From the NCBI GenBank assembly GCA_965223905.1, contig CBDCXV010000001.1:1504001-1568000 (forward strand): a stretch of 64,000 nucleotides of DNA. The letters are read 5' to 3'. A program made the position numbers and the translations under genes. Shown in pieces: positions 1-64,000 of this stretch; positions within the stretch are counted from its first letter, which is position 1, and each line of letters starts with the position of its first letter. The notes under the pieces were generated by a model. It ran no database searches. It was not told where the DNA came from and saw only the letters and a list, made by a program, of their open reading frames with translations. The DNA comes from Candidatus Latescibacterota bacterium (lineage in GTDB: Bacteria; Latescibacterota; UBA2968; UBA8231).

Positions 1-513
1 CGGAAGACCATCGATGGCGTCGATACCCTCGATCCGGCTCCTGTCCGCCGTCCCTTCCTGGACCGTCTGCCAGCCAGCCTCCTCCACATCGGCCGTCGTC
101 CAGGCGCTTCCCTGCTGGACCTGGGACGTCCAGCGCCAGGTCTGGATCCTCCGGTTCGTCGTGGTCATGGCCAGGATCGAATCCGCGACCACGACGGCGG
201 CGATCATGCCGTTGCCGCCCCCCAGGCCGCGATGGAGGACGGTTATGCCGATATGGTTGTCGTCGTTCTCGACTGCTATTTCGTAGGCGGTCATTCTAGT
301 GCTGACCGAATCCGACCCGACCCTGGTGCCGTTGAAGAAGACCTCGTAGCTGTCGGCAGCGGCTACATGGAGGCGGCCCGTAGCCGCCTCGTCGGCGGTG
401 AAAGTGGCGCGGTAGTGGACCGTTTCGCGCCAGGTCGTCTGCACGAACGTTCCCTGCGTCCCCTCGCCCGGGGGGGGCCGGAGCGAAGCCAGCAGCGCGA
501 GAGCCAGCATCAT
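1..513 (-). CDS. Secreted beta-sandwich (galactose-binding-like) protein, partial, runs off the left edge
   Basis: Not in the ORF track because no stop lies in the window. Manual translation: MMLALALLASLRPPPGEG...GRLHVAAADSYEVFFNGTRVG...NHIGITVLHRG. Hydrophobic N-terminus; the frame stays open upstream to an ATG at 627. Confidence 0.7.
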   Translation of the reverse strand, partial: MMLALALLASLRPPPGEGTQGTFVQTTWRETVHYRATFTADEAATGRLHVAAADSYEVFFNGTRVGSDSVSTRMTAYEIAVENDDNHIGITVLHRGLGGGNGMIAAVVVADSILAMTTTNRRIQTWRWTSQVQQGSAWTTADVEEAGWQTVQEGTADRSRIEGIDAIDGLP

Positions 514-515
514 CC

Positions 516-712
516 GGCGCCCCGCTCGCAAGGCGCCTGAGCGAGTCGTACCGGGGGTGTACGGCGAGCGAAGGCAACGCGGCGAGACGGGATTGAGGGA
601 AAAAATCGCACAGGATGAGGTTTTCATTTTAAACCGCGATTTAAACCGCGATTTTTCCCCTCAAATGGATCGGCGCCGGAAATTGCAAGGGATTCCTGGG
701 ACGCGACACTAG
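516..712 (-). repeat. MITE/REP-like element, copy A, with a nested ~72-bp hairpin insert at 593-664
   Basis: The reverse complement aligns with 27769-27892 (shared TTCCGGCGCCGATCCAT, GCGTTGCCTTCGCTC, GACTCGCTCAGGCGCCTTGCGAGC) and begins CTAGTGTC. Confidence 0.8.
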
Positions 713-876
713 GGGGTTGGACATGCGGACACGGCGCTGCTGCGGCAGGAAATGAATTCGGTATCCGGGTAAAACAAAACAGGTGGCAGGTGGTTCACTG
801 ATCTCCACCTGCCACCTGTCTGGCTTAAAACGAGTGCCGGCCGTTGAAGACCGACTACTCATACGCTGCAATCGTC

Positions 877-2832
877 CTACTTCAGCAAGGACATCCGCTT
901 CGAATCGACAAAGTCCCCGGAAGTCATCTGGTAGAAGTAGACGCCGCTGGCTACCTGGTTTCCGCTGGCATCCAAACCATCCCATGTGGCTTCGTAGACG
1001 GCTGCCCGCAACGGCTCGTCCACGAGGACGGCGACTTCCTGCCCGGCAGTGTTGTACACGGTGATCCTGACATGGGCACCGGCGTCGATGTCGGCGATCT
1101 CGAACGGAATCGTGATGTTCGGGTTACCCGGGTTGGGATAGGAGTTTCCCAGCGCCGAGCTGGAGGGGGTCGCGCCGCCTACTTCCTGGACAGCCGTGGC
1201 GGAACTACCGACTAGTCCGGAAATCATGTCGGCGGGCACGTGGTTCGCCGTGAGGGAGCCACTGCCGTACTGGGTGTAGTAGCCATCCCAGGAAGAGCCG
1301 ATGTCCACCCAGCGGGTGAAAGCCGGCAACGCCCCGCCGGGGACGCCTTTGATGTCGATGGTGAACAGCCCCGAACCGTCCGGACCGAGGACCCAGCCCT
1401 CGATCGGCGTGTTGTAGCCGCTCCACGTGGTGACACCCCAACTCGTCACCGAAGCGTCGCAGTTCACCAGCTGGGTGTTCGGATCGACTCCGGCCGCCTC
1501 GGCTTCGGGGCCGAACAGACGCTCGATGAAACCGTCGCCGTTCCGGTTCTGCCATATCAATTCACCGTCGAAGCCCCGCTTGGTCGGAAAGGATTCGAGC
1601 TGGAACCAGTCGCCTTCGGCGACGTTGTCCCAGAACTGGTGCCCGTCGACGCCGCCTGTGTAGATACCGGTATCATCGACATCGAGCGCCCACGGCCCGT
1701 GGACCTTGATCCGGTCATTGCCATCGGCATCGACCCAGTCGGTCATGTAGTAGTCGGAATAGTCGATCATGTCGACGATCTCGCCAGTGGCGCGATCGAG
1801 GGAGTAAACCGCCGGCTGCGCCGGAAACGACTCGGGTGTCGAATCGCCCACCGGGTCAGGCCTGTTGGCGATCCAGATCAGCCCGTCGTCACCGCCCCAG
1901 GGATGGTGCTGCTCGGCTTTGAGGGCTGCACTGGGAATACGCGCGTCGAACGCGACGAACTGCCCGGGATTGGCCACGGGCCAGTCCGGATCGGGCAATA
2001 TCGTGTCGTTCTCCTCGTCCAGGATGGCCCTGAACACGCCGACGGTGGGACTGTTGCGGAACTTGGTGACGTAGAGGACGTTGTTGTCCGCCGGATCGAT
2101 TTTCAGATCGCTGTTGTCCGTCCAGCCGCCTGAGGCCTCCTGGCCGACGAGTTCGTACGACCAGGGGATGGGGTAATTCTCGTAGGCAACCGTCTTCTCA
2201 GCGCCCTCTTCTGCGGGGTAGAATCCGGAGTAATCCGTGCCCATTACCCCCCTTCTGACATACTGGGTGTTTTCCGATCCGTCGTCCGAGACGTGAGCCG
2301 TCCAGTAAACCCAGGGCGCCTCGGGATTTTCGCTCGGATCGAAACCGGTCGTCGGTCCCCAGGGGCTGTTGCCGCCGCCGACGATGGTCGGTTGAGCGGT
2401 CTGGTCGACGGCAAACAGGTAATAGCGGTAAGTCCCCGCGGGCACTGCATTGCCGTTGAAATCGGTACCATCCCAGGCGATGGCCCCGTCTCCGGCTGCC
2501 ATGACGACGCCGTCAGAGACGTAAACCAGCCGGTCGAGGCCGGCAGCCTGCACCATGGCACCGCCTGGACCACCGGCGTCGGTGGACGGCGGGTTGGCCC
2601 CCTCGGTATACACTGCCAGCCAAACCGTGGCGCCGCGGTCGAGGGTGAACGGGATGTCCACCTCGCCACTGAAGTCGTAGGCGACGCTACCGGTCCCTCC
2701 GAGGGTCAGCTTTTCCGGAAAACCGAAGCGATAGGTGGTCTGGAAACTGAAGTCCGGATCGCCGTACGAGGCGGTCTGTGCGTAGGCGCCGCTGGCCAGA
2801 ACCAGACTAAGCAGACACAATAATATTCGCAT
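877..2832 (-). CDS. Secreted protein: N-terminal FlgD-like Ig domain, probable beta-propeller, C-terminal FlgD/T9SS-type-A-like domain
   Basis: Signal peptide MRILLCLLSLVLASGAYA; WDGTDFNGNAVPAGTYRYYL; C-terminal NSYPNPGNP...WDGLDASGNQVASGVYFYQM...KRMSLLK; strong AAGGAG upstream. Confidence 0.85.
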   Translation of the reverse strand: MRILLCLLSLVLASGAYAQTASYGDPDFSFQTTYRFGFPEKLTLGGTGSVAYDFSGEVDIPFTLDRGATVWLAVYTEGANPPSTDAGGPGGAMVQAAGLDRLVYVSDGVVMAAGDGAIAWDGTDFNGNAVPAGTYRYYLFAVDQTAQPTIVGGGNSPWGPTTGFDPSENPEAPWVYWTAHVSDDGSENTQYVRRGVMGTDYSGFYPAEEGAEKTVAYENYPIPWSYELVGQEASGGWTDNSDLKIDPADNNVLYVTKFRNSPTVGVFRAILDEENDTILPDPDWPVANPGQFVAFDARIPSAALKAEQHHPWGGDDGLIWIANRPDPVGDSTPESFPAQPAVYSLDRATGEIVDMIDYSDYYMTDWVDADGNDRIKVHGPWALDVDDTGIYTGGVDGHQFWDNVAEGDWFQLESFPTKRGFDGELIWQNRNGDGFIERLFGPEAEAAGVDPNTQLVNCDASVTSWGVTTWSGYNTPIEGWVLGPDGSGLFTIDIKGVPGGALPAFTRWVDIGSSWDGYYTQYGSGSLTANHVPADMISGLVGSSATAVQEVGGATPSSSALGNSYPNPGNPNITIPFEIADIDAGAHVRITVYNTAGQEVAVLVDEPLRAAVYEATWDGLDASGNQVASGVYFYQMTSGDFVDSKRMSLLK

Positions 2833-3013
2833 TTCTCCTTTTCTCCTTAAAGTTTGGAGGATGGGGATGAACGTGCGATGCCGAGATCATTGCAACCTAA
2901 CATTGAGTCCTGAAAACCCCATGGGAAGCGGCATGGGCGACCCGCCGACTTTGATGACAAGCCTCTGACAAAGGGAGGGGAATGTCAAGCAAAAACCCAG
3001 AAGCTTGCGCATC

Positions 3014-3535
3014 TCACTTGGGGGCATGGTCTCCCTGGCTTGCCGAAGCGGTCGAGATCTCGGATGGTTGCACCCTGTTCATCGGGTCGTGACCGATGGC
3101 TACCATCTTGGTCACCGGACTCACCGTCAGCTTCTGATACTGCTCAAACGGCGACCATCGCTTGGCCCCCGGCGTCGACGACAGGTGCCTGGCCTGATCC
3201 TGGGGGGGATCGACATTGACCAGGCGAAAAGCCTCTGCCTCGTCCCAAGGTTCCATGCCCGGAAAACGGTATGTTACCCAGATGATTTTTCCCATCCGCG
3301 AAAAGGCGGTGATCTTGGCTCCCATCACATTGGGCCAGCTCCCATATCCGTGGCCTTCCGGAACCATGGGATCCGCAGTGTACTGCTCGGGTTTCCCCCA
3401 GCGTTCAGAGACTTCCTCGAAACTACTGCCCAGCACACGGTGTACGTCGAGCGGTCGCTCCTCCTCGCGCGTGCAAGACCCGCTGGCGAGCAAGGCGCAG
3501 ATCAGAGCGAACGCGCTCCCCCGGCTGTTGGTCAT
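3014..3535 (-). CDS. Hypothetical lipoprotein
   Basis: Start moved to MTNSRG (3535); lipobox-like LLASGSC; natural-looking composition, unlike the overlapping + strand extension. Confidence 0.7.
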   Translation of the reverse strand: MTNSRGSAFALICALLASGSCTREEERPLDVHRVLGSSFEEVSERWGKPEQYTADPMVPEGHGYGSWPNVMGAKITAFSRMGKIIWVTYRFPGMEPWDEAEAFRLVNVDPPQDQARHLSSTPGAKRWSPFEQYQKLTVSPVTKMVAIGHDPMNRVQPSEISTASASQGDHAPK

Positions 3536-3772
3536 CTTCTCGCTCCCTGCCGCCCCGCGATCGATCTCCTCGCAGGGAATCCATGGAGTCCAGAAAATGG
3601 GGAAGGGTCTCGGAGCCGGCAAAGTGAGTGGGTGGGGACCTCACCGCGCCGGGCGGGCTTCGGGCCCGGCGCGCAGGCAGCCTCCTTGACCGGTGGTGAT
3701 CCCGTGTTACACCCCAGGCCAGGATCCCCGCGCGAACTCTTTGCAGGCGTTGCAGGCGCGGACGTAACCCGG

Positions 3773-5710
3773 ATGGAGTTTTTCCGCGGACTGCTGGCGA
3801 TCCTCGCCGTGGCGGCCGCGTTGGCCCTCCCGACGGCCTGCGGGCCACAACCGGAGAGGCCGAACGTGGTCGTCCTCCTCATGGACACGCTCAGGGCGGA
3901 TCGGCTCGGCTGCTACGGATACGCCCGGGCGACCAGCCCAGCCGTCGACAGCCTCGCGGCAGCCGGGGTCGTTTTCACCCGCTGTTACGCCCCGTCGGAT
4001 TACACCCAGGCCTCCACAGCTTCGCTCTTCACCGGGAAATACCCGCTTGCGCACGGATATGTGAACTCCAACTACGTGCTCGAAGATTCCAACCTGACCA
4101 TTGCCGAGATCTTCCGCGACGCCGGCTACACCACTGCGGGGTTTATCGCCAACGGCCTCGCGGGCAGAAAGTACCGGATGGATCAGGGCTTCGAGATGTA
4201 TTTCGAGAAGAACAGGGCGTCGGCTCCAGAGTTGTCGGCGGCAGCCACGGCCTTTATCGGTACACAGTCGGCTGCGGGCGGCCCGCCCTTTTTCATGTAC
4301 TTGCATTTCCTCGACGTCCACGATCCACACCGGATTCCCCCCACCCACTTCGGCAGGTTCGCCGACCCGGCCGCCTTCGCGTTCGACATGCAGGATACCC
4401 TGCTGCTGGAGACTTTCGCGATGCGGGCCTGGTGGTCCGTGGTCCAGAAGTGGCGGCCTGGGAAGGAAGGGGAGATCGCCACCTACTTCGACGACTACTC
4501 GGATCTCTACGACGCTTCCATCGCCTACTGGGACGATTCCGTGGCGGCGATCCGGGAGTCGCTGGCCGCGAACGGCTTCGATCGCAACACCATCATCGTC
4601 GTCACCTCCGACCACGGGGAACAGCTTCTTGAGCACGGCTTTTTCGGACACGCCAACTCCGGCTACGAGGTGGGCCTGCACGTCCCTCTCATCCTTTTCG
4701 ACCCCTATGCTGATGGGGGCAATCGCGGCAGACGGCTTTCTCACCTGGTCGGCCTCGTGGATGTTTTACCCACCCTGCTGAACCGGGTCGGGATCGAGGT
4801 TCCCGCGCAGGTTCAGGGTCGGTCGCGCTGGCCGTACGACCCGGCGCCGGAGGGCACCCCCGAAGAGGATGCCGCAACCGTGTACACAGAGGGAACCTTC
4901 TTTAAAAACCGCCCGGTCGGCACCCTGATCCAGTCCTACCGGCAGGGGGACTGGAAGCTCCTCCTTGACCGCTTGCGAGACTCCAAGGAACTCTACGATC
5001 TGCGCCGCGACCCCGGCGAAACCCGGAACCTGTTCGACGCACGGCCGGAGATCGCCTCGAGACTTTTCGACGGCCTGCGGCAACAGTACAACGGGAATCT
5101 CGAGATCTTCGACGCCCGCTCGAGGTCGCCGATGGAACAGGTCGAGGAGAAGCTGGAGGAGCTCCAGTCGCTGGGGTACGTGACCGCTGTGGATCCTCCT
5201 CGTGGGGCCCCGGCCCAGTATTTTCCCATCGCGGCGGCCGATCTGACCCGGTTTGGACCGTTCGGGGACGAGGAAGACCTTCACCTGTTCAATAATGTCG
5301 ATTTCTCCCGTCGTGGCCGAATCGCGCTTGGGCAGATCGTGCGCGGCTGCAGTGAAGACCCCAGTCGCGCCGACACTTCGGGGGTCTGGTTTGACCGGCG
5401 TTCCACTTTCCTTTTGCGGAATGACGGGCGCATGTGGCGCATTTTCTTCGAAATCCTGATCGATCCGCACGCGCCCCTGCACCCGACACGGATCCAGGTT
5501 GAATTCAACGATGCGCCAGGAGAGTCGTTTCGCATCTCCGGCCCCGGGCATCATCGGCTGGAGAGCGCTCTGCCGGCGTCCCTGTGCGCCCCGGGATATT
5601 TCCACGCTGGATTACTGGCCGATCGCCGCTTTGTCCTGCGCGCGGGAACCTCGCCCAGATCAGACCGCTACGCCTCCATAAAAATCCGCCGTGTCGGCCT
5701 GGGGCAGTGA
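3773..5710 (+). CDS. Sulfatase-like hydrolase/transferase (alkaline phosphatase superfamily), lipoprotein, with extra C-terminal domain
   Basis: Lipobox LPTAC; PNVVVLLMDTLRADRLGCYGY; YTQASTASLFTG; HFLDVHDP; TSDHGE..EHG; LHVPLI; LQSLGYV. Confidence 0.9.
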   Translation: MEFFRGLLAILAVAAALALPTACGPQPERPNVVVLLMDTLRADRLGCYGYARATSPAVDSLAAAGVVFTRCYAPSDYTQASTASLFTGKYPLAHGYVNSNYVLEDSNLTIAEIFRDAGYTTAGFIANGLAGRKYRMDQGFEMYFEKNRASAPELSAAATAFIGTQSAAGGPPFFMYLHFLDVHDPHRIPPTHFGRFADPAAFAFDMQDTLLLETFAMRAWWSVVQKWRPGKEGEIATYFDDYSDLYDASIAYWDDSVAAIRESLAANGFDRNTIIVVTSDHGEQLLEHGFFGHANSGYEVGLHVPLILFDPYADGGNRGRRLSHLVGLVDVLPTLLNRVGIEVPAQVQGRSRWPYDPAPEGTPEEDAATVYTEGTFFKNRPVGTLIQSYRQGDWKLLLDRLRDSKELYDLRRDPGETRNLFDARPEIASRLFDGLRQQYNGNLEIFDARSRSPMEQVEEKLEELQSLGYVTAVDPPRGAPAQYFPIAAADLTRFGPFGDEEDLHLFNNVDFSRRGRIALGQIVRGCSEDPSRADTSGVWFDRRSTFLLRNDGRMWRIFFEILIDPHAPLHPTRIQVEFNDAPGESFRISGPGHHRLESALPASLCAPGYFHAGLLADRRFVLRAGTSPRSDRYASIKIRRVGLGQ

Positions 5711-5834
5711 TTGGCTCGACCGGGACGCACCCGCTTGGGACGGCACTGTTTCTGCCCTCACTGCCCGATTCCGGTTGCGCCGGTATCGCAGCCGGCGACC
5801 GGCCGCAGTTCATCGAGCCCCTGAACAACCTCAG

Positions 5835-8195
5835 GTGCAGTCCAAACCGGTGTCCTTGCGTCTCCCACACCTCGCCTCCAGCGCGCTGATCTGCTGGATT
5901 GCCCTCCCCTGCGCCGCCCGGGTCGACGGGGGCCCGGAGCAGGCTCTGTCGCGTTTCGCCACCCGGGAGATGGAGCGGCTGGAGACCGTCGGACCGGTGG
6001 TGAAGAGGGCGACTATCTCGCGCTACTTTGCCGCCTATCCACTCCCCACGAGGGAAAGGGAGGTCCAGCGTCTTCTGGGAACGGCGCAACGCATCCTCGT
6101 TGCTTTCGCCGGCAAGCTTCAGACAGCCGCCCGGGAGCGGGTGCGGAAGGATGGGTCCTCCGCCATCGAGCAGGCCCATATCACCGCCGCGGTCGAGAAG
6201 CTGTTGCCCGGCGCTGACAGCCCCTACAAGACCCGCATCTTCTTTCCGCGGGCCCCCCTCGGGGACCAGGTGGAGGTCGAGCTCATGGACCTCCGGGCAT
6301 TCCAGGACACCCCACTTCCCTGGCGCGCCCTCGCTGCACCGATGAGACCGGCGGCGCGCCTTGCCTTCAGGGACGAGGTCGCCCTGGGGGAGTTCGCGGC
6401 GGCGGTGAGCTCCCACGGACTGCTCATCTTCCGGCTGGCGGGGAAGTTCGCCAGTGAAGATTTCAGCCCCGCGGTAACGAGCCCACACCTGCGCAGGGCC
6501 GAGAAAGCGATCGCCCGGCGGGCAGGGAGCGCGGTAACAGAGGCGCCGACCTCCACGGCGCCGGTACCCCTCCAGGTCCGCTTCGTCGACGTCGCCGGGG
6601 CGAACGGCATCCGCTTTCGCCACGTCAGCAGCGACTGGATCTCCCGTTTCCGGCGTTACGGGCCCCTGGCCCCTACCTTCAGCGGTGGCGGCGTTACCGC
6701 CGGGGACCTGGACGGCGACGGGTGGCCGGATCTCGTCTACTGCGGCGGAGAAGGATGCGCGGCATTCAGAAACCAGCACGACGCGACCTTCGAGGAGGTG
6801 ACGGCAGCCAGCCGGATCAATGTTCCCGGCGAGGCCCGAATGAGCCTTGTCGCCGACTTCGACAACGACGGCGATCAGGACCTTTTCATCACCTACGCCC
6901 GCGATACGAACCGGCTCTTTCGCAATGGCGGTGGCGGACGTTTTGAAGACATCACCCCTCAGTCCGGTCTGCGGACAACCGAAGACATCAGCGGCCCCGC
7001 CATCGCCTTCGACCACGACAACGACGGCTCCCTGGACGTCTACGTCGGGAATTTCGGTGACTACCTAAACGGCGCCACGCCGTGGGTCTCACCCGATTCC
7101 CAGAACGCCCAGAGCAATCGCCTGTATCGCAACCTGGGGGAAATGCGCTTCGAAGACGTGACCGATGGCGCCGCCGGCAATACCGGCTGGACCCAGGCGC
7201 TCTCCCACGTCGACTACAACCAGGACGGCTACCAGGACATCTACATCGCCAACGACTTCGGCTCCAACGAGCTGCTCGAAAACCAGGGCGACGGGACCTT
7301 CCGGGCAAGGGGAGAAGCAGGAACCACGGGGGACCGTTTTCACGGCATGTCGGTAGCATTCGCCGATCTCAATCGCGACACCTATGCCGACATCTTCATC
7401 AGCAACATCTGGGGCTGGGTCCCCACCGAGCGCGAGCCCGGCGAAACCAACTCGCTCCTGATCTCCGCGGCGCGGGAAAACGGAGTCAGGTACCGAAGCG
7501 ATCGCAGCCGGATTCCAGGTTTGATCCGGCGCGATACCGGGTGGTCCTGGGCTGCCCTGTTCTTCGACGCCGACAACGACGGCGATGACGATCTGTTCGT
7601 CGCCAACGGTCTCACGGATTACAGCACGGCGCGCCAAGTCCGGCCCCACCCGACGCGTTCCGGCCTTCTGTACCCGGTCTCCCACAACCGCGAGAGAAAC
7701 CTGTTCTTCCTCCATCAGGACGGACTGCTCGAAGTCCCCCCGGAGGTGAGCGGCGCCGAACTGGGCGGCTGCAACTCCCGCGCCATCGCCCTTCTCGACT
7801 ACGACCGGGATGGCGATCTCGATATGGCCCTGAGTACCTTCCATTCCTCGGCGCGCCTGTTCCGCAACGACGGCGCCCCGCGCGCCAATCACTGGCTTTC
7901 CGTGGAGCTCGTCGGCGATCCCGCCCGGGGCGTCAACCGCAACGCCATCGGGGCTCGACTCATCGCTCGCAACGCCGATTCGGGTCTGTATGTCTGGCGC
8001 GCGGTGACGGGAGGCGAGGGATACATGGCGATGAGCACGCTCCCGGTCGGCATCGGTCTTGGTGAGGCCCGCAGCGTCGACCTCGAGATCCATTGGCCGG
8101 GGATGGAACGCCAGGTGGTCGAGGAGATCGCCGCCGAACAGAGGATCCGCATTTACCAGGGCAACCCCGTTTTCGAGAGCATCGACCCTCGCTGA
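5835..8195 (+). CDS. CRTAC1/ASPIC-UnbV FG-GAP repeat protein with N-terminal helical (histone-fold-like) doublet
   Basis: Repeated GDLDGDGWPDL / ADFDNDGDQDL / DYNQDGYQDI motifs; NHWLSVELVG...NRNAIGARL ASPIC C-terminus. Start approximate (GTG at 5835 or 5850). Confidence 0.85.
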   Translation: MQSKPVSLRLPHLASSALICWIALPCAARVDGGPEQALSRFATREMERLETVGPVVKRATISRYFAAYPLPTREREVQRLLGTAQRILVAFAGKLQTAARERVRKDGSSAIEQAHITAAVEKLLPGADSPYKTRIFFPRAPLGDQVEVELMDLRAFQDTPLPWRALAAPMRPAARLAFRDEVALGEFAAAVSSHGLLIFRLAGKFASEDFSPAVTSPHLRRAEKAIARRAGSAVTEAPTSTAPVPLQVRFVDVAGANGIRFRHVSSDWISRFRRYGPLAPTFSGGGVTAGDLDGDGWPDLVYCGGEGCAAFRNQHDATFEEVTAASRINVPGEARMSLVADFDNDGDQDLFITYARDTNRLFRNGGGGRFEDITPQSGLRTTEDISGPAIAFDHDNDGSLDVYVGNFGDYLNGATPWVSPDSQNAQSNRLYRNLGEMRFEDVTDGAAGNTGWTQALSHVDYNQDGYQDIYIANDFGSNELLENQGDGTFRARGEAGTTGDRFHGMSVAFADLNRDTYADIFISNIWGWVPTEREPGETNSLLISAARENGVRYRSDRSRIPGLIRRDTGWSWAALFFDADNDGDDDLFVANGLTDYSTARQVRPHPTRSGLLYPVSHNRERNLFFLHQDGLLEVPPEVSGAELGGCNSRAIALLDYDRDGDLDMALSTFHSSARLFRNDGAPRANHWLSVELVGDPARGVNRNAIGARLIARNADSGLYVWRAVTGGEGYMAMSTLPVGIGLGEARSVDLEIHWPGMERQVVEEIAAEQRIRIYQGNPVFESIDPR

Positions 8196-11100
8196 TGGAG
8201 AACGCGACAATCCACCGTCTTCTTCCCCTGTTCCTGGCAGCCAGGCCGCTACCGGCATTCCTGCTGCTGCTGGCCATTCGCTCTCCGACTCTCGCGGACC
8301 CGGCCGAAGAAGCTCGCCTGCGGGAAGCGGCGCGCCTGCGCAGCGTGGCCTTGGCCCGCATGGAGGACGGGGAATACGAACGGGCGGCGGATCACCTCGA
8401 AGAGCTCGCCCGCGCCCTCCCCGACAACATCCTGCCCCCGGTCAACCTCGCCATATGCTACTACCGTCTCAACCGTGCCGAAGAGGCCTTGCGCCAGGTC
8501 GAGAGAGCCCGTCAGCTCGACCCCGACAACGCGCGGATGCTGTACACCCTGGCGCGCATCCTCGGGGAGGATCCGGGGCGCGCCAGAGTGTGGCGCGAGG
8601 TGATCGACCACTTCGCCGCAACGCATCCGCGCGACCCGCGGCCGTACTACCTCGAGGCCCGGCACCTGGCGCTGGGGGGGCAGTTCGCCGCCGCGGTGCC
8701 ATTGTTCCAACAGGCTCTGGCGTCGGCGCCGGAGAACCTGGTCCTGCTGGCGGACCTTCTGGTGGCGGCGGCCGAGGCCGCCGATGCGGAGACCACCGCC
8801 GGGGCCCTGTACGGGATCGAGGACCGGCTGAACGGGTTCGAGGGCAGCATGGCCGACTACGCACGGCGCATTCACCCTCTCGTCGAAGCGGGCAAGACCC
8901 AGGGCTTGCGTCCGGCCGCCCGGGTGATGCGCAACCTCCTGCGTCCCACCGAGCTCTACCGGCTGCATCTGGTCCCCCTCACCGGCGTCCGCCAGGCCGG
9001 TGGCGCGGGCCTGTTCCCGCAGCACGACTTCGACCCGCCCCTGCCCGGGAGCATCCAGGGTGGGCAGGACATCGACATAGCCTTCGCTCAGTCCGGCGAT
9101 TTCGCCCGGCTCGACCTCCCGCAAGCGGCGACCTGGAGGGTTGGCCGTCAGCCGGGCCGCGAGCTGATGCTGGGGGCCGGTGATCATGGGCTGGTGGAGG
9201 TGGCGTTTTCCGCGGGGGGTTTCCAGGCGCGCTCGATCGAGCTGCAACCGGCAGCCCGGGGACCCGTGGTCTCCTGCGACATCGACCAGGACGAAATCGC
9301 GGACCTGGTGATTGCCGATCCCGCCCGCGGCGTTCTGGTGTACCATGGTGAGGCCGACGGTTCGTTCGCGCCGGCACGAACGGTGAGCGCCGCCAGGGAT
9401 GGCGATCGGTACGCCGGTCTCTTCCCGCTCGACATCGATCACGAGGGGGACCTGGATCTCTTCGTCGCGGTCGCCCGTGAGGCTGCTGCCGACCTCTATC
9501 TGCAGAACAACGGCGACGGCACCTGGACGGAGCGGGCCGCGGAACTGGGACTCGCCGGCGCCGCCGTTGCCACCACCGATATCGCGGTCGCCGATTTCGA
9601 CGACGACGGCGATCTGGATTTGTTGACCGTCCACCCCACGGGTCACCCGCGGCTTTACCTGAACCACCGCACCGGCGCCTTCGACGACGGCAGCGCCGCT
9701 TGCGGCCTCGATCAACTGCCGGCGGGATATCGGGCCGTCCACACCGCCGACTTCGACAACGACGGGCGCTTCGATCTCCTGCTGTGGGGAGAGGAGGCGG
9801 CCCAGGCGGTGTTCGCGAACCGGGGGGCGGCATTCGAGCCCGTCGCGCTGCCGGGATCCGCAGACGGCGGTTGGAGCAGCGCCGAGGTGGGCGATTACGA
9901 CAACGACGGCGATCAGGATGTCGCCGCCATCGCCGCCGGCACCGGCGAGTTGCTCCTCCTGCGCAATCGCCGCCTGTCATTCCACCTGATCCCCGCGGGG
10001 GGGAGCGCCGCGGGGACTGCCAGCTTGATCGATGGAGACTTCGATGGCGATGGCGATCTCGACCTCCTCGCCTCCGGCCCGGGCGCGAAGCCGCGCCTGT
10101 TCAGCAACCAGGGGGGCAACCGCAACAATTGGGTGAGAATCAGCCTGAAGGGCCTCAACGACAACAACGCGAAAAACAACATTCAGGGTATGTTCAGCCG
10201 GGTGGAAGCCCGGGCAGGCGACTCCTTCCAGGTTCTCCTGGGCAACGGCGGGGTCAACCATCTGGGGCTCGGCGCCCGGCGCGTGGCCGACGTGATCCGC
10301 GTTGTCTGGACCAACGGCCTGGCGCAGAACTGGCAGCTGGTGAGCGCCAACCAGACCCTGGTCGAGGAGCAGGTCCTGAAAGGGTCATGTCCTTTCCTCT
10401 ACACCTGGGACGGCGACGGCTTCGAGTTCGTCACCGATCTCATGTGGCGTTCGCCGTTGGGGATGATCCTCGCCGACGGCTCCCCGGCGCCGCACCAGTC
10501 AGCCCGGGATTTTGTGCTGATACCGGGTGAGCGGCTGCAGCCCGCCGACGGAGAACTCTGGCTGCAGATCACCGAAGAACTGTGGGAGACGGCCTACGTC
10601 GACCGCTGCTACCTGCTCGCCGTCGACCATCCCGCCGCTGTCGAGCTGGTCGTGGACGAGAAGTTCACCCCCCCTCCCTACGCGACCGAGGCGCCCATCC
10701 ACTGGCTCGCCGACCGCCTGCTACCCGTCGCCGCCCGCGACCACCAGGGCCGCAATGTGCTCGCCCAACTCGAACACCGCGACGGCGACTACGTCGACGG
10801 CCTTCCGCTCAGCCGCTACCAGGGACTGACCGAGGGCCACTTCGTCGAGATGACCTTCCCTCAGGTGCCGGCGGGGGAGCGCCTGCGCCTGGTGCTGTGG
10901 GGCTGGATCTTCCCGACCGACACGAGCATTAACTTCGCCCTGGCGCAGGATGGGTCACGCGACCTGAAGGGCCCCAGCCTCGAAGTGCGCGGCGCGGATG
11001 GAGGCTTTCGCGTCCTCTCCCCTTTCATCGGTTTCCCCAATGGCAAGCGCAAGGCGATGGTGGTGGAGTTGACCGACCTCGTCCCGTCCGGGGACCTGAC

Positions 11101-11665
11101 CCTTCGCATCGCGACCTCGATGCAGATCTACTGGGACGCCGCGGCCCTCGCCGTCGGTGAGCCCGAGGCGCTCGCGGTCTCGACGCGGCTCGAGCCGCGC
11201 TCCGCCGAGCTCCACTACCGGGGGTATTCCCGCCTCTACCGGGAAGCGGCCTCCGGCCCCCACCTCTTCGACTACGCGGAAGTCCACTCCGGGCCCAGGT
11301 TCCGCGACATGCGCGGCACCTTCACGCGCTACGGTCCGGTCGCGGAGCTGCTCGCGGACGAAGATGATCGCTATGTAGTCATGAACGCCGGCGACGAGAT
11401 GACGATCCTCTTCGACTCGCCGCCACTCCCCGATCCGCCTCGCGGCTGGCGGCGCGACTACGTCCTCTACACCGACGGCTGGGTGAAGGATGCGGACCTG
11501 CACACCGCGTTTTCGCAGACCGTCGAACCATGGCCTTTTCATGGCATGACGGCCTACCCCCCGGAGTCGGAATACCGCCCGGATGGGTCGGAATATCTGA
11601 CCCGGGTCCTCTCCGACGGGCCTTTCCGCGACGCGCTGAAGGTGCAGGTCGAGTCCGCGGATTGA
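8195..11665 (+). CDS. TPR + FG-GAP + ASPIC-like secreted protein
   Basis: TGATG overlap with the upstream gene; TPR segment (NLAICYYRLNRAEEALRQVERARQLDPDN); many DxDxDGDxDL motifs; GSCPFLYTWDG; GWVKDAD. Confidence 0.9.
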   Translation: MENATIHRLLPLFLAARPLPAFLLLLAIRSPTLADPAEEARLREAARLRSVALARMEDGEYERAADHLEELARALPDNILPPVNLAICYYRLNRAEEALRQVERARQLDPDNARMLYTLARILGEDPGRARVWREVIDHFAATHPRDPRPYYLEARHLALGGQFAAAVPLFQQALASAPENLVLLADLLVAAAEAADAETTAGALYGIEDRLNGFEGSMADYARRIHPLVEAGKTQGLRPAARVMRNLLRPTELYRLHLVPLTGVRQAGGAGLFPQHDFDPPLPGSIQGGQDIDIAFAQSGDFARLDLPQAATWRVGRQPGRELMLGAGDHGLVEVAFSAGGFQARSIELQPAARGPVVSCDIDQDEIADLVIADPARGVLVYHGEADGSFAPARTVSAARDGDRYAGLFPLDIDHEGDLDLFVAVAREAAADLYLQNNGDGTWTERAAELGLAGAAVATTDIAVADFDDDGDLDLLTVHPTGHPRLYLNHRTGAFDDGSAACGLDQLPAGYRAVHTADFDNDGRFDLLLWGEEAAQAVFANRGAAFEPVALPGSADGGWSSAEVGDYDNDGDQDVAAIAAGTGELLLLRNRRLSFHLIPAGGSAAGTASLIDGDFDGDGDLDLLASGPGAKPRLFSNQGGNRNNWVRISLKGLNDNNAKNNIQGMFSRVEARAGDSFQVLLGNGGVNHLGLGARRVADVIRVVWTNGLAQNWQLVSANQTLVEEQVLKGSCPFLYTWDGDGFEFVTDLMWRSPLGMILADGSPAPHQSARDFVLIPGERLQPADGELWLQITEELWETAYVDRCYLLAVDHPAAVELVVDEKFTPPPYATEAPIHWLADRLLPVAARDHQGRNVLAQLEHRDGDYVDGLPLSRYQGLTEGHFVEMTFPQVPAGERLRLVLWGWIFPTDTSINFALAQDGSRDLKGPSLEVRGADGGFRVLSPFIGFPNGKRKAMVVELTDLVPSGDLTLRIATSMQIYWDAAALAVGEPEALAVSTRLEPRSAELHYRGYSRLYREAASGPHLFDYAEVHSGPRFRDMRGTFTRYGPVAELLADEDDRYVVMNAGDEMTILFDSPPLPDPPRGWRRDYVLYTDGWVKDADLHTAFSQTVEPWPFHGMTAYPPESEYRPDGSEYLTRVLSDGPFRDALKVQVESAD

Positions 11666-11731
11666 AGCCTTCAGGCCCTGAGCCGGGTCGGGAGGATGGT
11701 CCGGCAGTTTAAATTTACTGATATCATTACC

Positions 11732-11819
11732 CATGCCGTGTCGCGGAAAGTTGAATGCCGATTCGGGCGTCGGGAGGCACCGGCGGTCGATCCGGCGAGA
11801 TTTATGCGACGCGACACCG
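11732..11819. repeat. Degenerate MITE-like element with imperfect terminal inverted repeats
   Basis: TGCCGTGTCGCGGAAA ... TTTATGCGACGCGACAC; ends resemble the TAGTGTCGCGTC end of copy A. Confidence 0.45.
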
Positions 11820-11874
11820 GGCATTCCATTCCCGCGGGTCACCCGAGCCGCCGCCGCCGCGCTCCGGGCGACCG

Positions 11875-13803
11875 ATGCGGTCCCTTCAAACAGCCGACGG
11901 GGAAAAGGAGCAGGTGGTACCCAGATTGGTATGGACGCGCTGGTCCGGGCCGGAGATTCTCTTCTACCCCTTGCTCGCCCTCTACATCCGCTACGGGCTC
12001 GACCCGCGGATGCTGTACCATGCATTCGGCATTGTGGTGCCCTACCCGACCTTCCGCACCGGCTGGGCCTTCTTCCAGGAGCATCTGCACCGGCCGGGCG
12101 GGATGGTGGAATACCTGGGGGCCCTGCTGTCCCATGGGTTCAACTATTCCTGGGTCGGTACCGTCATCATCGCGGGAACCGCCTGGTTGATCTGGGCTGG
12201 CACCCGAAGACTCATCGCTGTTGGTTCCGGAGGGACCTCGCAAGGGGGCCCGCTCTGGCTGGCCTACCTGCCGGTAGTTCTCCTCCTGGCAACCTACAAC
12301 GGCTTCGAGCACCCCGTTGCCAGCTACGACCGCTATCCAGGCCCCTTGACGAGCAGTGTCGGCCTTGTGGTAGCCCTGTGGTTCGCTGTTGGCCAGGCAG
12401 CGCTCCCTGTGCGCGGGAGAGGGGCGCGCGCGATCGCGTTCATCGCGCTGAACGCCTTGGCGCATTTCGCCGCCGGTGGTGGGAGCCTGCACTTTGCCCT
12501 GTTGACGGCCATCCACGAGGTCTCCCGCCGCCGCTGGCTCACCTCCGCCGTCTGCTTGCTGCTTGGGGTCGCGATCCCGGCCGCGTTGAGCGGCTACGCC
12601 TATGACCTCATCATCGCCGATGGCTGTACCCGGCTGCTGCCATGGAGTTACTGGACGAAGCCCTGGTCCTACGTTTACGCCGTTTGCACGTACCTTTCCG
12701 TGCCTGCGGTCGTGGCCCTTGCCGCGGCGCGGCGTCGCCTCCCCCTGCCGCGCAGCCTGGGCTCGTGGGCGGTCGTGCCCGGCCCCCCGGCGCGGCTGCT
12801 CGCCCCGCTCCTCCTCGCCATCCTCGGGCTGGCTGTTTCCTTCGATGGTTTTCGGCGGGACTTTTTGCAAATCACCCAACTGTCGCGCCAGCAGAGGTGG
12901 TCGGAGGTCGTGGAGAGAGCGAAAGAGCTGCCTCCCGGTGGATTCCAGCATCCCTATTTCCACCGCGAGACGCTGCGGGCGCTCTACCACATCGGCCGGC
13001 TCGGGGATGAGCTGTTCTCTTTCCCGCACCGCGCCTCCGGGCGCACGGTCCCCTTCCTGTCCCTGCCCAGGGACAGGGAACCCCAGCTGTGGGACCATGC
13101 CCAGATCGCCGACCTCGCCCTCGAGCTGGGCGACGTCAACCGCGCCGAGCACTTTGCACATGAACTGCTCGAGGGCGCCGGAGAGGGCCCGGCGGTGGTT
13201 CACAAGCTCGCCCTCATCAACATGGTCAAGGGGCAGACCGAAACAGCGCGGGTGTTCCTCAACGCCCAGAGCGAATACCTGGTGGGCGGGGGGCAGGGGA
13301 GAAGCCTTTTGCGACGCCTGGAAGAAGACCCCGGACTCGACTCGGACGAGCGGGTGCAGCAGTTGCGGGCCGTCATCTTCCTCGAGGACGATGTCGCGTT
13401 CATCGAAAAGGACCCCGAAGACGCAGAATCGGTGGAGACCCTCATCGCGCTTCTCCAGCGAAACAAAAGGAACAGAATGGCGTTCGAATACCTGTTGGCC
13501 CGATACCTGATGAGTGGCCAGGCGGCCAGGGTCGTCGAGAACCTGGGCCGCCTCGCGGATTTCGGCTACCGGGAGATCCCCCGGCATTACGAAGAGGCGG
13601 TCCTCGTTCACGAGTTGGCGACGGGTGCGAGGGTGAACGTCCCGGGTTTTGCCGTCAGCGAGGATGCGCGTCGGCGCTTCGCGGAATTCAAGAGGATTTC
13701 ACGGCAGTTCAGGAACAACCCCGGAGAGGCGATGAGTCATCTGGCGCCTCGATTCGGACACAGCTTTTTCTTCTATCGCACCTTCGGGCAATCGGGAGTG
13801 TAG
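11875..13803 (+). CDS. DUF6057-family multi-pass membrane protein with C-terminal TPR-like region
   Basis: PGGMVEYLGALLS, about 8 hydrophobic segments, GRLGDELFSFP, NRMAFEYLLA, IPRHYEEA. Alternative GTG start at 11914. Confidence 0.75.
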   Translation: MRSLQTADGEKEQVVPRLVWTRWSGPEILFYPLLALYIRYGLDPRMLYHAFGIVVPYPTFRTGWAFFQEHLHRPGGMVEYLGALLSHGFNYSWVGTVIIAGTAWLIWAGTRRLIAVGSGGTSQGGPLWLAYLPVVLLLATYNGFEHPVASYDRYPGPLTSSVGLVVALWFAVGQAALPVRGRGARAIAFIALNALAHFAAGGGSLHFALLTAIHEVSRRRWLTSAVCLLLGVAIPAALSGYAYDLIIADGCTRLLPWSYWTKPWSYVYAVCTYLSVPAVVALAAARRRLPLPRSLGSWAVVPGPPARLLAPLLLAILGLAVSFDGFRRDFLQITQLSRQQRWSEVVERAKELPPGGFQHPYFHRETLRALYHIGRLGDELFSFPHRASGRTVPFLSLPRDREPQLWDHAQIADLALELGDVNRAEHFAHELLEGAGEGPAVVHKLALINMVKGQTETARVFLNAQSEYLVGGGQGRSLLRRLEEDPGLDSDERVQQLRAVIFLEDDVAFIEKDPEDAESVETLIALLQRNKRNRMAFEYLLARYLMSGQAARVVENLGRLADFGYREIPRHYEEAVLVHELATGARVNVPGFAVSEDARRRFAEFKRISRQFRNNPGEAMSHLAPRFGHSFFFYRTFGQSGV

Positions 13804-13806
13804 GAA

Positions 13807-15366
13807 GTGCTCAAACGCAAGTGGATCGCATTCCTGCCGGTGCTGGCCCTCTTGCCGGCGGCCCCCATCTTCTTCGCCGGGGCCGGGGCCAGGCCGGCAG
13901 GCACCGGCGGTTACACCGAGGTTGGACGGCCTCCCGCGCTCCGGCCGGATTACGTCGGCACGGTCATTCCGGCCAACATCGGTCCTCTCAATTTCGCCAT
14001 CCAGGAGCCGGGTGAGCGCTACTTCGTCAGAATGAGCTCTGCGCGCGGCGACGCCCTCGAGATCTCCACCCGGGGACCCAGCGTCGACATCCCCGTCGCC
14101 CCGTGGCGCCGCCTGCTGGAGCTCAACCGGGGGGAGGATCTCTCCCTCGAGATCTACGCCATGGCTTCGGATGGAGGCTGGAGGCGCTACGAGACGGTCG
14201 CGAACCGGATCGCGACCCGGGAGATCGACCCCAACCTCGTCTACCGCAAGCTGAATCCGAACTACAACTTCTGGTCCGACATCGGCATCTACCAGCGCGA
14301 CCTCTCCGGCTTCGACGAATCCGTCGTGCTGCATGGGAGCGCCATGGGAACCGGCTGCGTCAACTGTCACACCTTCAACAACGGCAATCCCGAGCGCATG
14401 TTCGTGGGCATTCGCGGCGGCAGCTTCGATTCGGGCACCCTGCTTGCGGACGAGGAAAAGGTGGACAAGATCGGCGCCAGCTGGGGCTACATGTCATGGC
14501 ATCCAAGCGGCCTGGTAACCGCACAGATCATGATGAAGGTGAGGCAGTTCTTCCACCGCGCCGGGATGGAAGTGCGGGACGTGGTCGATCTCGACGCCGC
14601 CCTCGTCTACTACGACCTGCGCACCCAGGCTCTCAGAACCGCCCCCGGGATATCCGACGACCAGCGCCTGGAGACTTACCCGACGTGGTCGCACGATGGC
14701 AGGCACCTCTACTTCTGCAGCGCGCCCATCCCGTGGAAAGATCGCGACCGGATGGTCCCCGAGGACTACGACCAGGTCAAATACGACTTGCGCCGCGTCA
14801 GCTACGACGTGGAAGCCGACCGCTGGGGGGAGCCGGAGACCGTACTGTCCGCTGACGAGACGGGGTTGAGCATTCTGCTGCCGCGCGTCTCACCGGATGG
14901 TCGTTTCCTCCTGTTCTGCATGACCGAGTACGGCTGCTTCCCCATTTTCCAACCAAGCAGCGACCTCTACATGATGGAGCTGGAGAGCGGCGACTATACC
15001 CGGTTGGCGATCAACAGCGAGTTCTCCGAGTCGTGGCACTCGTGGTCGACGAACGGCTCCTGGATTGCCTTCAGCAGCAAGCGCCGGGGTGGACTGTTCA
15101 CCAGACTGTACATCAGTCACGTCGATGAGGAGGGGAGGGTGTACAAGCCGTTCATCCTGCCGCAGAGGGATCCCCTGTTTTACGACGCCCACCTGAAAGC
15201 CTTCAGCGTACCCGAGTTCACTACCGGTCCGGTCCGAATCGCCCAGAGAGAGATGGCCAGCGCCGCCCGCGGCCCGGCCACCATCGAGGTCGTCAGCCCG
15301 GTCGTCTTCGACTCGACGCCGAGGGCGGGGGCCATGCTGACAGGTTCCCCGGTAGGACAACCTTGA
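13807..15366 (+). CDS. TolB/PD40 beta-propeller protein with a single CxxCH motif
   Basis: PDYVGTVIPANIGPLNF; GCVNCHTF; ETYPTWSHDG, PRVSPDG, SWHSWSTNG repeats; KPFILPQ. Confidence 0.85.
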   Translation: MLKRKWIAFLPVLALLPAAPIFFAGAGARPAGTGGYTEVGRPPALRPDYVGTVIPANIGPLNFAIQEPGERYFVRMSSARGDALEISTRGPSVDIPVAPWRRLLELNRGEDLSLEIYAMASDGGWRRYETVANRIATREIDPNLVYRKLNPNYNFWSDIGIYQRDLSGFDESVVLHGSAMGTGCVNCHTFNNGNPERMFVGIRGGSFDSGTLLADEEKVDKIGASWGYMSWHPSGLVTAQIMMKVRQFFHRAGMEVRDVVDLDAALVYYDLRTQALRTAPGISDDQRLETYPTWSHDGRHLYFCSAPIPWKDRDRMVPEDYDQVKYDLRRVSYDVEADRWGEPETVLSADETGLSILLPRVSPDGRFLLFCMTEYGCFPIFQPSSDLYMMELESGDYTRLAINSEFSESWHSWSTNGSWIAFSSKRRGGLFTRLYISHVDEEGRVYKPFILPQRDPLFYDAHLKAFSVPEFTTGPVRIAQREMASAARGPATIEVVSPVVFDSTPRAGAMLTGSPVGQP

Positions 15367-16802
15367 CCCGTTCGCAAACGACCCTCGCCGATCGGGCAGA
15401 GGCCCCCCGGTCCGTGGCCTCGCCGCGGCGGGAACGTCAATCCGGTTTGACTCGTCGCCGAATGATCAAACAGGGCCTCTGCGGCTGTCTGGCCGGCATG
15501 GCGCCCGGTTTGCTGCTGAACGGCTGCGGCCGCGAGAGCCGACCCCACATCCTTCTCGTCACGCTGGATACCACCAGGGCAGATCATCTGGGATGTTACG
15601 GCTACCCGCGCTCTACGAGCCCGAACCTGGACCGGCTCGCCTCCGAGTCGGTCCTGTACACCCGGGCCATCGCGCCTTCGAGCTGGACACTTCCGTCCCA
15701 TGCAGCCCTGTTCACGGGAAAGTTCACCGCATCCCACGGTGCGCAGTACCACCCGGAAGGACCTCTCCGCCTGAGCGAGGCGATCGAAACCCCGGAATCG
15801 TGGAAGGTGTTTCGCGCCCGCGGACTGGCCCGTGACGAAGTGACCATTGGACGGCTGTTGCAAGAGGCCGGCTACGCCACGGGCGCCGTGCTCGCGGGAC
15901 CGTGGCTGAAGAAGGTATTCGGACTGCACAAGGGGTTCAGCTACTACGACGACTCGTCGATCGGCTCGGTCTCCGGACGTCCCGCCAGCTCGGTCACTGC
16001 CAGCGCGTTGGATTGGATGGACAACAATCGCGGCCGCAGGCTCTTCCTGTTTCTCAACTACTACGACCCCCACAGCCCCTACATCCCACCGGAGAAATTT
16101 GCCTGGACCTTCGTGCCGGCGGGGGCGGATCTGCGCGGCCGCAAGGTCACGCCCGAGGAGCGGGTGGCCCTGTACGACGGCGAAATTCTCTACATGGACC
16201 GCTATATAGGTCACTTGCTGGAAGGGATGAGAGCGGACGGGATGTACGACGATGCACTGATCGTAGTGACGGCGGATCACGGCGAGTTGCTCGGCGAGCA
16301 CGGCAAGTTCGGTCACGGCAACTATCTGTATCAAGAGGAGATCCACATCCCCTTGCTCGTGAAGTATCCCCGCGGTGAAACTCGACCCGGGCGGACCGAT
16401 GCAGCGGTGCAGTTGCCGGACGTGATGGCCATCATCCTCGAGCGGCTCGGGTTGCCCCTTCCTGCCGGGACGCAGGGGGGTCTGCCCCCCGACAGCGGGC
16501 ACCCGCTGGTCGCCGAAGCCTATCCGCTGCCGGTCACGAGCTCCGACGGTCACTGGCGGGCGCTTCTCGAGGAGGACCACAAGCTGCTCTGGAACAGCAA
16601 GGGAGACCACCTGCTCTTCGACCTGAAAGCCGATCCCGGCGAACGAAACAACCTGGTGGCCTCGAAGCCGCGGCGCGCCGACGCCATGATGAGGCGCCTG
16701 AACGGCTACCTGGCCACTCTTCCCGCTCCTGGACCGCCCGGACCGGAGCGCAACCTCGATGAGGAAACCAGGAAGGCACTGGAGAGCCTGGGTTACTTGT
16801 GA
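15363..16802 (+). CDS. Tat-exported sulfatase-like hydrolase/transferase, lipoprotein
   Basis: LTRRRMIK twin-arginine signal and LLNGC lipobox; DTTRADHLGCYGY; SSWTLPSHAALFTG; YDPHSPY; ADHGE; C-terminal ALESLGYL. True start may be slightly downstream. Confidence 0.9.
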   Translation: MTRSQTTLADRAEAPRSVASPRRERQSGLTRRRMIKQGLCGCLAGMAPGLLLNGCGRESRPHILLVTLDTTRADHLGCYGYPRSTSPNLDRLASESVLYTRAIAPSSWTLPSHAALFTGKFTASHGAQYHPEGPLRLSEAIETPESWKVFRARGLARDEVTIGRLLQEAGYATGAVLAGPWLKKVFGLHKGFSYYDDSSIGSVSGRPASSVTASALDWMDNNRGRRLFLFLNYYDPHSPYIPPEKFAWTFVPAGADLRGRKVTPEERVALYDGEILYMDRYIGHLLEGMRADGMYDDALIVVTADHGELLGEHGKFGHGNYLYQEEIHIPLLVKYPRGETRPGRTDAAVQLPDVMAIILERLGLPLPAGTQGGLPPDSGHPLVAEAYPLPVTSSDGHWRALLEEDHKLLWNSKGDHLLFDLKADPGERNNLVASKPRRADAMMRRLNGYLATLPAPGPPGPERNLDEETRKALESLGYL

Positions 16803-17656
16803 GACCCACCCCCCGGCTGCCCGCGGCCGGAGGGCGTCCTGCGCGGCACCAACCGGAGCGTTGCCATGGCCGCGATCAGCGATATCACCGTCAGCCGGAC
16901 CAGCCATCCGGGACTGGCCTTGGGGTACTCGACGAAGATCCGTCTGAGTCCCGAATCTCTCGCCAGCACAGCGCCCCGGGGTTGCACGAGCGCTCGCCAC
17001 GGGCTCCTCTCCCGTGCCTGGGTGACGCTTTCGCCGCCCGCCGGACCCACGTGGAGGGGAAACGGTTCGAGATGGGCGCCGCGAACCAGGTGCAGCGCGT
17101 GAATCCCGGGTTCGAGAGGGCGCAAGCGCCAGACTATCTGAGCGACTGATGGCTTGCGAACCGTGGCCGTGACCTCGCCGCGGCCGCGCGCCCAGACGAG
17201 TTCGGGCATGGCGCCGGTCCGGTCTCCCCGGGCGGCAACCGCCGTCAGTTCCGCGGTCAGCAGGATGTCGGATCCGCTGGGAATCGGCAACAGTCCGAAG
17301 CGGTGATACGACTGTAGAACCAGAGGGGAAACGATGAGCACGGCGACGAGCAAAGGCGGAAAAAGGGCGCGCACGTAGCGGCCGTTCGCTCGCACCAACT
17401 CCCATTCCGCCCGCAGGAGGACTCCCGGTTCATGGCGGTACAGCCAGATCTCCAACAGGCAGGCGCGCAGATCCCGGCGCGCATCCTCCAGCCGGGCCCG
17501 GTTGAGAAGGCCGTTGAACACCAGGGACGCCGCGACGCCGATCGCGAGGGCAACCGTCACCAGCTGAGCCCCCTCCCCCAGCATGCCCGGGGGGGCCAGG
17601 CAGGCATCGAAAACGGCGTTCTCGAGGCGGTTCAGGTAGTCGATCAGGTTTCCCAC
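16793..17656 (-). CDS. Hypothetical membrane protein
   Basis: Three hydrophobic segments; LLEIWLYRHEP motif; last gene of the NPP-like operon. Confidence 0.7.
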   Translation of the reverse strand: MGNLIDYLNRLENAVFDACLAPPGMLGEGAQLVTVALAIGVAASLVFNGLLNRARLEDARRDLRACLLEIWLYRHEPGVLLRAEWELVRANGRYVRALFPPLLVAVLIVSPLVLQSYHRFGLLPIPSGSDILLTAELTAVAARGDRTGAMPELVWARGRGEVTATVRKPSVAQIVWRLRPLEPGIHALHLVRGAHLEPFPLHVGPAGGESVTQARERSPWRALVQPRGAVLARDSGLRRIFVEYPKASPGWLVRLTVISLIAAMATLRLVPRRTPSGRGQPGGGSHK

Positions 17657-17682
17657 GAAGGGGGGCCATTCTCCTCAGGGGC

Positions 17683-17880
17683 TCATTCTATGTACCCCAG
17701 GCCCCGCAAGCGCTCCTGGACCATCTCGTCATCGCCGCTCTCGCCCGTCGCGGCGATCTCCTTCTCGATGCAGTGGTGGACGAACTCCTCGACGCTGGAG
17801 AAACCCGCCTTCTCCACGTGAGCCTTCACCCGTTCCAGCAGTTCCTCATCGAGGACGATCTTGTGCTTGAACAACTTCAT
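17683..17880 (-). CDS. Small CopG/ribbon-helix-helix-like protein with C-terminal ERLRGLGY motif
   Basis: KIVLDEELLERVKAHVEKAGFSSVEEFVHHCIEKEI followed by DEMVQERLRGLGYIE; GGAG upstream. Confidence 0.8.
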   Translation of the reverse strand: MKLFKHKIVLDEELLERVKAHVEKAGFSSVEEFVHHCIEKEIAATGESGDDEMVQERLRGLGYIE

Positions 17881-17902
17881 GCCGATGCCAACTCCCTCTC
17901 CA

Positions 17903-19966
17903 TCAATGGGGCCAGATGGATGTTCCCCCCTTCATGGGGCCAGGTCGTCCGATGCCGTAATACTCCAGTATGCTGCCCGGTATGTCTCTCAAGTGCGGGC
18001 GAACTTCGGGGCGCAGCGGCAGACTGCTGACCAGGACGCCGGGAACGGTATGGGAGGCCATGCAGTGGTCGCCGCTCCACGCCCACAGATTGTCCTGCAG
18101 CATCCGTGCTTCGATTTTTCCGAGAGCCCCCGCGCCCGAAGACCGGTAACCCCTGGCGTAGCCGATGAGGGCATCCGGGGAGGCGTCGGCTGCCGAGCCT
18201 TCCGGTTCGTCGACACGGTACACCGTCTCAACCACCGGCAGGCGGGAGAGGGGGTCGGCGACGGCGAGGAGCTTCCGGGTAATCTCGGCCAGGGTGGCAT
18301 CCCGATCCTCCGGTTCTACCGCACCCGGATTCTCCCGCCCGCGCAGGTTGAGGTAGAGGGCGTTGAGGCCCAGACCATAGGCTACGGTCTGGCGCCACAG
18401 GATCGCGTCCTTGTCCAGAACCGTCACCCCGTCGGGGTTCACCCCCTCTCCGACCCGGAGGTAGCCCTCGCTCAACAGCCAGGAGTTGAGATTGAAGGAG
18501 CGCTCGTAGGGGGCGAAGCCGTGGTCGGACAGGACCGCGATCGCTCCGTCGCCGCCGATGGATGCCACCGCCTCCCCCAGGAGGTCATCCATGGCCTCGT
18601 ATTCCCTCTCGATGGCATCGCCATGCGGCGCGAACTCCTCCCGGTAACCCGGATGCGAGGGATCGGTCGCGCGCCACAACATGTGACAGACCTGGTCGAG
18701 GCTATGGATGTAGAAGAAAAGGAACCCCTCGGTGAACCGTTCGAGCTCGTGACGCAGCTGTCCTCTCCTCTCCGCAAGCGCCAGCCGGTTCTGGCCGAGG
18801 AACTCTTCGTAATCGAGCACCTCCGCCTCCAGGGCCTTCGTGTCGTCCGGCATGCCCTGCGTGTAGTAAGGTCCGATCGCCTCCTGAAGGCTTGCCGCCT
18901 CGTCCTCCGGTACGGAAATCGGCATGGCCGGGTTGGTTGGATCGAGATTGACCGGAGTCATGTACAGCTGAACCTTCGGTACCACGGCTTTGAGATAGAA
19001 GCGCACGATCCCGGTAAGACGGGTGAGCCGGTAGTCCTCGCGGCCGTAGTCGACCCGCAGCCACCGGCTCCATTCTCCGGGCCGCAACACCGCACGCTGT
19101 TCCGCAAGTACTATTTCCACAGCCCCGGCCGCCGCCGGCACCGAGCCGGCCGGCCCTTCCCGATCGACGTACAGGTGGAACCGGGCCTGTCGCGATCCCT
19201 CGCCGCTATCCGGCCCCAGGATTTGAAGCACCGCCCGCCCGTCGTCGAGGTTCAGGCTCACGATGCGCCCTCCGGGGATGCGCAACTCGCCTCCGGAGCC
19301 CAGGGTCCTGCCACCTTCGTCCATGTGGGCGGGTACCGTGTAGGGAGCTTCCGTGTAATAGGTGAACGTCCCGTAGGTGCCGAGAATGTCCGGGGTCCCC
19401 ATTCCCGCGAAAGCGCGATAACAGGAGCACCCGAACAAGCCCGTCGCCAATCCCTGGGGCGGCGAGGCCGGTGGGAAATTGGCCGGCACCCTGAAAATCG
19501 TCGCCGGGACGCCTGCTTCGATCAGGTAATCCCAGAACGGCCTGCCCCGCCGCTGCAGCTCCATCTCCCCGCCGGCCCCTTTTCTCGACGTCGACAGGTA
19601 GGGGATGAGGGTGGCGGGATCGCGGTGGATGAAATCGAAAATGCCGTGGTCTACCGGTTGCAACCCGGTGATGAACGTGGACCAGGCTACCGGGCTCTGC
19701 GGCGGCATCGTCGTCGCCAGCGGGACGAAACCACCGGACTCGGCAAGCGCCTGGAAATGGGGCATGCGGCCCGTGCCCATGAGCCGGGACAGGATCCGCG
19801 GGTCCATGCCGTCGATGCCGAGCACCAGCAACCGGGGAGCCTCCGCCCCCGAACGGCATCCATCCGCCCCAGGCAGGGAGCCTGCCGCAAGACAGACCAG
19901 CAGGACCGTGCCGATGGCGACCGCCGTCCTCGAGGCGCTACGAGGTGGCGGCCGTCGATCGTCCAT
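17903..19966 (-). CDS. Alkaline phosphatase superfamily protein (type I phosphodiesterase/NPP-like)
   Basis: LLVLGIDGMD; PPQSPVAWSTFITG; HGIFDF; DQVCH; SDHGF; WSGDHC. Start moved to MDDRR (19966). Confidence 0.88.
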   Translation of the reverse strand: MDDRRPPPRSASRTAVAIGTVLLVCLAAGSLPGADGCRSGAEAPRLLVLGIDGMDPRILSRLMGTGRMPHFQALAESGGFVPLATTMPPQSPVAWSTFITGLQPVDHGIFDFIHRDPATLIPYLSTSRKGAGGEMELQRRGRPFWDYLIEAGVPATIFRVPANFPPASPPQGLATGLFGCSCYRAFAGMGTPDILGTYGTFTYYTEAPYTVPAHMDEGGRTLGSGGELRIPGGRIVSLNLDDGRAVLQILGPDSGEGSRQARFHLYVDREGPAGSVPAAAGAVEIVLAEQRAVLRPGEWSRWLRVDYGREDYRLTRLTGIVRFYLKAVVPKVQLYMTPVNLDPTNPAMPISVPEDEAASLQEAIGPYYTQGMPDDTKALEAEVLDYEEFLGQNRLALAERRGQLRHELERFTEGFLFFYIHSLDQVCHMLWRATDPSHPGYREEFAPHGDAIEREYEAMDDLLGEAVASIGGDGAIAVLSDHGFAPYERSFNLNSWLLSEGYLRVGEGVNPDGVTVLDKDAILWRQTVAYGLGLNALYLNLRGRENPGAVEPEDRDATLAEITRKLLAVADPLSRLPVVETVYRVDEPEGSAADASPDALIGYARGYRSSGAGALGKIEARMLQDNLWAWSGDHCMASHTVPGVLVSSLPLRPEVRPHLRDIPGSILEYYGIGRPGPMKGGTSIWPH

Positions 19967-22022
19967 TGAAAAGATCTTCCCCCTGCATGTAGGACGGCGC
20001 CTCCACCCCGAACAGCCCGAGAATGGACACGGGGACATCCAGGAGGTTCGGAGCCGCCTTGTCGACCCCGCGGTTGCAGAAGAACACCCCGGGCACCTGA
20101 GCGGGATCGATACAGTGGTCGCCGCTCCAGTGCCTTGTGTTGTCCTCGAAGACGCGGTCCGTGACTTCCCCCTTTGCCCCGTTCCAGGACGCCCGGTAGC
20201 CGGCGTTGTAGCCGACGAGAAGGTCCGGGGCGTCGCGCCTGTATGGACCGTCGAAGTGAGCGTCCGTGTCCCATACCTTGCGGATGGCCTTCCGACCGTC
20301 GTCGTCGATCAGTCCCTCCAGTTCCTCGACCAGTTGTTTCTTCAGCGGTTCGAGTTCCTCCTCCGCGACTATGCCGGACGCCTCCCGTCCGCGCCGGTTG
20401 ATGAAGATTCCGCTCAAACCGAGGGCAAAGGCCCGGGTTCGAGACCAGTCGACCCCTTGAAACCAACGGCCGTTTGAGGCCGCCTCGTCCCGCACACCGT
20501 CCCTCAGGACCAGATAGCCGTTCTCGAGCAGCCATGTATTGAGATTGATCCCCCGCTTGAACGGGCGGAAGCCGTGATCGGAGATCACCATCAGGGTGGT
20601 CTCCGTGTCGGCCCCGAGCTGCTCCATCACCCGACCGACGAGAGCGTCCATGTCGGCGTACATCCGCGGCAGGACATCCTTGAAGGCGGCGACCTCCTTG
20701 CCGGCATTGGCGGGATGTTGTGGGTCCAGGGTGCGGAAGAACATGTGTTGAATCCGGTCCGGTCCGTCGAAGACGCAGACGACGAGACCGTCCCTCGTCC
20801 TCTCCAGGGTGTGAAAGAGCATGCGCTCGCGCTCCCGGTGGAGGGAGGAGGCCTGGTCCAGAAAGGCGCGCTCGTCGATCGCACCGGCATTCAGCGCCTC
20901 GGTGTCTTCCGCCAGGCCGAGGGTGCCGAAGCGGCCGAGACGCTTGCAAAGGTAGGTTGCGTACGAGCCCGGATGTGACAGGGGAAGACTGGGCCGGTCC
21001 GGATCGATCTGGATCGCTGTAACGTACAGCTGCAGGGGTTTGGTGGTGGCCAGGTAGAACCGGCAGATTCCCCCCACCTTGAGGCCGAGCCCCGCCTTGA
21101 AGGACAGCTCCGTCCACGGGGAGTAACGCCGCTCGCTCAACTCGACCCTGCGGCCCGCGTGCGTCAGTACCAGGCCTGCTGATTCGGGATCCAACTCGAG
21201 GTCGATGTCAGCCAGCAGCGGTGCATCGCCGTCGGTGCCGAACGGAGCGGGCGGTCCCGGGATGCGGGCTTGCCCGCGGCCGTCCTGCATGCGGACCCGA
21301 ACCGTGCACCCTGCGCCGTCGGCCCAGGTTCCGGCATCGCCGGACCCTTCCACCAGGCAGGTGAATTCCCCCTGCGTACCCCGCAGATCCGGCACGCACA
21401 TCCCGGCGAGCAGGTGGCCGTTGAAAGGTTCGGGAGGAAAGGTGATCGGCACCCGCAGGATGGAGCTGAAAATCCGCTGCTCCCCCAACAGCTTCCAGAA
21501 GGGTTGGCTGCGCTTGAGGTTGCGTATGCGGGGCTTCGAGATGGGGATGCGCAAAGGGCCGAGCCGCAATCTCCTGCGCGGAGGCGTCACCCGGGCGGAA
21601 GAGAGCACCGGCTGGTAGGTCCGGGGGTCGCGGGTGATGAAGTCGAAGATGTTGTGCCAGGATGCATCGGTGCCGGTAGCGAAAGACGACCACGCTGCCG
21701 GGGTGATGGCGGGAAGGGTGGTCTGCAGGGTCTTGAACGTCCCTTCCTCGGCGAGTCTCCGCAGGTTCGGCAGGCGCCCGTCCCGCATCCAGCGAGCGCT
21801 CAGTTCGGGATCCAGGCCGTCGAGACCGATGACGACAACCCGACGGGCTCGGGACCCCCTGGTTCTACGGAGCCGCAGCCACACATACAGGAATTTTACC
21901 GGCAGAATCAGGATACTGAGAGCGGCCAGCAGCAGGATGAGGACGGTCCAGAAGCTGCCGGCGAGAGCGAAGCCCGCACCCGGGCCGACGTAGGCTTGGG
22001 CGGGGGTGGAAAGGCAGAGCAA
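19938..22022 (-). CDS. Alkaline phosphatase superfamily protein (NPP-like), membrane anchored
   Basis: AYVGPGAG plus a TM helix; VVVIGLDGLD; PAITPAAWSSF; DRIQH; SDHGF; WSGDHC. Start uncertain. Confidence 0.88.
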   Translation of the reverse strand: MLCLSTPAQAYVGPGAGFALAGSFWTVLILLLAALSILILPVKFLYVWLRLRRTRGSRARRVVVIGLDGLDPELSARWMRDGRLPNLRRLAEEGTFKTLQTTLPAITPAAWSSFATGTDASWHNIFDFITRDPRTYQPVLSSARVTPPRRRLRLGPLRIPISKPRIRNLKRSQPFWKLLGEQRIFSSILRVPITFPPEPFNGHLLAGMCVPDLRGTQGEFTCLVEGSGDAGTWADGAGCTVRVRMQDGRGQARIPGPPAPFGTDGDAPLLADIDLELDPESAGLVLTHAGRRVELSERRYSPWTELSFKAGLGLKVGGICRFYLATTKPLQLYVTAIQIDPDRPSLPLSHPGSYATYLCKRLGRFGTLGLAEDTEALNAGAIDERAFLDQASSLHRERERMLFHTLERTRDGLVVCVFDGPDRIQHMFFRTLDPQHPANAGKEVAAFKDVLPRMYADMDALVGRVMEQLGADTETTLMVISDHGFRPFKRGINLNTWLLENGYLVLRDGVRDEAASNGRWFQGVDWSRTRAFALGLSGIFINRRGREASGIVAEEELEPLKKQLVEELEGLIDDDGRKAIRKVWDTDAHFDGPYRRDAPDLLVGYNAGYRASWNGAKGEVTDRVFEDNTRHWSGDHCIDPAQVPGVFFCNRGVDKAAPNLLDVPVSILGLFGVEAPSYMQGEDLFNGRSTAATS

Positions 22023-22283
22023 AGCGCTCGAGAGGATGCTGAGGAAACGAGCGCACTTGGGGGGACCACGGCGCGTGGTCGTCGAATAGGAAAAACTGTG
22101 ATCGACGTTGGCTATGGTTTTTCCGCCGTGGCTTGCGTCAATTAGTGCCTAAAAAAGATAGTCACTAATCTATGTGATCGATATTCGCCATTCGCCCCCG
22201 GGCCCGGAGCCTGACGGGTTGTCGATGATGCCACCGCGCCGCCGCCGGGCGCAGGCGATCGGTGGCTTCAAAGGAGGTCAATC

Positions 22284-24668
22284 CTGATCCGACCAACGTT
22301 TTCCCACGCATGGACCGCCTTCGTCGGTCCGTTTCTCCTGGCGTCTCTCGCAATCGTGCGGCACGCGGGCGCCCTGGTCATCGTCGATGACGGCAAGCCG
22401 CGGGCGGTCATCGTCACGGCGGCGCAACCGAGCGCCTCTGCTACCCGGGCGGCGGACGAGCTGCGGCATTTCATCGCGCTGATGTCGGGCGCCGAGCTGC
22501 CGCTGTACGCCGGGGCCGAAGACGTGCCCCGGCGCGAAAGAGGCCGCCCTCGCCTGCTCGTCGGACACTCCGACGCCGTGCGGCAACTCGGCGTCGCACC
22601 ACCGGCCGGACAGGACCTCGACGCCACCCGCGAGGGCTTTCTGCTGCGGACGATCGGCAGTGACGTCGTCATCGCCGGCAACGAGGAGGCGTTCTACCGC
22701 GGCACGGAGTACGCCGTCTACGAGCTGTTGGAACGCCTCGGATGTCGATGGTATTTCCCCGGAGAGTTCGGTCAGGTCGTCCCGCGCCAGGGAACGATCT
22801 CGATCCCTGACCTCGATCTGCAACAGGCTCCCTCCTTCGTCGTCCGCAATATCTGGATGTCCGGGTGGGCCGACGAGACCGGGGACCACGGAGACTGGCT
22901 CATCCGCAACAAGGGCACTATGGCCCTCCCCTTCGCCTTCGCCGGCGACGGCTCCATCGGCCGCCTTGCGCCCCCGGAGATCTACGAGGAGGTGCACCCC
23001 GAGATCTACGCCATGGGCAGGGACGGGCGCCGTCATTCCCGGGGCCCGAACGGCGAGCTCCACTTGACCATGCTGTGCGTCACGAACCCGCTGACCGTCG
23101 AAATCGCCGCGCGGACCATCCTGGATTACTTCCGCGACCATCCCGGCGCGAACAGCTACGGGTTCTCGGCCCCGGACTGGTCGCCCCGCTGCTACTGCGA
23201 CCTCTGCGTTGCCGCCGATCACGCCTTCGCCCTCGACAGCGGTCTCCAGGATTCGATCTCCGACGCCTATTTCAACTTCGTCAACAACGTGGCTCACGAA
23301 GTCACGGCGGACTACCCGGACCGCTACATCGTCATCCTCGCCTACGACAACCGCGTGCGCCCGCCAGAGGGGCTGGACAAGCCCTGGAACCGCAACATCA
23401 TCGTGCAACTGGCCCGGCTCGGAATCAGCGCCCTGCGTCCTATCGTCGAACCAGGCGATCTGTACGCGCGCCGCCGCAAGCGGACGATCGAGGCCTGGGC
23501 CCGTATCGGCCCGAAGCTGATCATCTACGACTACGATCCCCACGGCTCGCTGAACCGCATGCCGTTCTGGAACGTCCATTCCATTCGCGAAAACCTGCCC
23601 TTCTACCACCGGCACGGCGTCGTCGGTTTCACCACCGAAGGGCACAATACCTTCCTGCGCACGGGGCTCAACTACTACATCCGCACCCGTCTGATGTGGG
23701 ACGTGGAGGCGGATGTCGACGCCCTTCTCGACGATTTCCACGCGCGCTTTTTCGGGCCTGCCGCACCGCCGATGAGGCAGTTCTTCGAAGAGATCGAGGG
23801 CATGCTGGCCGCCTCGCCCGAGCACATGACCTGGCATTCGCGTCTGGGGAACTGGACCCGCATCTACCCGCCTGACAAGACTCGGGCGCTTGGCCGTCAC
23901 CTCGACCGCGCCACCGGTCTGGCCGACACCCCCCGGCGCCAGAGACGCGTCGCCGCCTGCCGGGCCCTGCACGAGTACATGGTGACCTACCACGAGATGG
24001 TGATTCTGCTGCAGGAAGGCCGCTACGGCGATGCCATGGCCAGGCTGGAAGCCCTGAACCTTCCCGTCGAGGCGGCCCGGAGCATTCAGCCGGGCTTGCT
24101 GCCTCCGGACCCGGACTGGGTCCTCGACGACGACAGGGGGCTGAACAGCTGGCGTCTCTACATCGACGCCTTCGCCCAGCGCGACGGCGGCGCGCTCGGG
24201 CGCAAAATCCTCCTCGGACCGGCAACCGCGCAGTTCCGTACTGATGTCCATGACGAGGGCCTGTTCGAGCAATGGCATCTGGACGCGGTGGCCACCCGGC
24301 TGGGTTGGGACCGGATCCCGGTGACCCGCGACTGGACCCAGAGCGGCTACCGCGACGCCGAGGGGTACGCCTATTCAGGTCTGGGGTGGTACCGTTTCGC
24401 CATGGCCGTCCCCCAACTGCCGCAAGGTGCCGTGGCGCAGTTGTACATACCCCTGGTGTACGCCGGCAAGTTATGGGTCTGGGCCAACGGCCACCTGGTC
24501 CATTCACCGACGGACGAACTGCACAGATTCGGCACCGACATCGATGTCTCGCGCTGGCTGGAGCCCGGCCAGGAGAACAGCTTCACGTTCCGAATGGTCG
24601 GCACCTGGGACCGCGCTCAGCGCCACGGCCTGGCGGACAGGTGGTTGCTCTGGTCGCCCCATCGATGA
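22284..24668 (+). CDS. DUF4838-family glycoside-hydrolase-like secreted protein with C-terminal sugar-binding domain
   Basis: AADELRHFI, GTEYAVYELLERLGCRWYFPG, LCVTNP, CYCDLC, GLNYYIRTRLMWD, YSGLGWYR. Probable CTG start at 22284 behind AAGGAGGT (track start 22356). Confidence 0.85.
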   Translation: MIRPTFSHAWTAFVGPFLLASLAIVRHAGALVIVDDGKPRAVIVTAAQPSASATRAADELRHFIALMSGAELPLYAGAEDVPRRERGRPRLLVGHSDAVRQLGVAPPAGQDLDATREGFLLRTIGSDVVIAGNEEAFYRGTEYAVYELLERLGCRWYFPGEFGQVVPRQGTISIPDLDLQQAPSFVVRNIWMSGWADETGDHGDWLIRNKGTMALPFAFAGDGSIGRLAPPEIYEEVHPEIYAMGRDGRRHSRGPNGELHLTMLCVTNPLTVEIAARTILDYFRDHPGANSYGFSAPDWSPRCYCDLCVAADHAFALDSGLQDSISDAYFNFVNNVAHEVTADYPDRYIVILAYDNRVRPPEGLDKPWNRNIIVQLARLGISALRPIVEPGDLYARRRKRTIEAWARIGPKLIIYDYDPHGSLNRMPFWNVHSIRENLPFYHRHGVVGFTTEGHNTFLRTGLNYYIRTRLMWDVEADVDALLDDFHARFFGPAAPPMRQFFEEIEGMLAASPEHMTWHSRLGNWTRIYPPDKTRALGRHLDRATGLADTPRRQRRVAACRALHEYMVTYHEMVILLQEGRYGDAMARLEALNLPVEAARSIQPGLLPPDPDWVLDDDRGLNSWRLYIDAFAQRDGGALGRKILLGPATAQFRTDVHDEGLFEQWHLDAVATRLGWDRIPVTRDWTQSGYRDAEGYAYSGLGWYRFAMAVPQLPQGAVAQLYIPLVYAGKLWVWANGHLVHSPTDELHRFGTDIDVSRWLEPGQENSFTFRMVGTWDRAQRHGLADRWLLWSPHR

Positions 24669-25987
24669 TGGTTCGAACCCCTCGCGACTCTGGAAGGTGG
24701 CTCTTGCGGCGCCTCCGGACAGGGCCGGGCATTCTCATCGCCGCCCTGGCGGCGGCGGGGACCATCCTGTTCGAACCCGTGGCATCGCCGGCCGAAGAGG
24801 TCAGAAGGCTGCCGGTCGACGAGTATGTGAGCCGGATGAAGGCGGGCTGGATCGGCCAGATGGTCGGAGTGGGCTGGGGCGCTCCGGCCGAGTGGACCTC
24901 CCTGGGGGCGATCATCCCGCCGGAGAAGGTACCGCCCTGGGAGCCAAGGCTGGTCAACCAGTTCGGCCAGGACGATCTCTATGTCGAGATGACTTTCCTC
25001 CGAACCCTGGAGCTGTTCGGGCTGGGAGTGTCGGCGCGCCAGGCCGGAATCGACTTCGCCAACAGCGAGTACGAGCTGTGGCACGCGAACAAGTCCGGCC
25101 GGCGCAACCTGCGCAACGGAATCTCGCCCCCCGATTCGGGACATCCCCGGTTCACCGCGCACTCAGACGACATCGACTACCAGATCGAGGCGGACTTCGC
25201 CGGGCTCATCGCCCCTGGAATGCCGAACAGGGTGATCGAGCTGGGCGAAAAGTTCGGCCGCCTGATGAACCATGGCGACGGCTTGTACGGCGGTCAGTTC
25301 GTCGCTGGCATGTACGCGGAGGCCTTCTTCGAGGACGACATCGTCGCCATAATCCAGGCCGGGCTGAGCTGCATTCCGCGGCGCAGCCAGTACGCCGGGA
25401 TGGTCCGCGACGTGCTTGAATGGTACGCCGAAGAACCTGACCATTGGACCGCGACCTGGGAGCTGGTCGAGGCGAAGTACCACAAGGATGAAAACTACAC
25501 CCACGCCGCCTGCAGCATGCCGGGCGCCGAGGGGGATTTCAGCATCGACGCCAAGCTCAACGGCGCCTACATACTCATCGGCCTGCTCTACGGTGAAAAG
25601 GACCCGGATCGCACCATGACGCTGGCGCTCCGCTGCGGGCAGGATTCGGACTGTAATCCATCCAACGCCGGGGGCATCCTGTTCACCACGATGGGGTACG
25701 AGAATCTGCCGGAGCGCTTCACGTCAGCTCTCGATCTCGACACCAGGTTCAGCCACACCCCCTACGACTTCCCCAAACTGATCGAGGTGTCCCAAGCGCT
25801 GGCCAGACAGTCGGTGGAACGCAGCGGCGGCCGCATCGAGGCCGCCGCGGACGGTCGCGAAGTGTTCGTCATCCCCGTGGCCCCGGCCGCGCCCAGCGCC
25901 CTCGAGCAATCGTGGAAACCCGGTCCCCCCGCCAACAGCAGATACACCGGGGAAGAGCTCGCCAGAATCACCGTGATCGAGGAATAG
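24665..25987 (+). CDS. ADP-ribosylglycohydrolase-fold secreted protein
   Basis: AGWIGQMVGVGWGAPAE; QDDLYVE; DIDYQIEADF; GQDSDCNPSNAGG; ATGA overlap with the upstream gene. Confidence 0.85.
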   Translation: MMVRTPRDSGRWLLRRLRTGPGILIAALAAAGTILFEPVASPAEEVRRLPVDEYVSRMKAGWIGQMVGVGWGAPAEWTSLGAIIPPEKVPPWEPRLVNQFGQDDLYVEMTFLRTLELFGLGVSARQAGIDFANSEYELWHANKSGRRNLRNGISPPDSGHPRFTAHSDDIDYQIEADFAGLIAPGMPNRVIELGEKFGRLMNHGDGLYGGQFVAGMYAEAFFEDDIVAIIQAGLSCIPRRSQYAGMVRDVLEWYAEEPDHWTATWELVEAKYHKDENYTHAACSMPGAEGDFSIDAKLNGAYILIGLLYGEKDPDRTMTLALRCGQDSDCNPSNAGGILFTTMGYENLPERFTSALDLDTRFSHTPYDFPKLIEVSQALARQSVERSGGRIEAAADGREVFVIPVAPAAPSALEQSWKPGPPANSRYTGEELARITVIEE

Positions 25988-26245
25988 CGATCGGAGCCGG
26001 GGAGGATCATGGGGCGGACCGCGGCCTGGTGCGCACCCCTCGAACCTGCGCCCGACTCCCGTTGACCGTCCACCGGTGAACGGGTTCTGACGGGGGCCGG
26101 TCCCGAACCGGGACCCGGGCACCGCTTGTGCCGCGGAATGGCGTCAGGTATTTTGCCCGAAAACGCCGGAATTCGTACGGATCACGCGCTGAACCGCGGT
26201 CCCCGGCTGGCTTTCAACAATCTTGCTACGATACGGAGAGACGGG

Positions 26246-26923
26246 ATGGAGACGGTCGGCGAACTATGGGCCTCGATGGCGATCACGGGCAAGGCGGTGG
26301 TCGTCGTCCTTGCCGCCCTGTCGGTCTACTCGTACGCCGTGATGGTCGATCGCTATCTGACCTTGCGGACCCACCGCAGGCATGCGAACGCTTTCGCCGA
26401 AAGCGTGCAGAGCATCAGGGACCCCGACCAGATTCTCGGCACCGCCGGCGCCAGCGCCGAGGAGGGCAGGAACGCCCTCGCATCGGTAGTCGAAGCGGGC
26501 TTGCAGCATTACAGGTTGCTGCTCGAGGACAGACAGCCGGAGTCCGTCATTGTCGAGGGGGTCGATGAGGCGGTCAGCCGCGAACTCGACGTGGCGGTCA
26601 TCAACCTGCGGTTTCGGCTCAGCGGCATGGCGACCATCTCGGGAGTGGCACCCTTCCTGGGTCTGTTCGGGACCGTTACCGGTCTGATCTCCGCATTCTC
26701 GGCCATCGCGGAGACCGGTTCCGGGGGTCTGGCGAGCGTTTCCGGCGGCATCTCCGAGGCCCTCGTAACCACCGTTATCGGTCTCTTCGTGGCCGTACCC
26801 GCCCTCTGGGCCTACAACTACTTCATGAACAAGATCGAAGTGATGACCGTCGAGTTGGACAACGCCGCGACACTCATCGTCGGCGGGGCCGTTCGCCACG
26901 CCCTGCGTCCCGACGGGGCCTGA
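26246..26923 (+). CDS. exbB: MotA/TolQ/ExbB proton channel protein
   Basis: ATISGVAPFLGLFGTVTGLI; GGISEALVTTVIGLFVAVPA. Confidence 0.92.
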   Translation: METVGELWASMAITGKAVVVVLAALSVYSYAVMVDRYLTLRTHRRHANAFAESVQSIRDPDQILGTAGASAEEGRNALASVVEAGLQHYRLLLEDRQPESVIVEGVDEAVSRELDVAVINLRFRLSGMATISGVAPFLGLFGTVTGLISAFSAIAETGSGGLASVSGGISEALVTTVIGLFVAVPALWAYNYFMNKIEVMTVELDNAATLIVGGAVRHALRPDGA

Positions 26924-26936
26924 CTCGAGAGGTGCC

Positions 26937-27371
26937 ATGCCCCGCCGCTACCGCCATCGCCGTCGCGTTGCCGGACACGCCAAGCGCCAGAACCCGATGC
27001 CGGACATCACGCCGGTCGTCAACGTGGCACTCGTGCTGCTGGTCATTTTCATCATTGTAATGCCGATCATTCGCGAGGGGATCGAGGTCGCCACGCCCAG
27101 GGCCGACCACGCCGACCGGATGAAGGACGCCGCCGAGCAGTTGGTGGTGCTTTCGATCACCGAGCAGGGTGCTCTCTACGTCAATCTGACACCGGTCGAA
27201 AGGAGCCAGCTCAAGGATCAGCTGGCGCTGGCCTACCGGGGTCAGGAGGGCAATCCGATCATCATCAAGGGAGCCCACAACCTGCCGTATCAGGAGATTC
27301 TCGAGTTGATGGAAACGTGCCAGCGGATCGGGGCGCCCGCCGTCGACCTGCTCGCCAGGAAGGGACGTTAG
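26937..27371 (+). CDS. exbD: ExbD/TolR biopolymer transport protein
   Basis: DITPVVNVALVLLVIFII TM segment (Asn at the usual Asp position); IIIKGAHNLPYQEI. Confidence 0.85.
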   Translation: MPRRYRHRRRVAGHAKRQNPMPDITPVVNVALVLLVIFIIVMPIIREGIEVATPRADHADRMKDAAEQLVVLSITEQGALYVNLTPVERSQLKDQLALAYRGQEGNPIIIKGAHNLPYQEILELMETCQRIGAPAVDLLARKGR

Positions 27372-27772
27372 TGGCACGCAAGCGCCGCTCTCTGGGCCAG
27401 CTGAACTCGAGCATCAACGTCACCCCCATGGGGGACGTGGCGCTCTGCCTGCTTCTCGGTTTCCTGGTCATTACTCCGATAATCATCGAATCCCTCGTCG
27501 CCAATCTACCCCGGGCCGGCGTCGCTTCCGGTCAGCTTACGCGCGATCCCGTAGTCGTGGTGACGGCCACGGGCCAGATCCTGATCGACGACCGGGAGGT
27601 GGCTTTCGAGGATCTGCCGAAGAAGATCGCCGAGCTGTTTCCTCCCGAGATGGCGCTGGCAGCCGAGCGCAAGGTGATGTTCAGCGCTTCGGGAGAACTC
27701 GAGTACCAGGAGGTGATCCGGGTGCTCGATACCCTGCGCGCCCACGGCGTGGAGACATTCGGGATCCGCTAG
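27371..27772 (+). CDS. exbD: ExbD/TolR biopolymer transport protein, second copy
   Basis: INVTPMGDVALCLLLGFLV; YQEVIRVLDTLRAHGV; GTG start overlapping the previous TAG. Confidence 0.88.
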   Translation: MARKRRSLGQLNSSINVTPMGDVALCLLLGFLVITPIIIESLVANLPRAGVASGQLTRDPVVVVTATGQILIDDREVAFEDLPKKIAELFPPEMALAAERKVMFSASGELEYQEVIRVLDTLRAHGVETFGIR

Positions 27773-27936
27773 TTTCCGGTCGCAGGAAATTCATTGCATT
27801 CTTCCGGCGCCGATCCATCCCGTCCCGCGGCGTTGCCTTCGCTCTGGTACTCCCCCGGCAGGACTCGCTCAGGCGCCTTGCGAGCCGGGCGCCCAGGCGG
27901 CCGAATTTCGTCAATCCCTTTCCGAGACAGGACACT
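27769..27936 (+). repeat. MITE/REP-like element, copy B (apparently complete)
   Basis: Imperfect terminal inverted repeats CTAGTTTCCGGTCGCAGG ... TCCGAGACAGGACACT; internal similarity to 516-712 and 63280-63333. Confidence 0.75.
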
Positions 27937-27959
27937 GTATTTCAAGCAAGAGAAAGCCC

Positions 27960-29174
27960 ATGAAAATCACCCATGCCGAAGTTGTCCCCATATATCCGCG
28001 GCTGGCCGAGCGCTACCGCGATCGCAAAGTCGATCTCTACGGCATTGACCACCGACTCGTCTACAAGGTGCATACGGACAATGGACTGGTGGGTTACGGC
28101 GACGTGCGCACGCGACCCGGACGAATCCATTCCAATGCCGACCTGGAACGGTTGATCGGTCGCGATCCGTGTGATTTCATCAACAATCCCAAAACGGACG
28201 ATCTCGGCGGGGCGTTCTACGATGTGGTAGGCAAGCATCTCGAGGCGCCTGCCTACAAACTGATGGGGGGACAGAAGCTGCGGGAGGCGGTCAAGGTGGC
28301 GGCGTGGACGCGACCCGCGTCGCCGGAGCAGTTCCGGGACGAAGTGGGGCGAGCGGCGAACGAAGGCTATATGGTCTTCAAGATGCATTCCAGCAGCTAC
28401 CATGACGTCATCGAGCAGACGCGCCTGGCCGAAGAGGTGGCGCCGGCCGGTTTCAAGATTCACTGGGACTTCAACGCCCACCGCACCCTGGCAGCCGTGC
28501 TTCCCCTGGTAAAGCAGCTGGAGCGGGACCATCCGATCGTCGGGTTCATCGAAGATCCCATGGAGCGCACCGACCTCGACGGCTGGCGACGGCTGCGGGA
28601 GCAGACCAGCATCCCCCTTGTCATGCACGTTCCACGCCTGGGCGGCGGCCAGGAGATGCTCGACGGAACGGCGGACATCTACATGATCGAGTCGGGAGGC
28701 CGCGGATTGGCCAGCGGCCTGGCATACAGCAGGCTCAACATCCAGACCATTATCCAGCACGAAGCCGGAACCCTCGGAAAGGCGATGGCGCTGCACCTGG
28801 CTGCCGTTTTGCCAACGGCTACCGGACACACCATCAACCTGGACGATCAGTATGAGGAAGATTACACCACCGGGCGCATTCCCGTAATCGAGGGATTCTC
28901 GCCGGTGCCCGAAGGTCCTGGCCTCGGTTTCGAGGTAGACGAAGGGGAGATAGCGCGCCTGGCGGCGAACAGGCCGATTGAAAGGCCCCGGTTCATCGGC
29001 GTCCTGCACATGCCGGGCGGTCACACGTTCTACGGTCCGGGGCGCATAGCGCCATACGGAGAAGAGGGCACCGTCCGCGGCTTCAGGTCGGAAATCTGGG
29101 AAGAGGACGGCTCGTCCGAGTTCGAGCAGACCTACGAGCGTGTGCAGAAGGAAGGGCGGATTCTGGCCGAGTGA
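27960..29174 (+). CDS. Enolase superfamily (mandelate racemase/muconate lactonizing-like) enzyme
   Basis: VHTDNGLVGYGD; AFYDVVGKHLEAPAYKLMG; FKMH; WDFN; IEDP; VPEGPGLGFEVDE. Confidence 0.9.
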   Translation: MKITHAEVVPIYPRLAERYRDRKVDLYGIDHRLVYKVHTDNGLVGYGDVRTRPGRIHSNADLERLIGRDPCDFINNPKTDDLGGAFYDVVGKHLEAPAYKLMGGQKLREAVKVAAWTRPASPEQFRDEVGRAANEGYMVFKMHSSSYHDVIEQTRLAEEVAPAGFKIHWDFNAHRTLAAVLPLVKQLERDHPIVGFIEDPMERTDLDGWRRLREQTSIPLVMHVPRLGGGQEMLDGTADIYMIESGGRGLASGLAYSRLNIQTIIQHEAGTLGKAMALHLAAVLPTATGHTINLDDQYEEDYTTGRIPVIEGFSPVPEGPGLGFEVDEGEIARLAANRPIERPRFIGVLHMPGGHTFYGPGRIAPYGEEGTVRGFRSEIWEEDGSSEFEQTYERVQKEGRILAE

Positions 29175-29228
29175 GAATCGCCTTGGCGCCGCCGCATTTC
29201 CGGGCGGCACCGTATCCCAAACTCAGGG

Positions 29229-31169
29229 TCACCGGCTTCCGACCTGGCCATCGATACCCGAGCCCCACGGCAGCGCGTATGTGGGCCGGTTCGCGAACCG
29301 GCGCAGGCCGCACAGCATCCGCAGGCTGGTCGACGGCGGCAGGATGACCTTGAGATGGGACCCTTCCACGCTGATGGAGTGCCTCTTCCAGGAACGTTTG
29401 TTGCGCAGCCAGATGCCGGCGTGGCGCTCCAGGCCCTCGCGGTCCTCTTCCTCATAGGTCGCCGCGGTGAAATGGTGCTCGCCAAAGGCCCCCGCCTGAA
29501 CGATCAGAGTCCGCGTTCGCGAGGCGCTCAGGTTCACCAACTCGATACCGACGCGATCGGCCCCGATTTCGTCCACCAGCGCCGCCACATCCTGAGGCAG
29601 CCCCGGGCGGCGGCGCTCGTGGTCGAAATAGCGCACCAGTCCCCGCAGCAGACCGCCGTTGTAGACCGGTTGCGGCGAGCCCATCGTAACCTGGGTGAGA
29701 CCCTTGACGACCACCGGGTTGGGCGGCCATCTGCTCTCTTCGATGATGGTGGCTTCGTCGCGCCCGTCCAGGCGCATATTCTCGAACATGGCGGAGACGA
29801 AGCGGTACTCCGCTTGCAGCCGTTTGACCGGCCAGTCGGGGTTGGCGCCCTCGTAGTACTGGAAGCGAGCCTCGAGGTTGCCGCTGCTGCGATCGGCGGC
29901 ACTCTCAACCTCGTTCCAGTCACTATCCCGCTCCCCGTCGCGCAGCCGCAGGATCATCTCGCGGTCGCGAGGGTCCATGGAGGTGTGGTAGAGCCTGCCA
30001 AGCCACTGCAGATCCATCGCTTTGTAGTCCACCCAACCTTCCCCCGGCATCACCCGGGCAGGCACGAGCAGCTGGCCGTCCTGGCGCCTCTTCGCCATGC
30101 GCAGCAAAAGCTCGATTTGAGACCGGATCAGCTCCAGATAGCCAAAATCACCCGTCAGCAGCACGCAGCATTCGGAAGCGATGGTCGCGGCGAGAAAGGC
30201 GTTGCGCGCCGAGTTGCGGCTGTTCCAGCCGTACCAGCCGCCCCACCATTGGCCGCCGCGGCGTTCGCCGACGATGCCCGACGGTCCGACGTTGTCGGGG
30301 ATGATGCCGTTGTTGGCGCGGGTGTGTTCCAGCCATGCCTCGGTGTAGTCGAGCACCCACTGCCGATAGCGCTCATCAGCAGTGTAGAGGTAGGCATTCG
30401 TCATCAACGCCGTGCAGGCCAGGTTGTCGGGGATGTCCGCCCGCAGGACTACTTCGTCGAAGAGACGGCAGATCTCCTCGCGCCGGCTGTCCTCCTCGAA
30501 CCAATCGTCCTCCAGGTCCGGCACCAGCGGATGGAGGTTCGACCTCTGGGCGTGACCGCGGGCGACGCCCCCGGGGTAGTAGGCCGGGTCCAGGGCGCGC
30601 TTGACGAATTCGGGCTCGGCGTGGAATTGGGGCCCCATGCTGCCGTGAAACGGGGACCGGATCACTCTGTGTTCGACGTCGTAGTTGGGCACTTCCGGAT
30701 CGTCTCCCAGGTACAGGTCGGCAAACCGCCGGGCGCGATCGACGTTTTCGCCACGCGCCGGGTCGACGAGCCCCAGGGAGTAGAAGGACTGGTTGCCCTC
30801 GCCCATGTGGAACCAGTCGCTCTGCTTGAAATATTCATCATGCAGCTCGGCCAGGTATTTCGGGTGTGCGCCCGCTCCGTGCGGAGCGGTGGCTCCATCG
30901 TCGTAGAGGCGTGTGATGCCGTTCCACTGGGCGAGGGCAAGCTTCCCAATGCGGTCGCTGCCGCCGAGTGCATAGAACAGTCCCCGGTAGGAATGGGCTT
31001 CGTAGGCGTCGTCCGCGTCCTGTACGTTCAGAGGGGTGCCGTCCGGCCTGTCGTACTTCCGCGCCGCGTACTCCGTAGCCTCCCCCATGAAATCGATCAA
31101 TTGACGTTGAATCAGCGCCCAGGAGGGGAGGGGATGCAGGTTGCGCGCCAACACAGCAGGGCCGGTCAT
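29229..31169 (-). CDS. Conserved hypothetical protein, probable (alpha/alpha) toroid, cytoplasmic
   Basis: Long ORF with host codon usage; DDAYE, DWFHMGEG, IIPDNVG, WWGGWYGW, RRPGLPQDVAALV, QAGAFGEH. Confidence 0.8.
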   Translation of the reverse strand: MTGPAVLARNLHPLPSWALIQRQLIDFMGEATEYAARKYDRPDGTPLNVQDADDAYEAHSYRGLFYALGGSDRIGKLALAQWNGITRLYDDGATAPHGAGAHPKYLAELHDEYFKQSDWFHMGEGNQSFYSLGLVDPARGENVDRARRFADLYLGDDPEVPNYDVEHRVIRSPFHGSMGPQFHAEPEFVKRALDPAYYPGGVARGHAQRSNLHPLVPDLEDDWFEEDSRREEICRLFDEVVLRADIPDNLACTALMTNAYLYTADERYRQWVLDYTEAWLEHTRANNGIIPDNVGPSGIVGERRGGQWWGGWYGWNSRNSARNAFLAATIASECCVLLTGDFGYLELIRSQIELLLRMAKRRQDGQLLVPARVMPGEGWVDYKAMDLQWLGRLYHTSMDPRDREMILRLRDGERDSDWNEVESAADRSSGNLEARFQYYEGANPDWPVKRLQAEYRFVSAMFENMRLDGRDEATIIEESRWPPNPVVVKGLTQVTMGSPQPVYNGGLLRGLVRYFDHERRRPGLPQDVAALVDEIGADRVGIELVNLSASRTRTLIVQAGAFGEHHFTAATYEEEDREGLERHAGIWLRNKRSWKRHSISVEGSHLKVILPPSTSLRMLCGLRRFANRPTYALPWGSGIDGQVGSR

Positions 31170-31377
31170 TGCTGTTCCACCGTCATCGAGCGCTCCGGTT
31201 CGCAGACCGACAAGAGCTGCGAAACCCGACTACTGTCGTTGAAAATGTCTGGCCGCCGGTGGGGGTGCCTCCCGGTTTGCAACTCTTCCGGCGCGTCCGC
31301 GTGAGGCTGGCCGGAGGTTGGAGTGTCCGACGCCGACGTTGGCGTCGATCGGGACCGTTTGAAACTGATTTCCCCGG

Positions 31378-31915
31378 TCAATTGCACTTCCCGCAGTTTT
31401 GACCGCCCTGATGCGGTTGTCGGTGTGTCGGTGATCCGGGGAGGCGGACTGAGCGACGGAACCGGTGTAGCGCCCGCGCCTGAAACAGCGCATTGCGCAT
31501 CGCCGCATTGCGCATCGCCGCGGGCTGTTCCAGATTGTTCGGCCTTCACCAGCCGGAAACCCCGGTCCCGGGACAGGCCTCGCCGTGCCACCAACCCCAT
31601 CCGTCAACAACGATGTCGATTTTCTTGGAACCCTTCGTGGTTGTCGACCGCATCAATAGCAGGGGTCACAGCGCCGTCGACGTCCACGGCTTTTCGCCAA
31701 TAGCGCGCAGGATCGGCGGGGGCATTCCGCTCCGCCGGTGCGGAAATAACATAGCGGTGAGGGGACAGCAGGTCGATCAGTTCAAGCCGCTCGCCCGGTG
31801 CGGCCATCAGGCGGGCGTGCAGCAAGCCGGGGTTCACCAGGCGGTGAAAATGCCCCCTGGAAAGCCAGGCTCCCCCGTGCCGTCGACGGTCGAGATCGTC
31901 CCGTCCGGGGTCAAA
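31378..31915 (-). pseudogene. Decayed NHL-repeat gene remnant
   Basis: Fragments in different frames: LTPDGTISTVDGTGEPGFPGG (~31855-31915), VDNH..RKID (~31615-31655), ITDT/DNRIRAVK (~31395-31436). Confidence 0.45.
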
Positions 31916-31938
31916 GTGGTCCGAAAAAACGCTTCGGT

Positions 31939-34230
31939 ATGAAGACGAAACTTCCCCTGGTCACCCTCCTGGCGGCAGTGTGCCTCCTTCTCGATCCTCC
32001 TGCGATAGCGGCCGACGAAGGTGAGATGCCCGGGTGGTTCGGCGCACCCGTGGAGCGCGACCGGCAGACGACCTTGATCGCCCGTTTCGACGATTCAGAG
32101 AGCAGCGATGCCGACTACGCGCGGGCGGACGGGCGCTCCAACGGTCTGTGGTTCGACGCCTCCGTGGCGGGCAAACACGGTGGTGGAGTCGAGGTCGATG
32201 CGGGCCAGTCGCAGCTGCATTTCTCCGCCAAGGGCAACATGTGCCCGGACCGTGGCACCTTGCAGTTCTGGGTGCGCGCCAGGCAGGGTGGGAATATCTG
32301 GAACGACGGCAAGGAGCATTGGTTCGTCTCGGCTCGCGCCATCGACAACGATCTGCAGCTGTACAAGCATTCCGACAACACACTCCGTCTGGTCTGGGGC
32401 CGGCGGCCGTACCGGGGCACGGACAACGTGATCGGTTCGGTGGAGATTCCGGTCGACGACCTGAAGGCTGAGGAGTGGCATCACCTGGCGGTCTCGTGGG
32501 ACTCCGATGGCGCCCGGATGTGGCTTGCCGTAAACGGTAAATGGCGCAGCACCCGCCTGGAGAGCGCCATGGACGTCGACGAGTTCTACATCCTTTTCCT
32601 GGGCGCCTCTCACGATGGCGGCTGGGACAAAAAGGATGCGAGCATCGCTTTTTCCACGGCAGGAGCAACGCTGGACGAGCTCAAAATCAGCGACATCACC
32701 ATGCCGGAGATGATGCGGCTGCGCAACGCCGAGACCTACCTGCCCGAAGACCTGGCCTTGAGGCTCGAAGACGCCGTGTCCAGGCATCTGGATTTCATGG
32801 CCCGGTATCAGCACAACGGAGCCTGGAGCGCGCCGGCCTATTCATGGCCGACGATGATACCGTGCGAGACCAGCTACCGCCCGTTTGCCCACGCGGGCCG
32901 CTGGGTGAATTTGGTCCACGGCGCCAACGGCACCCCCGGTCTGGGTCAGCTGTACCTGCTGGCCTACAGAGTCCTCCGCGACCGGCGCTACCTCGAGGTC
33001 GCGGAAAAGGCCGGCGAATGGGTGGTCGCTGCCCAGGAGCCGGAAGGCTACTGGTTCTTCCGCTACGATCGCCACGGGGCCAGCAGCCCCACGGTGAAGG
33101 GGGACGCCAGGCGCTCGGCCTTTCACGACGGTCTGCAGCACATTCCCGCGTTGCTTCTCGCCGCGATCTTCGAGGAAACGGGAGAGGAAAAATGGCTGCA
33201 GGCATTCAAGCGCTCGTCCGAGTTTCTGGTGGGGGCGCAGAACCCGAACGGGAGCTGGTCCCACAACTGGGACGTGGCCGGCAAACGCGGCGTCAACCGC
33301 TTCGACGAGTGGCAGGCGGGCGACTTCAGCAACGGCATCATGCACTCGCAGATGACGGTCATGCTGGTGGCCTACGAAATCACCAGAGAGAAGAAATACC
33401 TCGATTCACTGGTACGAGCGGCCGACTGGATCGTCGAAGCCCAGCTGGGGCCTCCCACTTACGGCTGGGCGGCGCATTACGACGAGAACAACGAACCGAC
33501 ATGGGGGCGCGTCTTCGAACCGCCGTCGATGTCGGGTGTGGGCGCCCAGGATCTGCTGCTCTCCATGTACGACATGTCCGGTGACAGGAGGTATCTCGAG
33601 CCTGTCGCAAAATTTGCCAAGTGGGAGCGGGAGCACTCGACGGTCGCGCTGAGATTCGCCGACGGGACAGGGAAGCAGGGGCGTTCCCAGTATTACGACC
33701 ACCGGACAGGCCGGCCGATTCGGTCGAACAACAGGACCATCGTTCATCTGGACGACCCCGAAGAGCGCGCCGCGATGTTGCTCGATCTCATGGCCAATCC
33801 CCAAGGGCTCTCCGACCGGGAATTTCGCTGGGTGGGCAGGCCCGATCCTGACGTTACGTCGAAAAAGATGGCCGCCAGGCAGGGCGGGGCCAGGCCGGAA
33901 CCTCAGGCCCGGACCCGGTCCGAGATGATCGCGTCGATACGGGAGTTGGAGAAGGAGGCCGAAGAGATGCTGGCCGATCAGAACGAGTACGGGGTCTGGC
34001 CACGCGTGGATGATCGCATCGCCACGATCGGAGAGAAGGTGATGCTGTTCGAGCACAACATCAGCGCGATGTTCACGCTCCTGCAGCAATCGCAGATCGT
34101 TTCGGGGGAGTTGGAAGGACAGGTCTGGGATTACCCTTCGATCCTGCCATACTACCACGGACTTCCTCTGTTGCAGTACCGCAACTGGCGTGAGGCGGCG
34201 ACAAGGGCGTTGATGTCGCCCGCGCAATAA
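31939..34230 (+). CDS. Secreted LamG/ConA-like domain + PL10 (pectic acid lyase)-like protein
   Basis: Signal peptide; GTLQFWV, EWHHLAVSWD, LDELKISD; AQNPNGSW; GWAAHYDENNEPTWGRVFEPPS. Confidence 0.78.
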   Translation: MKTKLPLVTLLAAVCLLLDPPAIAADEGEMPGWFGAPVERDRQTTLIARFDDSESSDADYARADGRSNGLWFDASVAGKHGGGVEVDAGQSQLHFSAKGNMCPDRGTLQFWVRARQGGNIWNDGKEHWFVSARAIDNDLQLYKHSDNTLRLVWGRRPYRGTDNVIGSVEIPVDDLKAEEWHHLAVSWDSDGARMWLAVNGKWRSTRLESAMDVDEFYILFLGASHDGGWDKKDASIAFSTAGATLDELKISDITMPEMMRLRNAETYLPEDLALRLEDAVSRHLDFMARYQHNGAWSAPAYSWPTMIPCETSYRPFAHAGRWVNLVHGANGTPGLGQLYLLAYRVLRDRRYLEVAEKAGEWVVAAQEPEGYWFFRYDRHGASSPTVKGDARRSAFHDGLQHIPALLLAAIFEETGEEKWLQAFKRSSEFLVGAQNPNGSWSHNWDVAGKRGVNRFDEWQAGDFSNGIMHSQMTVMLVAYEITREKKYLDSLVRAADWIVEAQLGPPTYGWAAHYDENNEPTWGRVFEPPSMSGVGAQDLLLSMYDMSGDRRYLEPVAKFAKWEREHSTVALRFADGTGKQGRSQYYDHRTGRPIRSNNRTIVHLDDPEERAAMLLDLMANPQGLSDREFRWVGRPDPDVTSKKMAARQGGARPEPQARTRSEMIASIRELEKEAEEMLADQNEYGVWPRVDDRIATIGEKVMLFEHNISAMFTLLQQSQIVSGELEGQVWDYPSILPYYHGLPLLQYRNWREAATRALMSPAQ

Positions 34231-34307
34231 GGACTCTCATCCCTCTCTGTCACTTTTTCTGTACCGACGTGCCTTACGGTGGCGATTAAGTCGAGGGCGG
34301 GGGGCCT

Positions 34308-36203
34308 TCAGAAGCCGACCTTCATCAGAAGTGGGGCATTGAGCGCCCACGAGCGCCCCAGTTCCTGGAACCGCTCATCGCGTTTCTTCCCGAGCTCGAG
34401 GTGCCTCTGTTGCGCCGCCGGATCTCCCCGCTGCGACTCTTCCCTGGCGAGTATGTAATCGCGACTGAGGGGAACGTAGTCGAGGCCCGTACGCAGAAAC
34501 TGTATGCGTTCCGCGATCGCGTCATCCCCGGCCGCCCGGTCTTCGGCCTCCTCTAGGAGAGCTAGCAGTTCGTCGATCAGGTCATCGGTGTAGAACTCGG
34601 CAAGTACACCCGAATCCACCTCCCACACCTCGAAGGCCCGCCGGGCAGCGATCTGCGTCGTTACCTGCTCGAGCCGGTCGAAATAGCGGCGGATCTCGGC
34701 GCCCGCGGGTCCGAACCCGGCCTTGCAGTACTCGTCGATGATCTCGTCGACGTCCCTGTAGGGGTCCCACAACAGTCTCGCCAGGACGTAGTAGTTGAGA
34801 CCGTTCGTGGACCAGAAGTGTTCGAGACAGTCGTAGTCCGTGAACAGCAGCCCATGATCGGCAAAGAAGCGCAGGTCCGCGGCCAGGCGATGGGCGTAGA
34901 CGGTCGGGAAATTGTAGAGCGCCCGCAGGGAGTTCGGCCTGAGGAAGAGCTGCTCTGCCGACTGCGACCACCCGTACCAGGTGCCGCGCATCTCCTCGCG
35001 CAGATCGTCGTTCTGGTAGACCTTGGGCAGCGGCGCGATACCGATGATGACATTCGGATGCAATTTGGCGCGCACGGGCGCCGGGTAGTAGGACTCGTAG
35101 GCGTAGGCCCCCAGGTGGCGGTCCGGAAATTCGCGCGCCACAATCCTGGCGACGGCTGAATAGAACCGCACGTACCGGTCCGTGAGCGCGGGGATCTCTT
35201 TGGGCCTGCCGCCTTCCCAGATCGATATGGTCTCGGCGTCGGGCTCGTCCCAGGCCCTGCACCGGTCGCACAGGCAATGAGTAGTGCCGCTGGCGTCGTT
35301 GGGCGAGATCGATTCGCAATCCATAGTCGGATGTTGCCTCAGCGTTTCGATCGCCTGCCGGGCCACGTGCGCAATCAGCTCCGGGTTCGAGACACACAGG
35401 CGGGCGTTGGTTCCGCCGCCGCGCTCGGGGCTGTTGTCGCGCGAGCCGTCCGGCTGCAGGGCGAACCAATCGGGATGGTCTTTGTGATACCTCTCCCAGT
35501 AGCGGCTGAAGGCGTGCCCGTAGTTGCCGCGGTAACTGCCTCCGAGGCGATGAAACCGGAACCAGGGCGCCGCCTCGGCCCGGTAGTCGAAGTCCTCCCG
35601 TCGCCATCCCAGCTCCTCGATGTACTGCCCCAGCCACTCGTTGATCTGGAGGTTGCGTATTCTGCGCTGGAGCAGCGGCGGTTTGTGGCGAATGGCCACG
35701 TCACCGACGGCCACCGTGGTCCTCGTCGGGACGGCTGCTCCGAGCTCTCCCGGCCACAGGAACTTTACACCCAGGATCTCATCGACGAAGGTGTTCACCG
35801 CTGCCAGCGTTCCCCGGAGCTGCAACCCGTCCGGCCGTTCATCGTCGCCGAGGATGACGAGGGCTCGGGGGAACGCCTGGATTACGAATTCCTCGATCGC
35901 CAATGCACCGGAATCCACTCCGAGAGCCCTCGTCCGCTCCGAATCACCCACGAGGATGAGCACCTCCTCCGTTGCCTCCGGCACCTCGCTTTCGCTGATG
36001 ATTTCGATGGTCGCGCCGCTCGATTTCCGCAGCCACATCCGCAGGTCGGCGGCGCCCTCTCGCGCCGCTTCCGTAGGACGGTCGGCAATGACGATGGTCG
36101 ACGTCGGCTCACCGTTGCTAATCAGAACGACCGCCCCGGCCTTCGGGATGGCCAGCGCGCTCAATTGGAGTATGACGGCGACGGCGATGAAGGTTTTTCT
36201 CAT
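34308..36203 (-). CDS. DUF4838-family secreted protein
   Basis: Start MRKTF behind AGGAG; GVKFLWPGELG, HPDWFALQPDG, LCVSNPEL, SISPND, CLCDRC, GLNYYVLARLLWDP. Confidence 0.88.
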   Translation of the reverse strand: MRKTFIAVAVILQLSALAIPKAGAVVLISNGEPTSTIVIADRPTEAAREGAADLRMWLRKSSGATIEIISESEVPEATEEVLILVGDSERTRALGVDSGALAIEEFVIQAFPRALVILGDDERPDGLQLRGTLAAVNTFVDEILGVKFLWPGELGAAVPTRTTVAVGDVAIRHKPPLLQRRIRNLQINEWLGQYIEELGWRREDFDYRAEAAPWFRFHRLGGSYRGNYGHAFSRYWERYHKDHPDWFALQPDGSRDNSPERGGGTNARLCVSNPELIAHVARQAIETLRQHPTMDCESISPNDASGTTHCLCDRCRAWDEPDAETISIWEGGRPKEIPALTDRYVRFYSAVARIVAREFPDRHLGAYAYESYYPAPVRAKLHPNVIIGIAPLPKVYQNDDLREEMRGTWYGWSQSAEQLFLRPNSLRALYNFPTVYAHRLAADLRFFADHGLLFTDYDCLEHFWSTNGLNYYVLARLLWDPYRDVDEIIDEYCKAGFGPAGAEIRRYFDRLEQVTTQIAARRAFEVWEVDSGVLAEFYTDDLIDELLALLEEAEDRAAGDDAIAERIQFLRTGLDYVPLSRDYILAREESQRGDPAAQQRHLELGKKRDERFQELGRSWALNAPLLMKVGF

Positions 36204-36312
36204 CCAGATTCTCCTGCGATGCTTGGCGGGCGTTGCCTGCGCAAGCCGTATTCCTGCCATACGACCTCTCAGTGCGAATCGCTCACCTTGATGAATGCCT
36301 GCCCGGGGATGC

Positions 36313-37737
36313 ATGATGAAACGGAAAAGATCGATCGTCCGCTCCTGTTTCGTTCTGACCATGGTACTCTCGTTCCCCGTGTGTGGTCAGGCAAGCGACC
36401 TCGTGAAGAAAGTCATCTCCTTCAGCGGCACCCCCAACGCACGTGTGTTTCACGAGAACGTGGAAGAGATGGAAAGGCTCATGCCCGTCGTCGACGGCGT
36501 CACCATCTACCCGGTGACCGACAAGGGCGGCGTGACTACCGAAGCACTCGGCCGCCTGTTCCGCGCCGACTTTCATCGCCTCGAAGATTTCGACACCGGT
36601 ATAGATCTCATGAGGACCGCCAGTACCCGTCTTTACAGGGACAACTTCCTGCTCGTCTACCTGACTTCCGGCGTCCACAGCCTGGAAATCCCGGACTGGC
36701 TCGACCCCGAATTCGAGGCCGTCGTCAATAACTGGATGGTGGCCGCCGAGTACTGCAAGCTCGCCGGCATGCGGGGACTTCTCTTCGACAACGAAGCGTA
36801 CTACGGTACGAATCTGTGGACCTACCAGAACCTGAAGCACAAAAACAGTACGACGGCCGACGAGTACCGCGACCTGGTGTTCGAACGCGGCGCCCAGATC
36901 ATGCGCGCCATCAACACCGTCTACCCGGACATCGCGATTCTCTGCCTCTACGGACCGACACAGGCGTCGCTGAGCGGGGGCCGGCGCGCCTACAATCGTT
37001 TCGAGATGATGCGCGCTTTCTTCGACGGCCTCCTGTCGGAATGCACCGGCGCCGCCGCCATTATCGATGGCTCCGAGCGGACGTACGGATACAGGGATGC
37101 GAGCCAGTTCGAAAGAGCGGCCGGTACGTTCAGGGATGCGCGCAGACACAGCCGGGTGCCGGAAAAGTTCGACCGTCATGCCCAGGTCGCCTTCCCGGTT
37201 TTTCTCGGCTCGGCGGGTTTTTCCTCTGAAGATTTCGGGCGCAACAACTACTCGCCCGAAGAGCTGACAGCCGCGCTGCGCGGCGCCCTCGAACACACCG
37301 ACCAATACGTCTGGATCTACACGGAGAATGTCAGCCTCTGGGATCGCCCTGGCTTGGCGTTTCTTCCAGACGAATACCGCGATGCCATGCTTGCGGCGCA
37401 CGACCCGGCACGCAATGCGCCCACCTCCGTGGCACAGTCCTCGCCGAGCGTGCTACCTGGGAAGAATGTGTTGGAGCAGAACTTCCCCAACCCGTTCAAC
37501 GGCACAACCATCTTCCGCTTCTCTCTGCCCAGGCCCGGAAAGGTCGAGTTGGCCGTCTACGACCTGGCCGGCAGGAAGGTGGCCACGCTGGCGGACATGG
37601 CGCTTCCTGGCGGCTCCCATTCCGTCCGCTGGAACGGGCTTGATGCCAGTGGACGCGAACTCGCCACCGGTCCTTACCTGTATCGACTGCGGGTGGGAGA
37701 ATGGCAGGAAACCCGGAAGCTGCTGCTGGTGCGCTGA
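36313..37737 (+). CDS. Secreted TIM-barrel (GH-like) protein with C-terminal FlgD/T9SS-like domain
   Basis: GLLFDNEAY, IIDGSE, YVWIYTE; QNFPNPFNG...WNGLDASGRELATGPYLYRL...RKLLLVR. Confidence 0.8.
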   Translation: MMKRKRSIVRSCFVLTMVLSFPVCGQASDLVKKVISFSGTPNARVFHENVEEMERLMPVVDGVTIYPVTDKGGVTTEALGRLFRADFHRLEDFDTGIDLMRTASTRLYRDNFLLVYLTSGVHSLEIPDWLDPEFEAVVNNWMVAAEYCKLAGMRGLLFDNEAYYGTNLWTYQNLKHKNSTTADEYRDLVFERGAQIMRAINTVYPDIAILCLYGPTQASLSGGRRAYNRFEMMRAFFDGLLSECTGAAAIIDGSERTYGYRDASQFERAAGTFRDARRHSRVPEKFDRHAQVAFPVFLGSAGFSSEDFGRNNYSPEELTAALRGALEHTDQYVWIYTENVSLWDRPGLAFLPDEYRDAMLAAHDPARNAPTSVAQSSPSVLPGKNVLEQNFPNPFNGTTIFRFSLPRPGKVELAVYDLAGRKVATLADMALPGGSHSVRWNGLDASGRELATGPYLYRLRVGEWQETRKLLLVR

Positions 37738-37847
37738 GTGCAGCCGCCGGGCGTCATGTTCAGGGAGGTGACACGACCGTCCCTTGCGAACAGTCTCTCC
37801 AAAGGCGGCCGCCCTGCTCATCGCCGACTGGCCCGAGCAACCGCGGC

Positions 37848-39035
37848 TCAGCGTGAAAGATCTCCGCAAAAAACCTGGCGAGCGGGTTTGCAAGGAATCC
37901 AGGGATGGTAGATGGCGAAGAAGAGGCCTCCATCTCCCGACCGGCAGAAAATCTCCATCGCACGCCGCATGATGCGCTCTTCGCTGATGAATGGCACGTC
38001 GAGCTCCCGTACGCTCCAGTGGGCGAGGTTCAACTCCCTGTAGCCCACCATCTTCATCGAATCCACCATGTGCGGTCCCAATGCCGGATCCAGCCTCTCC
38101 GTCGATGTCGCAGGCAGGAAGAGGACGACTTGTTGCTGTCGCCCGCTGTACAGATGGAAGGACAGGTAACGATCCCAGAGGCCGGTGTAGTAGGCCGCGG
38201 GCATGGCCAGGACGAGAACGGCGACGAGGGCCGCCAACCCCTGTAACCGCCCTCCCTGGAGGAAGGCTTCGCGCCAGCGGACGGGAGGGCCCCGGAAGAA
38301 GAGGGACAGCGCGATGAGGAGCATGCAGATGTTCCAAGGCCAGACGACGACGTTGGCGTGTTCCCTGGGTGCAATCAGCAGGAGGATGATCAGATGCATC
38401 GAGCAGGCCAGGATGGCGGCCCGGTTGCGGGTTCGATTGAAGCAGAGTCCCAGTGCGATTCCCAGCTCTATCCAGGGGATCAACCGCCCGCAAAGGAGAA
38501 CGGCCTCGCGAAGGCCCCCCTCGAGGGTTCCGATAACCGGCGCCAGGAGATACCCCTCGTAGAGATTGGCAAAACCGGAGCCCATGAAGTCCAACTTGTG
38601 GACCCCTCCCCAGAACAGTACCCCGACCACGACCATCCTCTGGATGTGAAGGAGCACCGGGTGCCCGGCAGCGGCCGACAGGGAAACCGCCAGGGGCAGC
38701 GTCATGAGGAGATAGAAGTAGAACCAGGGTTGCCACCGCATCTGATCGAGGAACAGCAGGACCGCACCGAGGGCCAGGAACAGGATCGGGAAAGCCCGGC
38801 GCAGGGGTTTTGCCGCGATGCCCGCCGCCGCGGCGAGCAGGGCAAGAACGAGGACGATGTCGGTGGGATAGGGCGGCTGCGGGACGCCGTCGACGACGGG
38901 GAAATGGGGGAAATGCCTCGACGTCACCCAGAGCTTCCAGGAGATCAGGACCCCCAGGATGGCGCCGCAAGCGACAACTCGCTGGGTGAACAGGACCCGT
39001 GATAGGTGGCCTGCTTTTGCCTCCTCGTGGATCAT
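37848..39035 (-). CDS. HTTM/DoxX-like multi-pass membrane protein
   Basis: LDQMRWQPWFY, WGGVHKL, PWIELGIALGL, MHLII, VWPWN, WDRYLSFHLYSG. Confidence 0.75.
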   Translation of the reverse strand: MIHEEAKAGHLSRVLFTQRVVACGAILGVLISWKLWVTSRHFPHFPVVDGVPQPPYPTDIVLVLALLAAAAGIAAKPLRRAFPILFLALGAVLLFLDQMRWQPWFYFYLLMTLPLAVSLSAAAGHPVLLHIQRMVVVGVLFWGGVHKLDFMGSGFANLYEGYLLAPVIGTLEGGLREAVLLCGRLIPWIELGIALGLCFNRTRNRAAILACSMHLIILLLIAPREHANVVVWPWNICMLLIALSLFFRGPPVRWREAFLQGGRLQGLAALVAVLVLAMPAAYYTGLWDRYLSFHLYSGRQQQVVLFLPATSTERLDPALGPHMVDSMKMVGYRELNLAHWSVRELDVPFISEERIMRRAMEIFCRSGDGGLFFAIYHPWIPCKPARQVFCGDLSR

Positions 39036-39470
39036 CGATACACCGGGAACCTGTCCGAGTATCCCGTCCTGGCTGCCTGCACGGCGGCAGCCAGGCGGCC
39101 GTCTGTCAAAGCGAACACCCGGGCAGGCTCGCTTCAACGATCCCGGCGAAGCCCGGGGTTGGCCACTCCCGAAAGGTCCAGTCGTTCCCGGCATGTTCTG
39201 GAATCCGTATCGCCGGCACGGTACCTTTCTGCAAAGAAACAAATTTAACCGCTACGATAGCGAAGCAGCCTGCCAAAATTAAGAAAGCCAAGGGTTGCGC
39301 CGGTGAAAGCCGCCCGGGGAGCAGCCCGGCGGCGTCCCGGACATCCTCCGCAGGATGCCGGCGATACGGATGCGGCTGACTGTCCACCTCGTTGGCGGCC
39401 CCTGCTGTTCCCGCGGCGTCCGCAGCGCGGCTACCGGGTTCGTGCCCCGGCCCGAGAAAGGGAGCAAGTC

Positions 39471-41537
39471 ATGAGATCGTTGCCGTTGATGCTGTTCACC
39501 TGCCTCTCCGTATCCGCCCAGGAAGTGCTGCTGGTGGATAAATCGCTGCAGGACCCCATCGCCTTCAAGCCTTTCTTCGAGGATTTTCCGAAAAACGGGC
39601 TCGAGCTCCGCTATCGCCGTTTCCACCCGTCCCTCGTCCTCGATGACGGCGAACGGTTCGATGTGATCATGGTGGCGGGAGGCACCCACCCCGACCCCGC
39701 TGCGACGCACTTGATTCCCGAAGAAGCGGCCCTGCTGACGCGGTTCGTCCGGGGCGGCGGCACCGCCGTCTTCCTGTTCGCCGACCGTTCGACCGACAAC
39801 TACATCTTCAACACCATCCTCGACTCGCTGGGAATCGCCGTGCGCATCGAGGGCAAGCGCATCGAGGACCCGCTGGGCCCGAAGGCGACCATCATTCCAG
39901 CCACCCACTATCTGCATCTGCCCCGGGTCTTCGTCTCCCCCGGTACGCCGCTGGGCGAGGGCATCGAAAACCCGATCGCCGGCGGCAGGTTGCTATCTCT
40001 CCTGATCGGACGGGCCGAGGGCCTGGAGATCCCGGCCTGGAGCGCCACTACCTCGATGCGGCGCGTCGAGGTTGCAGACACCCCCCAAAGGGCCCGCGAG
40101 GCGACCTACGCGGCACAGGCGCGCTCGTACGCGGCGGTGGTGACGGCCGGTGCCGGCAAGGGAAAGGTGATCCTGCTTCCCAGGTACCTGATCAACCTGA
40201 ACGGCTACACCGGCCTGGGGTCGGACAAGCCGGTCGTCCCCCCTTATTTCCTCGAGGACAACAGGCGCTTCGAGCACAATCTGGCACGCTACATCGGCGC
40301 CATCGCCCGCGGCGAATACACGCCGCGGGACGGGATCCCGCTCAGCCGCATCGACAACCTCGACGATTCCAGCGGACTCCCCGAGCCGGAGTTCAGGTTC
40401 CGGAAGGCCGCTCTCGATCCGTCCGCCCGCGAACAGGACTACGACCGGCTGTTGCCCTTTGCAGACGTGCCGCCCCGGCTGCCGGCCTTTCTCGGAGGCC
40501 AGAAGGTCAGGAGCGCCCACGTTTCCCCGCCGGCGAAAGAGCAGGCGCAGGCAGCCTGCCAGACCTTCGAGGATATGGGGCTGAATCTCCTTTACGTCTG
40601 GGGTCTGCGCATGGACCGGGATGAGTCGGGGGAGTTCGAGAAGATCAACGAGCGCAGCGCGGCCTTCCTCGACCATTGTGGCCAGGCAGGATTGAAGGTC
40701 ATGATCTGGGGGTATCACACGGCTACCTGGCTGTGGCAGAACAATGAGCTGCCAACTACCCTCGTTGACGGTACGGGCCGGGTCTACCGGCCGCCCTCCC
40801 CTGTCGATCCGGACACCTGGCACCGCAGCATGACCGAAAAAGCGCGTGAGTATGCCCTCATTGCACGCGAGTATCCGGAAACCGTGGTCGGCACCATGTG
40901 GGACCTGGAGATCTACAACCACCCCGGCCTGAGGATCACCGAAGCCCACGGCTTCGACAATCTCTCCTTCGCCACCTTCGTCGAGACCGAAGGGAAGCGC
41001 CTGCGCGAGGCCGGCCTGTTCGCGGAGGCCTACCGCGTCGACCAGGCGCGGCGCTTTCGCTGGCTCGAGTCGAACGGCCTGCTCAAGAGCTACTACCAAG
41101 CCCTCGAGGAGGGTGTCTACCGCCTTGCCACGCAGACCCGGGAAGAGATCGACGAGGTCTACCCCGGACTGTTGTGGGGACTCTATGCCCCCAACATACC
41201 CCAGAGCTGGTACTACCGGGGCGTGTTCCGCGGTCTGGTCGGCGAGGACAACTCCATCCTCCACATCACCTGGGCGTCCAGAGGCGCCCAGCAGGTCTCT
41301 TACTGGAAGAGCACAATCGGTATCGATCTCATCCACATGCCCGCCATGCTCATGGTGGTGCCGGAGGGCGCCGAATGGGAATCCTACCTGCGCATGTGTC
41401 TGGAAAACGAAGCCGGATACTGGCTCTACGACGCCACTTCACTGATACGGCCCGATCCCGCCAACTGGCGCAGCCGAATGGAGCTGCGAGAGCCTCCCGA
41501 CACCGTCATCGAACACATCAGACGGGCCAACGAATAA
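39471..41537 (+). CDS. Secreted hypothetical protein (class-I GATase-like N-domain + GH-like barrel)
   Basis: Signal MRSLPLMLFTCLSVSA behind GGAG; LTRFVRGGG, GKGKVILL; MWDLEIY. Confidence 0.7.
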   Translation: MRSLPLMLFTCLSVSAQEVLLVDKSLQDPIAFKPFFEDFPKNGLELRYRRFHPSLVLDDGERFDVIMVAGGTHPDPAATHLIPEEAALLTRFVRGGGTAVFLFADRSTDNYIFNTILDSLGIAVRIEGKRIEDPLGPKATIIPATHYLHLPRVFVSPGTPLGEGIENPIAGGRLLSLLIGRAEGLEIPAWSATTSMRRVEVADTPQRAREATYAAQARSYAAVVTAGAGKGKVILLPRYLINLNGYTGLGSDKPVVPPYFLEDNRRFEHNLARYIGAIARGEYTPRDGIPLSRIDNLDDSSGLPEPEFRFRKAALDPSAREQDYDRLLPFADVPPRLPAFLGGQKVRSAHVSPPAKEQAQAACQTFEDMGLNLLYVWGLRMDRDESGEFEKINERSAAFLDHCGQAGLKVMIWGYHTATWLWQNNELPTTLVDGTGRVYRPPSPVDPDTWHRSMTEKAREYALIAREYPETVVGTMWDLEIYNHPGLRITEAHGFDNLSFATFVETEGKRLREAGLFAEAYRVDQARRFRWLESNGLLKSYYQALEEGVYRLATQTREEIDEVYPGLLWGLYAPNIPQSWYYRGVFRGLVGEDNSILHITWASRGAQQVSYWKSTIGIDLIHMPAMLMVVPEGAEWESYLRMCLENEAGYWLYDATSLIRPDPANWRSRMELREPPDTVIEHIRRANE

Positions 41538-41931
41538 TCCTCGGCGACCGACCGGGAAGCAGACAGCGGACCGGGATCTCCTCCATCACCGCGGTCCCGT
41601 ATCGACGATGACCGGCAGGTGGCGCCATTCCCTGGCGGTTTCGGGTGGCTCCGGGGTTGGTCCGGCGATAGGGGCGGGTCATACGCCCAGATTCACCGGC
41701 ACGCCAGACTGCCTGCGCTGCCAATCGCTGGCACATGCGCCGCATCTGAGGGTGGCGGTCTTCCAACGCATGTCGGCTTCCTCGAGCGCGAGCGAGGCAA
41801 TATCTGCTTCGCGTCCCGCGCCCAGGCTTTCCGATGCGGTCCCCAATAGCTCCGCAGCTGACCGCCATATTTTTGACGGGGGCCGGGTCCGGGGTCATCC
41901 TCAGCCCTCAACCCAACAACGGAGTGGAACC

Positions 41932-42855
41932 ATGAATGTCGCCGATACCCGCGCTGTGCTGACAGGCAACGCGGTCGCCGTACCCACCACCATCTGGAAG
42001 CGGCCGGGGGTGCTCGATCCGGAAGCGAACGCCGCGAACGCCGAGTTCCTGTTCGCCAACGGCATCACCTCCGCCGTGTACGCCGGCGGCGTCGGCGAGC
42101 ACGACCGGCTGTCGCCGGAGCAGCAGGTCGAGCTGCTCGCCGCGGTCGCCGCCGCGGTCCGCGGCAAAGCGGACAATCCCTGCCTGGGGACCGGGCTCGG
42201 CCGCACCCTGGAGCGGGTGAAACAGCTGGCGCCAGCCCTTGCCGATCTCGACATCGCCTTCGCCATGATGATGCCCCCGGCCACCGGCGATCCGGAGGAG
42301 CAGTTCGCCTATTTCAGCGAGGTCATGGGGATTCTGACCGAGCACGGGATCGGGCCGATGCTCTACCCGCGGCCTGAGCACCCGATGGAGGTCTCCACTC
42401 TGGAGCGGCTGATGGACGTCTGCGAGGTGCCGGGGGTGAAGCTGGCGAACAACGGCATGCTGCTTGAGTACGCCGAAATGGTCGCCCGCCTCGGGCACGA
42501 GCGCACCGCCTGGCTGTGCGGTACAGCCGGGTGGTGGATGCCGGCGTACGCCGCGGTCGGGGCGGCGCGCGGCATGTCGACGGGGATCGGCAACGCCTTC
42601 CCGGACAAGCCCCTCGACCTGCTGAGGCGCCTTGCCGACGGCAGCTTCGAGCGGGACGACACCTACTGGACGATGGTCCGCATCGAGCAGATCCGCCAGC
42701 GCGACAAGTCGTACATCGCCCTGGTCATCAAGCAGCTGCAGGAGCTGGCCGGCCTTGCCGGCGGCATGAACGGGGACGGCTCCGAGCTGCCGGCCGCGGT
42801 CAAGAGCGAGGTCGAGACCCTGGTGCGGGAGGCCTGCTGGCTGAGCGGCCGCTGA
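41932..42855 (+). CDS. DapA/class I aldolase family protein
   Basis: AGGVGEHDRLSPEQQ; AMMMPP; MLY (Tyr); GVKL (Schiff-base Lys); GMSTGIGNAFP. Confidence 0.85.
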   Translation: MNVADTRAVLTGNAVAVPTTIWKRPGVLDPEANAANAEFLFANGITSAVYAGGVGEHDRLSPEQQVELLAAVAAAVRGKADNPCLGTGLGRTLERVKQLAPALADLDIAFAMMMPPATGDPEEQFAYFSEVMGILTEHGIGPMLYPRPEHPMEVSTLERLMDVCEVPGVKLANNGMLLEYAEMVARLGHERTAWLCGTAGWWMPAYAAVGAARGMSTGIGNAFPDKPLDLLRRLADGSFERDDTYWTMVRIEQIRQRDKSYIALVIKQLQELAGLAGGMNGDGSELPAAVKSEVETLVREACWLSGR

Positions 42856-42993
42856 GCTCTCCCGCCGGGGTCAGAACTTCCCGCTCTGAAGGTCGCCGAC
42901 GATGTCGGCGAGGCAGCCGGCGATCGCCTCGAACATGCGCTCCCCCTTTTCCGCCGAGCCGAAGGTGGGGTCGCCGTAGATCCCCTGCTCCGT
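42819..42993 (+). repeat. 175-bp direct repeat, left copy
   Basis: Matches 45818-45992 with 6 mismatches by manual count; contains the 3' ends of both the dapA-like and the creatininase genes. Confidence 0.97.
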
Positions 42994-43038
42994 GTTTTGT
43001 CCATCTTATGGGCACGTTTCCGGGAGGAGACGACAGTG

Positions 43039-45330
43039 ATGAAGCTTGACCGTTCTCAGTTAGAATTCTGCCGCTCGGACGCGGATCACATCCGGCTGTT
43101 GGCGCCCGCAGGGTGCGGCAAGACGTTTGCACTGCTGCATCGGTGCCGTGAGCTGGCAAGTCAGGCGCGCCACGCCGAACGATTTCTGATCGTCACGTTC
43201 ACCAAGTCAGCGACCACTGAGCTTGAACTACGGCTTGCGCGCGATCGGGATTTTGAGTCGATCCGGGATCAGGTGACGATCAGCACATTGAACGCGTACG
43301 GTTTTCGTCGAATGCGGAATGAGATCAAGGCGCCAAAGCTGCTCTCCTCAAGGAATGATCTGCATTTCGCCATGAGGAATCAGTTGCGGCCGCTGTGGAC
43401 CGTCAAACCCCACTTGGAGGGTGTGATCAATCGGCGCGGAAACGGCGCGCGACAGTTGATGACCGTGATGGACAGCCTGAAGGCGCTGGGGTTCGATCAC
43501 ACCAAGGACACAAACTTCGACAGGTTCAGCGAACATCTGCAGCGGCTACGGGGTCAAGGCTTGGACGCGCAAATCGACGCTCAGTTTGACGTACTGACGA
43601 GGGTGAAGGTGTTGGAGAGCAAGTCCCGCAATGGCGAAGAGGCCCCGGAAGACAGCCCGCGGCAAATGTACAACCGATTCTTCACCTTCTGGCGCGATGC
43701 GGTCTCGCGTCTGCACGAGGAGTCGACCTTTACCTTCGAGGACCAGAAATACTGGTGTTGGCTCGACCTACGGTCCCCGGACAAGGCGGGTAAACGGAAG
43801 CCCCCGGTGACGGGTGTAGCCCGTTTCGACCACATCCTGATCGACGAGTTTCAAGACATCAACCCACTCGACCTGGAACTGATTCGGACGCTGGCGGACC
43901 GACACCGCGCGAGCATCGCGATCGTCGGCGACGACGACCAGGCCATCTTCGAGTGGCGCGGAGCTACGCCTGAGTACATCCTCAATCCCGAGGTCTACTT
44001 CGGCAACCCGTTCCAGACGTACGTGCTTGGCGTCAACTACCGGTCGCCGGCAAACATCGTCGAGTTATCGCAAAACCTCATTCGACATAATTTGAGCCGC
44101 GTCGGGAAGCAGGTGACTGCCGTTCCCGGAGCGCCACGAGCGGTGATTGAGATGCGACCAACTGATTCGATTGGCGAACGTCTCGAACTGGTTTCGAAGA
44201 TCGCGCGAAAACTTCCGCATCCCGGAAAAGTCGCCGTGATTGGGCGCACCCGGGCTCAACTGATCCCCTACGAGGTGTATTACGCCTCCGATGGCGGACC
44301 TGTGCAGATGGCGACTGACCTGGATGTCTTCGCGAGCACGGCATTTGACGGACTTCTCCACCTGCTCGAAATCTGGGAACGACGCGAGGACCGGCGGAGA
44401 TCCCGACAAGTGATTGAGGAGGCCGTCGATGTGTTCAATGCGATCCGCCGTGCGCCCTTCAGCAAAAAGAATGATCGCGAGGTTCGCACCTTTCTCCAGC
44501 GTCTGGATGCGCGAACCTGTGCGGACGCTATCAAGTCGATGGCCGACTACGAGGGGCCTAGATTGTCCGGTAAGACCCACGAGCATCTCGCCGAAATGGG
44601 CAGCAATTTCATTTGCACAGGTGAAGTGTGGGAAGCGATCAGCGCGATCGCCGATGGATTCGACGGTCTGCGATTCGATTTTGAGAAGGCTGAAGACGAC
44701 GTTTGGTACACTGACCCGCCACTCCAGCAGTTGGCCGATATGGCCCACGAGCAGCAAATGAATGTGGACGACCTGATCGACCGCTTGGAGCGAGCTCGCG
44801 ATCAACTTCGGCACTATCAGGGATTCGAGGATGATTCAGGCGATGGTGGCGACGACGCTGAGCGTCCGCTGCATCTGATGACGGCAACCCGGGCGAAGGG
44901 GAAAGAATTCGACACCGTCATCATGCTCGACACGGTCGAGACAATCTGGCCTCACAGGCGCGCACACTCCGTCCGAGAAATCGAGGCTGAGCGACGGCTC
45001 TTCTACGTCGCCTTCACACGGGCGCGACAGCGCGTGATCATGCTCACGGCCGAGGGCGCACCGACCAGCCGCTTCGTCAGGGAGCTGGAGCTCCCAAAAG
45101 TTTGCGGTATTGATAACACGCCCGGGGTCAGCGGCGGAGAACCTCGCATTGTTGGCAGCCGCATTCCGGTCTGGGTTTTGGTGCAGGCCAGCAAATTGGG
45201 CATGGATGAAGCTGACCTTTTGCGCACCTACCCCACCTTGAAGTCGGAGGACTTGGCCAATGCCCGGGCTTATTTCAGGTCGCACCGCGCAGAAATCGAA
45301 CAGCAGATCGCCGACAACGAGTCGGCTTGA
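43039..45330 (+). CDS. UvrD/Rep-like SF1 helicase fused to C-terminal DUF433 (antitoxin-like) domain
   Basis: Motifs APAGCGKT, VTFTKSA, LIDEFQD, VGDDDQAIFEWRGA, NYRS, TATRAKGKEFD, ERRLFYVAFTRAR; then TPGVSGGEPRIVGSRIPV...YPTLKSEDLANARAY; GGAGGAG RBS. Confidence 0.92.
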   Translation: MKLDRSQLEFCRSDADHIRLLAPAGCGKTFALLHRCRELASQARHAERFLIVTFTKSATTELELRLARDRDFESIRDQVTISTLNAYGFRRMRNEIKAPKLLSSRNDLHFAMRNQLRPLWTVKPHLEGVINRRGNGARQLMTVMDSLKALGFDHTKDTNFDRFSEHLQRLRGQGLDAQIDAQFDVLTRVKVLESKSRNGEEAPEDSPRQMYNRFFTFWRDAVSRLHEESTFTFEDQKYWCWLDLRSPDKAGKRKPPVTGVARFDHILIDEFQDINPLDLELIRTLADRHRASIAIVGDDDQAIFEWRGATPEYILNPEVYFGNPFQTYVLGVNYRSPANIVELSQNLIRHNLSRVGKQVTAVPGAPRAVIEMRPTDSIGERLELVSKIARKLPHPGKVAVIGRTRAQLIPYEVYYASDGGPVQMATDLDVFASTAFDGLLHLLEIWERREDRRRSRQVIEEAVDVFNAIRRAPFSKKNDREVRTFLQRLDARTCADAIKSMADYEGPRLSGKTHEHLAEMGSNFICTGEVWEAISAIADGFDGLRFDFEKAEDDVWYTDPPLQQLADMAHEQQMNVDDLIDRLERARDQLRHYQGFEDDSGDGGDDAERPLHLMTATRAKGKEFDTVIMLDTVETIWPHRRAHSVREIEAERRLFYVAFTRARQRVIMLTAEGAPTSRFVRELELPKVCGIDNTPGVSGGEPRIVGSRIPVWVLVQASKLGMDEADLLRTYPTLKSEDLANARAYFRSHRAEIEQQIADNESA

Positions 45331-45334
45331 AAAC

Positions 45335-45673
45335 GTGGCGCGCCTGTACTCCAATGAGAATTTCCCCTTCCCGGTGGTAGAGGCGCTCCGCGGGTTGGGC
45401 TACGACGTGTTGACCATTCAGGAAACAGGCAAAGGGGGCAAAAGCATCGAGGACGAGAAGGTTCTGGAATTTGCCTGTGCCGGCGATCGGATTCTTCTCA
45501 CTCTCAACCGCAAGCATTTTATCGGCCTGCATCAGAAACAACCGGATCACTGTGGCATTATCGTTTGTACTTTTGACCCGGATTTTGTCGGGCAGGCCCA
45601 ACGCATTCACGAGGCCATAGCTGGATCCCCAACTTCTGGAAAGTTGCTTCGCGTCAACAGGCCTGCGATTTGA
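45335..45673 (+). CDS. DUF5615-family PIN-like toxin
   Basis: MARLYSNENFPFPVVEALRGLGYDVLT...DEKVLEFA...RILLTLNRKHF...HCGII; GTG 4 nt after the helicase stop. Confidence 0.9.
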   Translation: MARLYSNENFPFPVVEALRGLGYDVLTIQETGKGGKSIEDEKVLEFACAGDRILLTLNRKHFIGLHQKQPDHCGIIVCTFDPDFVGQAQRIHEAIAGSPTSGKLLRVNRPAI

Positions 45674-45817
45674 GATTCGGCTACTTGTGGAAGCAAGGGT
45701 TCTTCGAGGGGCCAATCAGTCAGAATGACCTCGTCTCCTGGTTGGAAGAGCTTGCCGGGGTAACGAAGCGCCTCGCGTCTGTGAAAATTCTGTCTCCAAC
45801 GGCGACTCGTACCCAAG

Positions 45818-45992
45818 CCTGGTGCGGGAGGCCTGCTGGCTGAGCGGCCGCTGAGCTTTCGCGCCGGCCTCAGAACTTCCCGCTCTGAAGGTCGCCGACG
45901 ATGTCGGCGAGGCAGCCGGCGATCGCCTCGAACATGCGTTCCCCCTTCTCCGCCGAGCCGAAGGTGGGGTCGCCGTAGATCCCCTGCTCCGT
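45818..45992 (+). repeat. 175-bp direct repeat, right copy
   Basis: Matches 42819-42993; supplies the functional 3' end of the creatininase gene. Confidence 0.97.
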
Positions 45993-46613
45993 CATCTCGT
46001 CCATGCGCAGGAACTGCGACACCCGGTCCTCGTACTCCGATTCGGGATGAGTGCCGTCGCGCGGGGGCAGCTCCCCTTTGACGAGATCCGGCCGGATCGA
46101 CAGCATCAGCGACGTCTCCATCTCGCCGGCATGCCCCCAGCCGTGAGGGCCGGCCTCGCGGATCTCGTCGAGAAGGGGCTCGGCCGCCTTCCAGTGCGAC
46201 ACCGCGAACACGCGCGATTCCGGGTAGCGCTCCTTCACCTTCTGCAGGGCGACGGCCATGTCCGGCTGGTTGCCGCCGTGGCCGTTGACGATCAGCACCC
46301 TGGGAAAGCCGGCTTCGATCAGGCAGCCGACGGTCTCGGCGATGAGGTTGACGTGGGTCTCCGAGGTCGCCGTAATGCTGCCGGCGAAGCGCATGTGGTG
46401 GAAGGAGTACCCCAGCCACTGCGTCGGCAGGCAGACGACCTCGCCGGGCAGCTGCCGCTCGAGGCGCGCGACCACCTCGTCGGTCTCCATGGTGTCGGTG
46501 AGGAACGGCAGGTGGGGGCCGTGCTGCTCGAAGGAGGCGATCGGGTAGACGGCCACCAGGTTGCTCTTGTCGAGGGCCGCGACTTCCGGCCAGGTCATTT
46601 CACCCAGTTTCAT
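45870..46613 (-). CDS. Creatininase/creatinine amidohydrolase family protein
   Basis: EQHGPHLPFLTD; VNGHGGN; HAGEMETS; GIYGDP. Confidence 0.92.
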   Translation of the reverse strand: MKLGEMTWPEVAALDKSNLVAVYPIASFEQHGPHLPFLTDTMETDEVVARLERQLPGEVVCLPTQWLGYSFHHMRFAGSITATSETHVNLIAETVGCLIEAGFPRVLIVNGHGGNQPDMAVALQKVKERYPESRVFAVSHWKAAEPLLDEIREAGPHGWGHAGEMETSLMLSIRPDLVKGELPPRDGTHPESEYEDRVSQFLRMDEMTEQGIYGDPTFGSAEKGERMFEAIAGCLADIVGDLQSGKF

Positions 46614-46651
46614 GAAGCTCCTTTCAGTTTTCGGATCGAGGGACTAACGCC

Positions 46652-47710
46652 GTGAACGATGCAAAGAAACGCAGGATCGCGACAGTGGGCGGAGACGGCG
46701 TCATCCGCCTCGAGGAACAGAACCTGCCACCACTCGGGGACGGCGCCGTTCTCGTGGAGGTGCACGCGTCGCTGGTCAGTCCGGGCAGCGAGCTGGGCGG
46801 CTGGCGCGGGCTGAGCCGCAGGCGCAGGTCGCCGGACCGCAGCATCGAACCGAAGCCGTTCGGCTACGCCAACTCCGGGGTGGTGCTCGAGGTCGGCGGC
46901 GGCGTCGACCGGTTCGAGGTGGGGGACCGGGTCTGCTGCATGGGCGGGGGGTACGCCTGCCACAGCGACTATGCGGTGGTGCCGCATCACCTGTGCGTCC
47001 ACCTGCCGGATGAGGTGACCTTCGCCCAGGGGGCCTACGGCCACCTGGCGGCCACGGCCCTCCACGCCTTGCGCCGCAACGCCCCGGAGTTCGGGGAGTA
47101 CACCGCGGTCGTCGGCCTCGGCCTCGTCGGACAGCTGACCGCCCAGGTCCACCGCCTGGCCGGCTGTTACGTGATCGGCTGGGACACCGTCGACCTGCGC
47201 CTGGAGACCGCCCGCAGGACCGGCATCGACGCCGCCGTCGACAGCGCCGCGGAAAGCGCCGCCGAGGCCACCGCCGCCTTCACCAGGGGGGAGGGCCTCG
47301 ACTCCGGGGTGATGGCCTTCGGAGGGGACGGCACCGAGGCGTTCGAGCAGCTGCAGGGCTGCCTGAAACGCGCCCCGGACGGCCCGCGCACCGGGCGCAT
47401 CGTCGTCGTCGGCGGAACCACCATCGACTACGCCGCGGCCACCTTCAACGTCGACATCCGCCGCTCCGCCCGGACCGGTCCGGGGTACCACGACGAGGAG
47501 TGGGAGCATGGAGCGGATTACCCGAAGGTGTACATGCGCTGGACCACGCGCACCAACCTCGAGCTCTGCATGCGGCTGATCGCCGAAGGGAAGCTGCAGG
47601 TCGACCCGCTGACGACGCATACGATCGCGCTGGAGGATGTGGAGAAGGAGGTCGAGCGCATCGTCGGAGAGCCGGACCGCATTCTCGGGGTGGTGTTCCG
47701 CTGCCGCTGA
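46652..47710 (+). CDS. MDR-family (zinc-binding-type) dehydrogenase
   Basis: SLVSPGSE; GYANSGVVLEVG; VVGLGLVGQL; RSARTGPGYHD. Confidence 0.88.
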   Translation: MNDAKKRRIATVGGDGVIRLEEQNLPPLGDGAVLVEVHASLVSPGSELGGWRGLSRRRRSPDRSIEPKPFGYANSGVVLEVGGGVDRFEVGDRVCCMGGGYACHSDYAVVPHHLCVHLPDEVTFAQGAYGHLAATALHALRRNAPEFGEYTAVVGLGLVGQLTAQVHRLAGCYVIGWDTVDLRLETARRTGIDAAVDSAAESAAEATAAFTRGEGLDSGVMAFGGDGTEAFEQLQGCLKRAPDGPRTGRIVVVGGTTIDYAAATFNVDIRRSARTGPGYHDEEWEHGADYPKVYMRWTTRTNLELCMRLIAEGKLQVDPLTTHTIALEDVEKEVERIVGEPDRILGVVFRCR

Positions 47711-47725
47711 AGCGCCGCGGCAGGT

Positions 47726-48667
47726 TCAGCGCAGGAAGTCGAGGTCCTTCAGGCCCTGCTCCAGCCGCTCCATCTGCGCCTCGGTGAGGGTGTAGTACGG
47801 CAGCGGCAGGTGCCGGCCGCTGATGCCGAACAGCTCGGACATCCCGTGCCAGACCGGGTTGAGGCTGACCCCGAAGCTCCCCATCAGGTCCCGCAGCGGC
47901 CACTCGATTTCGCGGACGACGCGCCAGGCCTCCGCAAAGCGCCCTTCCTTGACGGCGTCGAAGTATTGCCAGGCGATGTCGGGCCGGAAGCTCATGGTCG
48001 GGCAGAGGTAGCCGTCGACGCCGTAGGGGACCTGGAGGGTGTGGTTGGACATCCACCCGCCCGAGACCACCGCCCAGCGGTCGTGGACGAGCATGCACAT
48101 GCGGTTGCCGGCCTCGCCGAGCACGTCGTCCTTGACGGCGACGAGGTTGGGGCAGCGTTCGTACAGTTCCCGCACCACCTCGAGCTGGCGGCCCGGCGGG
48201 CGCGGGCCCATGTGGGTGAAGAAGGCGGTCACGATCATCGTCGGCATGTGTTGCCCGACGGCGTTGAAATGTTCGACCAGGGTGTCCGTCGTCGTCGACG
48301 CGGCCCAGTCCGGGGGCAGCAGCATGAGCAGGTCGGCGCCGATCCCCTTGCAGTACTCGGCAAAGGCGGCCGCCTTCGGGGTCGCCCAGGAGTTGTCGGC
48401 GGCGATGACCATGGTACGGCCGCGGCTTTGCTCGACGACGACCCTGACGAGCTCGGCGATCTGGTCGTCGGTCAGCACCGAGTACTGGCTGTCTCCCCAG
48501 GTAACCATCACCGTACCCGCCCTGGCGGCGACGGCAAACTCCACCTGGGCGCGCACCCCGTCGAAATCGATCTCTCCCGATTTGGTGAACGGCGTGCGCA
48601 GCGAGGGCACCGGGCAGTCGAGGGCGGCTCTCAGCCCGGCCGGACAACCCGCTTCTTTCGAGGCCAT
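47726..48667 (-). CDS. DapA/class I aldolase family protein, divergent
   Basis: TPFTKSGEIDFDG; GADLLMLLPP; PNLVAVKDD; start overlaps the SDR stop codon. Confidence 0.85.
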   Translation of the reverse strand: MASKEAGCPAGLRAALDCPVPSLRTPFTKSGEIDFDGVRAQVEFAVAARAGTVMVTWGDSQYSVLTDDQIAELVRVVVEQSRGRTMVIAADNSWATPKAAAFAEYCKGIGADLLMLLPPDWAASTTTDTLVEHFNAVGQHMPTMIVTAFFTHMGPRPPGRQLEVVRELYERCPNLVAVKDDVLGEAGNRMCMLVHDRWAVVSGGWMSNHTLQVPYGVDGYLCPTMSFRPDIAWQYFDAVKEGRFAEAWRVVREIEWPLRDLMGSFGVSLNPVWHGMSELFGISGRHLPLPYYTLTEAQMERLEQGLKDLDFLR

Positions 48668-49407
48668 CAGTAGGTCGCCCTGCCGCCGCTGGCGTCGAAG
48701 CACTGGCCGGTGGCGAAGGTCGACTCGTCGGAGGCGAGGAAGAGAATCGTCGCCGCCACCTCCTCCGGCCGGCCCAGCCTGCCCAAGGGGATCTTCGAGG
48801 TCAGGAAGTCGACCCGATCCGGCTCCATCTCCCGGAGGATCGGCGTGTCGATCAGCGCCGGGGCGACGCAGTTGACGCGGATGCCGTCGGCGAGCACCTC
48901 CTTCGCCAGGGTTTTCGTGAAGCAGATCACCCCGGCCTTCGACACGGAGTAGGGGGCCATGTTGGCGTTCCCCTCCTTGCCGGAGATCGACGCCATCGAC
49001 ACGATGGCTCCCGACTGCCGCGGGATCATGTGGCGCACGGCCTCCCGCGAGCACAGGAAGGTTCCCTTGAGATTGACGTCGAGGACGCGGTTCCAGTCCG
49101 CCTCGTCGAGATCCCTGACCGGGGAGTCGCTGCCGACGATCCCGGCGTTGTTGACCAGGATGTCGAGGCTGCCGAAACGGGCGACGACCCCGGCGAAGGC
49201 GCTCTCGACGGAAGCGGCATCGGCGACGTCGGCGCGGAAGGCGGATGCGCCGAGCTCGTCGGCGGCCTGCTCCGCCTTCTCCAGGTCGATGTCGAGGATC
49301 GCCACGCGCGCCCCCTCGGCGACGAAACGGCGGGCGATGGCGTAGCCGATCCCCTGGGCCGCCCCGGTGACGACGGCGTTCCTGTTCTCGAGCAGTTGAA
49401 GTTTCAT
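48667..49407 (-). CDS. SDR (FabG-like) oxidoreductase
   Basis: TGAAQGIG; NNAG; YSVSK. Confidence 0.93.
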   Translation of the reverse strand: MKLQLLENRNAVVTGAAQGIGYAIARRFVAEGARVAILDIDLEKAEQAADELGASAFRADVADAASVESAFAGVVARFGSLDILVNNAGIVGSDSPVRDLDEADWNRVLDVNLKGTFLCSREAVRHMIPRQSGAIVSMASISGKEGNANMAPYSVSKAGVICFTKTLAKEVLADGIRVNCVAPALIDTPILREMEPDRVDFLTSKIPLGRLGRPEEVAATILFLASDESTFATGQCFDASGGRATY

Positions 49408-49501
49408 CCGGTCTCCTTGCCTGGTGTGACTTCTGGCACCTGGGCGCGCGTCCGGGGGACAGAGTTCAGGTGCCGGCTCGCCTCGGCGTCGGGGTACTCG
49501 A

Positions 49502-50170
49502 TCAGTAGGGCGTCGTCTGCACGGCGAGGGCGATGGAGAGCTCGATGTCGACGATGGCCTGCGACACGGCGCGGCCGATCAGGTCGAGCTGGCGCACCTC
49601 GTCGATGCGGGCGGCGACGTTGGCGAGCTCGCGGTCGGACAGTATCTGCCGGAACAGGTCGCAGGCATGCACCAGGCCGATGATGACCACGTCGCGCGGC
49701 AGGGGAACCTGGTCGCTGAACAGGATCTCCATGATTCGGAGCTTCACCTCCCGTTCGGCGGTGCCGTCGATGGCCGGGTAGCGGCGAGCCTGGAAGACCC
49801 ACAGAAAGCGGTCGTCCCGGCATTCGAGAATCCCCCGGTCCACCAGCCGGTTGAGCGCCTTGTGGCGGATCGCCTCGGCGCTGAGACGGGCGGTGCGTTC
49901 CACCCAGAAGCGCGCGTCGTGGGTCTCCGTCGCCTGGGCAATGTCGGCGAGCGTCGGGTCGAGCAGGCTGTCCTCAAGGGGTTCCGGGTTGACGAGAATG
50001 AGCTTCTCCAGGTCGGTGTCGATGCGGTCCTCGAGCGCCAGGTCCATCAGCACCCCGCCGGCGAGGGCGTAGCGCAACAGCCGGTCCGGCACCCTGGCGA
50101 ATTTGCCGTTCTCGTCGTCGAGCATGAGCAGCATGAGTTCTTCGGGAAATCTCAGCATCGTCCGATCCAT
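49502..50170 (-). CDS. GPP34/GOLPH3-like protein
   Basis: EELMLLMLDD; LAGGVLMDLALEDRI; LVDRGIL; FLWVF..RRYP. Confidence 0.85.
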   Translation of the reverse strand: MDRTMLRFPEELMLLMLDDENGKFARVPDRLLRYALAGGVLMDLALEDRIDTDLEKLILVNPEPLEDSLLDPTLADIAQATETHDARFWVERTARLSAEAIRHKALNRLVDRGILECRDDRFLWVFQARRYPAIDGTAEREVKLRIMEILFSDQVPLPRDVVIIGLVHACDLFRQILSDRELANVAARIDEVRQLDLIGRAVSQAIVDIELSIALAVQTTPY

Positions 50171-50253
50171 CTTTGCGTCTCTTTCGGGGTTGGTTGAGGG
50201 ACTCTTGTCGTCAGAGCCAAGGTGAACCGGCCCCTGACTGCAAGCTATATGAA

Positions 50254-51834
50254 CCCTTGTTATTCATACAACCAGCGCCTAAGCGGGCATAGGCGCTTCC
50301 GAGACCCCATTGCATAGCCTCCAAGGCCTGCCTCCCTTCTATAGTTGCCTTTTTTGGTAGAGCCGTCCCCCCTATCTCTACCGACCTTGTTGAAATTGTA
50401 CGCGCCTCCGTGGAGACGCTTCGCTTGCGAGCCGATTACCCCAACCGACCCGGCCCGGGGTTACGCCATTCCCATATCCACGGGTCTGAGCGTGGCCAGG
50501 AATCTCCACAGACGGTCCCAGGGAGCCGCCATCCCTTGGGTCAGGATGACGCCCACCCTGCGTCCGTGCAAGGTGACGCGGGACGGCAGGCGCAGGTAGC
50601 GCCGTCGAAAGCTGTCCAGGCTCAGGGCCGTCGTCGAGCTTCCGTACTTGCGGGGCCCGCCCGCGTCGGGCCTCGGCGCGCTCGGCGACTTGACGGCCCA
50701 GATGCAGCAGGTTGTAGGCCAGCAGGTTCAGGGTCAGAATCGCCTGGTTGGCGGCGAAGGCATCCCGGGACGGGGTGCGCTGACCCGGTGGACGACCGCG
50801 GTAGTGCTGTTTGCGACGGGTGGTCGAGGAGAGCTGGGGCTGAAGGGTGGAGCTCAGCTCTCCGAGCATGCGCTCGAAGAGGCCGCGCTGACGGTAGAAG
50901 GCGACCACGTCGCGGCCGCGCATCGTCTGGGGACTGCGGTCGGTGATCAGGAAAAAGTGGCGGGCGATGGGCAACTCCTCCGTTTCGGAAGGGACCAATA
51001 CCAATACCACCCGTCGGGGCTGCGCCCAGGACTTGGCTTGATAGCGCAGCTCGCGACAGCGAAAGCCCTCTTCGCGCAGCCGCTCCGGGTGCTGCGCCAA
51101 CTCCTGCTGATAGGCTTCCACATACGGACGAGCCACGTCCTCCAGGCGCGCATTCTTCTTGATGCGCGACACGTACGAGGTGTCGGCCCGCGCTTCCAGC
51201 CGGCTCAGGAAGGGCCCGCTCACCGAGGCCGCGTCGAAGCGCAGGAGGACGCGGCCGGCCAGGTGCGATTGAATCCAGTCCAGGCGCTCCAGGATAGCCG
51301 CCTCGGCGCCCTCATGCGCGTGCACGTTGCCCGGCCGCAACACGGCGCCGAAGAAGTCGCCCGTCTGCGCCGAGCCGATGATCAGAGGATGGAACCCCGA
51401 GGCGTGGAAGTAGCCGTTGTACTCCACCCCCTGCTGGTGTCCGTGCACCGGCATCGGCAGGGCATCCATGTCGACGGCCAACTCCTCAAAGTTCCGACAG
51501 CGGGTGCGTGATCTGGTCCGGGCTACGGCGATCCTCGAAGTGGGCATCCACCCAATCCAGGACCTGGCTGTGTTCGAGCAGTTGCCGCAACACCAGCGCA
51601 CCGGTGTCGCCGCTGAGGTGAGTGGGGCGAGCTTCGATGTGGATAGAGCGGTTGAAAGACGGCTGAATCGGCCCGGCTTGCTGGGACGGGGTGGGGGACG
51701 GTAATTCACCCATTGGGTGTCCTCCTGTGTGGTTGGATCAAAGGGTAACCATGGCTTGTGTTCCCCTCTGAAACCTAAGCATGGGAGGCACCCCAGTACA
51801 GCTCCTTTCACTAAAATTCCATGAATAACAAGGG
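50254..51834 (-). mobile_element. IS1380-family insertion sequence, defective
   Basis: Perfect 16-bp inverted repeat AACCCTTGTTATTCAT (50252-50267 / 51821-51836); flanks ATGAA / TTGAA resemble a 5-bp duplication with one mismatch. Confidence 0.88.
50461..51713 (-). pseudogene. IS1380 transposase (DDE) pseudogene
   Basis: N-terminus (SFNRSI, SGDTGAL) stops at 51486; core (VHGHQQGVEYNGYF, LRPGNVH, RFDA, FYRQRG, AANQA) is in another frame; C-terminus (SLDSFRRRYLRLPSRV) is in a third segment after a frameshift near 50655. Confidence 0.85.
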
Positions 51835-51894
51835 TTGAAACAATCTCCCTGGAGAGGTCAAAACTACCCTGACCACGGTCCGGAAGTCCTTGCC

Positions 51895-54096
51895 CTATTC
51901 GAGGACCAGCATCTTGCGTCCCTGTATGACCGGACCGGCCTGCAACCGGTAAAAATAGACTCCGTTGGCGACGCGCTCACCGCGATGATCGCGGCCGTCC
52001 CAATGGACCCGGTAGGAGTCGGGGGTCTGCAACTGGTCCACCAGGGTGCGCACCGGCTGCCCGAGGATATTGTAAATCTTCAGTTCCACCGGTCCGGAGA
52101 CTGCCAGCCGGTAGGGGATCCAGGTGCCTGGGTTGAAGGGGTTGGGATAGTTGGCCAACAGTGCTGTCTGCGTAGGAAGAAGCTCCGGGGATGAAAGGAC
52201 AGTGGACACCGGGAATTTGTAGTACGGCGACATGTCCCACAGCAGTATCGTGCCGTCCAGACTGGCACTGGCCAAGGTGGGCTCAACCGGAGAATACGAC
52301 ATGGAATAGATAGACCCCGTATGCCCTTCAAGAGCGGCCTGGGGCTGGCCGCTGACCGCATCCCACAACCGGATCGTCCCATCGTAACTGGAGCCGGCCA
52401 GGATCGAGCCATCTGGAGAATACAATACGGAGCTGACCCCCTCCGGTTGCCCTTCGAGAGTGGCCTTGAGCTGGCCGCTGACCGCACTCCACAACCGAAC
52501 CGAACCGTCGCCACTGCCACTGGCCAAGGTGGATCCATCCGGCGAAAATGCCACGGACCAGACTGTCCCCGTATGTCCTTCGAGGGTGGCCTGGAGCTTA
52601 CCGCTGACCACATTCCACAATCGGACCGTTTTGTCTCGCCTCACACTGGCGGCAAGGGTATGCCCATCCGGGGAAAACGATACGGAAACAACTTCCTCAC
52701 CATGCCCTACGAGGGAGGCCTTGTGCAGCCCGGTAACCGCATCCCACAACCCGATTTCATCCCAACTGCCAACAGCCAGGGTGGCCCCATCCGGTGAAAA
52801 GGCCACGGAATAGGCCCCCGCCGTCGTATTATTCGCCAGCCTCGCCCCCGGGAGGGTGGCCTTGACTTGGCCGCTGACCGCATCCAACAACCAGAGCCCT
52901 TCCCAATCGGCACTGGCAAGGGTGGCCCCATCCGGCGAATACAATACGGAACCGACTGTCCCCGTATGCCCTTCGAGGGTAGCCTGGAGCTGCCCGGTAA
53001 CCGCATCCCACAACCGGATCGAATTATACGTCCGGCTTCCACTGGCGAGAGTGGAGCCATCCGGCGAATACGCAACGGAGAGAACAGCGTCTGTATGCCC
53101 GACAATGGTGGCAATTACTTTGGGGAAAAGCGGAGGTACCTCCCACAATCGGACCGTCTGGTCCAAGCTGGCACTGGCGAGGGTGGAGCCATCCGGCGAA
53201 TACAACAAGCAAGTGGCATGAGGCAAATTCTCGCTGAGGGCCTTGGGCTGCCCGCTGCCCGCATCCCACCACACCACCTTGCCGTCGGCACCGCTACTGA
53301 CCAGGGTAGACCCATCTGGAGAAAACGACACGGAATAGATAGACCCCGTATGCCATTCTAGGGTGGCTTTTTGCTGTCCGCTGCCCGCATACCACAGCAG
53401 AATCATGCCGTCGGAACTGCTACTGGCCAAGGTGGACCCATCCGGCGAATACAACACGTCATAGACCGGACTCCTATGCCCTTCTAGGGTGGCCTTTTGC
53501 TGTCCGCTAACCGCATCCCACAACCGCACCGTCTGGTCGAAACTGCCACTGGCCAAGGTGGACCCATCGGGCGAAAACGACACGGAACCGACTGCCGCCT
53601 TATGCCCTTCTAGGGTGGCCTTTTGCTGCCCGCTGACCGCATCCCACAACCGGACCGTTTGGTCCCAACTGCCACTGGCCAGGGTGGATCCATCCGGCGA
53701 AAACGACACGGAACTGACTGCCGCCTCATGCCCTTCTAGGGTGGCCTTTTGCTGCCCGCTGACCACATCCCACAATAGGATTTTCAGCCCAGTGCCGGCC
53801 AGGGTGGTCCCATCCGGCGAAAACAACACGGAACCGACTGCCCCCGGGAGCAGGGCGACTTCCGCGCGGGTGTGGGCATCGTAGAGCCAGATACCGATGG
53901 TGCCGGCCACCGCGAGCCGTGTGCCATCGGGCGAATAGGCCACCGCCCGGCTGTGGGAACTGATGCTTCCTTTGCCTAGGCGGGCGATAGCGCCATCGGG
54001 CAAACTCCAGCGGGTATGATTTTGGGCGCCGCTGGCATGCACACAGAGGACGGAAAAGAACAGAATGGTGAGACTGAAAAAACCGGGATTGCTCAT
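51895..54096 (-). CDS. Secreted WD40-repeat protein with C-terminal FlgD/T9SS-like domain
   Basis: LPDGAIARLGKG; about 13 LEGH...FSPDGSTLASGS..VRLWD repeats; NYPNPFNP...WDGRD...GVYFYRL. Confidence 0.93.
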   Translation of the reverse strand: MSNPGFFSLTILFFSVLCVHASGAQNHTRWSLPDGAIARLGKGSISSHSRAVAYSPDGTRLAVAGTIGIWLYDAHTRAEVALLPGAVGSVLFSPDGTTLAGTGLKILLWDVVSGQQKATLEGHEAAVSSVSFSPDGSTLASGSWDQTVRLWDAVSGQQKATLEGHKAAVGSVSFSPDGSTLASGSFDQTVRLWDAVSGQQKATLEGHRSPVYDVLYSPDGSTLASSSSDGMILLWYAGSGQQKATLEWHTGSIYSVSFSPDGSTLVSSGADGKVVWWDAGSGQPKALSENLPHATCLLYSPDGSTLASASLDQTVRLWEVPPLFPKVIATIVGHTDAVLSVAYSPDGSTLASGSRTYNSIRLWDAVTGQLQATLEGHTGTVGSVLYSPDGATLASADWEGLWLLDAVSGQVKATLPGARLANNTTAGAYSVAFSPDGATLAVGSWDEIGLWDAVTGLHKASLVGHGEEVVSVSFSPDGHTLAASVRRDKTVRLWNVVSGKLQATLEGHTGTVWSVAFSPDGSTLASGSGDGSVRLWSAVSGQLKATLEGQPEGVSSVLYSPDGSILAGSSYDGTIRLWDAVSGQPQAALEGHTGSIYSMSYSPVEPTLASASLDGTILLWDMSPYYKFPVSTVLSSPELLPTQTALLANYPNPFNPGTWIPYRLAVSGPVELKIYNILGQPVRTLVDQLQTPDSYRVHWDGRDHRGERVANGVYFYRLQAGPVIQGRKMLVLE

Positions 54097-54283
54097 CCGG
54101 ACTTCCCTTTGCTTTACGCAGCTATAACCGCTTACAGCTTTCCCTCGGTACCGGTTTGGAAAAAGAAATGATGTACGGGGGTACTTTCGTCATCGCCTGA
54201 TCAAGACTAGGGCGGGGCACTGCGCCTTGTTCAGGACAGCGGAGCCGGCTGGAAGTCAGGTGGGGCAACAAGAAAACCGCCCG

Positions 54284-54718
54284 TTACGCCGCGCGCGACT
54301 CCACGATGAGTTCTTGGCCGGGGGCTCGCAGGGCTTTGTGGATTCGGTTGGCTGCGGTGTGTTGGCGCGGATCGAGTATGCGCCGCACGACCTTTTCGTC
54401 GACCCCGAGGCGGCGAGCGAAAGCAAGACGCGAAAGTCCGCTGGCTCGGAACGCGAGGGCGAAGGCAGCCTTCGCAGCCATGTCCGGGGGCACCGCGATG
54501 AGCTGCTCGCCGGCACGTCGCGGGCTTGGCACCGGAATGGGTTCCCCGTCGTCGATGCGGCCCGCAACCGTTTCCTCGAGCGCGTCGCGAGCCTCCATGA
54601 ACGACGAGTCCTTGTCGGCGCCGGATGTGAGACATTCCGGAAAGTCCCGGAACGAGACGATGATCGCCCCTGAGCGATCGGGATCGAACCTGGCGGGATA
54701 GCAGAATTGCATGACCAT
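54284..54718 (-). CDS. hicB: HicB-family antitoxin
   Basis: IVSFRDFPECLTSG..ARDALEE..IPVPS; C-terminal HTH (FARRLGVDEKVVRRILDP). Confidence 0.88.
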   Translation of the reverse strand: MVMQFCYPARFDPDRSGAIIVSFRDFPECLTSGADKDSSFMEARDALEETVAGRIDDGEPIPVPSPRRAGEQLIAVPPDMAAKAAFALAFRASGLSRLAFARRLGVDEKVVRRILDPRQHTAANRIHKALRAPGQELIVESRAA

Positions 54719-54730
54719 CTCCTTCCTGGT

Positions 54731-54795
54731 TCAACGGAAGTCGCTGCGTTCGAGGCCAAGCTGACGGATCATGGCGGAGAGAAGGCTACCGAGAT
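54731..54795 (-). pseudogene. 3' stump of a HicA-like toxin
   Basis: LGSLLSAMIRQLGLERSDFR* directly upstream of hicB resembles a HicA C-terminal helix; the GSH motif is absent. Confidence 0.6.
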
Positions 54796-55473
54796 TCACC
54801 CGCCCGCCCGCTGGTGCAGCCGCAGCAGGTCGGCGTTGCTGTGGAACGGCTGGTACTTCTCCACGAACTCGGCCAGGGTCTCCTTCACGGTCGCGGTCGA
54901 GGTGTCGAGGACGATCCGCTTGCGGATCAGCGAGGCCTCGAACTCCTCCTCGAACCGCGCCAGCACGTGCTCGACGTCCTCGTCCCGGACGATCTGGTGG
55001 GTGTGCGGCGCCTCCTGCATGCGTCGGCGGATCACCGCCGGGTCCGCCTTGAACAGCACCAGCACGGTGTCCGGGGCCTCCTGCAGCATCTTTGCCTCGA
55101 ATAAGCGGGCCATCTCGGTGCGCTGGCCCTCCGGGCTGCGCTGCGGCGACTGGCTGTCGGGGCCGCCGTACCCGTAGTAGAGCGGCGCGTACACCGCCTC
55201 CTCGATCACGAACCCCATGAGGTTGTGGTCGGGGGCGCCGTAGAAGCCGGGGTCGAGGTGGTAGGTCAGCGAGAAGCGCTGGAACATCTCGAGGAACTGG
55301 GGGTGCGCGTTCTTCGCCGATTCCTGGGCTTCGGGAGTCAGCTCGCTCGAGGGGATGCTGAAGTGGTCGTGGAAATGGCTGGCGCCGCCCAGGGTCTGCT
55401 CCGCCCACTCCATCACTTCCGCGGCCAGCGTCGATTTGCCGGTGTACTCGCTGCCGACGAAGACAAGGTTCAC
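54796..55473 (-). CDS. P-loop NMP-kinase-like hypothetical protein
   Basis: GTG start behind AAGGAG; VFVGSEYTGKST Walker A; LVLFKADPAVIRRR; LDTS. Confidence 0.75.
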   Translation of the reverse strand: MNLVFVGSEYTGKSTLAAEVMEWAEQTLGGASHFHDHFSIPSSELTPEAQESAKNAHPQFLEMFQRFSLTYHLDPGFYGAPDHNLMGFVIEEAVYAPLYYGYGGPDSQSPQRSPEGQRTEMARLFEAKMLQEAPDTVLVLFKADPAVIRRRMQEAPHTHQIVRDEDVEHVLARFEEEFEASLIRKRIVLDTSTATVKETLAEFVEKYQPFHSNADLLRLHQRAGG

Positions 55474-56306
55474 GGGTTGCTCCTTTCGCTTTTCGCTGCT
55501 GCCGAATGGTTGTCGACGACCGCCCTCGATTCCGCGAGGGCGTTTCCGTACCCGGCGGTGACGGCGCGCAGCTCGTGGCAGCAGTTGAGCCAGCGCACCC
55601 CGCGTTTCACGACTTCGGCCATCTCCGCGCCCGGGTCGACCGCGGTGCCCATCACCTTGCCGTTTGCCCGGCAGGCGGCGCCGACGCGCTCGTAGGCGGC
55701 CAGCACCGGGGCGTGCAGGTGCGGCTTTCCCGGCTCGCGGATGGTGCCGCAGCTGTGGGAGAGATCTCCGGGCCCGACGAACAGCAGGTCGATCCCGGGG
55801 ACCGCGGCGATCTCCTCGACCACCTCCACCCCTTCCGCATCCTCGATCATCACCCCGAGCAGCGTCTGCTCGTTGGCGCGGTCGAGGTACTCGGCGGTAT
55901 CGTCGGCGCCGTAGCGGGAGTCGCGGCCGCCGCCCATGCCGCGCAGGCCGAGCGGCTGAAACTTCCCCATGCTGACGAACCGGCGCGCCTCCTCGGCGCT
56001 GCGGCAGTGCGGCCAGATCAGGCCGGCGGCACCGAGCTCGAGCGGTTTGATCACCTGGTTGTACGGCCCCTTCGGTATGCGCACGAAGAGGTCGAGGCCG
56101 ACAGTGCGCGCCGCCAGGATCATCGACGACAGCTTGTCGAGGCTGGCGTGGGAGTGCTCCATGTCGACCCAGGCGCAGCGGTACCCGGCCTCGGCGATCA
56201 GCTCGATGACCACCGGATCGAAAATCCGGTTGATCTCGGGGACGAAGACGGTCTCGCCGCGGGCGGCGGCCGCCTTGGTTCTGTTGGTCCGGTCCAGTTG
56301 TTCCAT
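55470..56306 (-). CDS. HpcH/HpaI aldolase family protein
   Basis: WVDMEH; FQPLGLRG; MIED; FVGPGDLS. Confidence 0.9.
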   Translation of the reverse strand: MEQLDRTNRTKAAAARGETVFVPEINRIFDPVVIELIAEAGYRCAWVDMEHSHASLDKLSSMILAARTVGLDLFVRIPKGPYNQVIKPLELGAAGLIWPHCRSAEEARRFVSMGKFQPLGLRGMGGGRDSRYGADDTAEYLDRANEQTLLGVMIEDAEGVEVVEEIAAVPGIDLLFVGPGDLSHSCGTIREPGKPHLHAPVLAAYERVGAACRANGKVMGTAVDPGAEMAEVVKRGVRWLNCCHELRAVTAGYGNALAESRAVVDNHSAAAKSERSNP

Positions 56307-56318
56307 GATCGATCCTCC

Positions 56319-57491
56319 TCAACCCGCCGCGGCCGCGGCGACGGCGTCGAATTTCGGCATCACCTCCCTGCCGAACCACTCGATGTTGCGCCTGAGCACG
56401 CTCGGCGGAATCGCCAGGGCCCCGGCTCCCACCGAGACCCGCCGCAGCCCGGGCAGCCGCTCCTGGTAGTCGCAGATCCGTTCGTACACCAGCTCCGGCG
56501 GCCCGCAGATCCAGGCGCCGTCGCGCTGCAGGTCGCGCACCGTCGGCAGGCCCGCGTTCGGGGCTTCCTGCGGATCGTAGGTCGCCAGGATCTGCTCCCG
56601 CTTGAGGAACGGCATCCTGCCGAGGGGCGACAGCACCTTGAGCTGCTCCTCGAACCAGACCTCGGCCTCGGCGATCGCCTCCTCCTCGGTGTCGCCGAGC
56701 ATCACCTGCAGCACCAGCGCCAGGTCCTCGCCGAGCTCGGTGTCGCGGCCGCGCTCGGCGTGCGCCGCCTGCCACTTGCGGGCGATCTCGTCGACGCGCC
56801 CGCCTCCCGGGACGACCCCCTTGATTCCGTGTTTCATCATGAAGTCGATGCCGCGCGGGCTGACGCTGAAGATCGGCTGCCAGCACTCGACCGGCAGGGT
56901 CCGCGGGCGCGGGACCAGGGTGAGCTCTTCCAGCTCCTGTTCGCGGTAGATGACCCTCGGCGGGATGTCGAAGTGCCTGCCCCGGTGCGAGAAGCTCTGC
57001 TCGTTCCAGGCATTGAAGATGACGTCGACCTGTTCCTCGAAGCGCACGCGGTTGGCCTCGTCGTCGTCGAGGGGGGACCCCAGGGTCTCGACCTCGCGGT
57101 TGATGTAGCCGCGGCCGATGCCGAAGCGCACCCGGCCCTCGGTGAGGATGTCGGCTGCGGCGAAGTCCTCGGCCAGCCGCAGCGGGTGCCAGGCCGGCAC
57201 CGTGTTGAACATCGCTCCGAACTTGAGCCGCTCCGTCTTGCCGGCGAGCCAGACGCTGAGCAGCGGGATGTTGCCGATGCCGCCGTACCCCTCGCGCTGG
57301 AAATGGTGCTCGGCCAGCCACAGGGTGTCGTAGTTCAGCGGCTCCATCAGCTGCGCCATGGACAGGGCTTCGTCGAACACGGTCGCCAGGTGCCCGTCGC
57401 TCTCGATGCGGTCGTCGACGCGGCGGCCGGCGAACCCCATGTCCGTCATCTCGACGTGGCCGCCGAAGAAATAGTCGAAGGATTCGATCAT
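56319..57491 (-). CDS. LLM-class flavin-dependent oxidoreductase
   Basis: LWLAEHHF; WHPLRLAEDFA; GRVRFGIGRG. Confidence 0.92.
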   Translation of the reverse strand: MIESFDYFFGGHVEMTDMGFAGRRVDDRIESDGHLATVFDEALSMAQLMEPLNYDTLWLAEHHFQREGYGGIGNIPLLSVWLAGKTERLKFGAMFNTVPAWHPLRLAEDFAAADILTEGRVRFGIGRGYINREVETLGSPLDDDEANRVRFEEQVDVIFNAWNEQSFSHRGRHFDIPPRVIYREQELEELTLVPRPRTLPVECWQPIFSVSPRGIDFMMKHGIKGVVPGGGRVDEIARKWQAAHAERGRDTELGEDLALVLQVMLGDTEEEAIAEAEVWFEEQLKVLSPLGRMPFLKREQILATYDPQEAPNAGLPTVRDLQRDGAWICGPPELVYERICDYQERLPGLRRVSVGAGALAIPPSVLRRNIEWFGREVMPKFDAVAAAAAG

Positions 57492-57770
57492 CCGTTACCT
57501 CTGTGGATTGGCTGTTTCCGTTTCAGTGCCGGGTGATCCGCGGGGCTATGTCCTGCCATTGCATCAAGGGGCCGCTCACTGCCGCCTGCAAGGCGGGCGG
57601 TGGCCATGAATTCGGCCGCCGGAATGCGGTCCCAATTCTCCGGGGGATTGCGGCTCGGGCGGGTTCCCTGTTGAAGCGTCGAGGGTTTGAGGCATCCCAT
57701 GGCGAATCGACCCTCAGCCGCGGCAAGTCCCGGCCGCGACAGCTCCCGCCGGGGTAGCAGGGTCGGCGAC

Positions 57771-57844
57771 TGATGCCTGGGCGCGTAAGCTGGCGTTTGA
57801 GCGAGGGCGGCCGAATTGACGCGGAATTGCGCGCGCAGGCACTA
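57771..57844. repeat. Short MITE-like element with terminal inverted repeats
   Basis: TGATGCCTGGGCGCGTAA ... TTGCGCGCGCAGGCACTA; shares GGCGGCCGAATT with copy B; ends on the phyH stop codon. Confidence 0.55.
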
Positions 57845-58657
57845 CGCTACCAGGTGCCGCACCAGCGGCTTCACCTCTTCGGGCAGCCGCTCGTACACCT
57901 CCGGCCGCACACCGGGGGTGATGTTCGGCTTGCCCTCCGTCTCGACCACCATGCGGACGAAATCGGGGGAGCCCTCCCGCGTCGGCTCGATGCTGAGCCA
58001 CCAGGGCAGGTAGCCGACGTTCATCGCCACCCGCGGCTCGTCGCTCAGGTTGCGGGCGACGCAGTGCCACAGGCGGCTGTCGAACAGCATGACGCTGCCG
58101 GGGCCTCCGGATATCTGCAGCTCCGAGGGATGCGGCTGCTCGCGGTCGAACACCCCGTCCCCGCCGGAAGGGTTGTTGCGGGCGCGGTGGCTGCCGGGAA
58201 CCACCAGCGTGCCCCCGGTCAGCGGCGAGAACTCCGACAGCATCCAGAGCGAAGACAGCTTCAGCACCTCGTCGGGGTACGGCGCCGGGATGTGGGCGGC
58301 GTTGGTCTGGTTGTAGGGCCAGTCGGCGTGCCAGTAGGCGCGGTCGTTGCCCGGATAGTTGACCAGCCCCGCGGTGTTGCTCAGGCGCACCCAGTCGCCG
58401 AACAGCGTCCCGGCGATCGCCATGATCCGCGGCTCGGCGAGCCAGGGGGCCGCCGACTGGTCGAGGTTGAGCAGCCCCGGGACCGCCTGCACCCCCAGCG
58501 CGTTGAGGCGATGCCCCTGGGCGCGCACCGCCGCGGCCAGCACCGCGTCGCGCACGGCGCCGACTTCGGCGGCCGGGATCACTTTCTCGATGATGCAGAA
58601 CCCCTCGACCTCGAGGCGGGCGAGGTGGCGCTCGATCTCCCCGGCGCGGTCGCTCAC
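57842..58657 (-). CDS. Phytanoyl-CoA dioxygenase (PhyH)-family Fe/2OG enzyme
   Basis: WHAD; GGTLVVPGSH; FDSRLWH; R at the 2OG-binding position. Confidence 0.92.
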   Translation of the reverse strand: MSDRAGEIERHLARLEVEGFCIIEKVIPAAEVGAVRDAVLAAAVRAQGHRLNALGVQAVPGLLNLDQSAAPWLAEPRIMAIAGTLFGDWVRLSNTAGLVNYPGNDRAYWHADWPYNQTNAAHIPAPYPDEVLKLSSLWMLSEFSPLTGGTLVVPGSHRARNNPSGGDGVFDREQPHPSELQISGGPGSVMLFDSRLWHCVARNLSDEPRVAMNVGYLPWWLSIEPTREGSPDFVRMVVETEGKPNITPGVRPEVYERLPEEVKPLVRHLVA

Positions 58658-58857
58658 GATTTCCCGCGCTGCAGGGCCGCGGTCCCCAGGCGGATGGCCC
58701 CGTCGATGGCGAACCAGGTTGCCAGGAAGGCGACGGTCTCGAGCGCGAAGCTGTGGAGCTTGTAGAACGTCTCGGCGATGACGAAGGAGAGGGTGAAGGC
58801 GGGCAGTTGCTGCAGCAGCAGTTGCCGCAGCGGCAGGAGCTGGATCAGCGTGAACAT
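58654..58857 (-). CDS. Small two-helix membrane protein
   Basis: IAETFYKLHSFALE motif; GGGAG RBS; overlaps the phyH start. Confidence 0.7.
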   Translation of the reverse strand: MFTLIQLLPLRQLLLQQLPAFTLSFVIAETFYKLHSFALETVAFLATWFAIDGAIRLGTAALQRGKS

Positions 58858-58897
58858 GGTTTTCTCCCGAATGAGTGTGTGATGCTGCTATATGCTG

Positions 58898-60835
58898 CTA
58901 CTGGTTCTCTTCGATGACGACCGTCTGGTTGCATTCGACTCCGGCGAGCGACTGCTTCCCTCCGCCCGGCCAGGTCACCTCGACGAGGTCGACCCTGCCG
59001 GCGTCACCGAGGCCAAAATAGAGCGGCAGGCTGCTCTGTGACAGGTATCCCGACTGCCCGTCGTTGACCTTGGTGTAGCGTCTGCCCCCGGCGGTGACCT
59101 CGACCCTGGCGCCGAGGCCGTCGCGGTTGGAGCTGCGGCCCTGCAGGCGCACCCCGAGGTAGCGAATGCTCCTGCGCTCGGACAGGTCGCTGACCAGCAC
59201 CATCGGCCTGTCGTTGAACTCGTTGGTGACGATGTCGAGATCCCCGTCGCCGTCGAAGTCGAAGATCGCCGACGAGCGCGTGCCGACCGCGGCCCAGACC
59301 TCGAACTCCCCCACCTGTCCCTCGCAGTGCTGGTGCCCGGCGTCGGCCCCGCCGCAGTCGAGGTAGAACCAGGGCTTCGAGGTTACGCCTGCCTTGCGGG
59401 GCTCGACGCCGAGCAGGTACTCGCTGTCGAGAAACCCGGAGCCCCGGTTGTTGATCAGCACGGTGTTGACCCCGTAGCGGAACGGGTAGTTCATGCTCGA
59501 GGCGAGGAAGACGTCCTCGAAGCCGTCGGCGTTCAGGTCGCCGGTGCTCAGGCCCCAGGGCCAGTAGTTCTCGGCGCCGGCCGCGTCGGAGATCTCCTCG
59601 TAGCTGCCGGGGCCGGTCTTCCTGTAGAAGGCGTTGCCGTAAAGGCTCATGCCCCCGCTGACGAGGAAGGATTCGGGGAACTGTATGCTCGCCTTCCACT
59701 TCTCGTCCCAGGGCCCGACCTCGGCGCTCATGTCGGAGTGCATGTCGCTTATGAAGAGGTCGAGCAGGCCGTCGTTGTCGTAGTCGAAGACCTTGACGCC
59801 CATCGAGCCCCACGGTGTGCGCGGGAAGAGCTCGCGGCTTTTCCTGACGAACCGCTTTCCCTGGCGGTTCTCGAAGTACTCGTCGTGGCCCTGCATGTCG
59901 AGCACGTAGAGGTCGATCCAGCCGTCCTCGTCGGCATCGATCGGCGTCGCCGCTCCCGACCAGCTCGAGTCGGCCAGCCCCATCGCCGAGGTGACGTCCT
60001 CGAACGCGGAGCCCGCCTTGTTCCTGTACAGAATGGAGGGCTCGTTCCGCTCCGGTTTGAGGTGCCCGGCAAAGGCGTCCGGGTGGGCCTCGAAGTAACT
60101 GTATTCTCCCGGCGTGGCGGGGTGCAGGGCATCGAGGGGAGCGGTGACGACGGTTTCCGTGGTGAACACGCCGACGTTGGCGACGAACAGATCGAGCATG
60201 CCGTCGAGGTCGTAGTCGAAGAACACCGCGGCCGAGGAGTGGCCTTCGTACTCCATGCCCGCCCGCCGGGTGACGTCGGCGAACTCTGCCTGTCCGCCGT
60301 TCTCGAACAGGTAGTTGCCGCCCCGGACAGTGGTCGCGAACAGGTCGGGGTCGCCGTCGTTGTCGACGTCGGCGAAGGAGGCGGCCACCCCGATCGCCTG
60401 CGACAGGGCCAGGACTTCCGAAGGGACCGCCTCGAAGCGTCCGGAGCCGGCGTTGCGCCACAGCTCGTTGGCCGCGGCCATGTTGGAGAAGTAGATGTCG
60501 GGGCGGCCGTCGCCGTCGGCGTCGGCGACCGCAATGCCGTTGCCGTGGTCGTAGTGGGAGGCCTTGTAGCGCTTGCCGGTGTCGCTGGGGGAGACGTTGG
60601 CAAAGGTGATCCCGGTCTCTTCCCGGCGGTCGGCGAAGCTGAAATCGATGTATGCGTCGAACCGTTCCCGGCTCTCCAGCTGGCGCGCCCGGCGGCTCTC
60701 GACCCACTCGGGGGCTGCGACCTCCGGGGGGTAGGGGACCACGGTGCGCTCCGCCGCCCGGGTGGACCCGGCGAGGAGGGGGGGCGACAGGATGGCGAGG
60801 ATTCCCCATTTCCAATAGATGAACCGGATGCTCAT
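58898..60835 (-). CDS. CRTAC1/ASPIC-UnbV FG-GAP protein
   Basis: Repeated DxDxDG motifs; SNRDGLGARVEV; GYLSQSSLPLYFGLG; start overlaps the upstream stop. Confidence 0.9.
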   Translation of the reverse strand: MSIRFIYWKWGILAILSPPLLAGSTRAAERTVVPYPPEVAAPEWVESRRARQLESRERFDAYIDFSFADRREETGITFANVSPSDTGKRYKASHYDHGNGIAVADADGDGRPDIYFSNMAAANELWRNAGSGRFEAVPSEVLALSQAIGVAASFADVDNDGDPDLFATTVRGGNYLFENGGQAEFADVTRRAGMEYEGHSSAAVFFDYDLDGMLDLFVANVGVFTTETVVTAPLDALHPATPGEYSYFEAHPDAFAGHLKPERNEPSILYRNKAGSAFEDVTSAMGLADSSWSGAATPIDADEDGWIDLYVLDMQGHDEYFENRQGKRFVRKSRELFPRTPWGSMGVKVFDYDNDGLLDLFISDMHSDMSAEVGPWDEKWKASIQFPESFLVSGGMSLYGNAFYRKTGPGSYEEISDAAGAENYWPWGLSTGDLNADGFEDVFLASSMNYPFRYGVNTVLINNRGSGFLDSEYLLGVEPRKAGVTSKPWFYLDCGGADAGHQHCEGQVGEFEVWAAVGTRSSAIFDFDGDGDLDIVTNEFNDRPMVLVSDLSERRSIRYLGVRLQGRSSNRDGLGARVEVTAGGRRYTKVNDGQSGYLSQSSLPLYFGLGDAGRVDLVEVTWPGGGKQSLAGVECNQTVVIEENQ

Positions 60836-61290
60836 TGCGCCTCCCCCTCCTCGGCGGCGCGCCGCATCCAGTCGTCGAAGTCCCGCTGCGAGTGCACGTA
60901 CAGGGTTCCCAACAGGGAGTCGTGGCTGAAGCCGCACATCTGGTCTCCTTCGAGCCGGTAGTTCTTTTCCATGTCCACTTTCAGGGAGAGTGAAAACCAG
61001 AGATCCGGGACCGCCACCTGCGACAGCCCGAGCTCGGGGAGGGCGAACAAGTAGAGGAAATCCGCGCTGGTCAACCTGATCTCCGCGGCTTCGCCGGCAG
61101 GCAGGTGCAGGTCGCTCACCGCGGTGACGTCGTCCCGGGTGTGCAGCACCCCGTCCGGCCCGGGGTAACGCAGATACCAGTAGTAGTCGTCGCCGGTCAC
61201 CTCGACCACCAGCGGCGGCCGCTCCTCCTGCTGGCAGGCGGCCAGCAGCAAGGGGATGATCCACGGCAGCGGGCTCTTCCGGTTCGTCAA
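60832..61290 (-). CDS. Cytochrome c oxidase subunit II-like cupredoxin lipoprotein with degenerate CuA site
   Basis: LLLAAC lipobox; VEVTGDDYYWYLRYPGPDG; LHLPAG; LTSAD; QMCGFSH. Start approximate (TTG 61290 or GTG 61317). Confidence 0.75.
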   Translation of the reverse strand: MTNRKSPLPWIIPLLLAACQQEERPPLVVEVTGDDYYWYLRYPGPDGVLHTRDDVTAVSDLHLPAGEAAEIRLTSADFLYLFALPELGLSQVAVPDLWFSLSLKVDMEKNYRLEGDQMCGFSHDSLLGTLYVHSQRDFDDWMRRAAEEGEAQ

Positions 61291-61646
61291 GCCAGCCTTT
61301 TGCGCTTCTGCAGGCACGTGATCCCGCTCAGGGAGTTGCCCCGCCGGCGTGCAGCCATGCGGCAGGAACAAGGGGCGCGGCCGCTGCGGGCGCGACGCGG
61401 AATTCGGAAAGATCTTCGAGAGTTTCAGGAGGCGTCGAAGCCATTTCCGACACGAACCGAAAGGAGTTGCGGCCGCCGGGACCGGCAGCGGCCGGGACCG
61501 TTTCAACGGGCATTTTAAGCTACGCCTGCCGGAGGGTGGGAACCAATCCCCAGGTTTGACGGAAGCGCCTTCAGGCCCTTTACTTGCGTCTCCGCATTTC
61601 GCGGCTGTCGCAAAAAATCCCCATCGCATAAAACACCAAGGAACCC

Positions 61647-62558
61647 ATGCCTGCACTCGAAGAGCGCCGTCTGGGCAGCACGGAAATGCGCCCGAATTCG
61701 ATCGGGCTGGGTGCGGCCTGGTGGGGCCGGAGCACGGACCGGGAAACCATCGCGGCGATTCACCGTGCCCTGGAACTGGGGATCAACTACTTCGACACCT
61801 ATCCCGGCCAGGACGAGGAGCGCTGGGGCAAGGCCCTGTCCGGCGGAAGGCGGGAAAAGGTCTACCTGCAAGCGAAGGTCAGCCGCGGGACGCAGCGGAA
61901 ATCCGATCACTCCGCGGCCGCCACCCGCGCCAGTCTCGAGGCCAGCCTGCGGCAGCTGCAGACCGACTACGCCGACGCCGTGCTGATTCACGGGTACGAC
62001 AAACCGGAGGATCTCCCGTCGCAAGAGATGCTCGACCCGCTGGCTCCCGGGAACGCCCTCGACGAGCTGCTGAAGATGAAGGAGGAGGGCAAGCTCAGGC
62101 ACATCGGGATCGGCGCTCGCTCGGACGCCGTCATGGAGCGTGCCATCGCCACCGGCCATATCGAAGTCGTGCTCACCTACCTCGAGTACAACCTGCTGAC
62201 CCAGGGGGCTCTCGACAGGATGTTCCCGGTCTGCCGCGAGCACGACGTCGGCGTGCAGCTCGCCAGCCCGCTGGGGATGGGCCTGCTCACCGGCGAGGTG
62301 CCGCCGGCCTCGGAGGAGGAGCGCAAGGTACCGGACAGGAAACCGCGGGTCGCCCGCATGCTCGAGTGGTGCGCCGAAAGGGGGGTCGACATCCGCCACC
62401 TGGCGATCCAGTTCTGCCTGTCGGCGCCGGTCGACAGCATCGTCCTGCCGGGGCCGGGCAGCCTGGAGGAGGTCGAGAGCGCCGTCGAGGCCGCCACCGC
62501 CGGGATCCCGGAAGCGATCTGGGAGGAGTTCGAAGCGGATTTCGGCGTCGCCCGCTGA
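61647..62558 (+). CDS. Aldo/keto reductase
   Basis: GINYFDT; SLRQLQTDY; KEEGKLRHIGI; SPLGMGLL. Confidence 0.92.
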   Translation: MPALEERRLGSTEMRPNSIGLGAAWWGRSTDRETIAAIHRALELGINYFDTYPGQDEERWGKALSGGRREKVYLQAKVSRGTQRKSDHSAAATRASLEASLRQLQTDYADAVLIHGYDKPEDLPSQEMLDPLAPGNALDELLKMKEEGKLRHIGIGARSDAVMERAIATGHIEVVLTYLEYNLLTQGALDRMFPVCREHDVGVQLASPLGMGLLTGEVPPASEEERKVPDRKPRVARMLEWCAERGVDIRHLAIQFCLSAPVDSIVLPGPGSLEEVESAVEAATAGIPEAIWEEFEADFGVAR

Positions 62559-62604
62559 GGTCCGCTGCACCTGCAGGCTGCCGCCCACAGAGAAGGAGAA
62601 CACC

Positions 62605-63249
62605 ATGCCGGAAGAATCCCTGAAACAGCGCCTTCACCGGGGCGGCGACGTCGCCGTGGTCCGGACCCCGCTCACCTCGACCCGGCAACAGCTCGAAGAG
62701 GTCGCCGCCGGGGAGATCGATATGTTTTCGACGGACGCGCAGCACGCCCCGTACAACGAAGAGAGCCTCGTCTCCTTCTGCGCAACCGCCCGGGAGCTCG
62801 ACATCCCCGTGCAACTGCGCATCAAGCACACCCGCCACGCCTTCCTCGTCGGCAACTACCTCGACCTCGGACCGATGGCCATCATGGTGCCCCAGGTCGA
62901 GACCGTGGAGACCATCGACGAGGCGATCGACGCCTTCTACTACCCGCCTCTCGGCAAGCGCAGCTGGGGTCCGCTCCACGGCTACAAGTTCGACGGCCGC
63001 GAGCGCCTCGAGTACGCCGGGTGGTGGAACGAAACCGGCATCCTCATCGTTCAGCTGGAGTCGGTAAACGCCGTGACCAACGCCCGGCATCTCGCCAAGC
63101 CCGGCATCGACATGGTCGTCTTCGGGCCCAACGACCTGGAGTTCAGCCTCGAGGCGTACCCCGGCCATCCCTTCAAATCGGTCGCTGACTGCGTCGCCCA
63201 CGTCGAGGAGCAGCTGGCCGGTACCGGGGTGAAGGTCGGGGGCGTTTAG
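62605..63249 (+). CDS. HpcH/HpaI aldolase family protein (short)
   Basis: DAQH; YYPPLGKRSWG; QLES; FGPNDL; AAGGAG RBS. Confidence 0.85.
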   Translation: MPEESLKQRLHRGGDVAVVRTPLTSTRQQLEEVAAGEIDMFSTDAQHAPYNEESLVSFCATARELDIPVQLRIKHTRHAFLVGNYLDLGPMAIMVPQVETVETIDEAIDAFYYPPLGKRSWGPLHGYKFDGRERLEYAGWWNETGILIVQLESVNAVTNARHLAKPGIDMVVFGPNDLEFSLEAYPGHPFKSVADCVAHVEEQLAGTGVKVGGV

Positions 63250-63333
63250 GTCTCCTGTGGCTCCCCGGGTGCCTGGGAATCCGGGCGCCTCTGAGGCCGG
63301 GTTTCGGGGCAATCCATTCCGGGACAGGAGACC
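63247..63333 (+). repeat. Short MITE-like element related to the right half of copy B
   Basis: Perfect 10-bp inverted repeat GGTCTCCTGT / ACAGGAGACC; CCGGGCGCC..GGCCG..TTTCG..CAATCC.TTCC..GACAGGA shared with 27885-27936. Confidence 0.6.
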
Positions 63334-63461
63334 GGCAGCCCTTGGCGGCACGTTCCGTGCCGGATCCATCCTTTTTGCAGCCGGTTCTCGTTACGATTTC
63401 CACTCGCCGGGAAAGCAGCCTTGACCAGGGGCTGTCAGCCCCGCGCTGAAAAGGCCGGACC

Positions 63462-64000
63462 ATGAGCGAAAGCATCGCACCGCTTTCTGCAGCCGACTTC
63501 GACGAGGCCATGGCGGTGATGAACCTCGCCTTCGACCAGTCGCCCCCTGCCGATTTCGAAAACCTCCTTCCCAAGCTCTACCGCGCCGACGATGGCCTCA
63601 TGGGCTGCCTCTACGCGCTTCGCCGAGGCGGCGGCATCCGCGCCGTCGCCGGGGTTCATCCGCTCACCTGGAAAGTGGGCGCGGCGACCCTGCCGATCGC
63701 CGGCATCGGCGGGGTCTCGACCCATCCCGACTGCCGCGGTCAGGGGATGATGCAGCGCCTGATGACCCACTGCGTCGGCGTCATGAAGGAGGAGGGGTAC
63801 CCGATCTCCGTTCTTGGCGGCCAGCGCCAGCGCTACGGCTACTTCGGTTACGAAAGGTGCGGCGTCGAGGTGGAGTTGCGGCTGAACAAGAGCAACATCC
63901 GGCACTGTTTCGGCACTCCCTCGAATATCCGGTTCGAGCCGCTCGATCGCGGGAAGGCGGAGCGCATGGAGGCGGCCCGCGGCTTCCACGACGCCCTGAC
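63462..64000 (+). CDS. GNAT (Eis-like) acetyltransferase, partial, runs off the right edge
   Basis: Manual translation: GIGGVSTHPDCRGQGMMQRLM; LGGQRQRYGYFGYERCG. Confidence 0.88.
   Translation, partial: MSESIAPLSAADFDEAMAVMNLAFDQSPPADFENLLPKLYRADDGLMGCLYALRRGGGIRAVAGVHPLTWKVGAATLPIAGIGGVSTHPDCRGQGMMQRLMTHCVGVMKEEGYPISVLGGQRQRYGYFGYERCGVEVELRLNKSNIRHCFGTPSNIRFEPLDRGKAERMEAARGFHDAL

Follow-up and report, generated by a model that had tools for sequence, protein, structure and literature searches.

In Gabija, a UvrD-like helicase (GajB) works with an OLD-family nuclease (GajA), and in Hachiman the nuclease HamA (DUF1837) is held by an SF2 helicase, HamB. Toxin-antitoxin pairs in which a PIN gene is accompanied by a COG2442 (DUF433) gene were predicted as a class in extracts of PMC2701414 and include VapBC10 of Synechocystis and VapB45/VapC45 (Rv2018/Rv2019), as given in extracts of PMC2701414, PMC5499597 and PMC3834315; for vapBC10, toxicity, neutralization, complex formation and cleavage of the antitoxin by ClpXP are reported in an extract of PMC3834315. 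The classification of DUF433 plus DUF5615 as a toxin-antitoxin type, made in an earlier note on the DNA described below, thus agrees with one paper that predicts such pairs and another that reports a working one. The only COG2442 fusions mentioned in the extract of PMC2701414 are with winged-helix DNA-binding domains, and the only conserved COG2442 neighbors mentioned there are PIN genes. Further, complex formation is reported to be universal across the 16 nuclease-NTPase defence systems analysed in 10.1101/2025.07.10.664194.

Here we describe, in a 64,000-nucleotide stretch of a Candidatus Latescibacterota genome (the window), a helicase fused to an antitoxin domain and followed directly by a PIN-like gene. 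The fusion is a real, rare arrangement that may couple a PIN toxin to a helicase; no published description of a helicase-DUF433 fusion was found in a literature search at the level of listings, supplementary domain-architecture tables aside.

The inserted cassette and its two genes

The two genes lie in a 2.8-kb insert flanked by a 175-nt direct repeat whose copies are 97% identical (Table 1), and the GC content falls from ~0.68-0.70 outside the insert to 0.54-0.60 inside it. In another genome of the same genus (G011) the site is empty and uninterrupted, and the 175 nt occur there once. As the earlier note had proposed, the helicase-DUF433 and DUF5615 genes are the entire cargo. The cassette is horizontally acquired; its insertion duplicated 175 bp and separated two metabolic genes that converge on the site: by Pfam, a DHDPS-family gene and, on the minus strand, a creatininase gene (45870-46613). 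No defence-island context was found at this site, which sits between metabolic genes. The source genome contains seven DUF433-DUF5615 pairs, so that donor toxin-antitoxin modules are plentiful. One RNA-library contig (X7, 260 nt) covers 45450-45708, which is too little to warrant a claim of expression; two other X7 pieces are 38-nt matches to relatives. A scan for promoter-like sites (1 against 0.6 expected) and terminator-like sites (3 against 3.1 expected) was uninformative.

Table 1. Features of the cassette and its boundaries, in window coordinates.
Feature	Position	Strand	Remarks
Left 175-nt repeat	42819..42993		Real 3' end of the DHDPS-family gene (stop 42855), spacer, copied fragment of the creatininase 3' end
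Left cassette end, untranslated leader	42994..43038	+	GGAGGAGA before the ATG; homology to G010 from 43008
Helicase part of the fusion gene, residues 1-687	43039..45099	+	Complete SF1A UvrD-like helicase
Junction P-K-V-C, DUF433/COG2442 domain and C-terminal tail, residues 688-763, stop	45100..45330	+	
DUF5615/COG4634-type (Mut7-C-like) PIN-like predicted toxin gene	45335..45673	+	112 aa, GTG start
Right cassette end	45674..45817		Non-coding
Right 175-nt repeat	45818..45992		Copied fragment of the DHDPS-family gene end, real creatininase 3' end

The first gene is a 763-aa open reading frame (43039-45330, from its ATG) in which a UvrD-like SF1 helicase and DUF433 share a single frame without any stop between them. 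Pfam places UvrD-helicase at residues 5-316 (E 1e-32), UvrD_C at 597-671 (E 2e-23) and DUF433 (PF04255) at 691-745 (E 1.6e-14; 53.9 bits, cut-off 23.6). The frame ends in TGA (45328-45330) and the co-directional DUF5615 gene begins with GTG 4 nt later. The window helicase keeps every column that is invariant in a 31-sequence family alignment, including Walker A (G25, G27, K28, T29), DEFQD (269-273) and GDDDQ (297-301); YRS (334-336), T615-G621 and VAFTRA (657-662) are kept as well, leaving Walker A, DExx and motifs III-VI intact. A fusion with intact motifs and a DUF5615 gene at this spacing, both read off the sequence in the earlier note, are therefore confirmed.

Stand-alone members of this helicase family are widespread, are ~690 aa long and end in SRFVxELxLP plus 0-15 residues, which is exactly where DUF433 starts in the window protein. 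The likeness to GajB that had been pointed out is borne out by PADLOC: 53 of its families match the helicase and, among the 25 matches listed, 24 are GajB models (best PDLC00114, E 4.3e-43, a match that reflects general UvrD likeness) and one is RTasHel. Among solved structures the helicase comes closest to PcrA (1PJR, E 6e-28) and UvrD. The window helicase has its fold class and motifs in common with the housekeeping enzymes, but the NCBIfam equivalog cut-offs (911-1144 bits) lie far above its scores (127-147 bits): 146.7 against 911 for PcrA, 134.6 against 1144 for UvrD and 127.5 against 951 for Rep. It occurs only here and there: 2 of the 76 host-family genomes have it and, in another order, 1 of 301, the query's own. 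By these scores, the family is a distinct accessory one and not a UvrD/PcrA/Rep orthologue.

The earlier note had asked for a check of the join at 45090-45110. A contig from an independent run (X5) spans 44934-45322 with no differences from the window and no misjoin, and the junction ELxLP-x-V-[CS]-GID recurs in G010 DNA, in the protein P0001 and in the fragment P0272; together these rule out an assembly artefact. The fused DUF433 corresponds to about residues 38-109 of 109-aa stand-alone DUF433 proteins, lacking their N-terminal ~37 residues, and is 70-85% identical to many of them (nearest P0273, 85%), while unfused helicases come no closer than 68% identity (62-68% for the nearest ones), which suggests that the DUF433-DUF5615 pair joined the helicase after the family had diversified. 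At the level of sequence, the DUF433 part is shown to descend from an ordinary subfamily of stand-alone antitoxins; a solved structure, PDB 2GA1, also matches it (E 5e-13). If the absent residues carry DNA binding or dimerization, autoregulation would have been lost with them. The earlier statement that the frame has no internal start was wrong: an in-frame ATG lies at 45040-45042 (Met668, a conserved helicase residue), 22 codons upstream of the DUF433 domain, and no Shine-Dalgarno-like stretch was seen before it. Initiation there might give a short, separate DUF433 protein, in which case the fusion would matter less.

The second gene carries DUF5615 (PF18480; 71.2 bits, cut-off 23.8; E 8e-20), has homologues in 1604 cluster representatives at E<=0.001 and starts as they do, their opening MARLY matching the GTG at 45335. 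The earlier note had cautioned that Asn and His at normally acidic positions might mark a degenerate PIN, but the same residues are common when the window protein is set beside its 150 best cluster representatives: 71 sequences have Asp at position 7 and 62 have Asn; 136 have Asn at position 58; at position 61, 80 have His and 68 Asp; and E8, D40, R59, H66 and H72 are nearly invariant. A decayed PIN is ruled out, these being common states of a large, conserved subfamily; its Asn58, and often Asn7 and His61, where other DUF5615 proteins have Asp, may mean a chemistry unlike that of the classical PIN nuclease. No PADLOC model matched this gene.

Structure prediction places the DUF433 part of the fusion against the PIN protein with ipSAE 0.69 (0.71, 0.66 and 0.69 in three runs), the best of three controls reaching 0.00. 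The runs share at least 82% of contacts, with partner pLDDT of at least 83; the mark passed here is one that 58 of 80 solved complexes also reach, against 2 of 110 mismatched pairs, a rough guide since own alignments were used. A sequence search found no solved DUF5615 structure, so that the score is unlikely to be the memory of a solved complex. The predicted interface takes in PIN residues 7-9, 34-41 and 57-61 and fusion residues ~692-733 and 759-763, and is independent of the N-terminal segment lost from stand-alone DUF433. As modelled, the DUF433 domain and C-terminal tail cover the conserved putative active-site face of the PIN.

Spread of the fusion and its relatives

Only one of the 120 best helicase homologues carries DUF433, the other 119 being unfused. 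The fused form makes up one young clade: the window, P0001 (94% identical, with the 763-codon frame likewise intact), the fragment P0272 (whose gene-caller start is the equivalent of Met668) and a decayed copy in G010, a genome of another genus. A length-matched search with the DUF433 part returned two proteins, one of them unrelated. In P0121, the DUF433 domain is of the same subtype but follows an unrelated N-terminal region of 390 aa. Both other genomes of the genus lack the cassette, as do 74 of the 76 in the family. Viral contigs gave only generic UvrD-like matches (21-45% over parts of the query), and plasmids gave none at E 1e-30.

The G010 copy has lost 316 nt in a deletion, is frameshifted at further points and has a stop codon at the junction, and its PIN is truncated; helicase frame and PIN are both broken, as would be expected, in this single case, if neither can be lost alone. 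It adjoins an hsdM gene and a Schlafen/AlbA_2 gene, beyond which no Pfam matches were found in its neighborhood. Between the window and G010, dN/dS is 0.14 and 0.27 for the helicase, 0.16 for DUF433 plus tail (77 codons, with 10 synonymous changes and 6 non-synonymous ones) and 0.39 for the N-terminal half of the PIN, values that in the short segments come from few changes, some of which arose on the pseudogene branch. The low ratio in the fused DUF433 domain shows, for these aligned codons, purifying selection, and with the predicted cover of the PIN active-site face the domain looks functional.

In a distant clade of the helicase family, loci L089 and L062 carry helicase, DUF433 and DUF5615 as separate adjacent genes in one block, 65% identical in nucleotides over 2847 nt. 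Nothing else in these 14-kb loci is homologous between the two, their flanks being unrelated. These genomes have only 2 and 5 DUF5615 matches, so that adjacency by chance is unlikely. Their helicases lie far from the window clade in the tree and their PIN proteins are only 24-26% identical to that of the window; the association has therefore arisen at least twice. A search of 301 genomes of the L089 order for further blocks matched only the query genome.

Elsewhere the family has no fixed company. DUF433 lies beside the helicase in 2 of 80 genome loci and in none of 80 metagenome loci, of which only ~10 (L115-L124) are true family members and one (L150) has a weak DUF5615-like match (E 5e-7). 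Clustering of 2448 flank ORFs from 80 loci found no conserved partner gene, the commonest cluster occurring in 10 loci (SNF2-type, one alphaproteobacterial group). On the homologue check set out in the earlier note, DUF433 occurs fused in 1 of the 120 best homologues and as a separate gene in the L089 and L062 blocks. A look downstream on the helicase strand turned up no toxin-antitoxin family in 72 of the 76 related loci. Other types found downstream are an AF2212-like gene with a PIN (L065) and HicA (L070). Some family members have extra domains (OST-HTH in L091, Mrr_N in P0086) or adjoin AIPR, methylase/HNH, SNF2 or AAA_15/21 genes. A reading of the L091 C-terminal extension as NYN/PIN was unsupported, Pfam giving OST-HTH only and the atlas leads (0.88, below 0.9) likewise OST-HTH; apparent extended helicase frames in L027, L031, L047, L065, L066, L080, L081, L101 and L104 were stop-detection artefacts.

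Proposed readings: tethered antidote or gated toxin

We think the chances somewhat better than even that the cassette carries a toxin-antitoxin pair of the DUF433-DUF5615 kind in which the helicase has captured the antitoxin as its C-terminal domain, so that the toxin is tethered and the cassette must be kept. The stand-alone antitoxin would have lost its N-terminal helix of ~37 residues and its DUF433 would have been joined in frame to the natural helicase C-terminus, leaving the PIN toxin held, neutralized, on the helicase tail. The pair would still be a working toxin-antitoxin module, with an antidote that is supplied only if all 2.3 kb of the helicase frame are transcribed and translated; the PIN would be freed if the cassette were lost, the helicase frameshifted, host gene expression shut off or the tail cut by proteases. 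Such a module would enforce the keeping of an intact helicase gene and stabilize the cassette, and the helicase itself would be an independent accessory DNA helicase, probably tied to conflict with mobile DNA. If the fused tail is the only antidote, the pair becomes a natural enforcer of the integrity of a large unrelated gene, in which any frameshift along 2.3 kb unleashes the toxin: addiction at the level of the gene.

The fusion and the predicted docking also provide the physical coupling that a helicase-gated toxin would need, one in which the helicase, as the sensor, loads on foreign, damaged or single-stranded DNA and, by moving on ATP or by binding DNA, alters its DUF433 tail so as to release or activate the docked PIN in abortive infection or defence. 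We regard this as possible but doubtful. The GajB-type PADLOC matches, the family members with OST-HTH, Mrr_N or conflict-type neighbors (AIPR, methylase/HNH, SNF2, AAA_15/21), the hsdM and Schlafen/AlbA_2 genes beside the G010 copy and the reported universality of complexes in the 16 nuclease-NTPase systems (10.1101/2025.07.10.664194) all speak for it, as do the origin of the association at least twice and the separate-gene block shared by L089 and L062 between unrelated flanks, which fits an integrated system at least as well as it fits a tethered antitoxin. Yet a linked toxin-antitoxin pair that merely stabilizes a mobile helicase cassette would explain the co-transfer equally, the L065 and L070 modules fit a general landing place for toxin-antitoxin genes and not a specific partnership, and the fused form is limited to one young clade, with one known copy (G010) decayed, in a family without a conserved neighbor (10 of 80 at most) and with DUF433 adjoining it so rarely (2 of 80 and 0 of 80 loci). 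There is no sign that this is an established defence system: 119 of 120 homologues are unfused, the window cassette lies outside any defence island and the PIN is without a PADLOC match.

The narrow distribution, the cassette's absence from nearly all related genomes and the wreckage in G010 could be what is left of an accident, a deletion that joined two unrelated neighbors into a functionless chimera now heading for loss. This we consider improbable: the 763-codon frame is intact in both the window and P0001, all family-invariant helicase residues are kept, dN/dS is low in helicase (0.14-0.27) and DUF433 (0.16) alike, the PIN retains the conserved residues of its subfamily, and its interface with DUF433 is predicted confidently. 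Returning to control of the toxin by the helicase, a bolder and decidedly tentative form of that idea is a minimal, self-mobile immune module of two genes, in which the helicase senses invading or damaged DNA and an antitoxin-derived tail releases a PIN-like effector; the fused form in the window and the L089/L062 block would then be independent inventions of one system and DUF433 a general adaptor for plugging PIN toxins onto larger sensors, with P0121 as another case. If the helicase does control the toxin, this would be a very small defence system of new architecture, built from two of the commonest parts of conflict systems, and would show how such systems can be born from a chance neighborhood of helicase and toxin-antitoxin genes.

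Comparison with described systems

As in the PIN-COG2442 pairs, the window DUF433 domain is followed directly, after a 4-nt spacer, by a PIN-like gene on the same strand; by prediction only, it contacts the toxin over its conserved face. The antitoxins of those pairs are small separate proteins (~70-110 aa), whereas here the domain forms the C-terminal part of a 763-aa helicase and, unlike the 109-aa stand-alone DUF433 proteins, is without the N-terminal ~37 residues.

Like Gabija, the locus pairs a GajB-type UvrD-like helicase with a predicted nuclease; unlike Gabija, the partner is a small PIN-like predicted toxin that would be bound through an antitoxin domain. Membership in Gabija was rejected: there is no GajA (OLD-family ATPase plus TOPRIM) in this two-gene cassette with its DHDPS-family and creatininase flanks. 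In logic, the gated form would resemble both Gabija and Hachiman; as in Hachiman, a helicase would keep a nuclease inactive and could let it go once DNA is sensed. The helicase here is of SF1A, unlike that of Hachiman, and the effector belongs to another family; the likeness lies in the proposed working and not in membership.

The fusion gene, its junction and its PIN partner

The helicase gene of the cassette does run in frame, with no stop, into a DUF433 domain, as the earlier note had described: Pfam places UvrD-helicase, UvrD_C and DUF433 in one frame of the predicted protein, and the DUF5615 gene begins 4 nt past the TGA of the fusion (see table). The motifs said to be intact are so; aligned to 30 relatives, the window protein keeps every family-invariant column, including Walker A, DEFQD, GDDDQ, YRS and VAFTRA. 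Members of the family stop 0-15 residues after ...SRFVxELxLP in this alignment and the window junction reads ...SRFVRELELP-KVC-GIDNTPGVSGGEP..., so DUF433 starts at the helicase's usual stopping point. The statement that there is no in-frame internal start was wrong: an ATG at 45040 (Met668, a conserved helicase residue) lies 22 codons upstream of DUF433. A longer DUF5615 frame, from an ATG at 45260, was rejected as the gene because homologues begin M-A-R-L-Y precisely at the GTG.

Features of the cassette and other DUF433-DUF5615 pairs in the source genome (G000)
Feature	Position	Strand	Details
Open frame of fusion gene	42997-45330	+	ATG at 43039; 763-aa protein
UvrD-helicase domain	residues 5-316 of 763-aa protein	+	Pfam
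UvrD_C domain	residues 597-671 of 763-aa protein	+	Pfam
DUF433 domain	residues 691-745 of 763-aa protein	+	Pfam, 53.9 bits (cut-off 23.6)
DUF5615 gene	GTG start at 45335	+	Pfam, 71.2 bits (cut-off 23.8)
175-nt direct repeat around both genes	42819-42993 and 45818-45992		97% identical
Other G000 pair	C1:1251336-1251850
Other G000 pair	C1:1295478-1295995
Other G000 pair	C9:755902-756428
Other G000 pair	C10:151233-151729
Other G000 pair	C11:1050092-1050677
Other G000 pair	C11:2050783-2051258

The junction is real. Logan contigs from four sequencing runs were mapped to 42700-46100: a 389-nt contig from run X5 spans 44934-45322 with 0 differences, contigs from runs X1 and X3 cover 30 of 30 bins, and the same junction occurs in a homologous protein (P0001, 762 aa, 94% identical), in a fragment (P0272) and in the DNA of G010, a genome from another genus of the same family.

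The Asn and His at normally acidic PIN positions, raised earlier as a caveat, do not indicate degeneration. A complete search of 1.84 billion cluster representatives returned 1604 relatives at E <= 0.001 (571 at E <= 1e-10). In the set formed by the window protein and its 150 best relatives, position 7 is split between D (71) and N (62) and position 61 between H (80) and D (68), position 58 is N in 136 sequences, and E8, D40, R59, H66 and H72 are kept in 131, 145, 141, 146 and 139, respectively; unlike the window copy, the six other G000 PIN copies and the copy at helicase locus L089 have D...DxD at the corresponding places. These counts point to a separate, conserved PIN-like subfamily with a different polar residue set, and a degenerate PIN was rejected, the Asn and His states being common across this set.

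Insertion and decay of the cassette

The two-gene cassette is an insert: it is flanked by the direct repeat, its GC content is lower, and in G011, of the same genus, the DHDPS-family gene runs directly into the convergent creatininase gene with a single 175-nt copy. Together with the domains and the junction contigs, this empty site bears out the earlier observation as a whole, a fusion and paired PIN gene as the cargo of an inserted cassette. Genome G012 carries at the same spot a different 2.27-kb insert (L113 = G012:C3:3873500-3880500, about 2297-4564) that encodes a Mutator/IS256-type transposase and has, on the minus strand, two small ORFs with no Pfam match; the short spacer between the two genes (window 42862-42876 / 45862-45875) has thus been hit twice and is empty in G011. 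The cassette's neighbours in the window are metabolic (DHDPS family, creatininase, ADH, SDR), and Pfam gave no match at E <= 0.001 for a nearby 744-aa ORF (39303-41537, +). Of the family's 76 genomes, only G000 and G010 have the helicase.

The G010 copy has decayed. Relative to the window it has a frame-shifting 316-nt deletion (43972-44287) and at least two further frame changes, TAA replaces the junction Pro codon, and the PIN gene is cut at 45507 and continues into 102 nt from the 3' end of a creatininase gene; both forms are present in runs X1 and X3 (43964 joined to 44281, and 45492 to 42876). The remnant has hsdM and Schlafen/AlbA_2 genes as neighbours. The creatininase piece closing it (locus L026, 8776-8877) corresponds to window 42876-42977 / 45875-45976, and blastn of that locus gave no match for either the DHDPS-family gene or the remainder of the creatininase gene. 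The cassette seems to have travelled with a piece of a former target, which may explain both homology-based integration and the 175-nt repeat. Synonymous divergence between the two copies is about 0.40 in the first helicase third (43039-43962) and about 0.16-0.22 elsewhere (44290-45487), which hints at recombination within the cassette.

Spread of the fusion and helicase neighbourhoods

Helicase homologues at E <= 1e-10 number 4541; in the best 120 only P0001 carries DUF433 (PF04255), the other 119 being unfused, about 680-700 aa long and 53-68% identical. The DUF433 part scored alone matched 2 of 38 candidates of 419-1336 aa, P0001 and P0121. In P0121 (465 aa, from a 2673-nt metagenome contig) the same DUF433 subtype, 64% identical and with the fusion's C-terminal tail, follows an unrelated N-terminal region of about 390 aa, which contains a hydrophobic stretch as well as a weak match to SH3_3. 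At least two large proteins unrelated to each other therefore end in this subtype. In the size range of 30-418 aa, the DUF433 part matched 455 of 463 candidates; nearly all of the best 120 are 109 aa long, DUF433 alone and 66-90% identical, the closest full-length one being P0273 (85%). The fusion lacks, by alignment, the first ~37 residues of these proteins (consensus ...MTRAEKAQLLQWVVRDLGDAFP). The fused part therefore derives from an ordinary stand-alone DUF433 subfamily and, given its closeness to the 109-aa proteins and the much greater distance of the nearest unfused helicases, seems to have joined an already diverged helicase. These searches need shared 5-residue words, and more distant fusions may have escaped. 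G000 itself has 15 DUF433 and 7 DUF5615 matches, with 7 adjacent pairs including the window's.

Our own HMMs found DUF433 and DUF5615 together in 2 of 80 helicase-family loci from species genomes (L089 and L062), as separate genes right after the helicase stop. The two loci have only this three-gene block in common (65% identity over 2847 nt; L089 5991-8876), their 6-kb flanks being unrelated, and their genomes hold only 2 and 5 DUF5615 matches. The separate DUF433 proteins are long (149 aa, L089 8092-8541; 134 aa, L062 8117-8521), and that of L089 ends in a strongly acidic tail, differing in this from the 109-aa relatives of the window domain. In a midpoint-rooted tree of 76 helicase proteins without support values (14 of the 80 loci were left out for frame problems or short frames), the fused clade is nested among unfused proteins, far from L089 and L062.

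Pfam was run on 242 same-strand ORFs of 55-260 aa starting within 1 kb downstream at 76 loci, and on 67 best downstream ORFs; minus-strand and most longer ORFs fall outside this set, and L084, L093, L100 and L106 lack the motif used for placing the helicase stop. Toxin-antitoxin families follow in 4 of the 76 loci. Besides L062 and L089, with DUF433 and DUF5615, these are L065 (5995-9585), where an insertion sequence (two transposase ORFs, 7532-8316) splits the helicase and the genes directly after it encode an AF2212-like antitoxin (8890-9186) and a PIN protein (9214-9585), and L070, with a HicA toxin domain within 700 nt. Other neighbours are of defence type (AIPR, methylase with HNH, AAA_15/21, SNF2) or housekeeping (cytochrome bc, amidohydrolase, IMPDH); no family-wide conserved neighbour was found in the 80 loci, and no family member was seen in searches of viral contigs and plasmids. 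Two members carry other domains: a 918-aa Anaerolineae protein (L091 6001-8757) has a C-terminal extension of about 260 aa ending in OST-HTH/LOTUS, preceded by weak OST-HTH-like leads only, and P0086 (838 aa) has an N-terminal Mrr_N domain.

Interpretation and known systems

These facts fit a recent capture of a DUF433-DUF5615 pair by a helicase. A common pair would have sat behind an accessory helicase, a deletion would have taken out the stop codon of the helicase together with the spacer and the initial ~37 codons of the antitoxin, and the chimera would since have been kept by selection. The antidote would now be the tail of a large protein holding the toxin on the helicase, so that any break in helicase frame or expression would free the toxin; we give this minimal mechanism somewhat better than even chances. 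Complex prediction from the last 89 fusion residues and the PIN, each as an alignment, supports binding of the PIN by the DUF433 tail: ipSAE is 0.69 (runs 0.71, 0.66, 0.69) against 0.00 for the best of three controls, with contact agreement of at least 82% and partner pLDDT of at least 83. Of 80 solved complexes 58 pass the mark used, as do 2 of 110 mismatched pairs; these counts are approximate here since own alignments were used. The predicted interface joins a conserved PIN face (residues 7-9, 11-13, 34-41, 57-61) to the DUF433 domain and the last tail residues. The PDB holds a DUF433 structure (2GA1), and no DUF5615 structure was found there by sequence.

The earlier interpretation is supported in part. 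Its bolder element, in which DNA sensing by the helicase would control the PIN, draws on the three-gene block travelling as a unit in L089 and L062, but the restricted distribution of the fusion and the occurrence of other toxin-antitoxin types in the same position speak against it, and we rate it as less likely than not. That the fusion is a functionless accident we hold to be improbable; between window and G010, dN/dS is 0.14 and 0.27 in the N and C parts of the helicase, 0.16 in DUF433 and tail (10 synonymous, 6 non-synonymous changes, 77 codons) and 0.39 in the first PIN half (5 and 7).

The window helicase was rejected as a UvrD, PcrA or Rep orthologue, and the cassette is not Gabija because GajA is absent. 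Nuclease-NTPase defence systems are reported to form complexes (10.1101/2025.07.10.664194). Other published work describes clusters of COG4634 and PIN_10, with a DUF433-PIN_10 pair within a restriction-modification island (PMC5499597), vapBC10 as a working pair (PMC3834315), and COG2442-PIN pairs, with COG2442 fusions reported there to winged-helix domains only (PMC2701414). Supplementary material apart, we found no published description of a helicase-DUF433 fusion. By its two domains and the way they are arranged, the cassette belongs to the PIN-COG2442 toxin-antitoxin module, except that the antitoxin, small and separate in that module, is here the C-terminal part of a helicase.
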